Assembly (NCBI GenBank): GCA_050273025.1
Contig: CP158635.1
Coordinates: forward strand, 7,130,001 to 7,194,000
Direction: 5' to 3'
Source of the DNA: Cenococcum geophilum
Lineage: Eukaryota
DNA length: 64,000 nt
Shown: piece by piece, positions 1 through 64,000 of the stretch
How the letters are laid out: the number at the start of each line of letters is the position of its first letter
How positions within the stretch are numbered: position 1 is the stretch's first letter
The notes under the pieces: model-generated
Database searches by the model: none
Told to the model about the DNA's origin: nothing
Seen by the model: the letters and a program-made list of their open reading frames with translations, nothing else
Translations under genes and position numbers: made by a program

Positions 1-1011
1 AAATTCCTATAAGCGTTAGTAAGATTATACCACTTTTAAAAGTAGTGAAAGCTTACCTAACTACTACACGGCCTACTAGCTGTGCGTATAAACAAGGATG
101 CAGTAATTATAGATATGGTTATTGAAAAGGAAATATAGAGTGTTCTATATACTGCTATAGAGGGAAGCCCTATATAAATTAACCAACAGAGGGTTCTGTA
201 AAGCCTCCTATAAGAGGCCATAGAAGGCTTACTAGTACTTAGCTCAGCCCTTAATTAAAGCGAGCCTAATAGGAAACCTTATTGCAAAGCCCTATACTAC
301 CTTAATTAATAATAGTAAATTAAAAAGGTAATTAATTAAGCCTACCACAAAGGCTGCGTAAGGCGAAGGAAAGGAAGATTATAAAGCGAGTAAGGTTGGC
401 GTAATTAGGAGAAATCTAAATCGTAATTACGCTAAACCTAAATAGGCAATTAGTCTACGGCCGGTAGAACCTCAGAGGGCCTATTTTTTTAATAGATCTT
501 AGTGAGATTAGAGCTTTATAAGATTTTTAATTTTTAGTATTAGGGAACGTAATTAATCACCCCCTACCTAATTAGCTTCTACTACTTATAGGCTATATCT
601 ATAACGCGGAAAAGCCTTTAAATGTACTTATTAATCGCAGCGTAATCTAGTTTAGATGGAATTTGATAATATTATAGTGGTTAGGGGGGGTAGTAAAATT
701 TAATCTCTAGAGCCTTACAAAATCTCATTAGAAAATTAAGATCTTGTATTTTTATTCTAAATATGCTCCATTAGATAATCAATTGTAATATTAAGGATAT
801 ATTACTACTTATTTTACACCTAAAATCAATTAAATTATATATTTACTATTATTTGCAACCATCTACTACACTATATTTTCTAAATATGCTCGTAGAAACG
901 GCCAAAAAGCTCCACCAAAAGGCTTTGTATAGCTTTAAAAGTTCAATATAATATTAAATCTTTTCCGGAATGAAGCAATTGTTCCGGAATCAAGACGATA
1001 AAACCGATACA
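1..1011 (+). mobile_element. 3' remnant of a Ginger2/TDD-like integrase-type DNA transposon (RIP-degraded)
   Basis: A frame starting near nt 36 reads SCAYKQGCSNYRYGY*KGNIECSIYCYRGKPYIN. Reverting TAT->TGT/CAT gives CxCKxGCxxxRCxCxKxxxxCxxYCHxxxxCxN, the Cys-rich tail of KRBA2/Ginger-like integrases. The AT-rich tail ends in ...CCGATACA at 1011 (these elements end in ACA). The left end is outside the window. Confidence 0.4.
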
Positions 1012-1394
1012 CGATTTGTTCCTCTTTGAAGACGATCTGTTCTGGTATAAAGCAGAAATAATCCGGAACGAGCCGTGTGCCGGTATAGGGCAGAACAGGT
1101 ATCAAGTAATTGCTAATCTATGCGCGCTTACTAATCAGTATTTGTACCAACTTAATGGTATAAGTAAGTTATATCCCGGGGCACGAAATACGTATAGTAT
1201 TGTATGCTCTTTAAGATGATGGTAACTGTCTCTTATATTAAAGCAGACTACGTGGTCTATATACTGATGCGACCTCCCCCCTAATTAGTCAGTGCTCCAT
1301 AAGTGCGCCAGACGCGTAAGCGGGTGGTTGGTGCACTGAACGCGTAAACGCGTACCTGGCGTACCGAACGCGTAGGCACGCGGTTAGTACGACA
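1012..1394 (-). mobile_element. LTR-like fragment
   Basis: On the minus strand it starts TGTCGTAC, has GC-rich ACGCGT repeats and a TATATAG box. There is no partner LTR or TSD in the window. Confidence 0.3.
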
Positions 1395-1449
1395 GGTGCT
1401 GTAATTATACATTAAGCTTAAAGTAGAAAATAGAAGTATAGATTAAATC

Positions 1450-2583
1450 CTTTACTAATGTTGCTTATATATTAAACGTAATAGAATTATATACCAATTA
1501 TTTAAGATCCTTAAGTAAAGATAAATTATTAATATTCGGCTCCCCACCGTTAAAAAATATATTAAGACGATGGTATCGACTACGCGCCTTTATTGGCACA
1601 CTATTATAGAACTTTTTCCATTTTCTTTCTCTATCTAAATTAGCTATAAATGCCTATACTAGGCGGGAAATGCGTTAATTTATAACTGGGGATTGTACTC
1701 CTACCTTATACTCATAAGTAGAAGAAGTGCTAGTCCCTAAAGAGAGTATAAAATCTAGTTAACCCTTATCTAGCTAGAGAAATTAGTATTTTTAAAAAGC
1801 GATAAAATAAGGATTATTAAACTTAAGGCCACCATCTTAGTAAGTGCTTAGGTTATTAAATACTTTAGGCTTAAAATATTATAGAGCTGTAGATATATAG
1901 AAAGCACTTCCCCAAGGCAGTTAATAGGAAACTTAAGTTAGGAAGGTAGGCTCTAGAGACTTACGCTTTACTAATTAATACGTTATACTTTAGTTGCTAA
2001 GCCTAAATAAGTTAATACCCTTAAGTTAATATTAGTAAAATCGGATAAATAAATACCTTTAACTTATATACCGCACTCCCAAGATCTTTATCCTTTATTA
2101 TAGTTTAATATTAAATAAGGTATTATTAGAGGCGCAGTTATTATCGTTACCGCGACCTTTATATTATTCTTTAGTAGATTAAATATTTTAGGAGAAATAC
2201 CTAGGCTCTGTTAGAACGCGCTCTTAATAGCAGATAAATTATACTAATAGTCTCTAATAAGAGCGCTAATAAGTCTTTAAATTTTTCTTATTAGGGAAAG
2301 GCGTCCTTCCTAATCTTATAGAAAAGTCTTTCTAGTAAGCTCCTTAAATCAACGGAGAGACTCTTAAAGATTATATAGTATAAAGTATATATTAATACTA
2401 ATTAGGCCGCCTTAAAAATATATTAGGAAATAAATTATCTAGCTAGTAACTAATATATACTAACTAAGGTCCCATAAATATAGTTAAAATAATCCTAGAG
2501 CGGGCAACTAAAATACTAAACTTGTTGCTTATATAATTAAGGAAAGTAAGAGGTATAACGCTATAAATACCGCCTCTATCTAT
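1450..2583 (-). pseudogene. Patatin-like phospholipase (Starship auxiliary-type PLP), 3' part
   Basis: Minus strand gives IDRGGIYSVIPLTFL (DGGGxRG), CPL*DYFNYIYGTLV/intron/GGLI (GTSxG) and STAL*YFKP...TY*DGG (SAAPxYF, DGG), with many RIP stops. Confidence 0.8.
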
Positions 2584-2854
2584 TATTATTATTATTAGTT
2601 CTATTTATTGCCCAATTCGGTCCCTTTTCAGGTCCATGTAGGCTACTACCTATCTATATAGGAAAAAAATCCCCTTAAGGGGGAAAAACCTAAGTATTTC
2701 CTTGCCGCTAGTAATACGCGTTCCGCCTTCGCCTAGCTAGTATATCTTTGTGTCTTTTGTCTGCCTTGCGTACCATACTTCCTAGGTATATCGGAAGATC
2801 TAGGGGGAGGGAGTGGTAGGAGGGTCTGGCGATTCGCCAGTGTGCCGCCTATGG

Positions 2855-3274
2855 CTAGGCGGGGGGTGACCAGTCTCTAAGGGGCTGGAGGGGGGCGTGT
2901 CCTATAGTGTCCTCCTGTTGGATCTTATGTGCAGTTTAGAACTGCTGGAGGACTCCTTATCCTATAAGCCATTTTGCTACTACTTGTAGGCCTCTGCTTA
3001 TAAAGAGCATCCAGTTAATATCATTTGTGCCTACGCTAGCGAGTAGCTAGTCCCTTGCTGAGCGGTGGCTGCAAAATAGTAGTATATAGCGTACTGTCTG
3101 AGCGGGCCATCCGCATATGCACTGAGGTGTGGTACTTAGGACATAGACGCCCGCGAGCCATGCGTTTAGGCCTAGGACCTCCGTCCGTAGTAGGAAGGCG
3201 GCTATAGACTCCGCTTTCGTTAGTCCTTCGTATAGGGGGAGAGTTGGTATTAACTATGGGGTGTTCCATGTGGC
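2855..3274 (-). pseudogene. C-terminal zinc-knuckle segment of Tad1-like LINE ORF2
   Basis: LYEGLTKAESIAAFLLRTEVLGLNAWLAGV...PQCICGWPAQTVRYILLFC...VAKWLIG*GVLQQF (CxCGxxxQTxxHxLxxC motif). Confidence 0.85.
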
Positions 3275-3562
3275 TAGAATACATTTGCATTGCAGAGCTA
3301 CGAGAGTTATATACAAAGTAGAGTTGCGGAGGCCCTCTTGCCCGGGCCCTCTACTATAGTTTTCCACTTCGGACGCCCCTTGACGTCTGTCTACTTCCAC
3401 AGCAGCCAGCCAGCTAAAACTAGCCACTGCCTATGTGTACCTGATTTGCTCCATAAGCCTATCCTTACAGCCTACTCTACCTAGATAAACCGACACGCAC
3501 GTCCGTCCTTTTAGGCTATACAGACAGTGTCGTCGATAAGGTGTTAATCCTTCCTCCGAGAT

Positions 3563-3776
3563 AGGTCCACCAGGAGTCAGAGCCTAGTAAAGGGGTGAGG
3601 TTCCTAGAGTCGTCCGTCACTGCCATTGTATACCACGCCCCACAGCCGTTACCAGCTGCTTCGCGTTACCTGTGACGCTCTCGCGACAATAGGCCGACCG
3701 TGTCTTGCAGGCGTGGGCCCATAATAACTCGACACCGCACAGCTATCGTCCCTCAGCCGCCTACTAACCAAACTTG
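3563..3776 (-). ncRNA. Candidate structured RNA motif, copy B
   Basis: Diverged repeat of 4623-4835 with conserved single-stranded blocks and compensatory stem changes (see findings). Confidence 0.55.
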
Positions 3777-3832
3777 TTGTCCTCCTATCTTAACCAACAC
3801 CTGCATCTAGGTCCGTTCCAGCCTACCTATAC

Positions 3833-3985
3833 AGGTTCGTCCTAGCTCTTTCTTAGTCCGTTCCGGATTAACGTCGCCGCCTAGAGAAAGGTTAACGCCG
3901 CTACGTTTATAGGTTCGTCCTAGCTCTTTCTTAGTCCGTTCTAGATTAACGTCACCGCCTAGAGAAAGGTTAACGCCGCTGCGTA
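3833..3985. repeat. Tandem duplication, 78-bp unit x2
   Basis: aggttcgtcctagctctttcttagtccgttc...agagaaaggttaacgccgct occurs at 3833 and 3911. Confidence 0.9.
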
Positions 3986-4622
3986 GAAAGGGCAGGTAGT
4001 TATATATTAGCTAATAATATAGTAGAGTTCAACATGCCTACTTATCTAGGCCTCTACCCCAGTTTTCTAGTACTTTAGTCCTAGTCTACAAGCAGTTAGC
4101 TGCTACCACCTAATACGGGGATTCTCACCAGTTCTTTCAGATATCTTATAACGGGATTAGCCCGAGTACTAGTCCGCCCCCCCGTGGTCTATATAAGAGT
4201 TTCCTCCTAGAGTTAGTACGCTTTCGCACGGCTTAAGAGCCTTCTATAGCCTCTAGTTTTACGCTTCTCTTTATTATTTCCGCCAGCACGGGCATAAGCT
4301 GCCATTTGCAGGGGTCGCAACTCCCATTTTACGCGCCTATTGGCGTAGTCCTACAAGGGCGTCGTGGCTGCATCCTGTAATGTAGCTAGGTATACCTTCT
4401 ACGGTTAAGGCTTAGCCAAAACCTCTCCCGCCTAAGTAACTCCTGTTTGCTCCTTAAGCGTACCTTACTAGCGTACTACCCTAGTGAGCAGCCGTACTGC
4501 CCTAGCGAGCAGCCGTACTGCCCTAGCGAGTAGTCCTATCTATTGGTACACCAACACGCGCATCCGTTCTCTCGAGCTACGTAGTAGTCTCTTTAGCTAG
4601 GACGTAATCCTATCTACCTACC

Positions 4623-4835
4623 AGGTACACTAGGGGTTAGAGCCTAGCTAAGGGGTAAGGTCCCTAGAGCCAGCAGTAGCTATTATATACTACGCCCCGC
4701 GGGCCTTTTAGTTCCCGTTTCGCGTTACCTATAAAAGTCTCCTTATAATAGGCCGACCGTGTCTTATAGGAGGGGGCCATAGACTAGGTCCCGTGCTAGG
4801 CGACCTGTTCCCCCCTCTCCTACTAACTAAGCTTG
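4623..4835 (-). ncRNA. Candidate structured RNA motif, copy A
   Basis: Diverged repeat of 3563-3776 with covarying stems. Confidence 0.55.
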
Positions 4836-5647
4836 TGTCCCCCCTTTTTATAAGCTGGCCTGTGTCTTTAACTGTTAAGGACCTCGTCCGACTGGCCTGT
4901 GTTTCCTTAGAGCCTCCCCCATATATATACGCGTTAGGTTGCGTGCACCACGCCTATTAAGACCCTCCTGTGAGTCGCCTGGTCGAACGCCATGGGGCCG
5001 TCGAAGCTGGCCTGTGTTTCCGCTGCCTAGAGCTTTGCCCGTGTTTCCACCTCGTCGAGCCATCTGGTCGCCGTCGCGTCGCCGTCGCGTCGCTGTCGCG
5101 TCTGTCGTCTAGGTCGCGCGCACCACGCCTATTAAGACCCTCTTCTGAGTCACCTAAGTGTTGGGTAGTACCAGATAGGCCCTTGTAGAGGGGCCTTAAT
5201 GAGTTTTCTAGGCAGGGCCTTAATAAGTTCTTCGCGGTGGCCTTGGGGCCTTAATAAGTTTCGTACGAGGTGCCTATAACGCGTTAACCTTAACAAGTTC
5301 TTATAAAAGGAGGTTCCCTACACCCTTGCCGCATCCCTTTGCGATCTTAGAGCTAGTGCAAGCCTAAGGGTGTCCTGTTGTACGCCTAGGGCGCGTCTAC
5401 GTCGACTGGCTATGATAAGACCAGTTTCGGGCCTGGCTACGAGCCAGGTAGTCGTACATCGGGTGGTTTTCGTATCCCAGTTTCCCTTGATAGGCCTCCC
5501 TAGGTGGTAGAGCAGGAGCCTTAAGCGGAGGCAGTAAGGCTCCTGGTGTTGTTGAGGGCGATGCTTTGGTACGCGTCGCGGGCTCAACACCACAGAACCG
5601 CGACGACAGCGCGTTGCATGCGCTGCGACGGCTCCCTACCATCGCCT

Positions 5648-5732
5648 CTGCACTTAGCCATCAAAAGGAACGAATTCCTGATGATGTTTCCACCCGCGGC
5701 GACGTGGACGCGTGCAGTAGGGCTTCGCGGGC
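5648..5732 (-). ncRNA. HDV-like self-cleaving ribozyme
   Basis: Minus strand: P1 GCCCGCG/CGCGGGU (G1-U wobble), J1/2 AAGCCCUA, P2 CUGCAC/GUGCAG, P3 GCG/CGC, L3 UCCACGU, P1.1 CC/GG, P4 CAUCA..AGGAA-UUCG-UUCCU..UGAUG, J4/2 GCUAA with the catalytic C. G1 is the first base of the element. Confidence 0.93.
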
Positions 5733-7200
5733 TACCGCCTCTATCTATGTAAAGAACATAAGTACTAGCTATAGGTGGAATAAATTAAAAGTTAGATGTT
5801 TTTTAAGGTACCCTATAAAATAAGTAAAAAGAAATCCGCAGTCGAAGACCTTCTTAGGTATTCTTATTAGACAGTAAAAGCAAGATTTATAGCTCTTAAA
5901 CAGCGCGAATTATAGCTAAAAATACTTAAGTCGTTAATAATATATAAGTAAGGCACTCTCTATAGCGGGCTATAATACCATTTTTATAAATAAGGCTTCT
6001 ATTTCCTCTTAAACGGCTAAAATAAATTTTTATTGCACATCTTTATAGATAGTATAATTAAAAATCGCGTTTCTGTAAGTATCTGCGAAAAGCGCATTAA
6101 AAATAAGCAATAGGAGGAAATCTACGCCGATTAGCTGAATAGTTAATTAGTATATTATACGACTCTTATAATAAAATCCTGGCGTATAACTTACTAGTAA
6201 TAAAGCAGAAGCAGTTAAAGGTACTACAAAATGCCATAGCTACGCCTGGCTTGGCATTTTACTAATTAATTCTTATAGATACTTTTAAAATTCTTACGCG
6301 GTAAATCCTTAAGGATAAGATAACTAAATAAAATAGAAAAAGGACTTATCTAAGTAAAATTGGTCTATTATAATTGTAGAAAGCGCCTTAAAATAGCGCA
6401 TATTAAAGAGAAATCTGTTATATTAGTAGGCCTATATAGCCTTAGTAAAGACTAAAAGAAGGCGTTTATGTAATACGAAGGAACGGACACTATAACTCCA
6501 TTTCTAATTTAATCTAAGGACTTAAATGCTATAGAAATGGGCACCTAAGTTTTTTTTAATTTTATTTTCCCGTTCGTATTCCTTAATACTTTTTATAACT
6601 ATTCTTATATTAGTTTAGAGCTTAGCCTCCGTAATAGACGGGTTAAATATAATAGATAAAGTATTAAGAACTATAAGTATATAAGGAAGAGTAGATTAAG
6701 GGAGGTTATATAGTAGAGGCTTAGTAGCTTAGTATACTAAATGCTTTAATATACCGTAAAGCCCGCTTAGGTTAGAAGCAAAATAATATATAATATTTAA
6801 AAGAGGAGCAAGGATATAAGCAGAAAGAGAATTTATAATTTCTTTCGCTAAGCAATGGCCTAATTGCAACTATTTAATCTATCTTACTATTTTATACCCA
6901 TTTTATAGGCTAGGTGCAAAATCTAATAAACTGTAATTATAGATCTTAGAGTTAATGTATATTAAAGGGCTATTATCTCTTTATATCTTTAAATTACTTT
7001 AAAGGTAGACCTAATAGTAGGAGCTTATTAAAGATAGATTGTTCTTCCTACTAAGGATTTGCCTAAGGAGCTTAGATTTAGTTTGTCTACCAATTAATAT
7101 AATAAAGGAAGGAGTTACGTTAGGCTTTAACAAAAGAAACCTAAAAGTATAACAATAAACTCTTAGTACGCTCTTACTCCTTATATAGGTAATCCTTATC
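5733..7200 (-). pseudogene. Patatin-like phospholipase, 5' part
   Basis: Reads ...FYLFYRVP*KTSNF*FIPPIASTYVLYIDRGG (CxxC...PPTAGxRVLxIDGGG) into the TSD. The upstream N-terminal region includes PSFIILIGRQTKSKLLRQIL. The start is approximate. Confidence 0.75.
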
Positions 7201-7776
7201 TAGGGTAGGTTGTTTATACTTAGGCGGAAAGAAATGTAATTAGTATTGGCTTAAGTTCTACTATTTAGCAGGGACTATCGGCTATTTATATTTCCGAAGT
7301 AGGCCTATTACGCTTATAATCCTAGCGCTCTGTTCCAAATTCTATATACGCCGGATCCGAAATCCGAAATCTAAAATCTAGAATCTAGAATTTAGCTTAG
7401 CGTAAGCCGGATCGGAAAAATAAAATGCGCGATTTAATATTTTAACCGTGCTCCTTACGTTAGGAAACCGAATTATAACTCTAGAGTTTAATTTCCCTAG
7501 AAAGTAGCAGCTATAGGCATTTTCTTTCTAAGCAAGAATATAGCGTTTTAACACCCTATACGAGGAGTAGGTATAAGGAAGGAATTTATACACATCATTC
7601 TTATATTATTTATATAAGCTTATAGGATTTCTGCTTCGCGCTTTATATCTTTAAAGCTCTTTACCTATTAATAATTACTACTACTTTAAAGCTCCTATAT
7701 AGGTTTCTACTTTAATAGGAAGTATCCTCACTATTTAAGTATAACTACTTACGGTCCTAATAATTAGTTATAAAGA

Positions 7777-8553
7777 ATATTGCTACTTAATCTGCCGAAT
7801 AAAATATTATTGTTAATAGCTAAAAACCTATAAGTAGAGGGAGATATTAACGCTTTCGCCCGGACAAATAACCGCCTTTATAATATTTTAAATCCCTACC
7901 TTTATCGCTATAACGTTGAATGGAAGGATAGCATAGTACTTATATAGGCTGCGAAACGAGGACAAGATATAACTGCTTAAAAATCTCTTAAAGCTGCTAA
8001 AATTGGAGTAGTAACTTAATATCAATACTACAGGCGTGCGGATTTATTATAGGCAGTAAAGAACGGATATAAATTGGTAGTATAGCTAATAATTAGAAGT
8101 AGACTTAGTAGTCTTAACCTAGAGGACTCTTCGCATGAGCTGTTATGCGCTATAAGGTTTAGGCAAACGGCAGTAGTGTAGCTACTTTTAGAAAGTGTTA
8201 ATGTGAACTATAAGTAGGGAAACGGCTAGATACTGCTATTATTAACCATAGAAAAGGGGTACAAAGATATAGTTTAACTACTTTTAGAATATAAAAATGT
8301 TTATATTAATATAAGAGACTGCTTTAGTCGGACACTACTATTATAGGTAGTCGATTATAAGTATAATATAGTAGTATAACTTCTAGTTAAGTATAGGGGT
8401 ATTAATATTAACTTAAAGGACTTTTTAGGTAGAACGCTATTATCCATAGCTAAAGTATATAGGGATGCTATAATAGTCTAACTGCTTTTAGAGTGCGAAA
8501 GTAATAGTCTAAAATCTATAGACTAGTATAATGATGCAAGCGGTCCTTTAATT
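7777..8553 (+). pseudogene. F-box-like plus ankyrin-repeat protein
   Basis: LLNLPNKILLLIAKNL...INAFARTNNRLYNILNPYLYRYNV...*AAKRGQ, followed by ankyrin repeats such as G*ILLLLTIEKGYKDIV*LLLEYKNVYINIRDCFSRTLL and INLKDFLGRTLLSIA. Confidence 0.75.
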
Positions 8554-10043
8554 TAATATTAAAGGATAGATAAAGATTAACCTAAAGGTAGTCTAGCTTT
8601 AGTATATAGATTAATTAGCAGGTCTATAGTTCTTAATAATATAATAAATATAAAATTCTATAGATTAGCTAACCCTTCTTCCCGCTAATTAATGCAATTA
8701 TTTCCTATATGCCTTAAGTAGATACTAGAAATGGTAAATTATACTAAACACTATCTATAAATAGGTTTATATCTCTATCTTATTAAATCCGGTCTTTTAA
8801 ATCTAGGCCTTTATAAAGCTAACGCTTTCTAGCTTTCCCCTCTATATAGTAGGCTTTAGGGGATAGGCTTTGTCGACGACACAAACCTAATTACATACGG
8901 GCCAACAGCCGCAGAAAATTGCAGAATACTAGAGAAAGCTTATAACACCTGTATAGAATGGGCAAGACGACATAGAGTCCAATTCTCACTAGAGAAATAC
9001 CAGCTAATCTACTTTATAAGAAAACGCAACCAATCTATAGATCTTTAGTATATAATCCGCATTTAAGGCTTTAGGGGTTAACCAGTTTAGGGTCTAAGGG
9101 TATTAGAAGTATAGGTAGACAGCAAGCTCCGGTGGAGCGCATATACAATATAAGCGGCCTATAAGGGCCAAGCACAGTACATCACATTATCCAGGATTGT
9201 TAATTCTATATAGGGTCCATGCTTCTAGAGGTCACGCCTACTATATATAGCAGTTGTCCGGCCAACCATAACATATAGGTCCAGTATTTAGGCCATTAGA
9301 GAATCTAAGAAAGGCCCCCCTAAATCGCTCCTTAAACTACTCTAAAAGGTCTAAATAGCCTGCCTTTAGAGTATAACAGGCGGATATAAGCAAACAGCCA
9401 CAGCACTGCTTAAAAAGGAAGCCAATATTCCCCCCCTATAACTATATATTAAAGCCGCTGTAATATAAAGGGCGCAAAATAAACGTAACTCTAATGTTAT
9501 AAAGTATATTAAGACACGCCTAAATAAACTATAGAGGGACCCTAGGGCGCCCTATAGGAGAATAAACCAACAACCCTAAAGTAGGGAAGATATATTAGAG
9601 AAATAGGTAAAGAAAGTAAAAGAAGAATAGTGCTGCTTTAGGGCCCAGGCCTATATAGAGAAGGAAGGGAGACGTATAAGAGGCTAGTAAAGATAATAGT
9701 AAGAGAGAGAAAGGAGCAAAAGTAGAGTATAAAAGAATGCTAGGAAACTATCTACCGCAATATAATACTGGCTGGACTAACGCTAGAGAGGTATATAGGA
9801 GTTAAAGGTACAGAGGCTAACTAAGGCAAGAGGAACCTAAGCCGTAGCATAGTTAACGCTATAGGGGGTAAATACTTTAGGGCTCCAAGAAGGCCTAACG
9901 AAGGCAGAAAATATAATGGTAATACTCTTAAGAATAGGAATAATAGGACTAAAAGACTGGCTCTACTGGGTAGGTGTCCTAGTAGGTAGCCTGAGATGCG
10001 AATGTAGCTAGCTAAGATAGACACCAAAATACGTAATACTGTT

Positions 10044-11476
10044 TTTTTTTTTTTTTTTTATATCCGTTGTATTATACTATGTACAATACTGCGCATGCAG
10101 CCTCTAGGCTATGGCGCTATAGTTCTATATACATGAATCCTTTCTAGGCAGCTTAATATGTACTAGTAGCTAAGTAGACACTCTGGCCCGTTTTTAAAAT
10201 GCTAGGGGAGCTCTAGCGACTGGTGTTTTTTCGTTCTGGTATTTTGCTTACTATGGTCCAGTTCACACCAAGAAAACTAAGGAAATCCTGGCTCTTTTAT
10301 CTATTTCTGCCGTATTCTGCCGTTCCTAGAGTAGAAAAAGCGCTCTAAAAGAATGATTTTTATTAAATAGTTTTGCACTTAAGAATAAGAGGCGTTACAA
10401 TAGCTTGCTAGCTTGGAAGCAGCTACTAATTACCCCTAAAGCGACTTTTTATCCTGTACCCTATCTCTTCTCCTTGCTAAAGAAATGGGTAGGGAATTAG
10501 TAATTAATAGCTACTCTCCCCAAAAGTAGGCTATTAATGGTATTTTATAAGGGCGAACCTCGTTACATAAACCTACTCCCATAGGAAAATTTTCACGAGG
10601 TTGTCTGTATAGGGTATAAACACCAATTCGCCTATACACCTTATATTTAACGTGCTAATGGTAACACGGGCCGGCCCCCTTCCCCTATCCCCATAGCTAC
10701 CCTAGCAGTGCATCGTCTGCGGTACGCCTACGGTGCGCCTACGGTACGCCTGCGGTCCTCTATAGTTTGATTGCCTATAGCGCGACAGCCGTAGACCGGT
10801 TGTAGTAGAGGTCGTCTACAGTATAACGGCTGTAGACTGGTTGTAGAAGGTCGTCTGCTCTGCAGCAGACTGGTTGTAGAGGAGGTCGTCTGCCCTACGG
10901 CAGACTGGTTGTAGAGGAGGTTGTCTGCCCTGCGGCAGACAGTTGTAGAGGAGGTCGTCTACCCTGCGGCAGACTGGTTGTAGAGGAGGTTGTCTGCCCT
11001 GCGGCAGACAGTTATAGAGGAGGTCGTCTACCCTGCGGCAGACTGGTTGTAGAGGAGGTCGTCTGCCCTGCGGCAGACTGGTTGTAGAGGAGGTCGTCTG
11101 CCCTGCGGCAGACTGGTTGTAGAGGAGGTCGTCTGCCCTGCGGCAGACTGGTTGTAGAGGAGGTCGTCTGCCCTGCGGCAGACTGGTTGTAGAGGAGGTC
11201 GTCTGCCCTGCGGCAGACAGTTGTAGAGGAGGTCGTCTGCCCTGCGGCAGACAGTTGTAGAGGGGGTCGTCTGCTCTGCGGCAGACTGGTTGTAGAGGAG
11301 GTCGTCTGCTCTGTGGCAGACTGGTTGTAGAGGAGGTCGTCTGCTCTGTGGCAGACTGGTTGTGGTGGAATCGTTGGTTGTGGTAGCTAGCGTCGTGGTG
11401 ACGTGTCTTTAGGGGGTATACAAACGGCGGCGCCCTAGCGACGACGGACGGAGGAGCAAAGGGGAGGCGACGGACC
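10044..11476 (-). mobile_element. Non-autonomous SINE-like retroelement with hairpin array, nested in LINE
   Basis: Poly(A) tail (T-run 10042-10059) and 13-bp TSD acgtaatactgtt at 10031-10043 and 11477-11489. The 3'-terminal ~110 bp match the 3' end of the LINE derivative at ~29848-29950. Confidence 0.85.
10795..11362. repeat. 35-bp tandem array (~16 units), each with a 7-bp stem hairpin
   Basis: Unit ggttgtagaggaggtcgtctgccctgcggcagact, containing the inverted repeat gtctgcc-ctgc-ggcagac. Confidence 0.95.
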
Positions 11477-12739
11477 ACGTAATACTGTTATGCCCCTTAT
11501 GCACCAACTAAGAAGCAATACTCTTAGTAGCTGGCACAGAGAACTATAATACACTACTCTTGATATAAAAAGGCCTTAAGGCGGTTACCTAGTGGCTTAT
11601 TAGCTAAAATGTACTAAACCAGTTCTAGGTTGTAAAGGAAATGATAATAGAGGGCGGGGGGGGGGGGGGCGGGCAACGGGCGCCCCCTGATGACTCTACA
11701 GTGGTAGAGTAAAGTTTACGATATTAGCGCGTCCGTAGGCTTGTTACGGCAGTAGTGGTTCCTAAGGAGGTTAAAAAGTAAGGTAGTAGAGCACTATAGG
11801 TAACTTATAGGCGCCTCGCAGGCGCCTTATAGGCGAGTCCTAAAAGGCGGGGAGATGGATTATGGGGTTTTCTTAAATAGAGTTTTCTCCCCACATGTAT
11901 ATAAGGAGTAGTCCGCGTGGGCCTAATAGGGATCCGAATTGGACGTTAAGCAATGAATAATAATAATAGTAGGCTTTTGCTTAACAATAGGTTTAAGCGC
12001 TTTAGTTATTAGCTTTCCCTATTATAAGGCCCTATTAACCCACTCTTTATAGAGTGCTTTCACTTTACCCTAAACTTGCTTTAATTGCCTAACTTTTTTT
12101 AGCCTTAACACCATTAAATAATTAAGGAAATACTTTATTTTTTTAGCTGTAATACTATAGCTTCTAAAGCCTTAACTTAGCTGCTACTTAATTGATTAAA
12201 GTGGCTTTAGAATAGTAGAATAGATATATAGAAATTTGCCAGCTCTGTTAAAGAAGGAGACTATAGAGTAGAGTCGTTTAATGCATAATTAATATCGCGA
12301 GTCTTATTAGGGTCATGATAGCGTAGGTCTAAGGCGTTAGATAATATATTTCTTAAGATAATTAAAGGCTTAAATCGATAAGTAGATAGAAGATATTAAG
12401 GCTTGCTAGTATACGTAATATATTACATATCGAAGTAATAGGCACGGCTATTTTATACTATATCTGCTAAGGACAACCTACTAAAAGACCTCTAGTTTTA
12501 CGTAAAAAAAATAAGCGCTGTATTATAAGCTAAGACAATTTGGCTTTTTAGACTAAAAGGATTAGTTATTTACTTTTTACGCAGCTTATTAAACGGATAT
12601 CGGAATTAAAAAACAGAAAACGGATTTTTAAATAGATACTTAAAGAGGCAAAGACTAGTTCTAAAATTACGCTAAGCCTCTTATTTTATTACTGCCATTA
12701 CTCTATAACGCAAAACACTTAAATAATACTAGCTTAAGA

Positions 12740-13450
12740 TAATGCTCTAAATACCGCCTATCTCCTTCGGTATATGTAATAAAATAATACTGCAATAATT
12801 AGTAATTAAGGTAAGAAAATGACAAAATACCCTTACTGGCTTAGAGAATTTCGTAGATGCTGTCTTATTTAAACTAAACAAATTATCTATAAAAAAAATC
12901 TATTAATTGCTTATAGCTACTCCAATTTTTAGGATTCTGTAACCCGAATACCTTATTAAGGGCCCTTTGCTCTTAAATATAGTTTATATCTCTAAGCTGC
13001 GGTCGGGCGCACCTCTCTATATAAGCTAGTAATATAAACCCCAAATCTTCTAAGTTAGTATTTGGGATAATATTAGGAGCATATTTAACAGCCTCTTTAA
13101 AGTTTACTATATTAAAGTTAGTATAACAAATAAAGCTCTTTGCAGAAAACTTATAGAGCAGCACTTGCATATCTCGGCCGGATACACGAATTAATATAAG
13201 GCTGACTTGGTAATGTAAAATTCCTAGCTTCCTAAGGTAATTAAGTGCGTCAAAGACCTAGCTCTTAGTACTTAACTATAAGTTAAAGAGCTCAAAAAAC
13301 ATACTAAACGTGCAATAAACTATAACTGCGCTTCTTCTAGCCCAATACGAATATACATTATTTCTTTAAGTGTGAATCGATAGTAGATAGCATAATAACT
13401 AGGTTTATAACGTAATCCCTATCTATATAGTAAGTACGCTAGAAACGTTT
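12740..13450 (-). pseudogene. Protein-kinase-like (C-lobe) hypothetical protein
   Basis: YRFTLKKIMYIRIGLEEAQL*FIARL/intron/VFDALNYLRKLGILHYQVSLILIRVS.../intron/...NLEDLGFILLAYIE...FGLQNPKNWSSYKQLIDFF. Confidence 0.5.
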
Positions 13451-14959
13451 AGGTCTATACTAAAGGGACTATTATATAAGGAACCGAAGCAGAGATAGTC
13501 CGCTAAGGAATACCAGAAATAGCTACTAGAAATTGTTTTAGTAGGTATAAGTATATAAGGAGGCACTAGCGATAGTAAGAAGCGGCTAGCGCTAGTATTT
13601 AAGGACGACGGCTGCAGAAATATATAGAGTTAATACCCTACCTAATTAACAATCTCCCTAGAGAGACGCAATCCCTAGGGATTGCTTTTTAATAATTCTT
13701 ATATATTTAACGTAACTTCTAATAGAGTTTTAAAACTTAAGGGATTAGTATATATTAATAAAATTCTGCCCTTACTCCTTATTCTATAACTTTATTATTC
13801 TAACTATTCTAGCCGCTCTAACTTTAAGCTTATAAAGTCTTTAAAATAGTTTAACGCTAGTAAAGAGGTTATTAAGCTATATAATATACCTTCCTAGAGG
13901 ATAGAGCCGCTGCTAAGTAGTCTCGTGCGTCTATATAAGGCTTAGCATTAGTATAGTACTATAAAAGGAAGAGTAGATATAGGATAGCTTACTAAAAACT
14001 ACCTATATTACTCCTTAATAACCTTAGTTTTATAGTTAATCTCAATAGTTATATATTACTTATTAGCTCTCCTTCCTTATTAATTATATTGTCTTTTACC
14101 TTAGTAAAGACCTAACCTAAGTTTCGGCATACCTTTAGAGTTTTAGGGTGTATTACTAGTAGGTCTCCCTTATTAAATAATATATAGCCTTATCCTTTAC
14201 TTTTATTTATAAAGATTAAAGTTATAAATAAAACCTTATAGGCCTAGATAGTACTATAGATAGCCGATAATAAGGCCCTCCTTATAGGCTTATATAATAG
14301 AAAACTTAAAGAATTGTTATAGGAGGAAATTGCTAGATATTTTATAGGTAGAACACTATAGAAATGTAGGCGCTGTTATAAGATTCTAAGGTCTAAGCCT
14401 AAAGAGGAGGCTGTAAAGGAGAAACTATAAATAGCTAATAAAGAGAAACGCCTTATAAATATACGTAAGGAAAAAGGCATAGCGTAAAATGACCTTAAAA
14501 GGTAGTTTCTAGAAAGAACGCGACTCTTATATAGGAAGCATTATATATATATTTCCTAAAAAAGGAATAAGGCGACTAGTAGGACTAGTAATGCTAAAGA
14601 AAAGGGGGTAATAAGGTAGAAAGTAGCGCTAAAGGAAAAGAAGGTAATAAGGTATAGATAAGTAGCGCTAAATATAAGACCTAATAAGTATTACTTAATA
14701 GTAGGAGTAAGGAATATAGATTATAGCGGTTATTCTTATAGGTTTTATACTATTATTAGGTTGGGTTTCTAGCTTTAATATTACGTATAAGATAATTAGT
14801 AGGATAGTATTAGCTAAAAATAAGACTTTAACTAGAAATAGATTTCTAAGTAAAAGATCTACTACCTAAAATATAAGAATACGCCTAATCTATTAGCCCT
14901 ATCCCTTCCGTATAGCAGATCTAGTCTTTACTTTAGTTACCTCTATAGAAGAGTATATC

Positions 14960-16100
14960 TATTATTTAACTTTAGCGTGCTAGACGCGTTTTTAGTAAGA
15001 TTTAAGGGCATATTTAGTATTTAAAAGCCCGCTTTTATAAACCTAGGTAGGCATCTAAGCTACCTTATTTTTAAGCCCTAACTTAGTTATTCTTTCCTCT
15101 AGAATTTTATAGATCTCCCATTTATTATCTACGGTTATTTTATTAGCTTTATTATCTTTAGCGCGGGATCTCTATAAGATAGACTATAAGTAATAGTATA
15201 ACGCTAGGTATAATGCTATAGGGTACAATACTATAGGGTATAATGCTTTCCAGCAGGCTCTAAGTCTAAAACACCGCCCTAGTCGTCGTCGCCGCTATAA
15301 TTATATTTACTTAAGTTGCTAGTTTTGTTATATAGTAGTTTAATATTATAGAGAGAGGTAGGCCCCTAAAGCGAAGGGTTAGTAGGCCGTATAGTAAATA
15401 TTGCTTAGTAATCGTTATAATTAACTTAGGGGTACTAAGAGTTAAGGCCAATAGGAGGCCGGGGGGCTAAGTTTTCGCAAGAGGCGGGCGGCTTTTATTG
15501 TTTCTGGGGTCGTAAACTACCGCCCTTACTACCCTCGTTACGCCCGCTGCTATCTTTAGCAGAATTATTAGAATTAGAATTAATAATACTACTCCTCTCT
15601 AGCTGTTCGAGCTTCTACTTCTTTAGTATTAAAAGTAATTTGCCTCTAATATTCCCTTTTTTATAATTACTCTTTTTCCTAGTAAGCGGATTAGCCTAGG
15701 GAATAGTTATAATATTAGTTCTCTTAACTAGACTATTAATTTTATTAATATCTTCCGCTATAAGTTTAATATAGTTATATATAGATGCACTAAAGAGATC
15801 TTTAAACTCTTCTAAAGAGGGTAGCTTCTTACCCTTATTATTATTACTATAGTTATTTCTATTACCTAATAATTATTAGGTAAAGCTATTATATAGAGAA
15901 AAAGAGCATACCTAATTTATAAGGTATTAGTTAATTATTAGCTTTACTAGCTTTATTGCTAATATTATTATTAGCTCTATTACCTTTAGCTTCTAGGTTA
16001 GGGTTAGCTATACTATCTTTAATAACTATTAGATTTACTACTAGCCGTTAGATATATATATTTATAACTACTAGGAGAATAGGAAGAAAGTAGTAGGGTA
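14960..16100 (-). pseudogene. Chromodomain-containing hypothetical protein
   Basis: The C-terminal DNKWEIYKILEERITKLGLKNKVA*MPT*VYKSGLLNTKYALKSY (~14975-15125) resembles chromo WEVxxILxxR...YxVxWxxTW. The upstream extent is uncertain. Confidence 0.45.
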
Positions 16101-16249
16101 ATTTTTAGTGATAATTACCTTAACTACTTCCTCTAGCAACTTAACTAAATGTATCCCCATAGATATCTTCCTTATTATCCTTAAAAATTTTATAATAATT
16201 ATTCTTATAATTATAGTTAGGGTCTATAAGTACTTTATTAGACGAAATC

Positions 16250-17100
16250 TCTAGACTGAGGCTCTATATAGAATAATATACCTCTAATTAGCTAAGCTTG
16301 ATACGCCCTAGGGTTATTTCTTAGAGGGGAAAGGGGTATTTTATACTTTAGCTAAGGTATACTACTCGCGCCTATCTTAAAAGCTGTAACTATATAATAT
16401 TAAGGTAAAGCTATCTATTTTCTAGAGGGATTAGTATAGAACTTACTATTATTAAGCGAAATTTCTAAATAAAAACGAAGGGGTTAAGAAGGTGCTACTA
16501 TTGCTGCTGCTATTATTATTAGAGTTGCTATTATCTTATACCTTTTTAATAGCTCTAAGAGGGGATTACACTAGGCTTTTAAGTGTAAGCTAGTCCTCTC
16601 TTTACTACTAGCTTTTATCCGCGGTATCTATACTAGAATAACTCTATCGGCTCTATAGCGAATTAAAACGTATAATCTATACTTTATTAGTAATTACTAT
16701 TTATAATATATAAAGGTTTATATAGGCTTAAGCTCTATTATAAGACTAACGCCTATTAGGAAACTGGGATTAAGACCTAACTAACTAAGCTAGTATATTT
16801 AGCCTCTAATAGGGGTATCGCACTAAGCCTCCTTATTAAGGAGGTTAGTGGTAAAGTACCTCCTCTACCCTTATTCTAGGATCTAAGGGGCCTCCTTAGT
16901 TGTAGTCTGCGGAGCTTATAGCTACTACTTAACCTCCTAAATATATGTAAAAGCCTTACTTTTATCCTTTCCTATAGCTATATATTATAGACGGTATAAA
17001 GGGGTAGATAGCACGAGTAGATTAGGTAATTACGCCTATATTTATCCTACTGCGCCCTTTTAGCTAATATAGCTGCTATATAAAGTCCGTCTCCGTTAGG
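16250..17100 (-). pseudogene. Degenerate fragment possibly related to fungal DUF3505/RecQ-like telomere-linked-helicase family proteins
   Basis: Weak: FI*KFRLIIVSSILIPSRK*IALP*LYIVTAFKI loosely recalls FMVRGSxSPMQWMLDLRTYGLKI. Confidence 0.2.
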
Positions 17101-18499
17101 AGATTAAGTGTATAAATTTTCCTCTAGTATTTGTTAACTAAAAGTAAGATTATAATACTAACTCTACTAGAAGCCAGACTATGCTACTAGATAGGCCGTT
17201 TACCTCTAGATTCTGCCTTACTAGTCTTAGGTTTATATAGGGGATATTTCCGTATAACCCGCGCCTCCTTAGCTAAATAAGGGACTAAATTAGACTAAAA
17301 GCCTAGCGGCTTCTCTAATCGTAATATAATCCTCTTATTATTAGGTAAAAGTAAGATCTAAGTCTAGGTGGAGTAGGTGCTAAGGAGGGTAAAGGCTTCT
17401 AGCTTTTAGCGGTACAGCTTTAACTAAGCTAAGTAATTAGTTGTTTTGCTAAGGACCTACTTTAGCGTCTAGCTTTACCTTTATTGTAATGCTGTAATAT
17501 AACACTATCTAATATATCTGCCGCTTATAGTAGCTATAACTTATATAATATATAGCTAGGCCGTTCTTAGCACAGCCCTATAGTTATTTATAGCTATGCT
17601 ATAGGGATTAAGTTATAAATTCTGTAACTTAAGGTAACTTATAGCTAATAGCATATAGCCTATTTTGGAGAGAGGATATCCGTATAGTTAAGTAGGGTCA
17701 CTAGCTAAAATTTAATAAGACGTAAGGTAATTAGGAGCTGTTTAGTAATATAAAAGAACTTATAGCGGTAAGAGACTAGGTGCTATTACTCTAGGAAGGA
17801 GACTCCCCTAGGAAAATAAAGTAGGTAGTATTACTAATATGGTAATTCCTATAGATCTATTAATTGGTAGCTACGGGTAGTAGCTCCCTAAAGGCAAAGG
17901 AATAACCTAAATAGAAGGGGGGAAAGCTTTAAATATCGTAAATGCCCGTATATATATCTCTTAAGGTTAGGCGATAAAAAGGACGAATAGCTATTACTAC
18001 TCTAGCGGTAAGAATAGAAAGAACTATTTTATTTATTACTATAATAAGAATATAATTGTCGGGAATGAGGCAAGCGGTCGTCACGTGACGCCGCGGCACT
18101 AGCGTGGCGAGAAGTCTTAAGCTCCTTACCCTTCCTTATTCTAATTAATAAGCTTTATTAACTAACATCACTATAACCTACTCGAGTAGTCGTTATTAGT
18201 GAGTTACCCTATGTAACTAATACTAATTAGTGGTTAAATATATAGTTAACCACAGAGCAGCTAGGTTTTTAAATAGAAGAGACAGTCTCGTATAGGGGTG
18301 CTATATGCGCTTATATGGAATGGATCCTAACGATGGTTCTGGAGGAGTCCTCCACGTTCGTTTCCTGCTTACATAAGCAGATTCCCTTTGGTTCCTTTTT
18401 GGACGATATCCGTAAGCAACTACTTATAACTCCTAGGTATAGGCCTATATAAAGGCCTATATTTGTTATAGATAGATTTAATAGATTTATATTCGTCTA

Positions 18500-18856
18500 T
18501 CTCTCGCACGGCACGAATAGGTTATAGTCCATTTTAAATATATCGATTGTGGGGGGTGCAGGCTTATAGGGCGGGATCCAGGCGATATCCTAGCGTTTAT
18601 AAGGCCTTTTAGGCCTAAACTTCGGAGATCTGGCCTGAATCCTACCCGGTGCCCCTAATGGGGTAGCCCGCCGCTAGACCTAAACAGGACTGCAAGTAAC
18701 TAATCTAATGTACATCGTAAGGGGGGTGGGTGGGTGAAAAGAACGACCTATTGAGTGCAGTTGCAAGCGATGATGTTGTTGACCGTGTTGAACATCTGGT
18801 TGAATACCTGAGTTGCAGGGTTTTCGGCCAAGCAATGTATAGACACGTGACATTAA
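18500..18856. mobile_element. Unclassified 357-bp insertion in the 5' LTR of element B
   Basis: Absent from the 3' LTR (gttca|tttttatcc at ~35688-35701). Inserted at A|T, begins TC, no TIR, no clear 4-6 bp TSD. Confidence 0.6.
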
Positions 18857-21329
18857 TTTTTATCCTTAGATCTAGTTTATCAGGTCTTAAGCACTCGTTA
18901 CTACTAAGCTGCGATGGCAGAAGATTGATACCTTACTATAGGCTGCATAAAGGGTTACTACACCCGTGCTAAATCATATCTTACTGCTCTATATTTGACG
19001 CCTTACCACAGGCCGCATTAAGGGTTACCACACCTGCGTACAAAGTCATTCCTTATTATCAAAATTACGCGTTAAAATCGTTTATTTACGCGTTAAATTA
19101 ATTTATTTACGCGTTGCTATGGGTAAAGACTATCCAGGTATTTAACGCCTTAAGAAAGACGGTTTAAATTAGACCTAATATTGGACGCAGCTTAGCACGT
19201 ACCTACGTGGTAAGGGCCTTCTGTATATTATTTGGGAAGATATAGGCCCACCCCTCTACCTAAAGCTCTAGGAAGAAAAACCTACGATATTTATTAATTA
19301 AGTACCAAAGGACGCTAATAAGGAGAAGCGAGACGAGATTCTTAAGAGGTCTTAAATTATTACGGATACTAATAATTTAATTCGCTTAACTAATAAGGCA
19401 TTCTCCGATAAGTACGATAAGGAGTTTAAATAGTATAGCAAGGAAGACGGCAAAGTCTGTTTAGTTATCCTTGGTACAATTAACAATAAGATTATTACTG
19501 CCTTAGAGCACAAGCAGTCGGCAAAGGACTACATTAATTACCTTAAGCAGTTGTTTAAGGCCTATGGCTTAATCTATAAGCTAACGTATAGGAGACTTTT
19601 GTTAAGCTCCGCTATTAATTAGACTAAGTAATTACTACTTTCTTAAGCCGTTATTAAGAAGCGGTTTAAGGGGTTAAGTAGGTAAAGCTTGTCCTAGATA
19701 ACAAGATCATTAACTATTAATTTATTAACGCCGTCGACGAATACTTCCCTATATAGGCTTAAATCTAATATAATAAGATTCGCGACGGCCATACGATCTT
19801 ACTACTTTAATTAATTGCTAACCTTACTAACGAAGCTCAACAGAAGGACCCAGCTAATAGCTTCGCCTTATTTAATTAGGAGCAGCCTAGTTAAGGACGC
19901 GGTAATAGTCGCGGCAGAGGTTAAGGAGCTAGCCGCCCTAACGACTGTAGTGCCTTATTAGGCGATTAGAGCCCTGCCAAGGATGCCCTAAATAGGTGTA
20001 GATAGTGTAAGAAAAGGCATTAAGGTGGCGAGGACTACTGCTAGATAAAGTATACCTACCTAAGGCCCGACTAGTGGAGACCTAGCAAACGCTCTAGTAG
20101 TAGAGGTAATTAAAACAAAGTAGCCTTAAATACGAATAAGGCCTCTAGGGGGATATCCAATCGCCTATTTTAAGCTACTAATTCGGTAACCAGATTGATC
20201 TTTGCTATATAGGTTATTAGGCTAGTAGCTATAGCTTTAGGAATAAATATTAAGGACTCCTAAATAGCTAACAGTTGCTTAAATATTTATATATGCAACG
20301 ATATTAGGAGGTTTGTATAGTATAAGGAAATTAAACCTCTCTAAATCCAGATAGGAGGAGGCCTAATAAAGGCAATTGGTATTAGATTAGTCGAGCTTAC
20401 AATTACCCGAACTAACCACTCGGCCTATATAATTACATTTACTAAAGTATATTACTGTCCTAACTTCTTTATAAATATTATCTCGCTCAGTATTCTACGG
20501 GGGAAGGGAGCCTTCTTTAACGGTCTCTATAATACAATTAACCTCGTTAAAGATTAGGTAGAAATAGCCTACACCCTATACATTAACGGCCTTAATTTGT
20601 TTATACTGATAGACAACCCTATAGAGGTTTCTTTCGCAATAGCTCTAGCTACCGAACGACCGCGTCTCTATAAGGAACTTCCTACTAAGGACACTATACT
20701 AAAGGTCTCTCAGGCCTCGCAGTCGGGGGGTGCTTCTGGCGATCACGATATCGCACCACGGCCCGATCAATCTTCACTCACTAACAACAAACCATGCAGT
20801 AAGCCAGCCTTAGACATTATTAAAAGATCGCAGGAGACAGAAGAGGTCTCTCGGTCACTGCAGGAAGGAGACAAGGCTTCTCCGTCACCGCAGGAGGAAG
20901 GCAAGGTCTCTCAGGCCTTGCAGTCAGGGGGTGCTGCAGGCAATCACGATATCGCACCGCAGCCTAATCAACCTCCCCTCACCGACGACGAACTAAGCTA
21001 TAGGCCAGTCGTAGACAATATCAAAAGATTTTAAAAGGTAGATAAGGTCTCTAGGGCCTCACTATTAGGGGGTAACTCTTAGTTAAGGGGTGCTTCTGGC
21101 GATCACGATATTACACTATAGCTTAATCGACCTCCCCTTACTAATAAAGAATAGGTAGGTTTTAACTAGCAAGAGCTTCCTAATCTAGGAGGACACCTCT
21201 ATTAGGACGAGACTTCCTTAAGGGATATCTACTAGGACGAGGCTGAGCCTAGGTTAACCTAGGCCTCTTATAATATAAGCGGAAGAGTTAATACACGTAA
21301 TATAGCGAATACGCGTACGCGATTAAAGC

Positions 21330-24300
21330 TGTAATGGGACTAGCCCAGTTACAGTAGGAATGTCTCGGTGAAACACTTGATAGATAAATTCCGACGCTTT
21401 AACCAAAATCTGCTAGATCAATCGAATTACTAAAGTCCGTTAAAGACCGCGTACGTATGTGCGCACACATCGACCACCAAGCCCCTAACTATTTAATTAT
21501 ATGATTCTCTTGTTATTCCTTTCTCTTCTTTACGCAACGTCTTGTTCTTAGCAAGAGCTATATACCCTTAGATTTAGATAGAATTTATATCGTTCCTTTA
21601 AATCTTCCTAAAGTCTCTCCGCGCCCTTATATTACGTTGCATTAATACTAATACCCTTAAAATGGTAAACGAACTTAAATCCGCTATATTAACTATTATA
21701 GCCCTAGTTAGGGAATAAATAACTATAATATAACAGTCCTTTATAGATGCCTTAGCCCAGCAATAAACTATACTAGAAGCTTAATATTAGTAATTAATTA
21801 AAGCAATATATAAAGAACTCCATGACGCTAAAGTACTTACGTTAGAGACCCTAATAGTAACACCTATAAATAAAATCGAAATAACTATATACGAACCTAA
21901 TCTATTAAATATAAACCCCAAATTAGTAACGGCAGCTTAACCTATACCTATAACGAACCCGGTACCTACCACGAAATTTAAAAAGCTCCCTAACCCTCTA
22001 ATATTTAATAGAAATTAAAATAACCTACGTCCCTTTATAACTAAGCTCCGTTTTAAACTTTTAATAAACTATAACTAATACCCTACTAAAGCCAGCAAGA
22101 TTAGCTATAGAATATCCCGTTTAAATAAAGACGCTATATAAACTATAGACCCATTCTTCTATAATAGCACTTTTATTAATTTCAAAATTTTTATTTCTTT
22201 ACTAGAATAAACGTATAATAACGCCAGCCGTGAATACACAGCTATTACTAAACTTAAAAACCTATAATAACGGAACCAAGACTTCACTAACTTCTTTTCG
22301 GAATTTTTAGGCCTTATTGGTAAACTAGATTAGAATAAAGCCGCTAGAGTTACTGCTTTCTGCTAAGCTATTTTAGATAAAATTAGAGTATAGTTAGTAG
22401 GCAGAGAACTGCCAAAGGACTTACCCGAATTTGCTATAATATATTAACGAATTAATAAGAACCTTTAATATAATAAATAAACTCGTTCCCTAAAGCCAAC
22501 TATACCTTACGCTTAAAACTCTATAAAACTAGTATATACCCTAAAGCGCGATCCGTCTCTAAGACCTAAAAGCCCTACGTATAACCTTATGGACCTCAAT
22601 GCCACCCAATCCTATGCACCCTTAGGAACTAATAAATAAAGAATATAAGCCGCAAATAGAGAATGTTTTAGATATGGAAAAAAGGGATATATTTAAAGGG
22701 ATTGCTAAACTCACCCTTTTAAAAAGGTCTACTGTAGCTCCTCTTAGTCCTTAAGTTATACTCGTTCTATAAATTATACTTAGTCGCTATAAAGCATTTT
22801 ACCTTTAGTTAACTTAGAAAACAAATCGTCTTAGGGCTAAGTCGCGCCTTAGAATAAGAAGTAGAAGAGTATAAGTGTCTAGGCTCTTCTAGCGCTAATA
22901 CACGACACGACTCCCTTAATATACTTAGCGAAATTCAAATACTTAAAAAATAAAAGGAAGTACGAATCCTTATAGACAGCGGAGCTACTAGTATGGGCTT
23001 TATCGATATAAACTACGCAAAAACTTAACACTTAAATTTAAAGAAACTTAATAAGCCTTAAGGCCTATAAGGCTTTAATAGCAAGCCTTTAATATATAGT
23101 AAACTAATGTACTACGCTCTTATAAAGATATGGATAGGCGAACACCTTAAATATGTTTCCCTATTTATAATACCCTTAAAGTATTATAAGGTAATACTTA
23201 GATATAGATAGCTAAAACAATACAACCCTTTAATTAGCTAGGTTAAAGAAACACTAAAATTCCGTACAACCTACTGCCGAAGTTATTACTTAAAATACTA
23301 CTTGCCCTATAAACATATACACAACTATTTAAATTTAACACGATATAAATTGCCCTTACTATAAACCTTAAACTAATATAATAAAGTTATAACCGCTAAT
23401 CGCGGTAAGGAATGCGAAGATAATATATTAAAACCTCTTAAAATTCATATAATACAAGCCGCACCCTTTTATTCGTTAGTAAGAAAATAAGACTATAAGA
23501 TCTTTGCTATAACACTAAAAGATATTAAGAAGGCGTTGGAACTGAAGTAATATATTAACCCCCGACCTCTTATACCTAAAGAACATCACAATTTAATTAA
23601 TACGTTTAAGAGATAATTTATAAACCAACTACCCCCGTATTAAGATAAGCACGATTTTAAGATAGAACTTAAACCTAGTATAACGCTAAAGTTCGGCCCG
23701 TTATACGGTATGTCGTGAGAAGAGCTACTTATAATGTAATAATACCTCGAAGAGCACCTAAAGAAAGGATTTATTCGCCCTAGTTAATCACTATTTGCCT
23801 CGCCTATACTATTCGTTAAGAAACCTAGAGGAGGCTTAAGATTTTATATTAATTATCGAGCCCTAAATGCGATCACGGTTTAAAACCAATATCCAATTCC
23901 CCTACTTTAAGAAATGCTTAACTACTTAGCGAAAGCATAATACTTTACAAAGCTCGACGTAGTTGCTACCTTTAATTAAATCCGTATTTGCGAAGGAGAT
24001 AAGAAGTATACGGCTTTCTGTACATAATGGGGACTTTTTAAATACCTAGTAATGCCGTTTAGCGTAAAGAACGGTCCTGGTATATTTTAGTAATATATTA
24101 ACGATACATTTCGTGAATTTCTTAATGTATTTGTTACTGCGTATATTAATAATATCTTAATCTATTTATCTTCGCTTTTTAAATATTAGAAGTATATTTA
24201 AATAGTCCTTAAACGCCTGCGAGACGCGGGCTTATAATGCGATATTAAGAAATGCAAGTTCTATACGTCCGAAGTTACGTACTTAGGCTTAATTATATCC

Positions 24301-27285
24301 CGTAATGGAATTAAAATGGATCCTAAGAAAATCGCTATAATTATAAACTAGGAAAGTCCTAGTAGTATATAAGATATCTAAGGATTTCTAGGATTTGCAA
24401 ATTTCTACCGTTAATTTATTAATTACTTTTTAAAAATTATTTAGCTATTAATAAACTTAATAAGGAAGAACATAAGATTTAAATAGACTATTAAATGCGA
24501 ATAAGCTTTCAACAACCTAAAATATCGTTTTACGACTGCTCCAATCCTTGCCTACTTTAATCTAGACCTTAAATGTATCGTTAAAACAGACTCATCTAAT
24601 TATATACTAGGAGGGGTGTTATTGCAGTATAATAAGAACGGCAAGCTACGCCTAGTAGCCTTTCTCTCCCAGAAACTTACCCCTACTAAATTAAACTATG
24701 AGATATATAATAAGGAACTGCTTATAATTATTAGATACTTTAAATAATAGCGTCCAGAACTTAAAGGATTATTATTCCTAATACGCGTATTAATGGACTA
24801 TAAAAACCTGCAGTACTTTATAACTACGAAGCAATTAATACAGCGCTAAATTTATTAGGCTGAATACCTTTTATAATTTGACTTTAAGATTATATATTAA
24901 CCTGGCAAACTTAACTAAAAGCCTAACTTATTAATATAACAATTATAGGATTTACCTATAAACGCCTCTAACGAACGGATTACAAATTAATTACAAATTC
25001 TACTGCCCCCTAAACGCTTTAAGAAACTACGCCCTATATTCCTAGACGCGGAGCTTAATAGGAATAAATTAGAAATCGATAAGTGGGATATAGAAGTTGA
25101 TAAATTAATAGAACACGAATATAAGAATAACCCCTAGATAGTAGATATAATAAAAGCAATTTAAATAGGGAAACGGCAATATAAGGATATTACACTCGCT
25201 AAATGCGAAATCCGCAATAATCGGTTATACTATTAACAGAAGATGGTAGTCCCAAATTCCGAACCCTTACGATTTAAGATACTCGAATTCGTACACAATT
25301 CCCCTATAGTAGGGCATCCTAGTTATATAAAGACCTATAAGATTATCCAACAAGCATACTACTGGCCTATAATGTACAACTATATATAAAAATACGTCCG
25401 AGTATGTAGAATGTGCGTGCGTGGGAAGACCTCTTATATAAAGAAGTAAGGAGTACTTTAACCGTTGCTAATTCCAATATAAAGATGGCGAGATATCTTA
25501 ATTGACTTTGTAGTTAACCTACCTAACAGTAATAGGTTTACGAATGTTATAATAGTTATTAACCGTCTTATAAAAATGCGATATATAATTCCTATAGACT
25601 TAATTAATACAATATTAGTAGCCGAATGTTTTATTAAGCACGTCTTTAAGCTATATAGACTTCCTAATTTAATAATATCCAACTATAGAAGCCAGTTCGT
25701 TTTAGACTTCTAGTAAGCCCTATATAAATAATTAAGTATATAAACACGACTCTTAACTGCATTTTATCCGGAGACAGATAGTTAAACTAAAATTACAAAT
25801 GCGATTATAGAATAATACCTATAAATATACTGCTCCTACCTACAAGACGACTGGGAGAAATGGCTACTATTAGCTAAGTTTATTGCGAATAATACGAGAA
25901 ACAAATTAATAGGTATGACGCCGTTCTACGCAACCTATAGATAAGACCCTTAACTTAGATTTAAACTATAACCCGAAATTAATATAATAGGACCCATAAT
26001 TAAGAGGATTTAACTAATTAACGTATATAACTTTGCCGATTGAATAAAGCAGTTAACGGAACTATTACGAAGTAAATTAGCGTACGCTTAAATGGTATAG
26101 GAATAGTATACAAATAAAGGACGAGCTCCCGCGTAGGACTTTAAGGAAGGTAATATAGTTTACCTAAATACACGAAACCTAAAGACTTAACAACCTTTAA
26201 AGAAACTAGACTGGAAGTTTACGGGTCCGTACTAAGTTAAAAAGAAACTAAGCCTATACGCTTATAAACTTAAACTACTAACTAAGATAAAAATACATCT
26301 AACGTTTTACGTAAACTTGCTATAACCCTTAAAGGGTAAACCTATAACTCGCGAAGTACCACTACTATCTCCCATAATTATTAATAATGGCAATAGTTCT
26401 TACTTTATTAACTTAATTAATAATATATAATAGAAGATACAATCTAAATAATTTAAACTTCTTATTAAATAGGAAGGATACGAAATACAAATATGGGAAA
26501 CCTATAACTAGATTAAGACCAATACGCCTTCCCTAGTAAAAGAATTCCATAAGGACTATCCTTCGCGGCCTACTCTGGCTAGATAGATATAACATAAAAG
26601 TAAATAATTGCCACCCGACATAAATACACAAAACACGATAGTAGGAAGCTCGAAATTAAAAAAGACTTAAAATTCGTTATAATATTCGTAACACGATCAC
26701 GTAACACGTAAGATATTAAGGAACTTTAACCGCCGGTTAAAGTTGTCTAATTGGTTAGACCTGCCTTGCCAAGACCTACTATAAAGATATTAGTTCTGCT
26801 TACCGCCTTAACTAAGCTAATAGCGATTTTCTATCCTAGGGATAGAAAATCCTAATTAGTCCATTTAACGATAGAATTAGTAAAACCCTATACCGCCACC
26901 TAACGCGAAAACACGACACGCAATAAGTTATAAGTCTTAACTAAAATTAAATTATTTGGACCTTTGGCTAAAAGGGGGGGTACTATAACGGGACTAGCCC
27001 AGTTATAGTAGGAATGTCTCGGTGAAACACTTAATAGATAAATTCTGACGCTTTAACTAAAATCTGCCAGATTAATTAAATTACCGAAGTCCGTCGAAGA
27101 CTGCGTGCGTATATGCGCACGCATTAACCACCAAGCCCCTAACTATTTAATTATATAATTCTCTTATTATTCCTTTCTCTTCTTTACGCAACGTCTTGTT
27201 CTTAGCGAGAGCTATATACCCTTAGATTTAGATAGAATTTATATCGTTCCTTCGAATCTTCCTGAAGTCTCTCCGCGCCCTTATA
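21330..27285 (+). mobile_element. Full-length Ty3/Gypsy chromovirus D (RIP-inactivated)
   Basis: 302-bp LTRs 21330-21631 and 26984-27285, TSD AAAGC and PPT aaaaggggggg. Contains gag, protease LIDSGA, RT (FTKLDV, YINNILIY), RNaseH, integrase (GPY) and chromodomain. Confidence 0.95.
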
Positions 27286-27851
27286 AAAGCCACGGCTTAA
27301 TTATATAATACTCTATAAGATAGGAAGGAAGGAGCTGGCCGTAAGGGCCATTTACCTTACCTCTGCGTTCGCCCACGCATTTATAAATACTTTATTATAG
27401 CATTAGTAGACAAGGATAATTAAGGGACTACCTCCGGAGCTATGTAATTGGACTTAATTTAATACACCAGATACTTTTAAATAGGGGATAAAAACGATGT
27501 AGAGCTTATAATAGGCGATTGATTACAGCTTAGGGAGAGGTTAAATAGGACCTATAATACACTCGGAGGATTATAAGGTGTTTCTTTTATATATTAATAA
27601 GTTTATTACTAATTTAGAAAGGATCTGCTTCTGTTTTAGTGGAGTACTAAGGGGTGTAATAATAGTTCTAGAGGAGTCCTCTACGTTTATTTCCTGCTTA
27701 CATAAGCAGATTCCCTTTAGTTCCTTTTTATTAGACGGATAAGTCACTAAAAAGAACTCTAATCTATTAAAGAGGGCTTTAGAAGCTCTCTATATACATA
27801 AGGTAGGTTTAGGTAACTAAGTTAAATATTATAGGTAACTAAGATAAAACA

Positions 27852-29973
27852 AACCTTTACCACACATGCAACCTTACCAAAAGGTAGCGCCACACTCCAA
27901 AACTTACGCATACCCATCTTACCATTAAAAACAATCGATTTTCTAACTTTTAAGACCTAATTCTTACTGCCTAGCGAGCTAGAGGTGGATTTATTTGTCG
28001 TTTTACCCCCTTTCCCTAATAGAAAATTTTCTAAGGGTGGCCCTAGCTTATAAGCGAGGCATGGACAGGAATACCAAACCTACTACCACTACCACTAATA
28101 CCAAAACTACAAAATAGGGGCTAGTTTCTCTACTACCTCTTAGCCTAATCTCCCCAGAAATCTTCTAGTAGGATTAGTAAGGAGAAAAGGGTATAAGGAT
28201 AGTAAAAACTAGGAAAACCCCCTTATAAGACACAAAATGCCAAGGCCCGGTAGGCCTAAAAAGAAACCTCCTATAGAAATAAGTGATAATGAGTCTATAT
28301 CTACATTTACTTTTTCTGGCCCTTCTCCTTCTCCTGGCCTATTTAGGACAGGAGAAAAAAGAGGACATCCTTAGTCCTCTACTAAAAAAGAAAACCAAAA
28401 ACCTGTAAAAAAGACAACCAAACTGAGGACTTTTACGGCTGGTATACCTAGTATATCTTTCTCCCCCCTTTCTCCAGAATAATACCTATAAAAGGCTTTA
28501 GATAGCCTAACCTAGGCCTATAAAGGGCTAGAAGAAGAAGAAGAAGAAGAAGATAAAAAGGAACAAGTTAAATAGCTAGAGGACTATACACGTAGTATCC
28601 TAGTAGGAGAAAACCCCTTTATAAAAGGAAAAGAAAAAGAAAAGATAAAAGATGTCCTAAAAGGACTAGTTAAAGAAGTAAGAGCTCTCTGTAAGGAGGT
28701 AGCCCCTACTAAAGAAACCTACGCAGAGAGGCTAAAGAAGGACCTCCCTACTTCGTCCTCTCTATCCTCCTTATCACTACCATTTCCTACTCCTTCTACT
28801 TCTACTGAAGGTGGGAAAAAGCAGCTATAAAAAAGAAAGCTAGTCCTAATTACAGATTAAAAGGACTAACCTTTAGATACCTTCTTTATACGAAACAAAG
28901 TTAATTAACTATTTGCATTAAAACTGCAAGTAGAAAAACCTGTTTTAGCATCTATAGCTAGAACTAAGGGAAAATAAAATATCCTCCTTACGACTACGGA
29001 AGAGTATAATGCGGATTTCCTAGTTAAATATAAGGAAATCTGGCATAACTGCTTTACTTTTTAAAGAGAACAAAAACTAGAACTATAGGTTTAAATTATA
29101 GCCTATAGGGTTCCTACCCTACCTTTCCTAGGAGAAGGAGGCTCTAAGCTTCTAAAAGAAGAAATTGAGACCTTTAATCCTATAAGGTTACAAGGACTAC
29201 CTAAATAGATCTTATCTAGTGTAAAAAGACACGATCCACAGACCAGATTTGGCTCTATAGTTTTTACTATAGAAAACGAAGAAAAAAGACAAGAAATCCT
29301 TAAGCAAAAAGAGATATTAATTGCAGGTACAGCTACTAAGGTAGTAAAATACCTCGAAGTCTCTCCTACTACGCAGTGTACAAGCTGCCAAAAATTTGGC
29401 CATATAGGAGATAGGTGCTCTACTAGGGCCTACAGATACTGTGTAGCTGCATATTTATCTAAAGACTATTCCTGTTCTACCTGTATAATAATAGGTAGGC
29501 CTTACTAGCATACCACCCCTCTTTGCATTAATTGTAAAGAAAAATACTTTGCTAATAGTAAAGACTGCGAGACTCTTAAAGCTGCTAAACTAGTACGCGA
29601 AGAAGATTCTACGGAAGAATAAATCAGATAGGATTCTAGAAGGGGGTAACTCCTACTAGGCTCTTAAAATGATATTAGAGAGCAAAAGGACAGAAATAAA
29701 TTGCAAAAGGACAGGGATAGGGGTTAGGATTTCTTATAGTTTTTCTTACCATTTTCTTATTCCCTAGTAGTTATAGTATCTTAGTATTTTACTAGGAAAC
29801 TATAAACTCATAATTTAGGGGTTTATAAACTACTAGGACATAGCTATTAGTATATATTAAGCTGCCTAGAAAGGATTTATATATATAGAACTATAGCGCT
29901 ATAGCCCAAGGCTGCATGCGCAGTATTGTACGTAGTATAATACAATAGATATAATAATAATAATAATAATAAA
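27852..29973 (+). mobile_element. gag-only (ORF1-only) LINE derivative
   Basis: 11-bp TSD aagataaaaca at 27841-27851 and 29974-29984, (TAA)n tail. ORF1 ~28237-29622 has CCHC knuckles QCTSCQKFGHIGDRC...CINCKEKYFANSKDC. There is no ORF2. Confidence 0.85.
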
Positions 29974-30119
29974 AAGATAAAACAGGCAATAGAAACAGGT
30001 GGTGAGATATAGGTACTAGGTATTAAAGACAGTAGTAAAACATATAAAAATAAGGTAGTAAGTCATAAGGTAGTACCTAAGAGTGACCTTAACGGTCAAT
30101 ACACCCCCCTAGCTGCTTA

Positions 30120-30533
30120 GGGAGCGTTCGGTTGCAATCTGGAGCTTTTTCAATCTGACGTTGACCTGTGCTTTCTTCCGGCAGAAAGGACGCGTTCCTT
30201 CCTAATTTGGTACGCGTTTGTGGCTTTGTAAAAGCACGGGCGTGTGCAATCTGAAGGCTCTAGAATGAACTGAATCTGAAATCTGGAACGCAGACCTCCA
30301 GATTGAACTGACGCCAAGACCTTCATTTCAGAAGCCGTATACAGTAAAGTTGCCAACTTTTTAGTAACTTTTAGCGTGTTTTTTGGGCGGTCAGAGGAAC
30401 ATCAAAAATTTGTGGCTGAAGTCAGGTTGAACTGGAATTCAACCGAACAGTCGCCTCAGAATCAGATTGGAGCTCCAGATCAACTCCATTCTGAACTGAA
30501 TCTAAGGCCTCCAGATTGCAACCGAACGCTCCC
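30120..30533. mobile_element. PIF/Harbinger-type MITE (414 bp)
   Basis: Perfect 25-bp TIR gggagcgttcggttgcaatctggag, TSD TTA at 30117-30119 and 30534-30536, and little RIP. Confidence 0.9.
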
Positions 30534-33500
30534 TTAGTCAAGACTAAGCAGCTAGATAGAAAATAGAACGAAAAGTCATAATAGGCAATTTGGTGTTAAG
30601 TTTTAAAGGAAATCCTCTATAGTTATCTTACCTAATACCATTTAAATCAAATTAAATTAGATCCTTAATATTAATAAGATTTAACTATTAAACGAAGGCC
30701 TTATACTTCTAACGCGGTAGGGCCTTTATTAAGCCGTCTATAACTATAGTAGCTATAGGTATCTAATTAATTTTAATTTAGCTATTACGTACTTCTTAGC
30801 AAAGCTAGTAATAGTATATATTAACGTATTAAAGCTTTATAGAGAGCTCTTATCCGTCCTTTATAAGCAGTCTAATTATCTATAGATTATCGCAGCTAAT
30901 TATTTGCTCCTTATCTAAGGATAATTTAATTTCCTTAAAGAAGCAACTCTACCAAATTAACTTAGTTCCTGTATGGGACAGGGCCGTAAGCTCTACCTTT
31001 ATGCTTAACTTTATTATAAGCGTCTACTTAGTAAAGCGCTAATTAATTGCTCCTCTAAATAGGGTAAACAAATATCCTTCCGTGCTACGTCTGCTTATTA
31101 AATTGTCTCTAAACGCCGCGTTACTTGCCCCTATAAAGGCTTAACTTCCTAAATTCTCTCCTAAGTATTTAATTGCGAGAGTCCTCGTTTAATAAAGGTA
31201 TGTAATTACTTAACGGGCCGCGGCGTCGTGCAAAGGTAAGGGGTTTTGTAGGAACTCCAATAGCTTACTTAAAGCTCTAGCTATATCAGGTCTTATAATA
31301 CAGGTCGCGTAGAGTAGTAATCTAACTATCCTTTAGTAGATATAAATCTCCTACTTTAAAGCTTCCTCCGGGTTAGGTAGGAGCTTATTAGTACTTATAG
31401 GTGTACTAACTAAGCGTATATTAGTTAGATAAAATATATTAGCAATTTTCTTAATATAGGAGTCTTAATAGAGCTATAGCTTCCTCTAACTCCTATTTCT
31501 TAAGACTTAAATTCCTAGGAACTAAGACAGTTTACCTAGGTCCTTTATCTTATACTTCTTTATTAGTGCTTCCTTAAAGCTCTAGAGCTCTAATCGATTT
31601 TCTTTAGTAGAGGTAACGCAGATATCGTCCACATAGAAGAATATAATTAGTAAGTTATTGTAGTAGAGACACGGCTTACTACTAATAGGCTTTAACCCTA
31701 ATTTAACGAGTTAATTGCTGAAGTTATTATGCTAAAGATATGGCAATCGTTAAAGTCCATAAAGAGCTCTGCGTAGTAGTAGATATTTACCCTTAATAGT
31801 AAATCTATCTAGACATTTAATATAGACGATTTCGTTAATTAGGCTGTTTATAAACGCGTTAACAGCATTACCCTACCAGACGTCCAAATCGAATGCTGTA
31901 ATAATTGCTGCGAGAGCTCTAAAGACTTTAGCTGCCAAAGTTACTACATATATGTCCTTATAGATTAACTATTATAGATTACCTCTTATATAAAGTTAGG
32001 CTTTAAATTTTATCGGGTATCCGTCTATATCTATTTTATAGGTAAATACCTAGGTAATAGATACCGTTTTAATTAGTGGTGTCTTATCTACGGCTTTAAA
32101 CGTTCCACAATTGTCTAGGTCTGTATACTCCTTTATAGCAGCTGCTAGGAACTCTACTTTATACTAGTAAGTTAGCAGCTCCTTCCAATTCTTAGATAGA
32201 GGTGGAAGCTTATCGCGATATATTTTCCTTTAATATTTAAGCCCTATATAAAAGGCTGCTTAAAATAGTTAGAAGGTGTCTACCTCTTTAAAGTAAGTTA
32301 AATAGGCTTCATTTCGCTTTATTAGCTTCTTTAATCTTCCTTATATAATATTATCCTTAGAGACCTTAGCTAAGTTTTTCTTCTTTAACTCCTCCAAGTT
32401 AATTTTAATGTACTTAAAACTAGGGCGTTAACAGGTAGATAGAGTGGAGGATCTTAAGGTGTTTAAGAAGCTTAAAATAGTAGGAATTAATTAAGGTTCT
32501 AGCGTTAATTCTAGTGTAGGAAGGCTAGGTAGAGGATCATTCTTTAAGGTGTCTGCTATAACTAAGTCATCAGCTTAAGTCTCTGGCTGCTTACAATTGA
32601 CAATTTATCTTAAATTTCCACTAGAATCCATCTGTAGATCTTAATTAGTGTCCATACAAATTTTATTAAAAATCTTATTATCCTTATTTAAGTCCTCTTA
32701 AAGCGTTCTATTGGGGTTAATCACATTAATCACCTCTAGTATTTAATCGGCCTTTTCTTAAAGCAAATTTACAAGATTTAGCTAGCTGTTATTATAGACG
32801 AGCCGCTTATTAAACATAATGTCTCTCGTTTAAATAACCTTCTTTTCGCTTAGTATATATATTTAAAAGATGTTTATTAAATTATACCCTACTAGATACC
32901 TAATATAGGCTCTAGAAGTAAGTTTTTAAGTGCGTAGAATATTATACTTAAGTAGATAGGCTCTACAGCCATAGGCGCGTAGGTGAGCTATATTCGGCTT
33001 AGTTAGTAATAGGCCTATTACTAATTAAAGCTTTTTAAAAGGTATCTTCCAGTTAAGCCGTCAGCTTAGTGTCCTATTTATTATATACGCTACTACTTTA
33101 AAAACTTTAGGCCAGAGTTCTTCTAGTAGTTATGCTTTAATTCGCATACATTAAGACTTTATTATAATTACCCCCTTAGAACGTTCCGCAGGACCGTTCT
33201 ATTCTAGTATACTTAGAGCTAAGTACTTTACCGTAATACCCTTTTCGGCTATCCAGTCATCGAATTTATTTTTAAGCAATGACTTATTATTAATATAAAT
33301 TATAGCGACTTTAAAGCCGTAGCGTCGCTTAACTACATTACAATACTTAATAATTACTTAGGTGGTTAATAACTTCTACGCAAATATCTTAACCTTATTT
33401 ATTTAAACTAAATTATTAAGGAAATAGATCGCGTACTTATATCCATTATAGGCTTTAATTCCCTAAATTAAATCTACATATATACGGAAGAAAGGCCTTA

Positions 33501-36500
33501 TTACCTTATCTATAGGTATCCTTCTTAATATAAACTTATAAGCCTTACTAACTACATAAATCTTACATTTAATTATCGTAGGGCCTTATAGAATCGCCTC
33601 ATTCACTTCTTTAGGCAATCTCTTAATTATAGCACTTTCTGCATGTCCAAGTCAACTATGCTAAAGCCGTCCGTCTACCTTTTAATTCGGTAAAGGTTCC
33701 GTTAATTTAGCCGTAAAGGACGCGTTCTCTGTCCTAGGCTTTAATTTATTATATTTAAGGGTTATCTAACTATAGTAATATCCACAATATGCGAACTTCT
33801 CGCCACCGCGACGGTAGAGGTAGTTGCCCTTATTATGCCAAAAGACACCTTTTTTATTAAGTCTTTGATTACAGACTAGATTTATATAAAATCCCAATAT
33901 ATACGCAGCCTTATTTAGATAAATCTTCTGCTTTCCTAATAGGGTAATAACTGTGACTTTAGCTGTTCTAAAGCCTTTAATAGTTTCCGTACCGGATCCT
34001 ATATATAACTAATTACTAGCCGGTTAAATATCACCTATAAACCTCGCTTGGTTATTAATAACATATAGGGTCGTTATAGGGTTAAGAATTATACTATTAT
34101 AGAGAGCGTAATTAGATGCGATATAAGCTCCAGCTTAATTAACTGCGAAGCTTCCATATAGTTTATTAGGTAAGCTCTTCTACTCTACATTATCTAACTT
34201 CTTATTAGATAAGGCTTTGTTCCTTAACTAATTAATTATAACCTTAAATTCGGGTAAAGCCTTAGTAAGCTTCTGCTCTACTAACTGTATTTTTAAGTTG
34301 TTTGGTTTCTAACCCAATGGATAAATTAACTTAATAAGGTAGAAGCATTTCCTCTACGGGTGTAGAAATCCGCATAGGTATAGCTTTATCTATTCCTTAT
34401 CTATCCTTCTTAAAGATTTAGCTTCTGGTTTAGTTTCCAATTTATCTTCTAATTTAGGCTTATTAATTGGCTCTTCCTTAAAGCTTACTATATAGGAGCC
34501 TTGCTGGCTTCTTGCCTTCTAAGCTAAGTCTAATTAACGATAATTTCGATAGACCTCGATGATGACTTAAAGGGTAGGTAGTTTTTCCTTCTTCCTCTTA
34601 AGGTTCTATAATTTGTTTTTTTAGTATTCTAACCATCTTAATAAGGCAGACTTGATAGTATACACGAAGTCCTTAACTAGTCAATCGCTATCTACCTTAG
34701 GTAGTTTAACCTTCTTGCAATCGTTATATACCTTTTCCTACTTATAGAGCCACTTCTCGATATTCTAACTCTTTAGGGCTTTCTTTATTTTTAAATATTA
34801 GGTAGCTAAGTTAACTTTCCAAGTATTATTAGTTAGGGTAATAGCCTGCTTAAGTAATATAAGGATATTATAGACGGTATTTCCTTTAAAGGTGTAGTTG
34901 ATATAGTTATAAGAAATAGTGCTAATAATATAGGTGCGTAGAGACTTAAGGGCTGCTTCCTCTTTCTTATACCGCTTATAAGCACAGTTGTACTATTTTT
35001 ATAAAGCTTAAAGCTCTTCCTTTTCGCCTTTATTAAGGGCTAAGAACGTAGTCTTCTAAGGATTAACTACTAATGGTAATGGCTCTAATGGTGCTTTGTG
35101 TCTAGGTAGATTATTTTTCTTAATATCTAGATTAATGTACTCCTATATATTCTTACCGTCGGCTCTATACTTAATAACACCAATCTATTAGTCCTAATTG
35201 TTTAAGCCTGCTAGGATTATAGTATACGTCGTAATAAGGGTTTCGGATTATTAAGAGGACATTTTAAGGCCTCTACTGTTTAGTTAACGATTGGGTAATT
35301 AGGGTTTTAAATTAAAGATAATGTAGTAGATGGTCTAGGCTTATAACTGTCGGACGGATAAGTCACTAAGAAGAACTCTAATCTATTAAAGAGAGCTCTA
35401 GAAGCTCTCTATATATATAAGGTAGGTCTAGGAAACTAAGTCAAATATTATAGGCAACTGAGACAAAACAGGCAATAGAAATAGGTGGTGAGATATAGGT
35501 ACTAGGCATTAAAGATAGTAGTAAGACATATGAGAACAAGGTGGTGAGTTATAAGGTGGTACCTAAGAGTGACCTTAACGGTCGACACTTTTTGGACGAC
35601 GTCCATAAGCAACCACTTATAACTCCTAGGTATAGGCCTATATAAAGGCCTATATTCGTCGTAGATAGATTTAATAGATTTATATTTGTTCATTTTTATC
35701 CTCAGATCCAGTTTATCAGATCCCGGCGATACCATGCTACCTTAGACTTGCGGAAAACTAGTAATAAAAGTGTCACTAAGTACTAGGAGATACTAAGTTG
35801 CGTCTATTATATAGAACAACCGCGTTTACAAAGATTTGGTCGAGTACTTTAGGTTAGAGGCATTACTAAACCTAAGGTCCCAAGTTAATAACCAAAACGC
35901 GTTAAACAACCACGTTTACGAAGATTTGGTTAAGTACTTTAGGTTAGAAGTATCACTAAACCTAAGGTCCCAAGTCAACGTCCGAAACGTGTCGACTACA
36001 TCTCAAATTGCCTACCTTTTAATAGTAAACCTACAAGATCCTACAAAACCGAAAATCCTACCTACCTTCGACGTACGACACCCCGTCAATTCTACACCTA
36101 CCATAGCGTTAACCTACCCGAAGAAGTATAAGAACGACATTAACCCAGAGACATGGAATAGAGACATTAACCTTGCAACCGCTAAGCAATAGGACTTAAA
36201 CGGATTCCTATTATACCATATAGCATACTACAAAGACAGCGAATACGAGGATACTATGCTATAGTATTGCATAAAGGAGGACTTTGTTAGATGGATAAAG
36301 GAAACATAGGCTCTTGCGAAGAAGGTTATCGTATAAGACTTCCGTAACTTCCTTTAGGAGAATAGAGTATTTGTCCCTATAGATGGGGGTATTATTAAAA
36401 ATAATATTCAGGAGTATGTTATTAACGCAAAAGAAGAGCATAAATAGACTCTATAAGAGATTAAGCACTAAAAGAAGCTTAGCTTACGCTAGAATCTAAG

Positions 36501-38408
36501 CAATACACTAAAGATGCTTTAACCTCCGCAAGAACCTCTACAAGAATCTCCGCAGCAACCACTATAGACAACCTTAGGCTATTAAACACCTCAAGTTCCT
36601 TAAGCTGTCGTATCTTAACCCGTGCCTTAAGCTCCGTCCCACCAGAGATTCTTAACCCCGTTTAACTTAAGCGCCAAGACACCTCCTCTAACCCCTACCG
36701 CGCCTAGACAACTGGCACAATAAGCTAGATCTGCGAACGATATCCCAACCTAGCAGCGGCGACCTCCGCAAGAACCTCCGCAACAACCTCCGCAGCAACC
36801 TCTACAAGAACCTCCGCAGCAACCTCCGCAGCAACCTCCGCAAGAACCTCCGTAGCAAGATTAGGTACTACGCCCTATTCCATTAAGCTCTATATTCCCA
36901 CTACAGCCTAAAATATAATTCCTGCCTCCTTAATCTCTAATGCAATTTTAACGTCGCCTAGTACTACTTAGAGGCATCTTAAAGTTATTTATAGAGCTTA
37001 TAAAGCTCTATTCGGACCAGGAGAAGAAGTTTAGCGGGAAATTAATTCGCATATTTAAGAAGTTAAGGCTGGTTATTTAAGGTTATAACGACGACGTTAA
37101 GTGGTATTTATATAGCAACCACAAAAGAAAAGTTGCCAATATTGGGAGTAAGACATGTGGTTGTTATATAGTACCGCGATATAAACTATAAACTAGACAA
37201 CAATAGCGCCAATACGCCTGCTATTACGAACTAACCCTATAATAAGACTCTGTGCCAATCTACCTACGGAACCGACCCTGCGCTAGCACCATACTGCCAC
37301 ATACCATCGACAAACTAATAGCGCCGCTATGCCTGCTATTACGATACTAGTCGCGCCGATATGCCTGCAATCTACTAACCAAATGATCGTGCCGATATGC
37401 ATGCGATCCCGATTACCGTCGCACTAATAAAAACAACCCAAACAGGACTAGGTAGAGCTTTGCTCCCTAGAACACGACCCCGTTGCCAGCATTATACTGC
37501 CGCCCGAACGACCTGTCGCTGGCACCGTACTGCTATTACAATAGACCCTTATTGCTCTGCCTACAGCCAACCAACTTCTACTGCTTCCACCTGCGATATT
37601 CTACGGACCCTAATTTTAACCAGCCAATCAGGATTTTCCATGCCCGGCATAGAAAATCGCTATTAGCTCGCTCACAACTAGCGCCTTAGCGGCCCTAACA
37701 CAACGTCCACCCACGACCCCTCAGTAAGAGAGCACTACGTGCTAAGAGGTAAATTTTAGGACAGCGAGACTTATATTACAATAGCAATAGTAAGTAAGGA
37801 GGATTTATATTTGTTACGCTAGTCAAGCAGTATTTATATATAGATGGCAACTATAAAAGAAGAGTTACTAGTGTCGGGAATGAGGCAAGCGGTCGTCACA
37901 TGACGCCGCGGCACTAGCGTGGCGAGAAGTAAGCTCCTCGCCCTGCCTCATTCCAATTAATAAGCTTTATCAACCAACATCACTGTAACCTACTCGAGTA
38001 GTCGTTATTGGTGAGTCACCCTGTGTGACCAACAATAATAGAGAAAGTTGTTATTAGAGAGCTGGAGAGGCGCTACACTATTATTAGTTTAAAATACGGA
38101 AATTAAGGGAAGTAGTAAGGGCTTATATATACGCAGACGTTAATAGGGGAATAAAATGGCTTAGAAGTAGAGCGAGGAGGTTTAACTAAGGCGATAATAT
38201 CTAATAAGAAAGATGCGCGGCGTTAGGGAGAAGAGAGAATAGAAAAGCGAGAGTAAAACGGCGAGAGGAGGACGCTTTTATGTGATAAGGTTAAAGTATA
38301 GGCTAGGATAAAGCGGTGGGCTAGCAAGCGAGGGCGCGTTGCCCGTAAAGGAAGCATCCATTTCCTAATGCAGATTCACTCTTATAGATATACTGAGCCT
38401 AATAACTA

Positions 38409-39511
38409 TTATAAAATCTAAAAAGCCTTCTAACCTACTAATATTTAATAAAAACTAAAACAACCTATATCCCTTTATAACTAAGCTCCGTCTTAAACTT
38501 TTAATAAACTATAATTAATACCTTATTAAAGCTAGTAAAGTTAGCTATAGAATATCTTATTTAAATAAGGATATTATATAAACTATAGACTTATTCTTCT
38601 ATAATAGCACCTTTATTAATTTTAAACTCTTTATCTCTCTACTAGAATAAACATATAATAATACTAGCCATAAATATACTACTATTACTAAACTTAAAAA
38701 CCTATAATAATAGAACCAAGACTTTACTAGCTTCTTTTTAGAATTTTTAGGCCTTATTAATAAACTAGATTATAATACAGCCACTAGAGTTACTACTCTA
38801 TATTAAGCTATTTTAGATAAAATTAGAGCCTAGTTAGTAAGTAGAGAACTACTAAAGGATTTACCTAAATTTGCTATATATATTAACGAATTAATAAAGA
38901 CCTTTAATACAATAAGTAGACTCGTTCTCTAAAGCTAACTATATCATATTTAAAACTCTATAAAACCGCTATATACTCTAAAGCGTAATCTTTCTCTAAA
39001 ACCTATAAGCCTTATATATAACCCCATAGACCTTAACACCACTTAATCCTATATACCCTTAAGAACTAATAAATAGAGAATGCTTTAGATATAGTAAAAA
39101 GGGATATATTTAAAGGAACTGCTAAATTTATCCTCTTAAAAAGGTCTGCCTTAGTTCCTCCTAGTCCTTAAATTATACTTAGTCACTATAAAGTATCTTA
39201 CTTTTAGTTAACTTGGAAAATAAATTATCTTAAAGCTAAGTTACGACTTAGAATAGAAGATAGAAGAGTATAAGTATCTAAGCTCTTCTAGCGCTAATAT
39301 ATAATATAACTCCCTTAATATACTTAGTAAAATTTAAACACTTAGAAAATAGAAGGAAGTATAAATCCTAATAGATAGTGGAGCTACTAGAATAGGCATT
39401 ATCGATACAAACTACGCGAAAACTTAATGCTTAAATTTAAAGAAACTCGATAAGCCCTAAGGCTTACAAGGTTTTAATAGTAAACCTTTAATATATAATA
39501 AACTAATATAT
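38409..39511 (+). mobile_element. Gypsy fragment (gag C-terminus and protease), same family as element D, truncated at both ends
   Basis: Colinear with ~21970-23110 (LIDSGA at ~39370), with abrupt loss of similarity on both sides. Confidence 0.9.
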
Positions 39512-40792
39512 TTATAAGAGTATATATTAGGTCCCACAAGTATCGCAATAGATTCGCGATCACTTTTTGTCTTTTTAGCCGTATGGCGACGTAGAGTGGG
39601 ACACGTTATAATTATAATCGCGAATCTACTAGAGCTAAGTATGGCTTGTCACTAGGTAGGTCGTAGATTTAACTCCTAACGGTCGCACTTCGCTCTAGTA
39701 TAGTCTAACACGCATCCGTGCGATAAGGTGTTGGGTAAGTCCGATTGCTTATATTACTAAAGACACTTTATCTCATAAATTAGACCCTTAGAAAGAAACT
39801 GCGCCACGGCGTGGCGCTAAGTGCTAGCGTCATACTTATAAAGTCCTAAGAAGTCCGAAGCTAATTAGATTACTTTACCCTAGTCCTATAGAGTCCTATA
39901 AACTCCTAAACTAATTATATTATACTAAAAGGAATTTCTTACTAAGAGTTTAAGAGCTTATAGGCGCCCTTTATATAAAAACTTAATATTTCTTATTAGA
40001 CGATAATTTTTCTATTATAACGCTATATCTTATACCCTAAATTTATTTAAAATACTTATAATTAGAATTAATTAAAAGCTATTTACTTACTTTATCTAAT
40101 CTAGAAATAATAGACATTACTAGCTTAATATATATACCCCTATCTAATAATTCACAAAGTCCTTTATCTAGCGCCCCTCTTAGCCCTCTTTTACCTATTA
40201 ATAGATACCTAGATAAATATTCTAATAGTAATATAGACTACCTTAATAATAAGCTCAACAGCGACGCTATTAAGGCTCTCTAGCCTTCCTCTAATAAATC
40301 TTTTCCTATTTATAATCGATATAATATAAGCTTTAAGGAATAGTAGTCTGCGTAATCTAAGCTATAATAGGTAGCTAATATACTACACCACGTTTAATAG
40401 AGTTTTCGAACCTTTATACTTACTTAGGCTAGGGCAAAAAAGAGTAGATTGGTTACAATTTAATATCTTTAATATGCCTAACTATAATAGCGATGGCGTA
40501 TATTAATATATACTATAGACGATCTACGTATAAGGGGCATCTACTAGCGTCCTTCTCTAGTGGATTCTTTTACTATAGAGCCTAATAATCTAATCCGTTA
40601 GCCCTATTTTAGTTAATTTAATTATACTATAGACCTAGAGATATTAGACTTTAAGCTAGCCTTTAGAACTATTTAGGAGGTTGCCTTAATATAATACGCT
40701 ATTCTTTTGAGACTTATAAGTAATTAGCGCGCCTACTAAGTTAGTTATAACGCTATACCTTAGTCTAATACGTTATCTAGACGATTATTTAC
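39512..40792 (+). mobile_element. 5' part of an inserted element carrying the N-terminus of a DUF6589-type fungal protein
   Basis: Interrupts the Gypsy fragment. The frame at ~40090-40792 reads KL**VANILHHV**SFRTFILT*A...PYFS*FNYTIDLEILDFKLAFRTI*EVALI*YAILLRLISN*RAY*VSY...LSRRLF, then stops abruptly. The family assignment is from recall. Confidence 0.45.
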
Positions 40793-41186
40793 TTTTATTA
40801 TTACTACTAGAATCTTGTTATTAGGGAAGACGCAACCGGATTTGGAGGTTCCTATCCCCCGTTTTAGGAGGCTATTTCTCCTCACTTAGACCTATATCTG
40901 TTGCCGCTTTTGCAACGTGCTAAGCATGCTAAGGGCGGTAGGGTCTTTCTTACCCACAAACCTAGAAGCGCGTACAGCCCTATAACGCACCTCTCGAAGC
41001 TCCCTAAACGTCCCTCAGCGACTATTTAAGAAACTATAAACGTCTGCTACCTACCTAATCTAATTTCCACCTTTGTCCTTATCCTCTGCTAAAAGCACTA
41101 CCCTTACACAACGAAACCTCCCTTCTGCACTACGCTCCTTTAACCCTTTTCCTATAGTCGCTATATATATATTTTCCTCTATTATT

Positions 41187-43602
41187 ATGTCGTTTACTTC
41201 TAATACTCAATTTCTAGGCTTCTACTTATAGGGTTTTTTGCCCTATTCCGCTCTTAAGAACGCCTATCTCCTATAGAGCCTTTTTTAGCGTTCCTATTAA
41301 TAGCAGTCGCTCTTAAGCTAGCTTCTGTATATAGGTAACTAGCAGCTGCTAAAGCACTAAGACACTACGCGTTTAACCACTATATCCTCTTAAAGTAAGA
41401 AATGGCAAAATACAGATTTAGCCTCTAGCTTAGACTTTAAACTGGGTAAGCCGTCTTATTCTAAGCCAGCTTTAGACTTAGATTTAAGCTTTAACTTTAG
41501 AGCTAGGGAAGACGCCGATTTTAAGCGGGAATATTTATAGTAGAGGATTACATATTATAAGGACTAAGGAAGAGCGAAGTTAAAATAGAAGCCCTAGTCT
41601 ACTTCTCTTATTAAATATAAGTTTTAGAATTAGGAAAAGTCCGTTTATATTTAAACTAAAATTCACCTTATAATACTAATGATTTATATTTAAGTTCTGC
41701 CTAAAAGTTAAGTCTAACCTATCTAAGGCCCTTTATTAGTGCGTAGCCAATATATTTAAAATATACTTTAAATAGCGTATAAAGAATTCTTAAATTAAGA
41801 AGGAAAGCGCGATTAAGGTATACTAGAGATAAATACTATGTAAATTTATAGATGTGGTAGGCTATAGTATAAACAATAGCGTAGAACTTAATATATAAGA
41901 TATAGGGTGATCTTTAATTTTTTTAAAAAAAACTTAGCTAATTTGTTATAGTGGATTCCAACCTACTTAACGCTAATATATAAGCTGGATATGTTAAAGA
42001 AAGAAAAGGATATAATATATATATAGGACTTGTATATAATTATTAATACCTATTAGACAATAGACGCGAAGCCTTATTATAGTCGTTTTTAAGTTTAAAT
42101 AGGAGTAATCCTCCTCTTTTTTGGTGCCATAGTAATAAGACCCTAAGCTCTTATTAAAGGTTTAAGCGTAAGAGGCTCTAATAAAGCGCTTTTGCATAAA
42201 TATATTACAATCCTAAAAGTTTATAATACGAAAAACTTTAATTAAACTATAACTGTCGCCCTTATAAGTCTCGTATATATTAAGAATTCTAGAGGTATAG
42301 GTAGATGGTATATAGCGACGTTAATTAAAGATAGCGCGAATAGCACTAATAGACCTATAGTAAGAGGTTTATTTTCCGTCTTAAAAGTATCCCAGCTTTT
42401 TATATCCTATCCCATCTTATAAGCCTTGCTATTACGGATAATATATTTTAACGCTATTATACTTCACTAGAAGAGATTTTTAAACTTAAAATCCTAGCGA
42501 ATAAAGAAAGTCTTAAAGTAAAGTTTAAGAAGGAGATAGAGAAACGACCTATCTTTTAAAATATTAAGATAATAGCTAGTTATAGGGGAGTGTTAGATAC
42601 TAAAGCATTCCCTTACTAGAAATGCTATAATTACTATATATAGTTAGGCCGAGTGGCTGGGTTTAAATAATTGCTTAAACTTTACTAGCTGTGATAAGCG
42701 TTTAGAAGGAAATTAAATAGTAAGTGTCTAATTTAATATAAGTGTATCTATTAACTAAGCTTTCTAGGCACCCTTACTCTAAAAGAGTAAAATTAGATAA
42801 TAGGTTATTATGGCAATACCTACTAACGGTTTTATTTACCTAATTTAATTAAGCGTGATTTCTAGTTAATCTACTTTAGGACTCTATTATAGGACGACCT
42901 TATCTAATATACTGCACGGATAGGGATCTTAAGGGATAAGCGGGCCCCTATAGGTCTAACTAATGAGTAGAAGCTTAAATTCTAGTTAGAACTTAATTAA
43001 TACCCTAATATTCTATAGCTTTATAAGAAATAAGAGAGATATAAGTAAAAGATTAGGAGCCGAGGATATTACCCTATTAATACCGCGAAGGGAATAAAAC
43101 TATATAACTGGTATAATAAAGCTAGACGTAAACTTTATAGTATTACAAACGTTCTATATAAACAAAAAGAGGACTAGGTTATTCTTAATTTTTATAACGC
43201 TATTAACAATTACGGTATTAAAAGATAGCTTAGTAGTAGCGTTAGGACGGATATTCCTACCTATTTAGCTATATAGTATAAATTTTATAAATGTGCTGCT
43301 ATTTCTAAACTGCTATCTTAGCCGCTAAATAAGCTTAAAGAAGGGCACGCTATAAAACTCCGTATAAAGTTTATCTATAATCTTATTAAGTATTATAATT
43401 AATAAGAGAGCTAGTAGAATAGGATCCTAAGTAAGGCTATTAGACTTTAACTTAGGTTTAAAGTAGACTAAAGTGTAATAGACGTAAAAAAAGGTGTAAG
43501 TAATATTAATACTAGTACCTATTAATAGGCAAAGTAGTAGAAAGAATAGATTAGCTTAGACTTGCCTTTTTAAGAAACCCCTAATAAGATATAGAGCGTA
43601 GT
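41187..43602 (+). pseudogene. Starship captain tyrosine recombinase (DUF3435) no. 1, main part
   Basis: FKIYFK*RIKNS*IKKESAI..Y*, WIPTYLT...KEK...DL...Y*TID, ILLFFGAIVIRP*ALIKGLSVRGSNKAL, LVYIKNSRG, KRFIFRL...SHLISLAITDNIF, LGRVAGF..LY*L**A, IIGYYGNTY*RFY, RDKRAP. Multiple GT-AG introns and RIP stops. Confidence 0.88.
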
Positions 43603-46600
43603 TATTACGGACGCTTTAAGTACGATATTACGACTACTTAGAGAAGAGACGGAAGAAGCTAGTTAGTTAATTTAGGCACGGTCTAGAATAGAGCCGATAG
43701 AACTATGTAATAAGGAATGGTAACTAAGGTTATATAATGTGCTATGTATTAAACAAAAGGAACGAGAGGAACTTACGTACCTTATATATAAGACGTATAT
43801 TATATATAAGAAGGATTTTATAGAAGTACGGTTATATATTTAAGGACCCTTAGTCCCTACCTAGATAGTTCCTTCTTTATAGTAATTCTTAGAATATAAT
43901 TAGAGTTAATCTATTAGGCAACTACTCTACCAGTTATTATTACGTTGTTAACTTTTATACTTGCATTTCCTATACACCTAGCCTAATAATAAGCCCACCG
44001 TAGTTCTTGCTATAAGATTCCATTACATAATTACTACCTAGTTACGGTATTAATATAAGAAGTTAAATAACATGCTACTAAAAGCAGCCACTATAACGCT
44101 ATTGACGGCAGCAACTACTTTAGGGATAGGAGGTGATACTAGTATGGCGGATACTAACTTATAGCAACCTGTGACGGTCGGATAGCTATAGGAAATAGTT
44201 AACTAGCTAACAGCTAATAATATAGTATTAGAAGAAAGACTTAATGGGATAGGAGTAGTAAAGATTAAGTTACTATTAATTAAGAGATTTATAGGAGAGA
44301 GGTTAAAGCTTAAAGGATTCCTTATATAGATGCATTTTAAGGTCTTATAGGAGGGAGTAAAGTTACCTATATTTGTGGATTGGATAGCCTATATAGGACT
44401 ATTCTTATTAGGAAAAGTACTTAAGTAGTTTAAATCTTACCTTACGGAGATATAGGCAAATAGAATGACGACCACTAACTAAGACATATAATTTATGTTC
44501 TTAAGTTAGGAAGGATTTATAGAATAACTAACGCAGATATTTAGAGACCCGGAAGAAACAACTATAGTAAAAAGAAAACTCTAGAATCTTGTATAATAAA
44601 CTTTAGCAATTAAGTATATAATATAGTTCTAGATACTAGTAATATAAGTAGAGTAGAATAATAGGGCGTTTATAGTATAGTATAAATAGGGACTTAAGGC
44701 TAAAGTCTAGGACGTAATTATCCTAATAGAAGATGCGGATACCCTAAGGGAACTAATAAATTAGGCGATTAAGATTAATAATTAGATCTACTAAAGGGAA
44801 TAGGCTAAGAAAGGCTAGGATAGAGTTCTATAGTTATATAAGGCGTAAAGTACGTAACGATAAAAGCTAAGTTAGAAACTATAGTATGGCGTAGAGCTAA
44901 TAGACCTAAGTGGTACTAAAAAAGCCTATAAGAAATAGAGTAAACTATAAAAACCTAGAGGATAAGGATTAAGTAATTAAAGGTCTAAAAAGCAGAGGCT
45001 GAATTAGGGATCTTAATAGCAGAAGACATTTAGGTGGACTCTATAGTAAGAGAAATAGTTTAAAGAAGGAGCTTGTATAAATTACGGAAAATAGGGTTAT
45101 TATATTAGAGACTATAGAAGTAGGTAAAGTTACTATATAGTAAAAGGTATAAGACTAGTAGATAATATATACGTATAAAGGGACGATAATATACTACGAG
45201 GAATAAAAGAGTGTTTAATTAGAAGTTTTGCGTTTTATTATAATAACGTATACCAAATTTATAAGGATGCTAAGTATGGCGTAAGCTATTAGCTATAAGA
45301 GCTAGCACCTATAGGATATAGAGGAACTAACGAACTAGTTTATAGATTAGATATTAAGGATAATAAATTTAACCTAGGCGAAATATTTTATAACGATGAG
45401 GTAATAAGGGCTGCTTATTAGGAGTGAGTAGATCTTAGAGATATTATACTAGAGGTAGAGAATAATTCTATTATAGAATAAGGAACATTAGTAGGGATCG
45501 AAACCCTACTAGATATAATGTCTATCACTTTATAAGATATAAGAGAAGTAGGATAGTAAACTACTTTGGCACTTAATAAAGGCAAAAGGCTAAAGGCTTA
45601 AGATTTTTATAGCGAGATAAGAGATAACTAAGATTTTTAAGATAAGATAAGGTAAGCTTAAGGACCTATAACGGACAGAAACTAATGGAGTAGAGTAGTA
45701 GCTTAGTTTAAAGACATACGAATAAGCTTGGGATAAGAATTTCTAATAGTATAAGATTCTTAAAACGAGATAAGTGAGATTTAAGACTCTTAAGATAAGA
45801 TAAGAACACTAAGTAAGCCTAGTTAGATTAAGGCTGGAGCTAAGCTTAAATCAGAAGTAAGCTTAGGATTAAAGAACCTAAGGGGTTAAGAATTCGGAGT
45901 ATAAATTAGGACACCTATAGATAAGAGGTAAGGGGCTTCTTTATAGATTAGAGAATCTGCGGCATAAATAGTAATTAGATTAGGAGATAAATATATAAAC
46001 CTAGAGGATTTACTAGTTAAATAAAGTGTTTAGACTAAAGATTGAAAAACCGATATTAGGATTAAGAAGTAAGATAACTTTAAGGATTAGAGCGTGAGGC
46101 GTAAACCAAAAGAAACTATAGAAGAGTTTAGGCAAAGAATTATTGTATAGCAAGAACAGAAACTAGATAAGAGATCTAGTATATTAAGACGTATAAAGGA
46201 TAGAGTATTAGTATAAAGAATTACTAATAGGCTAAGAGTAGGTATACTAAGAGCTAAGTGGCTTATTAAACTAGAAGATAAAGAGGATCTAGGGATTCTA
46301 ACTAGGTTTAAGGAACGATATATAAAGGGCTATTATAATATAGTAATAAGAAGATACTTCCTTATGGATAGACCGTATATACTCTAGCAGCTATACTAAA
46401 AGTAGTATAGGCAAAGGCATAATAATAAGTAGGAAGATTTCTATATATAGTTAGATAAAAAAGTTATTTAGGACCACCTAATTATAGAAAAGGCTATAAC
46501 GCATATTAAAGGAGCCTTAATTATAACGTTAAAGGATTTAAAGGAACGTTTAGAGGACTAGAGAAGTAAAAGACGTATCTTAGTACCTACAAATAAAGTT

Positions 46601-49600
46601 ATAACGTTTAGATTAATATAATAAAGGTTTAAACTTAGGGATAAAGATGAGCTAAGAGTTAACCTAAAGCACCTAGCATACTATACGATATTATGGATTG
46701 CGTATATAGACGATATATACAAAATGTATAAGAATTTAAAAGAGAAGAATCGGAAATACCCTATAAGGATATACTAGATAATAGACGAGTAATAGTATAG
46801 GAATGCCAAATATATATATAGATGGCATCCAATAGAAATCTAAGAGGAAGGAAGTTTAGTACTTTAACTAAAAAGATTCCTTACGGAAGAATACTTAGAT
46901 GGATAATAGTAGTAGGAATGCCTAGAAAATATATGTCTATAGTATATAGAAGATAAAAAGCGAACTAGGTATTAGCTAAAGAGTAAGCTAAGTGCACTAG
47001 GATTAAGTAGCTAATAGTTAGGAAAAGTAGAGGCCTATAGGACTAGAGGGAGCCAGTAGTAGAGCCTTAAACCCTTAAAGGAATTTAAGGACGATACCTA
47101 AATTTACGGATTAATTAGTAAGATTAGCAGTTTAAAGCACTAATAGATAGTAGAGTAACGCGAAACTATATCTTACTAGTAGTAGTTAAGAGAATAGGGC
47201 TACCTTATAGACAAAAGGAGCAACCTTACCTATTAGTTATAATTTTAGGAGATCTAATAACCTATAGAGGAGGGATCATTAATCTTAAAATAGGACCTAT
47301 TTAGATAACTATTAAAGGAAGATAAATTAAGATATCTTTTAATATCCTACTATTAGAACGGGACGAGGCAGTATTAAGTATGCCTTAGTTATAGAAATAT
47401 AATTTAAGAATTAATTAGAATATAGGTTAGGTTAATATTAAAGATACTTAATACTATAAGATGCGATAATAAGCTAAGTTAGTATAGTACTAAGTAGGAG
47501 CAACCTACAAAGAAATAGAAAAAGGACTAAGCTATATACCAAAAAGATACTATAAGTATAGTAAGAAACTATAGTCACCAAAGAGTAAAAAGCTATTAAA
47601 ATATATAGTATAGGACTATAAAATAGAGTTAGAACTAGGAACAAGTCTAAAGTTTTTTCTAATCTACAAGCTTACTAAAGAAAAGAGTAGAGCGTTAAAA
47701 GAGTTTGTCTAGGAAAATCTATAAAAGGGATATATTAGACCATCGCAGTTATTAGCGGGTTATCTAGTACTATTTATACTAAAGAAGAATAGCAAACTAA
47801 GGCTATATATTAACTATAAATAGTTAAACAGCATTACTAGAAAGGATAAGTATCCTTTACCCTTAATTAGCGAAATCTAAAATAGGATAGGTAATACGCA
47901 AATCTTTACGAAGATAGATCTAAGATAGGCGTACTATTAGATTAGGATTAAGGAAGGCGATAAATAAAAGGCAGCCTTTAGGTTAAAAGAAGGACTATAT
48001 AAACTATTAGTTATACAATTCAGGCTTATAAACGCACTAGCAACGTTCTAGAAGCGTATTAACAATATATTAAGAGAATACTTAGATAAATTTATTATAG
48101 TATATCTTAATAATATTATTATCTACTTAATAACTAAGGAAGAATATGGGGAACACGTTAAATGGGTCTTAAAGAGACTATAAAAAGAATAGATGCTAGT
48201 AGCAATTAAGAAATACGAGTTCTTTACTAAAAAGACCGATTTTGTTAGATTTATTATTAAACTAAGCTAACTTAGTATAGATCTAAAAAAGATTAAGGCT
48301 ATAGTAAATTGGCAGGAATTAGAGAACGTTATATAGTTAAGATTATTCCTAGGGTTTTATAATTACTATAGAAGGTTTATAGCGCAATGGTTAAAGGATA
48401 TTAAGCTATTTACGCAGTTAATAAAGAAAGAAGAACTATAGGCATAGGGGGAAGAGTAAAGAGAACTCTTTAAAAAAGTTAAAAAGTTGTTCACCTAAGA
48501 GCTAGTTCTTAAGATCTATTAACTAGGACTAGAGACGGTTATAGAAATAGATGCATTAAACTATGCACTAGGGGTATACTTTATATAAAGGCATTAAAAT
48601 GGATAGCACCTAGTGGTATACTATAGTCGGAAGATAATACTACTAGAGTTAAACTATAACATCTATAATAAGGAGTTATTAGGTATAGTTATAGTATTAA
48701 AGGAATAGAGAGCATTCTTATAAGGTATAGAGAAACTATTTATAGTTAAAACGGATTATAAGAACTTAATAGAATTCCTAATAATAAAGGAACTTAACTA
48801 AAGATAGGTTAGATGGGTAGAGATACTTACGGAATACTATTTTAAAATTTAGTATACCAAAGGTATAGATAATACGCGGGTAGATGCTTTAAGCCATAAA
48901 GCTAAACTACAAAATAAGGAAAAGCTATTAGGGGCTTTATTACAAAAAGATACAGACGGATTAATTAGGTATAATTATCCGAAAATTGTAGTAACTTAAG
49001 AAGATAATAAACTAAAGAAAGTCTACGAGATACTAGAAAGCTTTTAGGCGTAAAGAATTCTAAAAGTATAGCTAAAAGATCTATAGATAGATATATATAA
49101 AAATTAAGAAGTGAAGTATATCCTAAAAAGTATAGTAGAGTAATTTGTAGAGGACTTCTATAAGGGACTAACCTAAGGACATAATAGAGCTACGGGCTTA
49201 GTGTTAAGACTTTAGGAGGAGTACATTATTAATAGAATTTAGAGGATAGCTAGAAAGGTTATAAAAGAATATCTAGATTACTAAAGGAACAAACCGACAA
49301 GGCATAAGCTATATGGAGGGCTATAACCTATTAAAATACCAGAGAGACCATAGGAGGTCATATTATAGGACTTTATTATTAAGTTGCTAAAATTAAAAGA
49401 TCCTATTACTGGATAAGATTATAATGCGATCTTAGTAATAATAGATAAGCTTATAAAGTGGGGATACTTTATAGTATATATAGAAGAAATCTTAGCGGAA
49501 GATATTACTAGAATCTATGTTAAAGAAGTATTTATAAAATATAGAGTACTAAGTAAGATTATATTGGATAGAGATCTAAGATTTATAGCAATATTTTGGG

Positions 49601-51553
49601 AAGTGTTCTTAGCAGAGTAAGGAGTTTAAGTAGTAACTTCCACCATATACTATCTATAGACAGACGGTTAAATAGAAAGATTAAATTAGACGCTAGAGTA
49701 GTATTTAAGGCATTATATTAATTATGCATAAAATAATTAGGTATTACTATTACTAGTTATATAGTTTACATATAATATAACACCTTAAGAAGGAATAGGT
49801 ATATTATTATTTAAGGCAAATTACGGATACGAGCTAAGAATATTATTATTATTACGGTAAGTAAAGAAAATGAGTAGTATAGCTAAAGAAAGAATAAAGA
49901 TATTAATAAATCTTTATATAGACCTTACGGAATTAGTAAAGAAGGTATAAGAGAGAATAAAAAAGTACTATAATACTAAGAGATCTAAGGGACCAGATCT
50001 TAAGGAGGGAGATAAAGTATGGCTACTATATAAAAATTTTAAGAGTTAATAACTAAGTAAGAAATTAGACTATGTTAGACTAGGACCTTTTAAAATTACA
50101 TAAAAGATTTTACTGGTTATATTTAAGTTAAACCTACCAACTAAAATAAAGATCTACCCTATATAGTATATTATAATACTAGAGCTAGTATATAGGAATA
50201 TTAAGCCACCGGTCTATAAAGCAGACATGTATAGAGGATAAGAAGAAGACAAATAGTAAGTATTAAAGATTGTTAATTATAAGGATATTAACGACGAAAT
50301 ATAGTATAAGGTTAAGTGGATAGGCTATACTAAGACTACCTAGGAGCTACTAGAGAATTTAAAGAACGCTATAGGAAAGGTATAAAAGTATTAGAAGAGA
50401 TTAGGTTAGGTAGTATTAATAAAAAAGGATTGCTAAAGAATAAGTTACCTAAAGGGGACCCAAGAAGAGTAGTTGCCGAACTACTTAGATCTATTTCCTT
50501 CTCTATTAGAAGAGAATCTATTCTTTTATTACCTAGTTCCTATAGACCTTATTCTATAAGTTTTCACTCCTTAGAACAAACCTTCTTATAAACCTTCTTA
50601 AGATAAAGTAGACAAGTAGACGCCGTAATTTAAGTATCTAGAGCCTTCTGTTTTACATTACGGGAACATTCTAACTTAGCAAAGGCTTACAACAGTTTAC
50701 CATCTAGCTACGTAATAGCAGATTAAATATAAAACCCTAAGACAAATTAATTAGGGAACTAGACGACTATTAAGAGTAATAGATCGCGTATATTTAGCAT
50801 TAGAAGTAGAGCGAACGTTATAGGACGAATAAATATTTACTTTAGTATACTTTAAGTAAGAGGACGGTTATTGCGAAGATAGGTTTGCTAACGTAATATA
50901 AACTAACCCCTTTTTTAAACAACAAGAATATAGAGACGGTATAATCTCACTAAGAGATAATATTACAGCAATAGTGTAAGCATAACGTTGGGCATATAAA
51001 GAAGAAATTGCTTTAGGTATAATAAGTAATAATATTAACCAAATTAATTAGATAGATATTATACCTCTAGTAAACAACTTAGAGATATTTTAAATCTTTA
51101 AGGACGAAGATAAAGAGAAAGGAGATGGTATTACGGACGCTTTAAGTACAATGTTATAACTACTTAGAGAAGAGATAGAAGAAGCTAGTTAGTTAATTTA
51201 GGTACGGTCCGGAATAGAGCCGATAGAACTATATAATAAGGAATAGTAACTAAGGTTATATAATGTGCTATATATTAAACGAGAGGAATAAGAGAAACTT
51301 ATATACCTTATATATAAGACGTATATTATATATAAGAAGGATTTTATAGGAGTATAGTTATATATTTAAGGACCCTTAGTCCCTACCTAAATAGTTCCTT
51401 CTTTATAGTAATTCTTAGAATATAATTAGAGTTAATCTATTAGGCAACCACTCCACTAGTTGTTATTACGTTGTTGACTTTTGTACTTGCATTTCCTACA
51501 CACCTAGCCTAATAACGAGCCCACCGTAGTTCTTGCTACAAGGTTCCGTTATA
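43603..51553 (+). mobile_element. Full-length Ty3/Gypsy chromovirus inserted in captain no. 1
   Basis: 425-bp LTRs 43603-44027 and 51129-51553, TSD GTAGT and PPT agagaaaggagatgg. Contains gag, protease ALIDS, RT, RNaseH, integrase and chromodomain. Confidence 0.95.
50440..51020 (-). pseudogene. Antisense accessory ORF in the Gypsy 3' region, Zn2Cys6-like plus coiled coil
   Basis: IPSLYSCCLKKGLVYITLANLSSQ*PSSYLKYTKVNIYSSYNV de-RIPs to a C-x2-C-x6-C...C-x2-C...C cluster, followed after a likely intron by a helical segment. Confidence 0.5.
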
Positions 51554-51843
51554 GTAGTCCTGATTATAGAAGAGGGTGTTAAGATAATATAGCTACTATA
51601 TCCTATAACGTTTACTAATCTTATTTACCTTATCTATATTAGCAATAACTAACTCTTAATACTAAGGTAGACCCGCCTATTTATAAAGAAGGATATACTA
51701 TAGAAGTATCTTAATAATTATATTATAGAAGGAGTGTTTAGGTAGGGGTTCTACTATAAGTATCCTTGTTGTTTAGAGTGGATTAAAGGACTTAAGTATT
51801 TTAAAAATTACGTAGCCCTTATATATAGCGTATAGTATCTAAT
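51554..51843 (+). pseudogene. Captain no. 1 C-terminal zinc-finger segment (resumes after the Gypsy)
   Basis: LYPITFTNLIYLIYISNN*L...KKDIL*KYLNNY...GFYYKYPCCLEWIKGLKYFKNYVALIYSV, i.e. CLICIG...KH...CxHPxC...HFKNHxAxxH. Confidence 0.85.
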
Positions 51844-52109
51844 TAAGAAGTACTACTAGGTAAGTCGCCTTACCTATATAAGAATCCTATATTAACCCTC
51901 TAGTACTAATAGAAAGGTATATAACTAGTAAATTTAAAACTATACGTTTTTTTATATATAGGACCTTTTCCTAGTTATTACGCGCTTATCTTATTATTCT
52001 TTATCGCTTTTTATTTTAATTTAGTCTATTATTATCTAATCCTATTCTAGTATTTAATAGAATAGATATAGTAACTAGGATTTTATAATTTATCTAGGGG
52101 GGTAAGAGG

Positions 52110-52235
52110 TAATAGGTAAGGTAAGAGTAAGGTAAGAGTAAGGTAAAGGGTAGGGTAAAGGGTAGAGTAAAGGGTAAGGTAAAGGGTAGGGTAAAGGGTA
52201 AGGTAAAGGGTAGGTAAAGGGTAAGGTAAGGGGTA
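52110..52235. repeat. G-rich minisatellite (~11-12-bp unit, aaagggtagggt-like)
   Basis: Seen directly. The unit is not TTAGGG. Confidence 0.85.
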
Positions 52236-52289
52236 GCTAATAGGGGATAGATAATATAGTTGCTATAAAATATCTAATGGACCGACTAT

Positions 52290-53065
52290 AGATAAGATAT
52301 ATATTTGAATTTCTTAGATTAACCTAAATAGAGAAAGGAAGAAAAGTATTATATAATAACTTCCTATCTAAGCTAATCTCCTAAGCTATATATCTTTACT
52401 TATATATAATACTAGTACTTTAAGCAACAAAGTATATAAGGGTAATTAGGGTCGGATAGATAACTGCTATCCTTAATAGAATATATAAACTAGGCGCTAT
52501 AACTAATATTATAATAGGTCCTGGTCTTATAGAGTATATTAAGACAGTTATTAATATTTTCACTTTTGCGCTTAGCTGCGGCGTACCTTACCTTAGCGGG
52601 TTAAAGTAGCGATTTTGTTTGTTATAGCTGAGATTAGATAGCTTAAAGTTTCTATATAAAATTTTCCTCTATTTCCTTAGATGCGGTAATCGCTGTCTAT
52701 ATAATACTAATAGCGAAATCGCTTATAATATCTAGCTCTATAAAGTCCTTAAGTTTAACAAGCTCTTTAATATGCTTAGCCGCTATTAAAGTAATTATAT
52801 TGCATAATACTAAGTTACCTATTAGGCTAAAGATATCCTTAATAATATTAGGGAACCTATCTATAGACTAGCTAGTCCCTAGAATGTATTAGATTTTTAT
52901 ATTTATAAGCTCTTTTAGCTATAGTATATTATAGTAATTGGTAATTATATTAATATAGACGTGGTAAAGTGTAATATTGGCCGTTATCAGCTATGTCGTT
53001 ATGTCTTTATTATCGCGACCGCTATTATCTAGTTTAGATAGTAATAAGGTATCGGCGTTATTAAG
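52290..53065 (-). pseudogene. C-terminal half of a BTB/POZ-type fungal protein, 5'-truncated
   Basis: TLYHVYINIITNYYNIL*LKELINIKI*YILGTS*SIDRFPNIIKDIFSLIGNLVLCNIITLIAAKHIKELV (HxxVxxIADYYDIxxLxxLA...). The BTB core is not seen upstream. Confidence 0.55.
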
Positions 53066-53615
53066 TTACACTACCTCTAATTTTACTATAGTAACTCTAT
53101 GTCCTAGGACACTAGCATCTATTTTTAGGTGGTTTACTTACTATTTTAAGCAGCACTTGTCCTATACGCTAAGCCTTAAGCAATATATCTCCCCTATTAA
53201 AACTTTTAACCTAGGGCATTTCTATATTTAATTACCCATTACTAGTATAGCCCTATATTCCTAATTCTAAAAGTAGGCCATCTATTATCCTACTAAATTA
53301 TAGTTAGTACTTTACCTATTATATGGGATATATCTAGCGTTCTAAGTCCCTAAGAAATGTATAAAGCTAGATATACCCGCTATAGTCTTTTATAATTATC
53401 CACTTGACCTTACTACCATTAACGTACTATTTTTGGTTTTTTTATAACATTATTAGTCTACCTTCACTTTGTTACTACTAAGGCTATTATACTTCTATTT
53501 GCCTTAATTTCTAATTTATATTATAATCTAGCTTACTTAATTACTCTACTACCTCGTTTTAATTTAAATATTAAAACTTTAGTCTTACCCTATTATTACT
53601 ATAGTTCTCTTATTT

Positions 53616-55910
53616 ATAGGGTATTAAATACACGGCCTTATAATATAAACTCCTAAGTAAAACCTTAGGTAGAAACCTAGTTATAAACCTAAGTAGAAAC
53701 TAAGCCATAAACCTAGGTAGAAGCCTAGATATAAACTAAGAAGTCTACCTACTTAACCTAAATATTTGGCTAAGTATTACTAAAAAGTCCGCGAAGATAT
53801 TTAGAGAGCTAAAGTAGTAAAGAAAAATTATTTACCCTTAACAACGAATAATATAAACGAGATTTTAGTCTAATATATAAGGTAAGGGTCCTCTAATTTA
53901 AGATAAAATTCTATAGCTTACCCTTTAGGTTCTATAAGAATATTAAAGACTATCCTATTTAACTTATTTAGAATACCTTAGGTAACAATATAAAGCTTTT
54001 TCTTAGATAGATTTTAGATAATTATTTATTACGGAAAAGGACTAGTATTTGATAGAAATTTAAATATTAGAGGCAGCTCTATTAAAGATACGCGGAAAAG
54101 GATTAGCTAGAAGGCCTTAGAGTGGAAATTAATAATATATAGAAATAGCTTTAAATATCTATAAAACCCGCTAATTATAATAGTATATTAATGGGCTATT
54201 AACTAAGGAGTACTAGCTTAACGCGACTATAAAAGAGAAACCAGTAATAAACGTTAACGATATTTTTTGTGTTTTATATTACTATTAGGCCCTAGATAAC
54301 TCTATATTTCTAAATAGGCAATAAATCCTATAACTTGCTCTTCTAATACTTATCTGTATATATATAGCAACTTAGCTAGGCGTATTAGTCTATATTAAGA
54401 GAAATATAAAAATAGTAACCAAATATACTCTTAAAAATTACAATAAGGATAGAGATATAGAAGGTAGTAAAAGTAATAGTGAAAATAGTAGTAAAGATAA
54501 CAGCGAAGATAATAATAAAGATAATAGAAAGGATGAAGAATTCTAGGACAAGATAGATATAGATTTAGATAGACCTATTAAGACTTTATGCTATAAATAT
54601 ATTACCCTTATTCTCCTTTAAAAGCCTAAGGCTAAGCAAGATCTTCTTACTATAGAGATTAATTTGCGGTTTACTAAAGGATATAAACGGAATTATAAAT
54701 GGTAAAGTTTACTTAAAAGCTTTTTCTTTAATAACTGCTAACCTAGATATGTAAGCCAGTATTCCAGTAAGCAGTTTTAATATTAGACGGGATTCGACCT
54801 TCAAATAAACCTCTACGCTACGATACCTTTCTCTACTATATTTAGCAACTAGGCTTTATAGCCGGAATAATATAGATCTTTAATCCCTATAATATTTAAT
54901 AAGGAGCTAGTAAGGTAGTTAATGCAATAGTAACCTAAGCTTAATTATAATAGGTTATAGGTTATATAGATGCTGGGACCTATTAGGCTTATATTAATAA
55001 GCGGATTTAATATAACGTGCAGGCCGCTTTCCTCGGACGCCCTTCTACTAATGCACTTTTTAAGTCCCTAACTTATGTTAGTTGGGATACCAACCTATAG
55101 GCTCCTAAAGCCATTACAAATCTAATAAACAATTCTCTTAAGACTTATCTACTTATTGTAGAGCTTTATTAGTGGCGCAATACCTTATCTAAAGTAGCTA
55201 GGGAACTATACGGGACTTTAAAAAATATATAAGTAGTTAGGAGTGAAGAGTATAAATTGTGTACGCAAGCTGTATTAGATTTAAAAAAATATAAGAAGAT
55301 CTTAAAAAGAGAGAAATAGAAGGAAATATAGCTTAATTTTTTTAATAAAATTAAGACCGAATATTTGAGACGATAACTTGCCCTATCGGCTATAGGTCTA
55401 AGTAAGGAAGAGTAAAAACTAGAACTAGTGAAGTATAGCTTAGAACGAAAACGTGTTACTAATCTCTTATATTAATACCGTTCTAAACTTATACTATAAG
55501 AGATGCTCTAATATTAAATTAATGTAATTAAAGCCTTACTTAATCTATACCGGGTACTAAAACCTATAGTTAAGTGTAAGGTTATCCGTAATTATAATTA
55601 GGGTATCCTTCCTACTCTAGAGCTAAGTCTAGAGCTAACGGTTAAACTTATACTGGGCCCTATAAAGATTACAAATCGATAGTATCTCTTCTACGCCTAT
55701 AAGATAGGAGTATATACCCTTTTCTATTGCCCGCGTAAAGTAAGGGAATACATTAAGATATAGCACCTTTCTTTTTTTAGATAGGATAAATCAATCCTAT
55801 ATCCTAACCTATATTATCGCTTATTAGGAATAATACTCTTTAGGTATAAGCATTTTAAAAACTATATATTTATAGTGTATAGCGCTTCTCTACTACCTTA
55901 TACTTTAGCT
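53616..55910 (+). pseudogene. Starship captain tyrosine recombinase (DUF3435) no. 2, divergent from no. 1, with a probable internal deletion
   Basis: YINGLLTKEY*LNATIKEKPVINVNDIFCVLYYY*ALD...LALLILICIYIAT*LGVLVY, KTLCYKYITLILL...IEINLRFTKGYK, NPYNI**GA, *VIGYIDAGTY*AYI, AAFLGRPS, and C-terminal KHFKNYIFIVY. Confidence 0.85.
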
Positions 55911-56030
55911 TTAAAAGAACTAACTCTAAAGAGCTAGAGCGTATAATAAAAGAGATTGTTATAAAGCAAGAACTAGAAGAGGACACGCTCTTAAGGGATA
56001 AAGTAGAGCGAAGTATAAAGCGTAAGCCTA

Positions 56031-56353
56031 TATTGACCGTTAAGGTTACTGTTAGGTACCACCTTATAACTTACTATCCTGTTTCTTACTATTATATATC
56101 TTATATCAACCTAAATTAAGGTTCCTTACTACTATCTACTACTATCTATAGACCTAGATCGTCTATATAAGCTATATCTTAGGTATATATCAACTTATAA
56201 CTAAATATCTTATATAATATTTTATTACCTATTCCTATTACCTAAGAGACAACATAGTCGTCTATCTATTACACTATCTATCTAAGGTATATAGAGAGCT
56301 TTTAGAGCCCTCTTTAATAAATAGAGTTCTTATTCTAAAATATTAGTTTAATA
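56031..56353 (+). mobile_element. LTR related to the Copia C LTR (opposite orientation), partial element or solo LTR
   Basis: tattgaccgttaaggttactgttaggtaccaccttataac and atatagagagcttttagagccctctttaata match the reverse complement of 35348-35587. No TSD found. Confidence 0.65.
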
Positions 56354-56601
56354 TCTTACTACCTATTTCTATTACCTATTTATTACCTATTACTAACTAA
56401 GTAGTAATATTAACCTAGTGGCAATTAAGTAATAGTTAAAAATCGTCGTTAGCGTTGTTATCAGTCTGTTACTATCTAACGTCCATCCCTATATTGCGGA
56501 AAACCCACCATACTAAGAAATATAAGGTGTACTTTAACTTTAAGCAACTATAACTCTACGTATATATTATGCTTCACTATAATTATATATAAGTTATATG
56601 C

Positions 56602-56955
56602 TGTAACTACTTTATAATATTTAAGACCCTTTATATCTATAAATTACGCTTATATTATCGCTTTCGCGCTATTAGCGACTTAATTAATCGAGGTATAAGC
56701 ATAGTAAGAAGGATGTGTACGAGCCTATATAATTAGATTATCTATAAATAAGGATCTAAAGCTAAAGAAAAGGAAAGGAAAAGAGAAGTAGCAACGCAAG
56801 AAGTTATATATAATCCCCTAGTTATATAAGGGTTACGTAAGCTCCGCGTCTATTATAACGTCTACTATAACAGCCGCGGTCCTCTAGTTACGTAATCGCA
56901 AAGTTTTACTAAGTTCTGCCACCAAGTTCTGCCGTTTTCTGCTAGTGCTATAACA
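56602..56955 (-). mobile_element. Probable 3' LTR of another minus-strand LTR element
   Basis: Ends ...gtgctataaca followed by ttaccccc (PPT-like on the minus strand). Contains aagttctgcc repeats resembling the neighbouring LTR. The left limit is uncertain. Confidence 0.4.
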
Positions 56956-56963
56956 TTACCCCC

Positions 56964-59900
56964 TGTCACGGAGTGAGTACAAGCGACGATAATATATAGT
57001 AAAGTAGATATTATTAAGCTATGTACATAAACTGTGTGATGAGATCAAGACGTTGCGTAAGGAAAGAAGGTAGGAAAACGGGAAGAAAGAGCATATATTG
57101 TTGACTTAGTTGCTTAGTTAATACGTGCATAGGGCAAAATAGGGTTCAGGTCGTAATCCTGGCAGAACTTGGCAGAATTTAGTAAAACTTGGCAGAATAT
57201 GGCAGAATGCCGTAGATTACCGTTAGATTGCTATCTTGCGGTTAGTCTCTAATTGCTAAGTTAGTAGAAACAGGTGGACGTGTGTAAGGTATCACGGGGG
57301 TGTCCTATAATACCCCCCCCTTAGTAAAGCCTGCCCTTAGGCTTTATATATCCATATTACCCCTATAGGGCGTTCTTATCCTTATATTCTTCTAGTAGCT
57401 TATTATCTTCGCTATACTAGCACTCTATTTACTTATCTAGGTACTTTAAAGGTCCTGGTTTATTAGGGTAGCGGCTATAGAATTTTTAAAGCTTATAGGG
57501 ACTGCTAATAAAGTTCTATATAGGGTACTAGGTAGGATCTAGGTCATAGCCTTTCTACTTAACGCGGTACTTTAGCGTTTTCCTTACTAGTTTATAGGCC
57601 AGTATTTCTTCAATTTCCTATTTATTGTCGCTATTAACTTAAATTAGCAGGGGTGGTTTATTCTTTTATCCGGGTAATAGGTTGTTTATAGCTTTCTATA
57701 GCTTATCTAGTAAGAAAATAGGGTAAACCTTAATTAAATCTGGGAGCTTTACTTTATATAAGTTACTTATCTTCTTAAGGACCTTATACGGTCCCGCCAT
57801 CTAATAGTCTAGCTTATAGCTAGGTATTCCATCTTCTAGTTCTTTATTATAACCTAGACCATATTACCTATAGTAAAGTTAGGTTTACGCCTATACTTAT
57901 TTACCTACTATTCTATTAACCTTTAGGCCTTTTCTAGATTTATATAGGCTACCGTCTAGGCTTCCTTATAAGATAGTTTCTCGCGTATAATCTATAGTCC
58001 TTCTAGCCTATTCTAGTTAAAGCTTATTTAGGGTAGATACTCTATTTCTAGTTAGATAGGTATAAATCCCGTAGAGCTATAGGGTAGGGTTGCCTAGGCG
58101 TAGTCTATTAGGGGTAGTAGTTCGCCCTAGTTATCCTAAAAGTAGTTAATAAAGGGCTAAAGTCTCTAGTCTAAGTATTAATTTATAATCTCCATCTAGC
58201 CGTCTATCTAGGGGTAGTACGCTATAGAAAGCTTTAGCCTAATCCCTAGGATCTAAGTAAACTCATTCTAGAAGGCCAATATAAACTGCGGCCCGTAGTC
58301 CAATATAATAGTATCTAGTGGTCTATAAATTTAGTAGATATAATAGATATACAGTTAGGCCACTTCTTTAGTATTAATATTCTTATAATAGGGAATTAAG
58401 AAAGGGCGTTTACTAAAGCGGTTAACTAGGACTATAACCATATCGTACCTATTATAATTTACTAGTAGTTTATAGAAGTCTATAGAGATATACTGCTAGG
58501 GGCGCCCTAGTATTAGGAGTGGCTTTAATAGTCCTAGGGTCTTATCTTATAGAATTATAGACCTATAGCAGCCGTTGCAGTTTTATATATAACGGTTGAT
58601 ATTTATAACTATCCTAGGCCAGTAATAATAGTTACCAATAATCTTATGGGTCTTATTCTTTCTAGGGTAGGCCGTAGAGACCTATATATACGCTTTAGCA
58701 ATAAGTCAGGTCCATAAGTTCTATTCCTTTACTACTACTAGCCATTTCTAGTACTTAAGTAATCCGTTTTTAAGGGACTATAGGCCGGTATTATCCTTTA
58801 CCTTTTTATAATACTCCTATAGAGAAGGGGCCGTACGGTTTACTTATAGCAGTTTATTAATAAGGTTAAGTTCTATAGAGTTAATAGGATATATCTTAGT
58901 ACTTAGAGGGTCCGTACTTAGTTCTGCTCATATTTAGGGGTTAAGGTATTCTAGTTATAGTAGCGCCTAGGTCTATAATAAGATCTTTACAGCTACTTAG
59001 TTACCTAGGTCCTGTTTACACCTTATAAGAGTATCCGCGCAGTTAGTGGCGCCTAGCCTATATATAATTAGGAAGTTAAACTAGAATAGGACCTCCGCCT
59101 AGCATACTTGCCGGGCTATAAGGGCCTTTATTGTTATAAAATATTCTAAGGCCTTATAATCTAAAACTACCCAAATAGGCTTAGGGGTTCCCTCTAGCTA
59201 TACCCGCTAGTACTAAAAGCTAGAGATAATAGCCAGCATCTCTTTATCGTAGATTAGGTAGTTTAGCTTAGTGTTTATTATAGTCTTTAAATAGTAGGTA
59301 ATAGGGTGATATTCTCTGTCTGGCTGCTTCTAGGAGTAAACACTAGCTATTATACCGTTTAAGGTATTAGTTTCTAGTATTAAGGGCCGCTCTAGATAGA
59401 AATGGGCGAGTAGGGGAGTAGAGACTAGCCGCTTTTTAAGCTTATTAAAGGCTTACTTATATACGGCATTAAAATAGAAGGGCTGGTCCTTTCTAGTAAG
59501 GCGGGTAAGAGGTTAGGTAATCCTGCTATAGTTCTTTATAAAGCGTTAGTAGAAGTTATAGAAACCTAAGAACGACTACACCCCCTTTACGGTCCGTGGG
59601 GGTTCCTATTAGTTAATTACGGCTATCTTTTCTAGGTCTGCCTTAATTCCGTCTATACTAATAATAAACCCTAAGTACTTTATACGCTTAACACTAAATT
59701 CTAACTTTTTAATATTAGCCTAAAGGCTAGCTTTATAGAGCCGTTATAGGACTTTATAGACATACTCCTCGTGTTCTAACTTGTTCTTAGAGTAAATTAT
59801 AATATTATTTAGGTAGGCTATATAGAAGTCATTAAGGTAGTTAAAGAGTATATTATTTATATATCGCTAATATATAGCCAGTCCGTTAGTTAGTCTAAAG

Positions 59901-60522
59901 GGTAGTACTTTATATTTATACGTTCCGTAACGGGTCTAAAATATAGTAAGGTTTTCTAATTTAAGGTCTATCCTAATTTAGTAAAAAGCTTAACGGATAT
60001 TAAGCTTTGTAAAGATCTTAGCTCTACTTATTTAGGCTAAAGTCTTATTAAGTAAAGGCAGTAGGTAGCGGTCTTTAAGGATTATATTATTAAGCTTATA
60101 GTAGTTAATACAGAAATAAAATCCTCTATTCAGCTTTTTAGTAAAGAGAATAGGTAAGTTAAAAGGGGCTTAACTAGGTTTAATAAAGCCCTTATCTAGG
60201 TTATTAATAAGATACTACTTAGTGGCCTATAGTTCGGCAGTAGATTACTATTAGAGGGGGCTATAGCTAAGGGTATCTTTCTTATCTGGCTTAATCTTAA
60301 TCTTATAGTTATATAGTTAGTAAGGCGGAAGTATATTAGACGCTTCTTTAGAGAAGGTATTTTAAATTTTCTAGTATTAATAGGGTAGTTTCTATTCTAC
60401 TAGCTCCTTATCTATAAACTCGCCTTTCTCCTAGGCTAGGGTTTCTTTCTCTTTAATTATTCGATTAATTTTATATAGGCTAGTTATAAAGGTAATAGTA
60501 TTAGGCTAAACTAGGTTCTAGT
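56964..60522 (-). mobile_element. Ty3/Gypsy chromovirus F, 3' LTR plus pol (interrupted by a LINE)
   Basis: LTR 56964-57312 and poly-C PPT at 57313. Minus-strand chromodomain, integrase, RNaseH and RT (IFTKLNIR*AFY, YLNNIIIYS). Confidence 0.9.
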
Positions 60523-63500
60523 ATGGTGGGGTAAAATAGGCCACTGCTTAGTGCCTTAGCATATTCCTGTATTTATAGAGCCTTCGGCTTCCCTCCTTCT
60601 TGGATATCACGACCTACCGGAATACATTCTTTCCTTTCTTCTTACTGACTGCTTTCCTACTAATTGATTACGACTAACGACCGACCGACCAACCGACCGA
60701 CCAACCGACAGACAGACAGACAGCATTATAACTTCCTATCTAAGAGGGACCGCGTCCACCACCACACTAGTAGAATCCTATAGCGCCAATATAATAGATA
60801 TTAACTAGTAGGAGGTCTATATGTTTCTTTACAGATATTTATTAGGCCGTATTTTACGGTATAGAGTTTATAGTCTTCCTTAGCTTATATTCTATTTTCC
60901 GTAAATTATCCTTCTAGTTAATTAGTTTAGTATATTAACTAATATTCCTAGTCTTCCTTTAAGGCTATATAGTGCCTAAGTTCTCCCTTAGGGACTTAGC
61001 TAGGTTAAGTCCGCAACCTTTACGGATCTTAATAATACGGTGCGTTAGGCTAGGGCCTTAAGGACTATAGCAAGTCTGTTTAATAGGTTATCTTAAAATA
61101 TAGGGGTATCTCTAGTCTTAAGCAGTTCTTATAGCCGTTTAATATACAAAACAAAAAAGAGTAAAAAAAAAGGAGCTCTTGCTACACCCGGCCCAAAAAG
61201 ACTAAAACCAACTAAAAGAACCCTAAAAAACACCTAAAGAACCCCCCTAAGATATATACATCGCAGGGGAGGCACACGTCAAACGACGGTAGTTTATACT
61301 TAAGCGCGTCCACCAGAACCACGCCTAGTAATAGCCCTCTATAATAAGAACGGGCGAATACCACACTATAAAGCGGAAAGACCTTTATTAAGAAGGCATC
61401 TAATAAAATATAAAGCCTATTAGACGCGTTTAGTATCTGTAGTTATAGGGGAGTAACCGTTAGCTATAACAAACTAATACAGCTAGTAGAATGGCTCCGC
61501 CAGTCTAGTAAACCTTAGGCGCCCCTCTAGCAAACCCTTAATTAAATCCTCTAATGGCTAAGCAAAATTAAAAATAAATAAAACCCCTTCTTACTGGTAA
61601 ACCGCACCTAGGCCGCCGTAGCTGCGCTTTTATAGTATAGGGAACCTACCCCCCTAAAGATAATATCCGGGTATATAATTATAATATAACTAAATATAGA
61701 AAAAGCAGAGGGGCTTAGGGGATAATTAAAAATAGAAGTCCTTATAGAGATTTGTAAAGAGGTTTATAATACTATTATAGTCCAACACCTTAGGAGCGGA
61801 GATATTAGAGTTACCCTAAGGAACTAATAGGTAAAGGAATAGGCCATTAGGGTAGGGGACAGGCTAGGAGAACGTATTAGCATAAAGTGCTCCGCGAAGA
61901 TTACCTAGTTGAAGTCCTAGTGGTTCCCCTAAGCCTTAGGGTAGAAAAGGGACGCTAGGTAGATAATACAGCAACTATATATAAGATAGTAAAATAAATG
62001 GAACGCCTTATACTAGGACTTAAAATTACCTAAATCTAATAGCTTTAATAGGAAAATATAAACTAAGTATATAATAAAAATAATAAAAGAATATAAGGGT
62101 CGCTAGAGACTTACTAGGGAAACGCTAGTTAAATATTTAGCTCCCTTATTATTAGTATATATATACTAGAAATATAAAAACTCCTTATTTAAAAAGGTAT
62201 TATTATAAATAGCCTTATATATAACGTAAGGCTCTATAACTATAGACTCCGCCTAAAATAATACTATTGCTACGTATAGTAGGGACACACCTAATCCACA
62301 TACGTAGTATAGGTATGCTGCGGCTACTATATAGGCCCCTATAATATAAGATACTACTTAAATTAAGACTAAATAAAATGCGTAAACTGCCACTAAAGCA
62401 TATATAAGGCGTAGGAGAGAGAAGACTGTATTAAATACAGGAGACGGAAGGTAAGGGCTTAACAGCTACAGGAATAACTATATGCTAGGTTATATAAATA
62501 AAAATAATAGGCGATAAGCTAGGGGGGCGTAGGTGCCTTTCTAGCGTTTCCTACCTTTAATACTAGGGGGCTAGGCTAGCTATCCTAAGCCTTAACGGGC
62601 CAGAAGCGACGCCGCGCGATATTACTAGACTATATAGGGACATAAGGGTTATAGGGGACATAAGGGAGAGGACGCCCTATAGGAAGACCCTTATAAACAG
62701 CTATAGCAAGCTTAAGACTAGGACAATTAAAAATTAGACTTAACGCGGTAAATATAATATTTATAGCCAACTCTTAAAGGGTATATAGCCAACTAGTAAA
62801 AACAGGGGAAGAACTGAAAATAATAATAGATTTAGATATAGAAGCGCTAGTAGGAATATAAGATATAGGAATAGAAAGCTCTATATAAAATAAGTAGTAA
62901 CTAGGGTGTAGATATAAAAGATAGAAGTTCTAAATATTCTAGAGAAAGTAGAAATAGAAGAAGTAAGGAATAAAAAAGAGGCGAAGGACCCTCACCGGGG
63001 GTCCGCTACCTATCTATTATATAGTATAACTATAGCAATACAAACCACTGTTTTGTAAGGCCCTTACTAGACAGCCTAAACCTAGAGAAATACTATATCC
63101 TTGCTATATAAGAGCCGTATTATAATACCTATATATAATTAACATACTGCCCTTAAGGATTCCAGCTCTTATATAAACTAAAAGCAGCTATACGCGTGTG
63201 CTTTATAATTAGCAAGGCTATTAGCCTATCCTTATAATTATAGTAGGCAGTTAACCTAGATATTAGTATAGATTATTAATATATATAACCCTAGGGTTAA
63301 AGGGGTCCTATAAATAGAGAATATTATATTAGTAATAAGCCTACTAGAAACCAAAGGCATAGAGTTTATCCTATTAGGAGATATAAACCTCTACTACCCG
63401 CAGTAGAGGGGTATCTATATTGCTGCTAAATAATAGGTAGAGTGCCTACTAAGAGCTATAGACACCTAGGGCCTTAAGCTAGCTACCCCCCTAGGAGTAA

Positions 63501-63903
63501 TTATATAGTAATAAGGCACCGCCAGAAGTATAATTAACCTTACATTTATAGACGAAGGCCTATATTAGAGACTTAAAAGGTATAACCCTAAAAAAGAATA
63601 GGTACTTATTTTAAATTATATCCCTATCTAAATATTAAGGCGTAACTAAATAGTAAAAGATATATAATAAGAAAGCTTAAGATAAACAGCTTCCTTAACA
63701 TAGTTAAATAACAACTTTAAGACTTAGAAGAAATCTACCCAATATTAAACGAGCGAGGCTTATTGGCTACCCCTAAGGAAATTGACTAAAGACTAAAAAG
63801 GATCTAGGCAGCAATTAAAAACGGGCTAGAAGAGCACTACCCGGTCTTAAAACTGGGCCCCTATACGCGATACGCATAGTCTATATAATGCGCGGTTCGC
63901 CAG
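60523..63903 (+). mobile_element. Tad1-like LINE, 5' part (ORF1 and endonuclease)
   Basis: 5' UTR with an ACCG/ACAG microsatellite (60670-60722), ORF1 with CCHC knuckles ~62260-62440, and APE endonuclease LSII*YNYSN...ILAI*EPY...LLGDINLYYP. The left boundary is approximate. Confidence 0.85.
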
Positions 63904-64000
63904 TATAACGGAACCTTATAGCAAGAACTACGATAGGTTCGTCAATGGGCTAGGTGTGTAGGAAATGTAAGTACAAAAGTCAACAACATAATAACAACTG
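63904..64000 (-). mobile_element. Partial LTR of the same family as the 43603-51553 Gypsy
   Basis: Reverse complement of the LTR 3' end at ~51457-51553. Confidence 0.9.

What the first reader, a model, noticed from the sequence alone, without database searches (positions are those of the whole stretch)
2584..5732. Ribozyme-headed non-coding retroelement: HDV-like ribozyme, structured RNA body and borrowed LINE tail
Seen: a 3.15-kb insert with a 16-bp TSD and (TAA)n tail. Its first base (5732, minus strand) is exactly G1 of a complete HDV-like double pseudoknot. Only the last ~420 nt of a Tad1-like ORF2 plus 3' UTR are recognisably LINE-derived. The ~2.3 kb between has no recognisable RT or gag and is rich in hairpins and repeats. 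Known: HDV-like ribozymes process the 5' ends of R2, L1Tc and some fungal LINE RNAs, and LINE 3' ends act as TPRT recognition tags. Inference: a SINE/retrozyme-like family that self-cleaves from read-through transcripts and is mobilised in trans. The 5' end coinciding with the cleavage site suggests the cleaved RNA was the template.
Basis: partly seen in the sequence, partly recalled or inferred. Interest (0 to 1): 0.9.

Follow-up and report, generated by a model that had tools for sequence, protein, structure and literature searches.

The report
Ribozyme-headed non-coding LINE parasite
This is a 3.1-kb non-coding jumping element, probably in a fungal genome, that begins exactly at the cutting site of a hepatitis-delta-like self-cleaving RNA and ends in a tail borrowed from a LINE, so it most likely trims itself out of longer transcripts and is copied by the LINE's enzymes.

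Summary
Window 2584-5732 (minus strand) is a 3149-nt insert with a perfect 16-bp target-site duplication and a (TAA)n tail. Its first base is G1 of a complete HDV-like fold. Only its last 417 nt of ORF2 plus a 274-nt 3' UTR are LINE-derived.

It belongs to a family. Metagenome contigs hold five more distinct elements headed by related ribozymes. Two of them have their own TSDs flush with G1. The ribozyme helices covary. Contigs of a DNA run pile on the body far above the flanks, and strand-biased RNA-seq reads cover it.

The body matches no ORF1 or ORF2 profile and carries a conserved, covarying RNA domain. One body module, with a fixed 3' boundary, is joined to tails of different LINE lineages.

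Best reading: a ribozyme-processed, trans-mobilised non-autonomous non-LTR element. This kind is known from R2 SIDEs and NARTc. I found no paper describing it in fungi. Cleavage was not assayed, and the partner LINE's 5' end was not sampled.

The parts
5733..5748 (-). 5' copy of the 16-bp target-site duplication
   Evidence: Identical 16-mer at 2568-2583.
5644..5732 (-). HDV-like self-cleaving ribozyme; G1 = 5732. Element numbering: P1 1-7/35-41 (G1.U41); P2 16-21/80-85, extended by 10-12/87-89; P3 22-24/32-34; L3 UCCACGU; P1.1 C26C27/G42G43; P4 47-51/70-74 plus 54-58/63-67 with a UUCG loop; J4/2 GCUAA with C76.
   Evidence: RF00094 aligned full length at 27 bits. The MFE fold shows P2 and P4. 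Own models give 92-124 bits. Covariation across 6 distinct relatives.
3993..5643 (-). A-type non-coding body (element nt 90-1740), ending in the fixed boundary ...AACTACCTGCC.
   Evidence: 82-84% identical to L048 7295-8139 and to L007 3750-2371. No ORF1 or ORF2 profile match. The same 3' boundary is joined to different downstream sequences in L048, L040, L043, L021 and the window. A 900-nt fold gives z -2.87, and 0 of 20 shuffles fold as well.
4935..5155 (-). Two 46-nt repeat copies 175 nt apart (element 578-623 and 753-798), in a region of variable repeat number.
   Evidence: 89% identical to each other. L048 holds three matching places, at 7876-7923, 8084-8129 and 9226-9271. The RNA-seq depth peak lies here.
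4623..4781 (-). Conserved structured RNA domain, copy A: a hairpin with a GAGA loop, an ACGC/GCGU helix and an inner hairpin.
   Evidence: Alignment A6 of 9 copies. RNAalifold predicts 29 pairs, 9 of them with compensatory changes. No Rfam match.
3275..3992 (-). B-type body (element nt 1741-2458), of a different origin from the A-type body.
   Evidence: 81-88% identical to three tandem units in L032 and 88% to L078 9510-9897. Summed word depth in DNA run X1 is 2,467-8,175 per bin over 2751-3920, against 30,526-123,084 over the A-body bins 3921-5792.
3833..3984 (-). 78-nt tandem repeat, 1.9 copies.
   Evidence: TRF, 94% matches; blastn 92%.
3563..3719 (-). Conserved structured RNA domain, copy B (72% identical to copy A).
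2858..3274 (-). Remnant of the last ~137 codons of a LINE ORF2 (C-terminal Cys/His motif region), with 4 in-frame stops.
   Evidence: tblastn: 81% to P0001 and 41-47% to four full-length ORF2 proteins carrying RVT_1 and Exo_endo_phos_2. ORF2 profile positions 978-1111 of 1112.
2598..2857 (-). LINE-type 3' UTR, with a conserved terminal stem-loop at about 2610-2643.
   Evidence: 96% identical to the L001 LINE 3' UTR. Alignment A7 of 14 3' ends; 13 predicted pairs, 7 with compensatory changes.
2584..2597 (-). (TAA)n tail.
   Evidence: TRF, period 3, 5.7 copies over 2581-2597. The same tail stands on the LINE loci in A7.
2568..2583 (-). 3' copy of the target-site duplication.

Best explanation
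The insert is a non-autonomous non-LTR retroelement made of modules.

(1) An HDV-like ribozyme sits at the very 5' end. When the element is transcribed as part of a longer RNA, the ribozyme cuts just 5' of G1 and removes all upstream sequence. This step is inferred.

(2) A non-coding body of about 2.4 kb follows. It is built from an abundant A-type module and a rarer B-type module. Each carries a copy of a conserved, base-paired RNA domain of unknown role.

(3) The 3' end is a LINE end: a dead ORF2 tail, a 3' UTR with a conserved terminal stem-loop, and (UAA)n. The reverse transcriptase and endonuclease of a related autonomous LINE would recognise this end and copy the RNA by target-primed reverse transcription as far as its cleaved 5' end. 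That would explain why DNA copies begin exactly at G1 next to a TSD. This step is inferred from the anatomy.

The A module has a fixed 3' boundary but is joined to tails from several LINE lineages. Tails were therefore probably acquired repeatedly, most simply by template switching of the reverse transcriptase from a LINE RNA onto the body RNA. This last point is an inference.
For: Anatomy of the window copy: a 16/16 TSD, a (TAA)n tail, and G1 as the first base.

Independent copies: L048 7295-10795 has a 15-bp TSD and L048 18531-19542 has a 14-bp TSD. Both start at G1 of their own ribozyme. That makes 3 of 6 distinct ribozyme-headed elements with a clear flush TSD.

Ribozyme: model R3 finds 8 hits at 55-93 bits in 539 kb, and the next best hit scores 16.9 bits. 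In the hand-made register, 126 of 126 helix cells pair and 20 of 21 positions show at least 2 pair types. In L048b, P1.1 changes from CC/GG to GU/AC. On alignment A4, 92.1% of cells pair against 66.7% in shuffles (0 of 500 reach it). 14 of 20 pairs change on both sides, and slid controls give 33-47%. The C of J4/2 is kept in 6 of 6.

Non-coding body: the ORF1 profile of 13 proteins has a best E of 1.1, and the ORF2 profile hits only the tails. L055 keeps an open 287-codon tail but no sense-strand ORF of 80 aa or more in its 1.1-kb body.

Tail: the last 686 nt are 93% identical to the LINE copy in L001. A 3' stem-loop is shared by 4 ribozyme elements and by LINE 3' ends.

Tail swapping: ORF2 starts at profile positions 721, 843, 908 and 978 in different elements. 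Identity of the tails to P0001 runs from 48% to 81%. The A-body end is fixed.

Abundance and expression: in run X1, 7085 contig pieces were laid. Summed word depth is 30,526-123,084 per bin over the A body, against 364 and 1,311 in the flanks. In run X21, 266 RNA-seq reads cover the body, with the first mate almost only on the + strand.

Precedent: R2 SIDEs and R2/R1 hybrid SIDEs (PMC3414825, abstract read), and L1Tc/NARTc (PMC3185411 and PMC3383444, abstracts in search listings).
Against: The Rfam HDV model scores 27 bits, below its gathering score of 50, and found nothing at gathering thresholds. The nested MFE energy of the ribozyme alone is unremarkable (z -0.99).

RNA-seq shows no pile of read starts at 5732. 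Depth there is only about 2.6, most reads are 90-95% alike and so come from other copies, and the library's strand convention is assumed, not known.

For 3 of 6 distinct ribozyme elements (L055, L007, and L074/75/77) I found no clear TSD. The L074/75/77 ribozyme has an irregular P3.

Alignment A4 was fitted to the model, which favours pairing counts. Most substitutions between copies are transitions, and C-to-U changes keep G.U pairs without any selection.

The 5' end of the closest LINE (the L001/L004 type) was not sampled, so the ribozyme could still be that LINE's own. Summed contig depth is not a copy number.
Confidence: 0.75

Rival explanations
1. It is an internally deleted or rearranged LINE of the SIDE type. 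On this reading the ribozyme and body are the partner LINE's own 5' end and 5' UTR, joined to its 3' end by deletion, and nothing was borrowed.
For: This is how R2 SIDEs and NARTc arose (PMC3414825 abstract; PMC3383444 abstract in a search listing). The closest LINE copies, L001 and L004, are 5'-truncated, so their 5' ends are unknown. The 5' ends of the other LINE loci could not be mapped.
Against: Model R3 and two descriptors found no ribozyme on the sense strand upstream of ORF2 in any of the 17 full-length ORF2 loci. Only 5 of these loci hold more than 500 nt upstream of ORF1. Local Rfam scans of the three longest upstream regions gave no ribozyme family. No full-length LINE locus shares body sequence. 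The same A body, with the same 3' boundary, carries tails of at least three LINE lineages with 48-81% identity to P0001. L048b has the ribozyme and the 3' UTR motif but no ORF2 sequence at all.
Confidence: 0.15
2. The HDV-like fold is not, or is no longer, catalytic. On this reading the 5' end at G1 is set by a transcription start from an internal promoter, as proposed for Pr77 of L1Tc, or by chance.
For: There is no biochemical test and no RNA 5'-end evidence. The Rfam score is below threshold. The body holds four copies of a CTTGTTAAG-like motif, shared with L055, that could be factor-binding sites.
Against: Compensatory changes in all five pairings, including the 2-bp P1.1. The J4/2 C and L3 are conserved in 6 of 6. 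Descriptor background is about 2-5 hits per 1.08 Mb searched, yet three TSD-bounded copies start on the exact base. Fungal HDV variants do cleave in vitro (PMC5640933, section 7 read).
Confidence: 0.07
3. It is a one-off chimera or an assembly artefact with no family behind it.
For: There is no second copy inside the 64-kb window. The exact A+B+tail combination was not seen in any locus.
Against: A perfect TSD. Thousands of contig pieces at 90% identity or more in two DNA runs, and 13 studies holding part of the stretch. Related elements stand in several metagenome contigs. Predicted proteins P0030 and P0004 span other body/tail junctions.
Confidence: 0.03

Closest known systems
R2 SIDEs and R2/R1 hybrid SIDEs of Drosophila (Eickbush & Eickbush 2012, PMC3414825; abstract read)
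   Same: Non-autonomous non-LTR elements with an HDV-like ribozyme at the 5' end and a LINE 3' end for TPRT. The hybrid form carries a ribozyme from one source and a tail from another LINE. The authors invoke template jumps.
   Different: SIDEs are short, lie in rDNA, and derive from R2 by internal deletion. The element here is 3.1 kb with a long conserved non-coding body. It is dispersed in AT-rich repeat DNA, probably of a fungus. No parent LINE with this ribozyme was found.
NARTc, RIME and SIDER with the Pr77/L1TcRz head in trypanosomatids (PMC3185411, PMC3383444, PMC4035085; abstracts in search listings)
   Same: Non-autonomous partners of a LINE that share a 5'-terminal HDV-like ribozyme whose cleavage site is the element's first base.
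   Different: There the ribozyme is the LINE's own first 77 nt and doubles as a promoter. Here the ribozyme was not found on any sampled LINE, and promoter activity is unknown.
Variant HDV ribozymes of fungi (Li & Breaker 2017, PMC5640933; abstract, section 7 and passages read)
   Same: HDV-class ribozymes occur in many copies in fungal genomes with 'widely variable gene associations'. Two were shown to cleave.
   Different: The published fungal consensus has a C-G pair at the cleavage site, an E-loop in P4, and an extra base between P2 and P3. The window copy has G.U, a plain P4 and no extra base, though L055 has one extra C. The word retrotransposon does not occur in that paper's text. Its alignments (.sto files) could not be read here, so overlap is unknown.
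Retrozymes and hammerhead- or twister-bearing SINE-like elements (PMC7761336, PMC7229834, PMC8501958; search listings only)
   Same: Non-autonomous retroelements that carry a small self-cleaving ribozyme.
   Different: Those use hammerhead or twister motifs, often in repeats, with circular RNA intermediates. No such motif was found here, and nothing suggests circles.
Classical SINEs and composite elements such as SVA (recalled, not looked up)
   Same: A head, body and LINE-derived-tail layout, an internal variable repeat region, mobilisation in trans, and exchange of tails.
   Different: No Pol III-type head: tRNA, 5S and 7SL models and ARAGORN found nothing. A ribozyme takes the place of the head.

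Membership tests
HDV-like self-cleaving ribozyme class | Nested double pseudoknot with P1, P1.1, P2, P3 and P4 in the canonical order | tested here: met
   All five pairings were written on the sequence and the segments were checked to lie in order. Rfam's HDV model aligns P1, P3 and P4 full length. Covariation is shown.
HDV-like self-cleaving ribozyme class | Catalytic cytosine in J4/2 (the C75 equivalent) | tested here: met
   C76 in GCUAA. A C at this place is kept in 6 of 6 distinct ribozymes.
HDV-like self-cleaving ribozyme class | Purine-pyrimidine pair at the base of P1, with the cleavage site 5' of position 1 | tested here: met
   G1.U in 4 and G1-C in 2 of 6. The position coincides with the element's first base in 3 TSD-bounded copies.
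HDV-like self-cleaving ribozyme class | Score at or above the gathering threshold of Rfam RF00094 | tested here: not met
   27 bits against 50, and nothing at gathering thresholds. As I recall, that model is built from hepatitis delta virus isolates.
HDV-like self-cleaving ribozyme class | Divalent-metal-dependent self-cleavage giving 2',3'-cyclic phosphate and 5'-OH ends | not testable with these tools
   RNA-seq depth at the site was too low to show ends.
Fungal variant HDV ribozyme (Li & Breaker 2017) | C-G pair at the cleavage site, E-loop in P4, extra base between P2 and P3 | tested here: not met
   The window copy has G.U, a regular P4 hairpin with a UUCG loop, and P2 abutting P3. The features are as listed in PMC5640933, section 7. 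L055 has one extra C.
Non-LTR (TPRT) retroelement insertion | Target-site duplication flanking the insert | tested here: met
   16 of 16.
Non-LTR (TPRT) retroelement insertion | Simple-repeat or A-rich 3' tail and a 3' end shared with an autonomous LINE | tested here: met
   (TAA)n tail. 93% identity to the L001 LINE over 686 nt. A shared 3' stem-loop.
Autonomous LINE | Own reverse transcriptase and endonuclease (ORF2), and ORF1 | tested here: not met
   Only ORF2 profile positions 978-1111 of 1112 are present, with 4 stops. The ORF1 profile has a best E of 1.1. Pfam finds nothing above cut-off in 17 ORFs.
SINE in the strict sense | Pol III head derived from tRNA, 7SL or 5S RNA; a few hundred nt long | tested here: not met
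   No Rfam match in the body at E up to 1 or at gathering thresholds. ARAGORN finds 0 genes. Length is 3149 nt.
Retrozyme | Hammerhead ribozymes in terminal or tandem repeats, with a circular RNA intermediate | tested here: not met
   No hammerhead family. Circles were not tested.
SIDE-type internally deleted LINE | The 5' ribozyme is that of the parent LINE | tested here: inconclusive
   No ribozyme was found in the 17 full-length ORF2 loci. These are distant relatives, and the closest LINE copies are 5'-truncated.
Tad1-clade LINE (donor of the tail) | RT phylogeny within the Tad1 clade | not tested
   Relatives have RVT_1 plus Exo_endo_phos_2 in ORF2 and a separate ORF1 of 472-540 aa. No reference set was at hand to place the clade.

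The most novel reading that the evidence does not exclude
The ribozyme plus A body is not a LINE fragment. It is an independent, abundant non-coding RNA with a ribozyme-cut 5' end and a defined 3' end. LINE reverse transcriptases have repeatedly fused it to LINE 3' ends by template switching. That would create a fungal class of 'ribozyme-headed SINEs', in which a self-cleaving RNA replaces the Pol III promoter head and a conserved structured domain, absent from Rfam, serves an unknown step of the cycle. If this is general, it would explain why HDV-class ribozymes occur in hundreds of copies with variable neighbours in fungal genomes.
Probability: 0.4. Interest if true: 0.72.

Novelty: new variant of a known kind. 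Interest (0 to 1): 0.6.

Why it matters
Fungi are usually described as poor in SINE-like elements, as far as I recall. HDV-class ribozymes are already known to be numerous in fungal genomes, but the paper that reported them gave no stated role (PMC5640933).

A high-copy, transcribed family would give those ribozymes a concrete job and a testable life cycle. Its DNA copies begin on the cleavage-site base, and its tails come from several LINE lineages.

It would also extend the ribozyme-head plus LINE-tail design, known from insects and trypanosomes, to a third eukaryotic group. The family offers natural material for two questions: how LINE enzymes choose their 3' ends, and how often they switch templates.

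The conserved body domain is a candidate new RNA motif.

Tried and rejected
- The window's own genome is not held, so no census of copies was possible. The records behind the loci are not held either.
- The scan's earlier findings gave nothing, by sequence, place or words.
- A search for RIP-degraded copies in the window, using a purine/pyrimidine alphabet, found only a LINE tail relic at 11465-11971 above the reversed-sequence control (score 154 against 87). The weak model hit at 55552-55640 (16.9 bits, E 0.42) had no collinear support.
- My strict HDV descriptor found 3 hits (2 true) against 2 in shuffles. The relaxed one found 13 hits (5 true) against 5 in shuffles. Neither is specific enough alone.
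- The L061 637-805 hit lies inside ORF1 and dropped out with model R3.
- A codon-periodicity test of the body was uninformative, because the ORF2 tail used as positive control also showed no periodicity. Differences are dominated by transitions.
- The B-type 5' head (L032 ~279, L078 ~8968) has a long P2-like helix. It gave no Rfam ribozyme hit and did not fit the HDV order, so it is left open.
- The protein atlas gave no usable taxonomy.
- The bacterial promoter and terminator scan is irrelevant for a eukaryote.
- One literature search was badly posed and returned only fungal papers.
- RNA-seq could not show the 5' end.
Full report
**Observation**

Read on the minus strand, window 2584-5732 is a 3149-nt block of 52% G+C. 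It lies in DNA of 30-33% G+C.

- The 16-mer ATAGATAGAGGCGGTA flanks it on both sides, at 5748..5733 and 2583..2568.
- A period-3 TAA run precedes the 3' copy.
- In a 501-nt scan, Rfam's HDV_ribozyme model aligned over its full length. Its G1 position fell on 5732, the first base after the TSD. The score was only 27 bits against a gathering score of 50, and nothing passed at gathering thresholds.
- By hand the sequence forms every element of the HDV fold:
  - a 7-bp P1 with G1.U41;
  - a 6-bp P2, extended by 3 more pairs;
  - a 3-bp P3;
  - L3 UCCACGU, whose CC pairs with G42G43 to form P1.1;
  - a P4 hairpin;
  - J4/2 GCUAA.
- The nested MFE fold recovers P2 and P4, but its energy is not unusual (z -0.99).

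**LINE part and interior**

A 68-aa ORF near the 3' end found 30 proteins. Four of them are full-length ORF2s with RVT_1 and Exo_endo_phos_2 domains.

- tblastn and an ORF2 profile place the homology at element nt 2459-2875 only. That is the last ~137 codons, and 4 stops interrupt it.
- The 274-nt 3' UTR is 96% identical to the LINE copy in locus L001, and the ORF2 remnant is 91% identical. blastn gives 93% over the last 686 nt.
- None of the 17 minus-strand ORFs of 40 aa or more reached a Pfam cut-off.
- ORF1 proteins (472-540 aa) from full-length LINE loci gave no tblastn hit at E up to 0.01. A profile built from 13 of them gave no hit better than E 1.1, in six-frame translations of 8 ribozyme-bearing sequences.
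- The interior holds a 78-nt tandem repeat, a 21-nt tandem repeat, two 46-nt repeats, and two copies of a ~160-nt segment that are 72% alike.

**Is it a family?**

The window holds no second copy and its genome is not held. A scan of metagenome contigs with an alignment of ORF2 tails returned 80 loci.

- L048 7295-8139 matches element nt 1-808 at 84% and starts on the same G. A perfect 15-bp TSD bounds that element at 7295-10795.
- I built covariance models stepwise from these sequences. In 539 kb they found 8 ribozymes at 55-93 bits. The next hit scored 16.9 bits.
- L074, L075 and L077 are the same element with the same flank, so these are 6 distinct elements.
- One of them, L048 18531-19542, is only 1012 nt long and has no ORF2 sequence. 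It keeps the LINE-type 3' UTR motifs, a 14-bp TSD, and again G1 as its first base.
- For L055, L007 and L074/75/77 I found no clear TSD.

**Ribozyme covariation**

In a hand-made register, all 126 cells (21 helix positions in 6 sequences) form standard pairs, and 20 of 21 positions show at least two pair types. In L048b the P1.1 pairs change from CC/GG to GU/AC. On the model-fitted alignment A4:

- 92.1% of cells pair, against 66.7% in shuffles (0 of 500 reach it);
- 14 of 20 pairs change on both sides;
- slid controls give 33-47%.

Caveats:

- A4 was fitted to the model.
- Many changes are C-to-U transitions, which keep G.U pairs for free.
- P3 of the L077 type is irregular.

**Abundance and expression**

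Parts of the stretch occur in 20 listed runs from 13 studies. Four runs were laid at 90% identity or more.

| Run | Type | What was laid | Key figures |
|---|---|---|---|
| X1 | DNA contigs | 7085 pieces | Summed word depth 30,526-123,084 per bin over 3921-5792 (A body); 2,467-8,175 over 2751-3920; 364 and 1,311 in the outer flank bins |
| X6 | DNA contigs | 4307 pieces | Same pattern as X1 |
| X21 | RNA-seq raw reads | 266 reads, 210 of them 90-95% alike | Almost all with the first mate on +; cover 3336-5792, almost none in the tail bins (one bin at 0.32) and none in the outer flank bins |
| X15 | Metatranscriptome contigs | 578 pieces | Cover the same part as X21 |

- In X1 the differences are almost all transitions (228 against 7 transversions).
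- Summed depth is not a copy number, but the family is clearly highly repeated.
- If the X21 library follows the usual convention, the RNA is of the element's sense strand.
- No pile of read starts is seen at 5732. Depth there is about 2.6, so the data do not test cleavage.

**Modular build**

The A body always ends in ...AACTACCTGCC. It then continues into different sequences in the following records:

- the window, where it runs into the B module;
- L048 and L040, where it runs into ORF2 from profile position ~908;
- L043, which is 52 nt shorter;
- L021, where ORF2 starts at q806;
- predicted protein P0004.

Across ribozyme elements the ORF2 remnant starts at profile positions 721, 843, 908 or 978. 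The tails are 48-81% identical to P0001, so they come from different LINE lineages.

The B module stands as three tandem units in L032 and next to another tail in L078. P0030 shows the B body joined to ORF2 36 codons further upstream than in the window. A fixed boundary on the body side with variable boundaries on the LINE side is what template switching onto the 3' end of a body RNA would give. This is an inference.

**Structured RNA**

- A ~115-160-nt domain is present twice in the window element and in L007, L048, L055, L078, L032 and L075. It has invariant blocks around two covarying hairpins, one with a GAGA loop. RNAalifold predicts 29 pairs, 9 with compensatory changes.
- Rfam holds nothing like it.
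- A 900-nt stretch of the body folds better than all 20 shuffles (z -2.87).
- The last ~110 nt of the 3' UTR form a stem-loop shared by 4 ribozyme elements and by LINE 3' ends (10 further rows of A7, among them 4 loci with full-length ORF2). It has 13 predicted pairs, 7 with compensatory changes. This is the likely recognition tag for the LINE enzyme.

**Do the LINEs carry the ribozyme?**

No ribozyme was found on the sense strand upstream of ORF2 in the 17 loci with full-length ORF2, either by model R3 or by my descriptors. Local Rfam scans of the three longest upstream regions also found none. These LINEs are distant, though: their tails are 36-50% identical to P0001. Their 5' ends could not be mapped. 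The closest copies, L001 and L004, are 5'-truncated. The question stays open, and it is the main rival to the borrowed-tail reading.

**Comparison with what is known**

- R2 SIDEs and R2/R1 hybrid SIDEs (PMC3414825, abstract read) and NARTc/RIME (PMC3185411, PMC3383444, PMC4035085; abstracts in listings) are non-autonomous elements with an HDV-like ribozyme at the 5' end and a LINE 3' end. The kind is therefore known.
- A review notes that some LINEs and SINEs of metazoans use such ribozymes (PMC6765202, passages read).
- Li & Breaker reported 230 variant HDV ribozymes in 26 fungal species with 'widely variable gene associations'. They showed cleavage for two (PMC5640933; abstract, section 7 and passages read). 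That paper does not use the word retrotransposon, and its alignments could not be read.
- Searches for 'HDV-like' with 'Tad1', for 'delta virus', 'ribozyme', 'fungal genomes' and 'retrotransposon', and for 'HDV-like' with 'fung' (36 papers, 25 listed) showed no paper linking fungal HDV-class ribozymes to non-LTR elements. The library does not hold most subscription journals.

**Verdict**

I file it as a new variant of a known kind. It differs from the known examples in four ways:

- it is probably a fungal family;
- it has a long, conserved, non-coding body;
- it carries swapped LINE tails;
- no parent LINE with the ribozyme was found.

Noticed in passing
window 8860-10080 (+), 11465-11971 (+), 63010-63628 (+): AT-rich, degraded LINE relics. 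There are RT/ORF2 pieces at 37-41% identity to full-length ORF2s, an endonuclease piece, and a tail relic detectable only in a purine/pyrimidine alphabet. The tail relic resembles the element's own 3' end.
   Followed up: partly
window 10816-11487 (-): A 223-aa open frame made of a repeated ~20-aa unit (TTSSTTSLPQGRRPPLQPVCRR...), in a G+C-rich island with strong GC skew.
   Followed up: no
L048 18531-19542: A 1012-nt ribozyme-headed element with a 14-bp TSD and LINE-type 3' UTR motifs but no ORF2 remnant. This is the minimal form of the design. Its P1.1 carries a double compensatory change.
   Followed up: partly
L055 1131-3289: A 2.2-kb relative whose ORF2 tail is still an open 287-codon frame, while its 1.1-kb body has no sense-strand ORF of 80 aa or more. 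One extra C stands between P2 and P3, as in the published fungal HDV variants.
   Followed up: partly
L032 ~279-400 and L078 ~8968-9090: The B-type elements begin with GGAACAC... and a 9-bp long-range helix that recalls P2 of an HDV fold. The order of parts does not fit, and Rfam finds no ribozyme. This may be a divergent or decayed head.
   Followed up: partly
L032 718-2966: Three tandem copies of the B-type unit (element nt 1741-2325), directly next to a 5'-truncated LINE of another lineage.
   Followed up: partly
window ~5170-5300 (-) and L055 1495-1690: Four spaced copies of a CTTGTTAAG / CTTATTAAGGCC-like motif, kept in two otherwise divergent bodies. They could be protein-binding sites or an RNA motif.
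   Followed up: no
window 2584-5732 against its flanks: The element has 52% G+C. Its dinucleotide indices look RIP-like (TpA/ApT 2.13; (CpA+TpG)/(ApC+GpT) 0.70), and copies differ almost only by transitions. The thresholds for these indices are recalled, not looked up.
   Followed up: partly
L007 681-2370: The region after this ribozyme contains a large inverted self-repeat and reverse-oriented 3' ends of other elements, so the stretch is nested or rearranged.
   Followed up: no
window 55552-55640 (+): A weak hit of the ribozyme model (16.9 bits, E 0.42) in AT-rich DNA. It is probably noise, but it could be a decayed ribozyme.
   Followed up: partly

Follow-up and report, generated by a model that had tools for sequence, protein, structure and literature searches.

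A large covarying RNA fold forms the core of a non-coding module very probably fused to truncated LINEs

A three-part chimera on the minus strand

The window, by which we mean the whole 64-kb stretch of DNA that was analysed, contains on its minus strand a three-part chimera, in which module A (5732–3991) is followed by a 5′-truncated module B (3990–3274) and by the 3′ piece of a LINE (3273 to ~2587). Module A, judged by the boundaries that it shares with other copies, is a full-length member of subfamily A and comprises a leader, a core, and a 3′ domain; its 3′ end (...AACTACCTGCC) is the block seen in other type-A copies, after which unrelated sequence follows. The leader (4839–5732) is built of ~175-nt tandem sub-repeats, which are putative promoter monomers. 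It includes the direct repeat D7 (4935–4980 and 5110–5155, 89% identity), and joints in RNA data show copies of this leader with other repeat numbers. Further, an insertion of ~320 nt (4072–4390, minus strand), absent from other copies, lies in the 3′ domain of module A in the window: contigs of three runs jump from 4071/4072 to 4390–4398, and locus L006 lacks the stretch in the alignment.

Module B (3274–3990) lacks the 5′ part of its leader and abuts the 3′ end of module A directly; all type-B homology begins at −287, which is the junction between the two modules. The remaining part of its leader holds two 78-nt tandem units (3823–3978, minus strand; repeat D3, 92% identity), and GACGTTAATC-type units also lie upstream of type-B cores at three other loci (L106, L024, and L077). 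The module ends with ...AATGTATTCTAG at +431. A module-to-module joint was also found in L080, where module B is cut inside the core. The third part of the chimera (2587–3273, minus strand) is a RIP-degraded 3′ part of a LINE, consisting of the end of ORF2 and the 3′ region. Positions 3263–2587 match L050 (+1956..+2625), collinear behind the ORF2 matches of that locus (blastn), and positions 3121–2587 match the sequence that directly follows the module in L074.

In raw RNA reads of a related organism, the first mate mapped almost only to the + strand, which, assuming the usual stranded protocol, means that the reads derive from minus-strand RNA. The reads peaked in the leader region of module A and continued past 3992 into other sequence. 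At the low depth of these data (at most ~15), read ends did not pile up at 3991 or 3274, and a discrete module RNA with this 3′ end was not observed among them.

The module family and the fold of its core

The module was found at a minimum of 121 metagenome loci, recognised by the exact two-block pattern, with 17 contig-name prefixes among the 80 matches listed. Its leader is specific to each subfamily and carries tandem sub-repeats; the core that follows is highly structured and conserved throughout the family, and the 3′ end is fixed. At its 5′ side, module A starts at a boundary found in ten loci, which lies at −967 to −970 relative to the core start, and three more begin within 30 nt of it; upstream of this boundary, homology between the loci is absent. 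The leader is conserved only within a subfamily. At the other end, the 3′ end block was recognisable in 59 of 75 copies, and 51 unrelated sequence classes come after it. Histograms of pairwise HSP ends were too blurred by divergence to place the module boundaries, and purine/pyrimidine-coded BLAST for RIP-decayed copies gave no usable result, because E-values are meaningless on a two-letter alphabet. The module has neither an ORF nor a Pfam domain, and a Pfam search of 120 stop-free segments gave nothing in the motif; the motif is not a protein-coding repeat. Elsewhere in the window, this search detected only gypsy remnants and a weak RVT_1 match.

The original prediction placed two direct copies of a ~213-nt RNA motif on the minus strand, copy A at 4623–4835 and copy B at 3563–3776, and both were found there. 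The copies have 80% column identity over ~340 nt (MAFFT) and 72% identity over 159 nt (blastn). The linkers listed as conserved have the same letters in copies A and B: AAGACACGGTCGGCCTATT occurs twice in the window (0.00 occurrences expected), and AGGTAACGCGAA and ACCCCTTNNCTAGGCTCT have two exact matches each. No third copy was recovered anywhere in the 64 kb by nhmmer and the covariance model. The 5′ half of the conserved core, with helices P1–P3, was located by covariance model R1 at 4690–4832 in copy A (minus strand; full model, 133.5 bits, E = 5.6e-38) and at 3633–3773 in copy B (minus strand; 135.6 bits, E = 1.3e-38), each inside the predicted interval. The 3′ half of the core in copy B (3274–3641, minus strand) contains an optional insert, the GGACGGATGCGCGTGTCGG block, the GGCTTATGGAGCAAAT block, and a terminal helix. 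The predicted extent proved too short, as conservation across the family runs from TTTGGTTAGT onward over ~430–500 nt to the fixed 3′ end. We conclude that the 213-nt motif is the 5′ part of a larger conserved core within a non-coding module of ~1–1.7 kb and not a stand-alone RNA. A mitochondrial origin was ruled out; there is no tRNA and no long ORF under genetic code 4.

That the stems covary between the two copies, as had been proposed, was borne out when the 35 pairs of the RNAalifold/covariance model structure of the 5′ half were compared: 18 pairs are identical in copies A and B, 11 are altered on both sides and still paired, four have one-sided changes that keep the pair, and two are broken. 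Six of the 11 double changes are transversion pairs and five are transition pairs. The GAGA loop is retained in both copies. In an RNAalifold analysis of 25 sequences, 20 of the 35 pairs of the 5′ half had compensatory changes; for the 3′ half (alignment A6, 12 sequences), 24 of 54 pairs did, with the terminal helix examined separately. Single-sequence MFE folds of the 3′ half were mutually inconsistent and were left out of the analysis. Covariance model R1 gave 111 matches in 100 sources. Among 109 distinct sequences, 95.0% of cells were paired compared with 81.1 ± 0.4% in shuffles (0/500 of which reached the observed value) and 34–46% in slid-partner controls, although the observed percentage is inflated by an alignment that is itself fitted to the structure. 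In the same sequences, double changes were present at 23 of the 35 pairs, and the covariation score was 0.436 compared with 0.195 for shuffled and ≤0.105 for slid controls.

Half-changed intermediates were scarce (at one example pair, AT:57 and GC:26, but AC:3), and transversion-type swaps occurred at 13/35 pairs among 49 GC-rich, little-RIPped sequences. Such swaps lie beyond the reach of RIP. Further, G-U is the commonest pair at four positions, so that the fold fits the minus strand only. In the layout of the core, invariant junction strands of 10–45 nt alternate with covarying helices, and the terminal ..CCUG of the module is paired with a CAGG just 3′ of the invariant GGAGCAAAC block. Covariation in 111 homologues, transversion swaps, and strand-specific G-U pairs together lend strong support to the claim that the RNA structure is selected; none of the three outcomes that were to refute that claim was seen, as the homologues do covary under the covariance model, Rfam has no match, and the motif is not a protein-coding repeat.

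Three details of the predicted fold have to be revised. First, none of the 86 sequences with the helix GGGGCGTGGT/ACCTCACCCC has a compensatory change in it; uncompensated G>A changes occur in 28 and in 33 of these sequences, along with two constant mismatches. Second, CTAGGCTCT, taken for a linker, is identical in copies A and B but lies, like the 3′ arm of helix GGGGCGTGGT/ACCTCACCCC, within an optional insert of ~70–80 nt that is absent from 15 of the 98 family members where this could be measured. Third, the AGGA/TCCT pairing is real but forms the stem of an ordinary hairpin, which leaves the pseudoknot without support. The RNA fold is previously undescribed. The motif strings had no match in the papers searched, and a screen for structured RNAs in fungi, according to the part of that report considered here, avoided transposable elements on purpose (PMC8216456).

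Joints to LINE sequence and alternative readings

A tblastn search of 75 oriented sources with a full 1274-aa APE-RT-RNaseH ORF2 (P0001) as the query detected LINE ORF2 downstream of the module in 21 sources, on the same strand in 21/21. ORF2 is entered at amino acid 1, 35, 311, 413–423, 455, 466, 507, or 764 within ~130 nt of the module end, or farther away. A LINE protein match was absent from 52/75 sources at E ≤ 1e-4, presumably because of RIP decay. An alignment read by eye suggests that the module is followed in L063 and L049 by sequence resembling the extreme C-terminal region of ORF2. Longer copies of the same LINEs allowed a comparison at seven junctions, all of which were precise and free of filler bases; the module-side breakpoint was the same base every time, and the LINE side varied. 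We are highly confident that truncated LINEs carry, fused to them, a 5′ module whose structured core is the motif; this context narrows the choice among the ribozyme, IRES-like element, and packaging element suggested earlier. Other origins of the joints were rejected. Splicing from a donor at the module end does not account for the LINE bases before the seven junctions (AGA, AAT, ATA, AGA, ACA, AAT, and AGT, not AG); A-runs, the mark of a polyadenylated acceptor, are absent at the joints; and a position of the motif in the LINE 3′ UTR within tandem LINE arrays fails because a same-strand ORF2 end lies upstream in only 1/75 sources (L073).

Among the alternatives to a separate module, the one that survives best, though we consider it unlikely, holds that the module is the LINEs' own 5′ UTR, with promoter monomers and a structured leader serving, for example, translation or RNP assembly, and that the short forms arose by internal deletion, as non-autonomous derivatives in which this 5′ UTR and the 3′ end are retained. 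The constant position of the module upstream of ORF2 and on its strand (21/21) agrees with this, as do two individual loci: in L015, amino acid 35 of ORF2 begins exactly at the module end, and the nearly complete ORF2 of L046 begins at amino acid 1 only 134 nt past the end of its module, so that the module could be the 5′ UTR of that LINE. Further, tandem monomers are known in the mouse L1 5′ UTR, and the leader sub-repeats recall them. Against this reading, type-B modules of one cluster (≥85% identity) sit on two LINE lineages that are ~32% identical in protein (L069 and L072); the co-divergence of UTR and ORF2 that marks membership of this class was thus not seen, on the basis of these two lineages only. 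Random deletions would vary on both sides, and the fixed module-side breakpoint, opposite a LINE side that varies over at least seven junctions and 51 downstream classes, therefore counts against internal deletion. Nor do the module-to-module joints in the window and in L080 fit a simple UTR.

We regard it as rather improbable that the module is or contains a catalytic RNA, which would either cleave itself at the 3′ boundary or join its own 3′ end to LINE RNAs by a group-I-like reverse reaction; in the latter version, the chimeras would form at the RNA level, before reverse transcription. The large core, with invariant strands between covarying helices, is conserved in the manner of large ribozymes; its 3′ boundary is exact to the base, closes a helix, and has all determinants on its upstream side; and the joints are precise and without filler. 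However, Rfam ribozyme and intron families gave no match even at E ≤ 10, a catalytic-core motif was not found, RNA reads cross the module boundary into downstream sequence, and the LINE bases before the junctions have no consensus that would suggest guide pairing. Rfam gave zero matches in the window at gathering scores, and the search of 3000–5500 at E ≤ 10 returned only a chance L31-leader match outside the motif. The P2.1/P3-like junction that had hinted at a group I intron is accordingly left without support; a group I intron was rejected because a P3–P7 core was not recognised by the Rfam models and because the module is retained in >100 retrotransposed copies and followed by unrelated sequences, which is not intron-like removal. 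Known self-cleaving ribozyme families likewise had no Rfam match, with the limit that Rfam models miss many HDV-like folds.

A further reading, very unlikely in our judgement, derives the module from another repeat whose exact 3′ end serves LINEs as the target for insertion by target-primed reverse transcription. It would explain a fixed upstream partner together with variable LINE 5′ truncation in one orientation, a combination that R2 shows in 28S rDNA. However, in the window and in L080, a truncated module B is itself the inserted piece behind module A, which implies that the reverse-transcribed RNA includes the module; one common target would have to serve two very different LINE lineages; and a candidate empty-target class is absent after the module in 59 copies. 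Finally, it is scarcely credible that the structure is not selected and that RIP, hitting both strands of palindromes of a neutral duplicate in CpA context, mimics compensation: the window has RIP-like indices (TpA/ApT of 1.45–1.83; (CpA+TpG)/(ApC+GpT) of 0.34–0.70), its differences from other copies are mainly T>C and A>G, and five of the 11 double changes are transition pairs, but the other six, the swaps in GC-rich sequences, the excess of paired cells over slid controls, and the rarity of half-changed intermediates all contradict this.

Proposed mechanism and related systems

With moderate confidence in the explanation as a whole, its mechanism included, we read copies A and B as core sequences that represent two diverged subfamilies of one non-coding 5′ module, and the modules as heads of chimeric LINE-derived retroelements in RIP-affected filamentous fungi. 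A LINE reverse transcriptase, while copying LINE RNA or the RNA of an older chimera, would switch templates, engage a discrete module RNA at its 3′ end, and copy this RNA through to its 5′ end. The new copy would thereby acquire the module leader, which probably acts as a promoter, so that the chimera could be transcribed again. The selected fold may keep the module RNA stable, define its 3′ end, and hold it close to the LINE machinery; both the promoter activity of the leader and the binding of the core to LINE proteins are putative. Under this scheme, the window would be the product of two such switches, with module A, then truncated module B, and then the LINE 3′ part. We judge the template-switch, promoter, and docking steps, taken together, to be evenly poised between right and wrong. 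Template switching of the LINE reverse transcriptase has reportedly been proposed for U6-L1 chimeras, and it was also put forward for MINE (WEIRD + MGL) in Magnaporthe (PMC2104539).

According to the part of the MINE report considered here, a full-length 1.1-kb WEIRD non-coding RNA is fused to MGL at 28 different sites, the set includes a tripartite chimera and no solo WEIRD copies, and sequence similar to WEIRD was not found in other genomes (Gogvadze et al. 2007, PMC2104539). To that extent, the two systems are alike: each has a non-coding, full-length 5′ part of ~1 kb with constant ends and no known gene, a LINE 3′ part truncated at many points in the same orientation, tripartite forms, and transcription. 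The elements described here have two of the features by which the MINE/WEIRD class is recognised, a constant-ended non-coding 5′ part and a variably 5′-truncated LINE on the same strand. Their LINE 3′ ends are RIP-degraded and lie for the most part beyond the flanks that were analysed. Three published WEIRD/MINE primers had no match in the window or in the ≥121 loci at ≤4 mismatches, which says little on distant homology. The systems differ in that a single genome here contains several diverged subfamilies of the module, which is also present in many metagenomes, and in that the module has a conserved, covarying secondary structure, of which there is no report for WEIRD in the part of the source considered. 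Further, the GCC motif given there as lying upstream of MINE junctions was unseen in our seven junctions, where the LINE copies are RIP-mutated.

Since 2005–2007, MINE/WEIRD has been a single-species oddity, an abundant non-coding RNA seen only fused to LINEs. A module of the same architecture is now found to be widespread, in co-existing lineages and with a large, strongly selected fold, and the question shifts from accidental template switching to whether the RNA is built for pick-up. The covariance model, the defined 5′ and 3′ ends, and the named invariant strands make this question testable, and the answer bears on how 5′-truncated LINE copies regain transcription and on the build-up of repeat-rich, RIP-affected compartments of fungal genomes. 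A bolder proposal, which we rate as distinctly unlikely, makes the core a previously undescribed large ribozyme or similar RNA machine, a 5′ parasite or partner of fungal LINEs that would define its own 3′ end, attach itself to LINE RNAs or cDNAs, and give promoter-less truncated LINEs a new transcription start; WEIRD would then be a diverged member of a widespread family.

In the U6-L1 chimeric retropseudogenes of mammals, a full-length structured RNA is said to be fused by its 3′ end to variably 5′-truncated LINEs, which is also how the module is joined to LINE sequence. In contrast to U6, which is a housekeeping RNA of one sequence type, the module is without an assigned cellular role, contributes a leader with repeats, and has evolved into several lineages in the manner of a mobile element. 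SINEs resemble the module as non-coding, non-autonomous passengers of LINE reverse transcription joined to LINE-derived sequence. They owe their copying to a 3′ tail that mimics the LINE 3′ end and have a head derived from tRNA, 7SL, or 5S, whereas the module has no tRNA-like or other known head, rides at the 5′ end, and is followed by a LINE part whose length varies per copy; a SINE was rejected, with 0 ARAGORN genes and no Rfam match to 5S, 7SL, or tRNA. Conserved structured RNAs at the 5′ end of non-LTR elements are also represented by the protein-binding pseudoknot RNA of R2 and the HDV-like ribozymes of R2 and L1Tc, which serve processing or protein binding. These RNAs each belong to, and co-evolve with, one LINE lineage, and the HDV-like ribozymes, at <200 nt, cleave on their own 5′ side; the fold described here, in contrast, spans ~450–500 nt, is common to unrelated LINE lineages, and has its exact boundary at the 3′ side.

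The module pair in the window and its relatives

The original prediction described two diverged copies of a ~213-nt motif on the minus strand (copy A, 4623-4835; copy B, 3563-3776), and both are indeed present, with 80% column identity in a MAFFT alignment (~340 nt) and 72% identity by blastn (159 nt). The linkers listed with them are the same in both copies, well over chance (the 19-mer AAGACACGGTCGGCCTATT occurs twice versus 0.00 expected), and neither nhmmer nor a covariance model found a third copy in the 64 kb. The motif is, however, larger than first reported. Family-wide conservation begins sharply at TTTGGTTAGT, found in 120 of the 123 extracted copies, continues in alignments of distant members through the invariant strands GCAAGACACGGTCGGCCT, AGGTAACGCGAA, GGGGCGTGGTATATAATGGCAGCGAC, GACACTGTCTATATAGCCCGAGAGGACGGATGCGCGTGTCGGTCTA, and ATAGGCTTAAGGAGCAAAC, in that order, and in most lineages reaches a fixed 3' end ~365-431 nt past GACACGG. 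The leader upstream of TTTGGTTAGT is kept within a subfamily alone and contains tandem sub-repeats of 175 nt (subfamily A) or 78 nt (subfamily B). Leader, core, and 3' end together form a non-coding 5' unit, hereafter the module; the 5' end of module A is common to 10 loci at -967 to -970, with 3 more within 30 nt and no homology upstream, and we regard the fixed ends of the module as established. We note that short motifs of the ACACGGGCAAAGC / ACACAGGCCAGC type repeat several times in leaders of otherwise unalignable subfamilies (metagenome loci L009, L092, L105, and L112 and the window at 4860-5080) and may be recurring sites in a promoter to which proteins bind.

In the window, module A occupies 5732-3991 on the minus strand, from the shared 5' end to the fixed 3' end, and contains an extra insertion of ~320 nt (4072-4390, minus strand) that read-contig joints and alignment show to be absent from other copies. 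Module B (3990-3274, minus strand), cut within its leader at -287, directly abuts the last base of module A and is followed on the same strand by a piece of LINE degraded by repeat-induced point mutation (RIP; 3273 to ~2587), which matches the ORF2 end and 3' region of L050 and the post-module sequence of L074. The two copies are thus the cores of two subfamilies in a three-part chimera. A similar module-to-module joint, with module B cut inside the core, is found in L080, and such joints are therefore established. Overall, the motif is very probably the structured core of a 5' module fused to truncated LINEs.

A search of public metagenome contigs with an exact two-block pattern from both copies placed the family at no fewer than 121 loci (at least 121; 17 contig-name prefixes among the 80 matches listed). 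Many loci have a RIP-like G+C of 32-45%, and others have 50-60% and are thus little mutated. The interval 3300-5300 is part of a high-copy repeat, as 4428 contig pieces from one DNA run aligned there; these differ from the window mostly by T>C and A>G, indicating that it is the window copy that RIP has mutated. Among raw RNA reads from a related organism, the first mate over 3970-5300 is nearly always on the plus strand, which, given the usual stranded protocol, means RNA from the minus strand, that of the motif, and establishes transcription in a relative; no free module RNA was found among these reads, whose depth is low. Further, a very divergent member (L021 and L039; G+C 61%) scored 81.6 bits against the core's 5' half and has a much longer, different middle part before its GGACAGTACGCGCGTGTCGG-like block, so that the family extends beyond the exact-pattern scan. 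L012 carries three cores on one strand (479-616, 2831-2968, and 3976-4113), two or three same-strand cores within a few kb also occur in L068, L040, L064, L017, L061, L054, and L029, and L016 has a second core in the other orientation; multi-module chimeras or arrays thus seem common and not peculiar to the window.

Joints between modules and LINEs

In L069 and L072, two ORFs on the motif strand start 326-372 nt past GACACGG and include the beginning of RVT_1, and in L009 the module runs directly into a reverse transcriptase, of which the C-terminal half is present, with an RNase H and a CCHC region (translation read by eye). The closest full-length relative of the L009 ORF is P0001, a LINE ORF2 protein of 1274 aa (87% identical) whose annotation lists RVT_1 and an endonuclease domain. 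When P0001 was compared with 75 oriented sources by tblastn (E<=1e-4), ORF2 lay downstream of the module in 21, on the same strand in all 21, and upstream in 2 (L017, opposite strand; L073, same strand), and 52 gave no match at this threshold. The match to ORF2 begins at aa 1 (L046), 35 (L015), 311, 413-423, 455, 466, 507, or 764 at most ~130 nt past the module end, and further downstream in other loci; in L063 and L049 the post-module sequence resembles the extreme C-terminal ORF2 region (alignment read by eye). On the module side the joint is constant in all cases (type B, ...TGTAT(T/C)CTGG), and all seven junctions comparable with longer copies of the same LINE are precise, with no extra bases or visible microhomology, which establishes precise sense joints to variable LINE positions. 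The LINE bases lost before these joints end AGA, AAT, ATA, AGA, ACA, AAT, and AGT, ruling out a splice acceptor.

This architecture is that of MINE of Magnaporthe, in which, according to PMC2104539, the full-length 1.1-kb non-coding RNA WEIRD is joined to the LINE MGL truncated at 28 sites; the same study records one tripartite WEIRD-MgSINE-MGL element, found neither solo WEIRD copies nor similar sequences in other genomes, and attributes MINE to a LINE reverse transcriptase that switches templates. Both systems share a non-coding 5' part of fixed ends followed by a variably truncated sense LINE, as well as a tripartite form, and we conclude that the module is a WEIRD/MINE-like 5' module of LINE chimeras. 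Three WEIRD/MINE primers published in PMC3978060 gave no match with up to 4 mismatches in the window and the at least 121 loci, which excludes close similarity at the primer sites only. The three motif strings are absent from the searchable literature; listings of later WEIRD/MINE work and of conserved UTR structures in fungal non-LTR elements name no such fold, and a fungal structured-RNA screen left out transposable elements by design (PMC8216456). The architecture is already known from one species; the fold, breadth, subfamily structure, and exact helix-closed 3' end appear new. By the mechanism we favor, a discrete module RNA would serve as acceptor once the LINE reverse transcriptase quits its first template, and the leader with its repeats would act as promoter of the new copy; the failure to find free module RNA among the low-depth reads, and the make-up of L046, weigh against these steps.

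That the module is simply the LINEs' own 5' UTR, accompanied by deletion derivatives, we consider unlikely; L046, which resembles a nearly complete LINE headed by the module, speaks for it. Against it, type-B modules of one cluster (>=85% identity) stand on two LINE lineages whose proteins are only ~32% identical (L069 versus L072), establishing one module type on distant LINE lineages. A ribozyme that generates the module 3' end or the joint itself is very unlikely. Site-specific insertion of LINEs behind the module is scarcely credible: the 3' end can be recognised, with at least 80 nt behind it, in 59 of 75 module copies, and the first 200 nt there form 51 classes, 45 of them singletons.

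The RNA fold of the module core

The stems were said to covary between the two copies, and they do: 11 pairs are altered on both sides yet still paired, 6 of them by transversions, alongside 18 identical pairs, 4 with one-side changes that still pair, and 2 broken in one copy. For the 5' half, RNAalifold predicted 35 pairs from 25 diverse sequences, 20 with compensatory changes, in three helices, namely a stem (AGGAG/CTCCT) closing a variable hairpin, a GAGA hairpin stacked on GCCT../..AGGT, and a third hairpin with the invariant ACGC/GCGT at its base. Among homologous loci the hairpin flanked by the two blocks of the search pattern retains its GAGA loop as the stem varies (CGC/GCG, GAG/CTC, GGAGG/CCTCC, GGGC/GCCC, AAGA/TCTT, and others). 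A covariance model, which the original prediction had proposed, was built from the 25-sequence alignment and gave 111 matches in 100 sources. Over the resulting 109 distinct rows, whose fitting to the model favours pairing, a bias that slid controls carry only partly, standard pairs occupy 95.0% of cells compared with 81.1+/-0.4 in column shuffles (0 of 500 as high) and 33.8-45.7% when the 3' partners are slid by 1-3 columns; both sides change at 23 of the 35 pairs, and the covariation score is 0.436 versus 0.195 shuffled and <=0.105 slid. The commonest pair at four positions is G-U, so that the motif strand alone fits, which points to RNA, and we take a covarying sense-strand RNA fold as established.

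Because both partners of a palindrome lie in the same CpA context, RIP could mimic covariation through paired G-C to A-T changes, and for this reason we restricted the comparison to G+C-rich sequences. Among 49 sequences of >=57% G+C, 13 of the 35 pairs show swaps that require transversions; together with the shuffled and slid controls, this clearly rejects RIP as the source.

The 3' half has 54 predicted pairs, 24 compensatory (RNAalifold, 12 sequences). In its terminal helix the ..CCUG that ends the module pairs with CAGG directly after GGAGCAAAC, and the inner part differs by lineage (GACGG/CCGUC, AGUUA/UAACU, or ACAU/AUGU); the longest ungapped run averages 5.96, versus 4.75+/-0.15 for shuffled arms and 4.20 for downstream DNA. 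The likely pseudoknot fared less well. The helix GGGGCGTGGT/ACCTCACCCC has no compensatory change in 86 insert-bearing members, in which it shows an uncompensated G>A in 28 and in 33 sequences and two constant mismatches, and the AGGA/TCCT versus AGGG/CCCT pairing said to cross it, although kept (one pair is AT in 57, GC in 26, and AC in 3), is a plain hairpin stem, so that the pseudoknot is unsupported. A ~70-80-nt insert, missing from 15 of 98 measurable members, contains both the supposed linker CTAGGCTCT and the helix's 3' arm.

Selection of an RNA structure is better supported than could be known from the window, and the structure is no orphan ribozyme-like gene pair. Selection on the fold may reflect stabilisation of the RNA, definition of its 3' end, or retention of the module at the LINE ribonucleoprotein. 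We consider a catalytic or otherwise active core RNA distinctly unlikely; if it were one, the finding would gain considerably in importance.

Surrounding repeats

The window has a G+C of 28-50% and a RIP signature in each 4-kb block (TpA/ApT 1.45-1.83; (CpA+TpG)/(ApC+GpT) 0.34-0.70). It contains no tRNA gene, no ORF longer than 220 aa with either code 11 or code 4, and no Rfam match at gathering scores. Pfam, searched with 120 segments that lack stop codons and have >=55 aa, yielded solely retrotransposon debris and nothing in 3000-5800. Remnants of a Ty3/gypsy-type LTR retrotransposon extend over 20345-24744 on the plus strand, from Pol_BBD (20345-20554) to RT_RNaseH_2 (24505-24744; E 3.6e-24). 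A RIP-degraded non-LTR reverse transcriptase fragment (8839-9438, plus strand; blastx 27-29% identity to LINE ORF2 proteins, E ~1e-11), with a weak RVT_1 match at 8860-9045 (plus strand), lies on the strand opposite to the chimera and has no relation to the module copies. From this composition and the named relatives of the LINE protein, we infer that the window is gene-free, repeat-derived nuclear DNA of a filamentous ascomycete.

About 1.4 kb downstream of the plus-strand reverse transcriptase fragment, at 10788-11369, at least 16 tandem GCGGCAGACTGGTTGTAGAGGAGGTCGTCT-like units of 34-35 nt give rise to a spurious 220-aa minus-strand ORF and possibly represent the repeat of a LINE 3' tail. 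Finally, we note that 44001-50000 (G+C 28-31%) has a strand asymmetry far exceeding that of the rest of the window, with a GC skew of +0.29 to +0.34 and an AT skew of +0.17 to +0.22.
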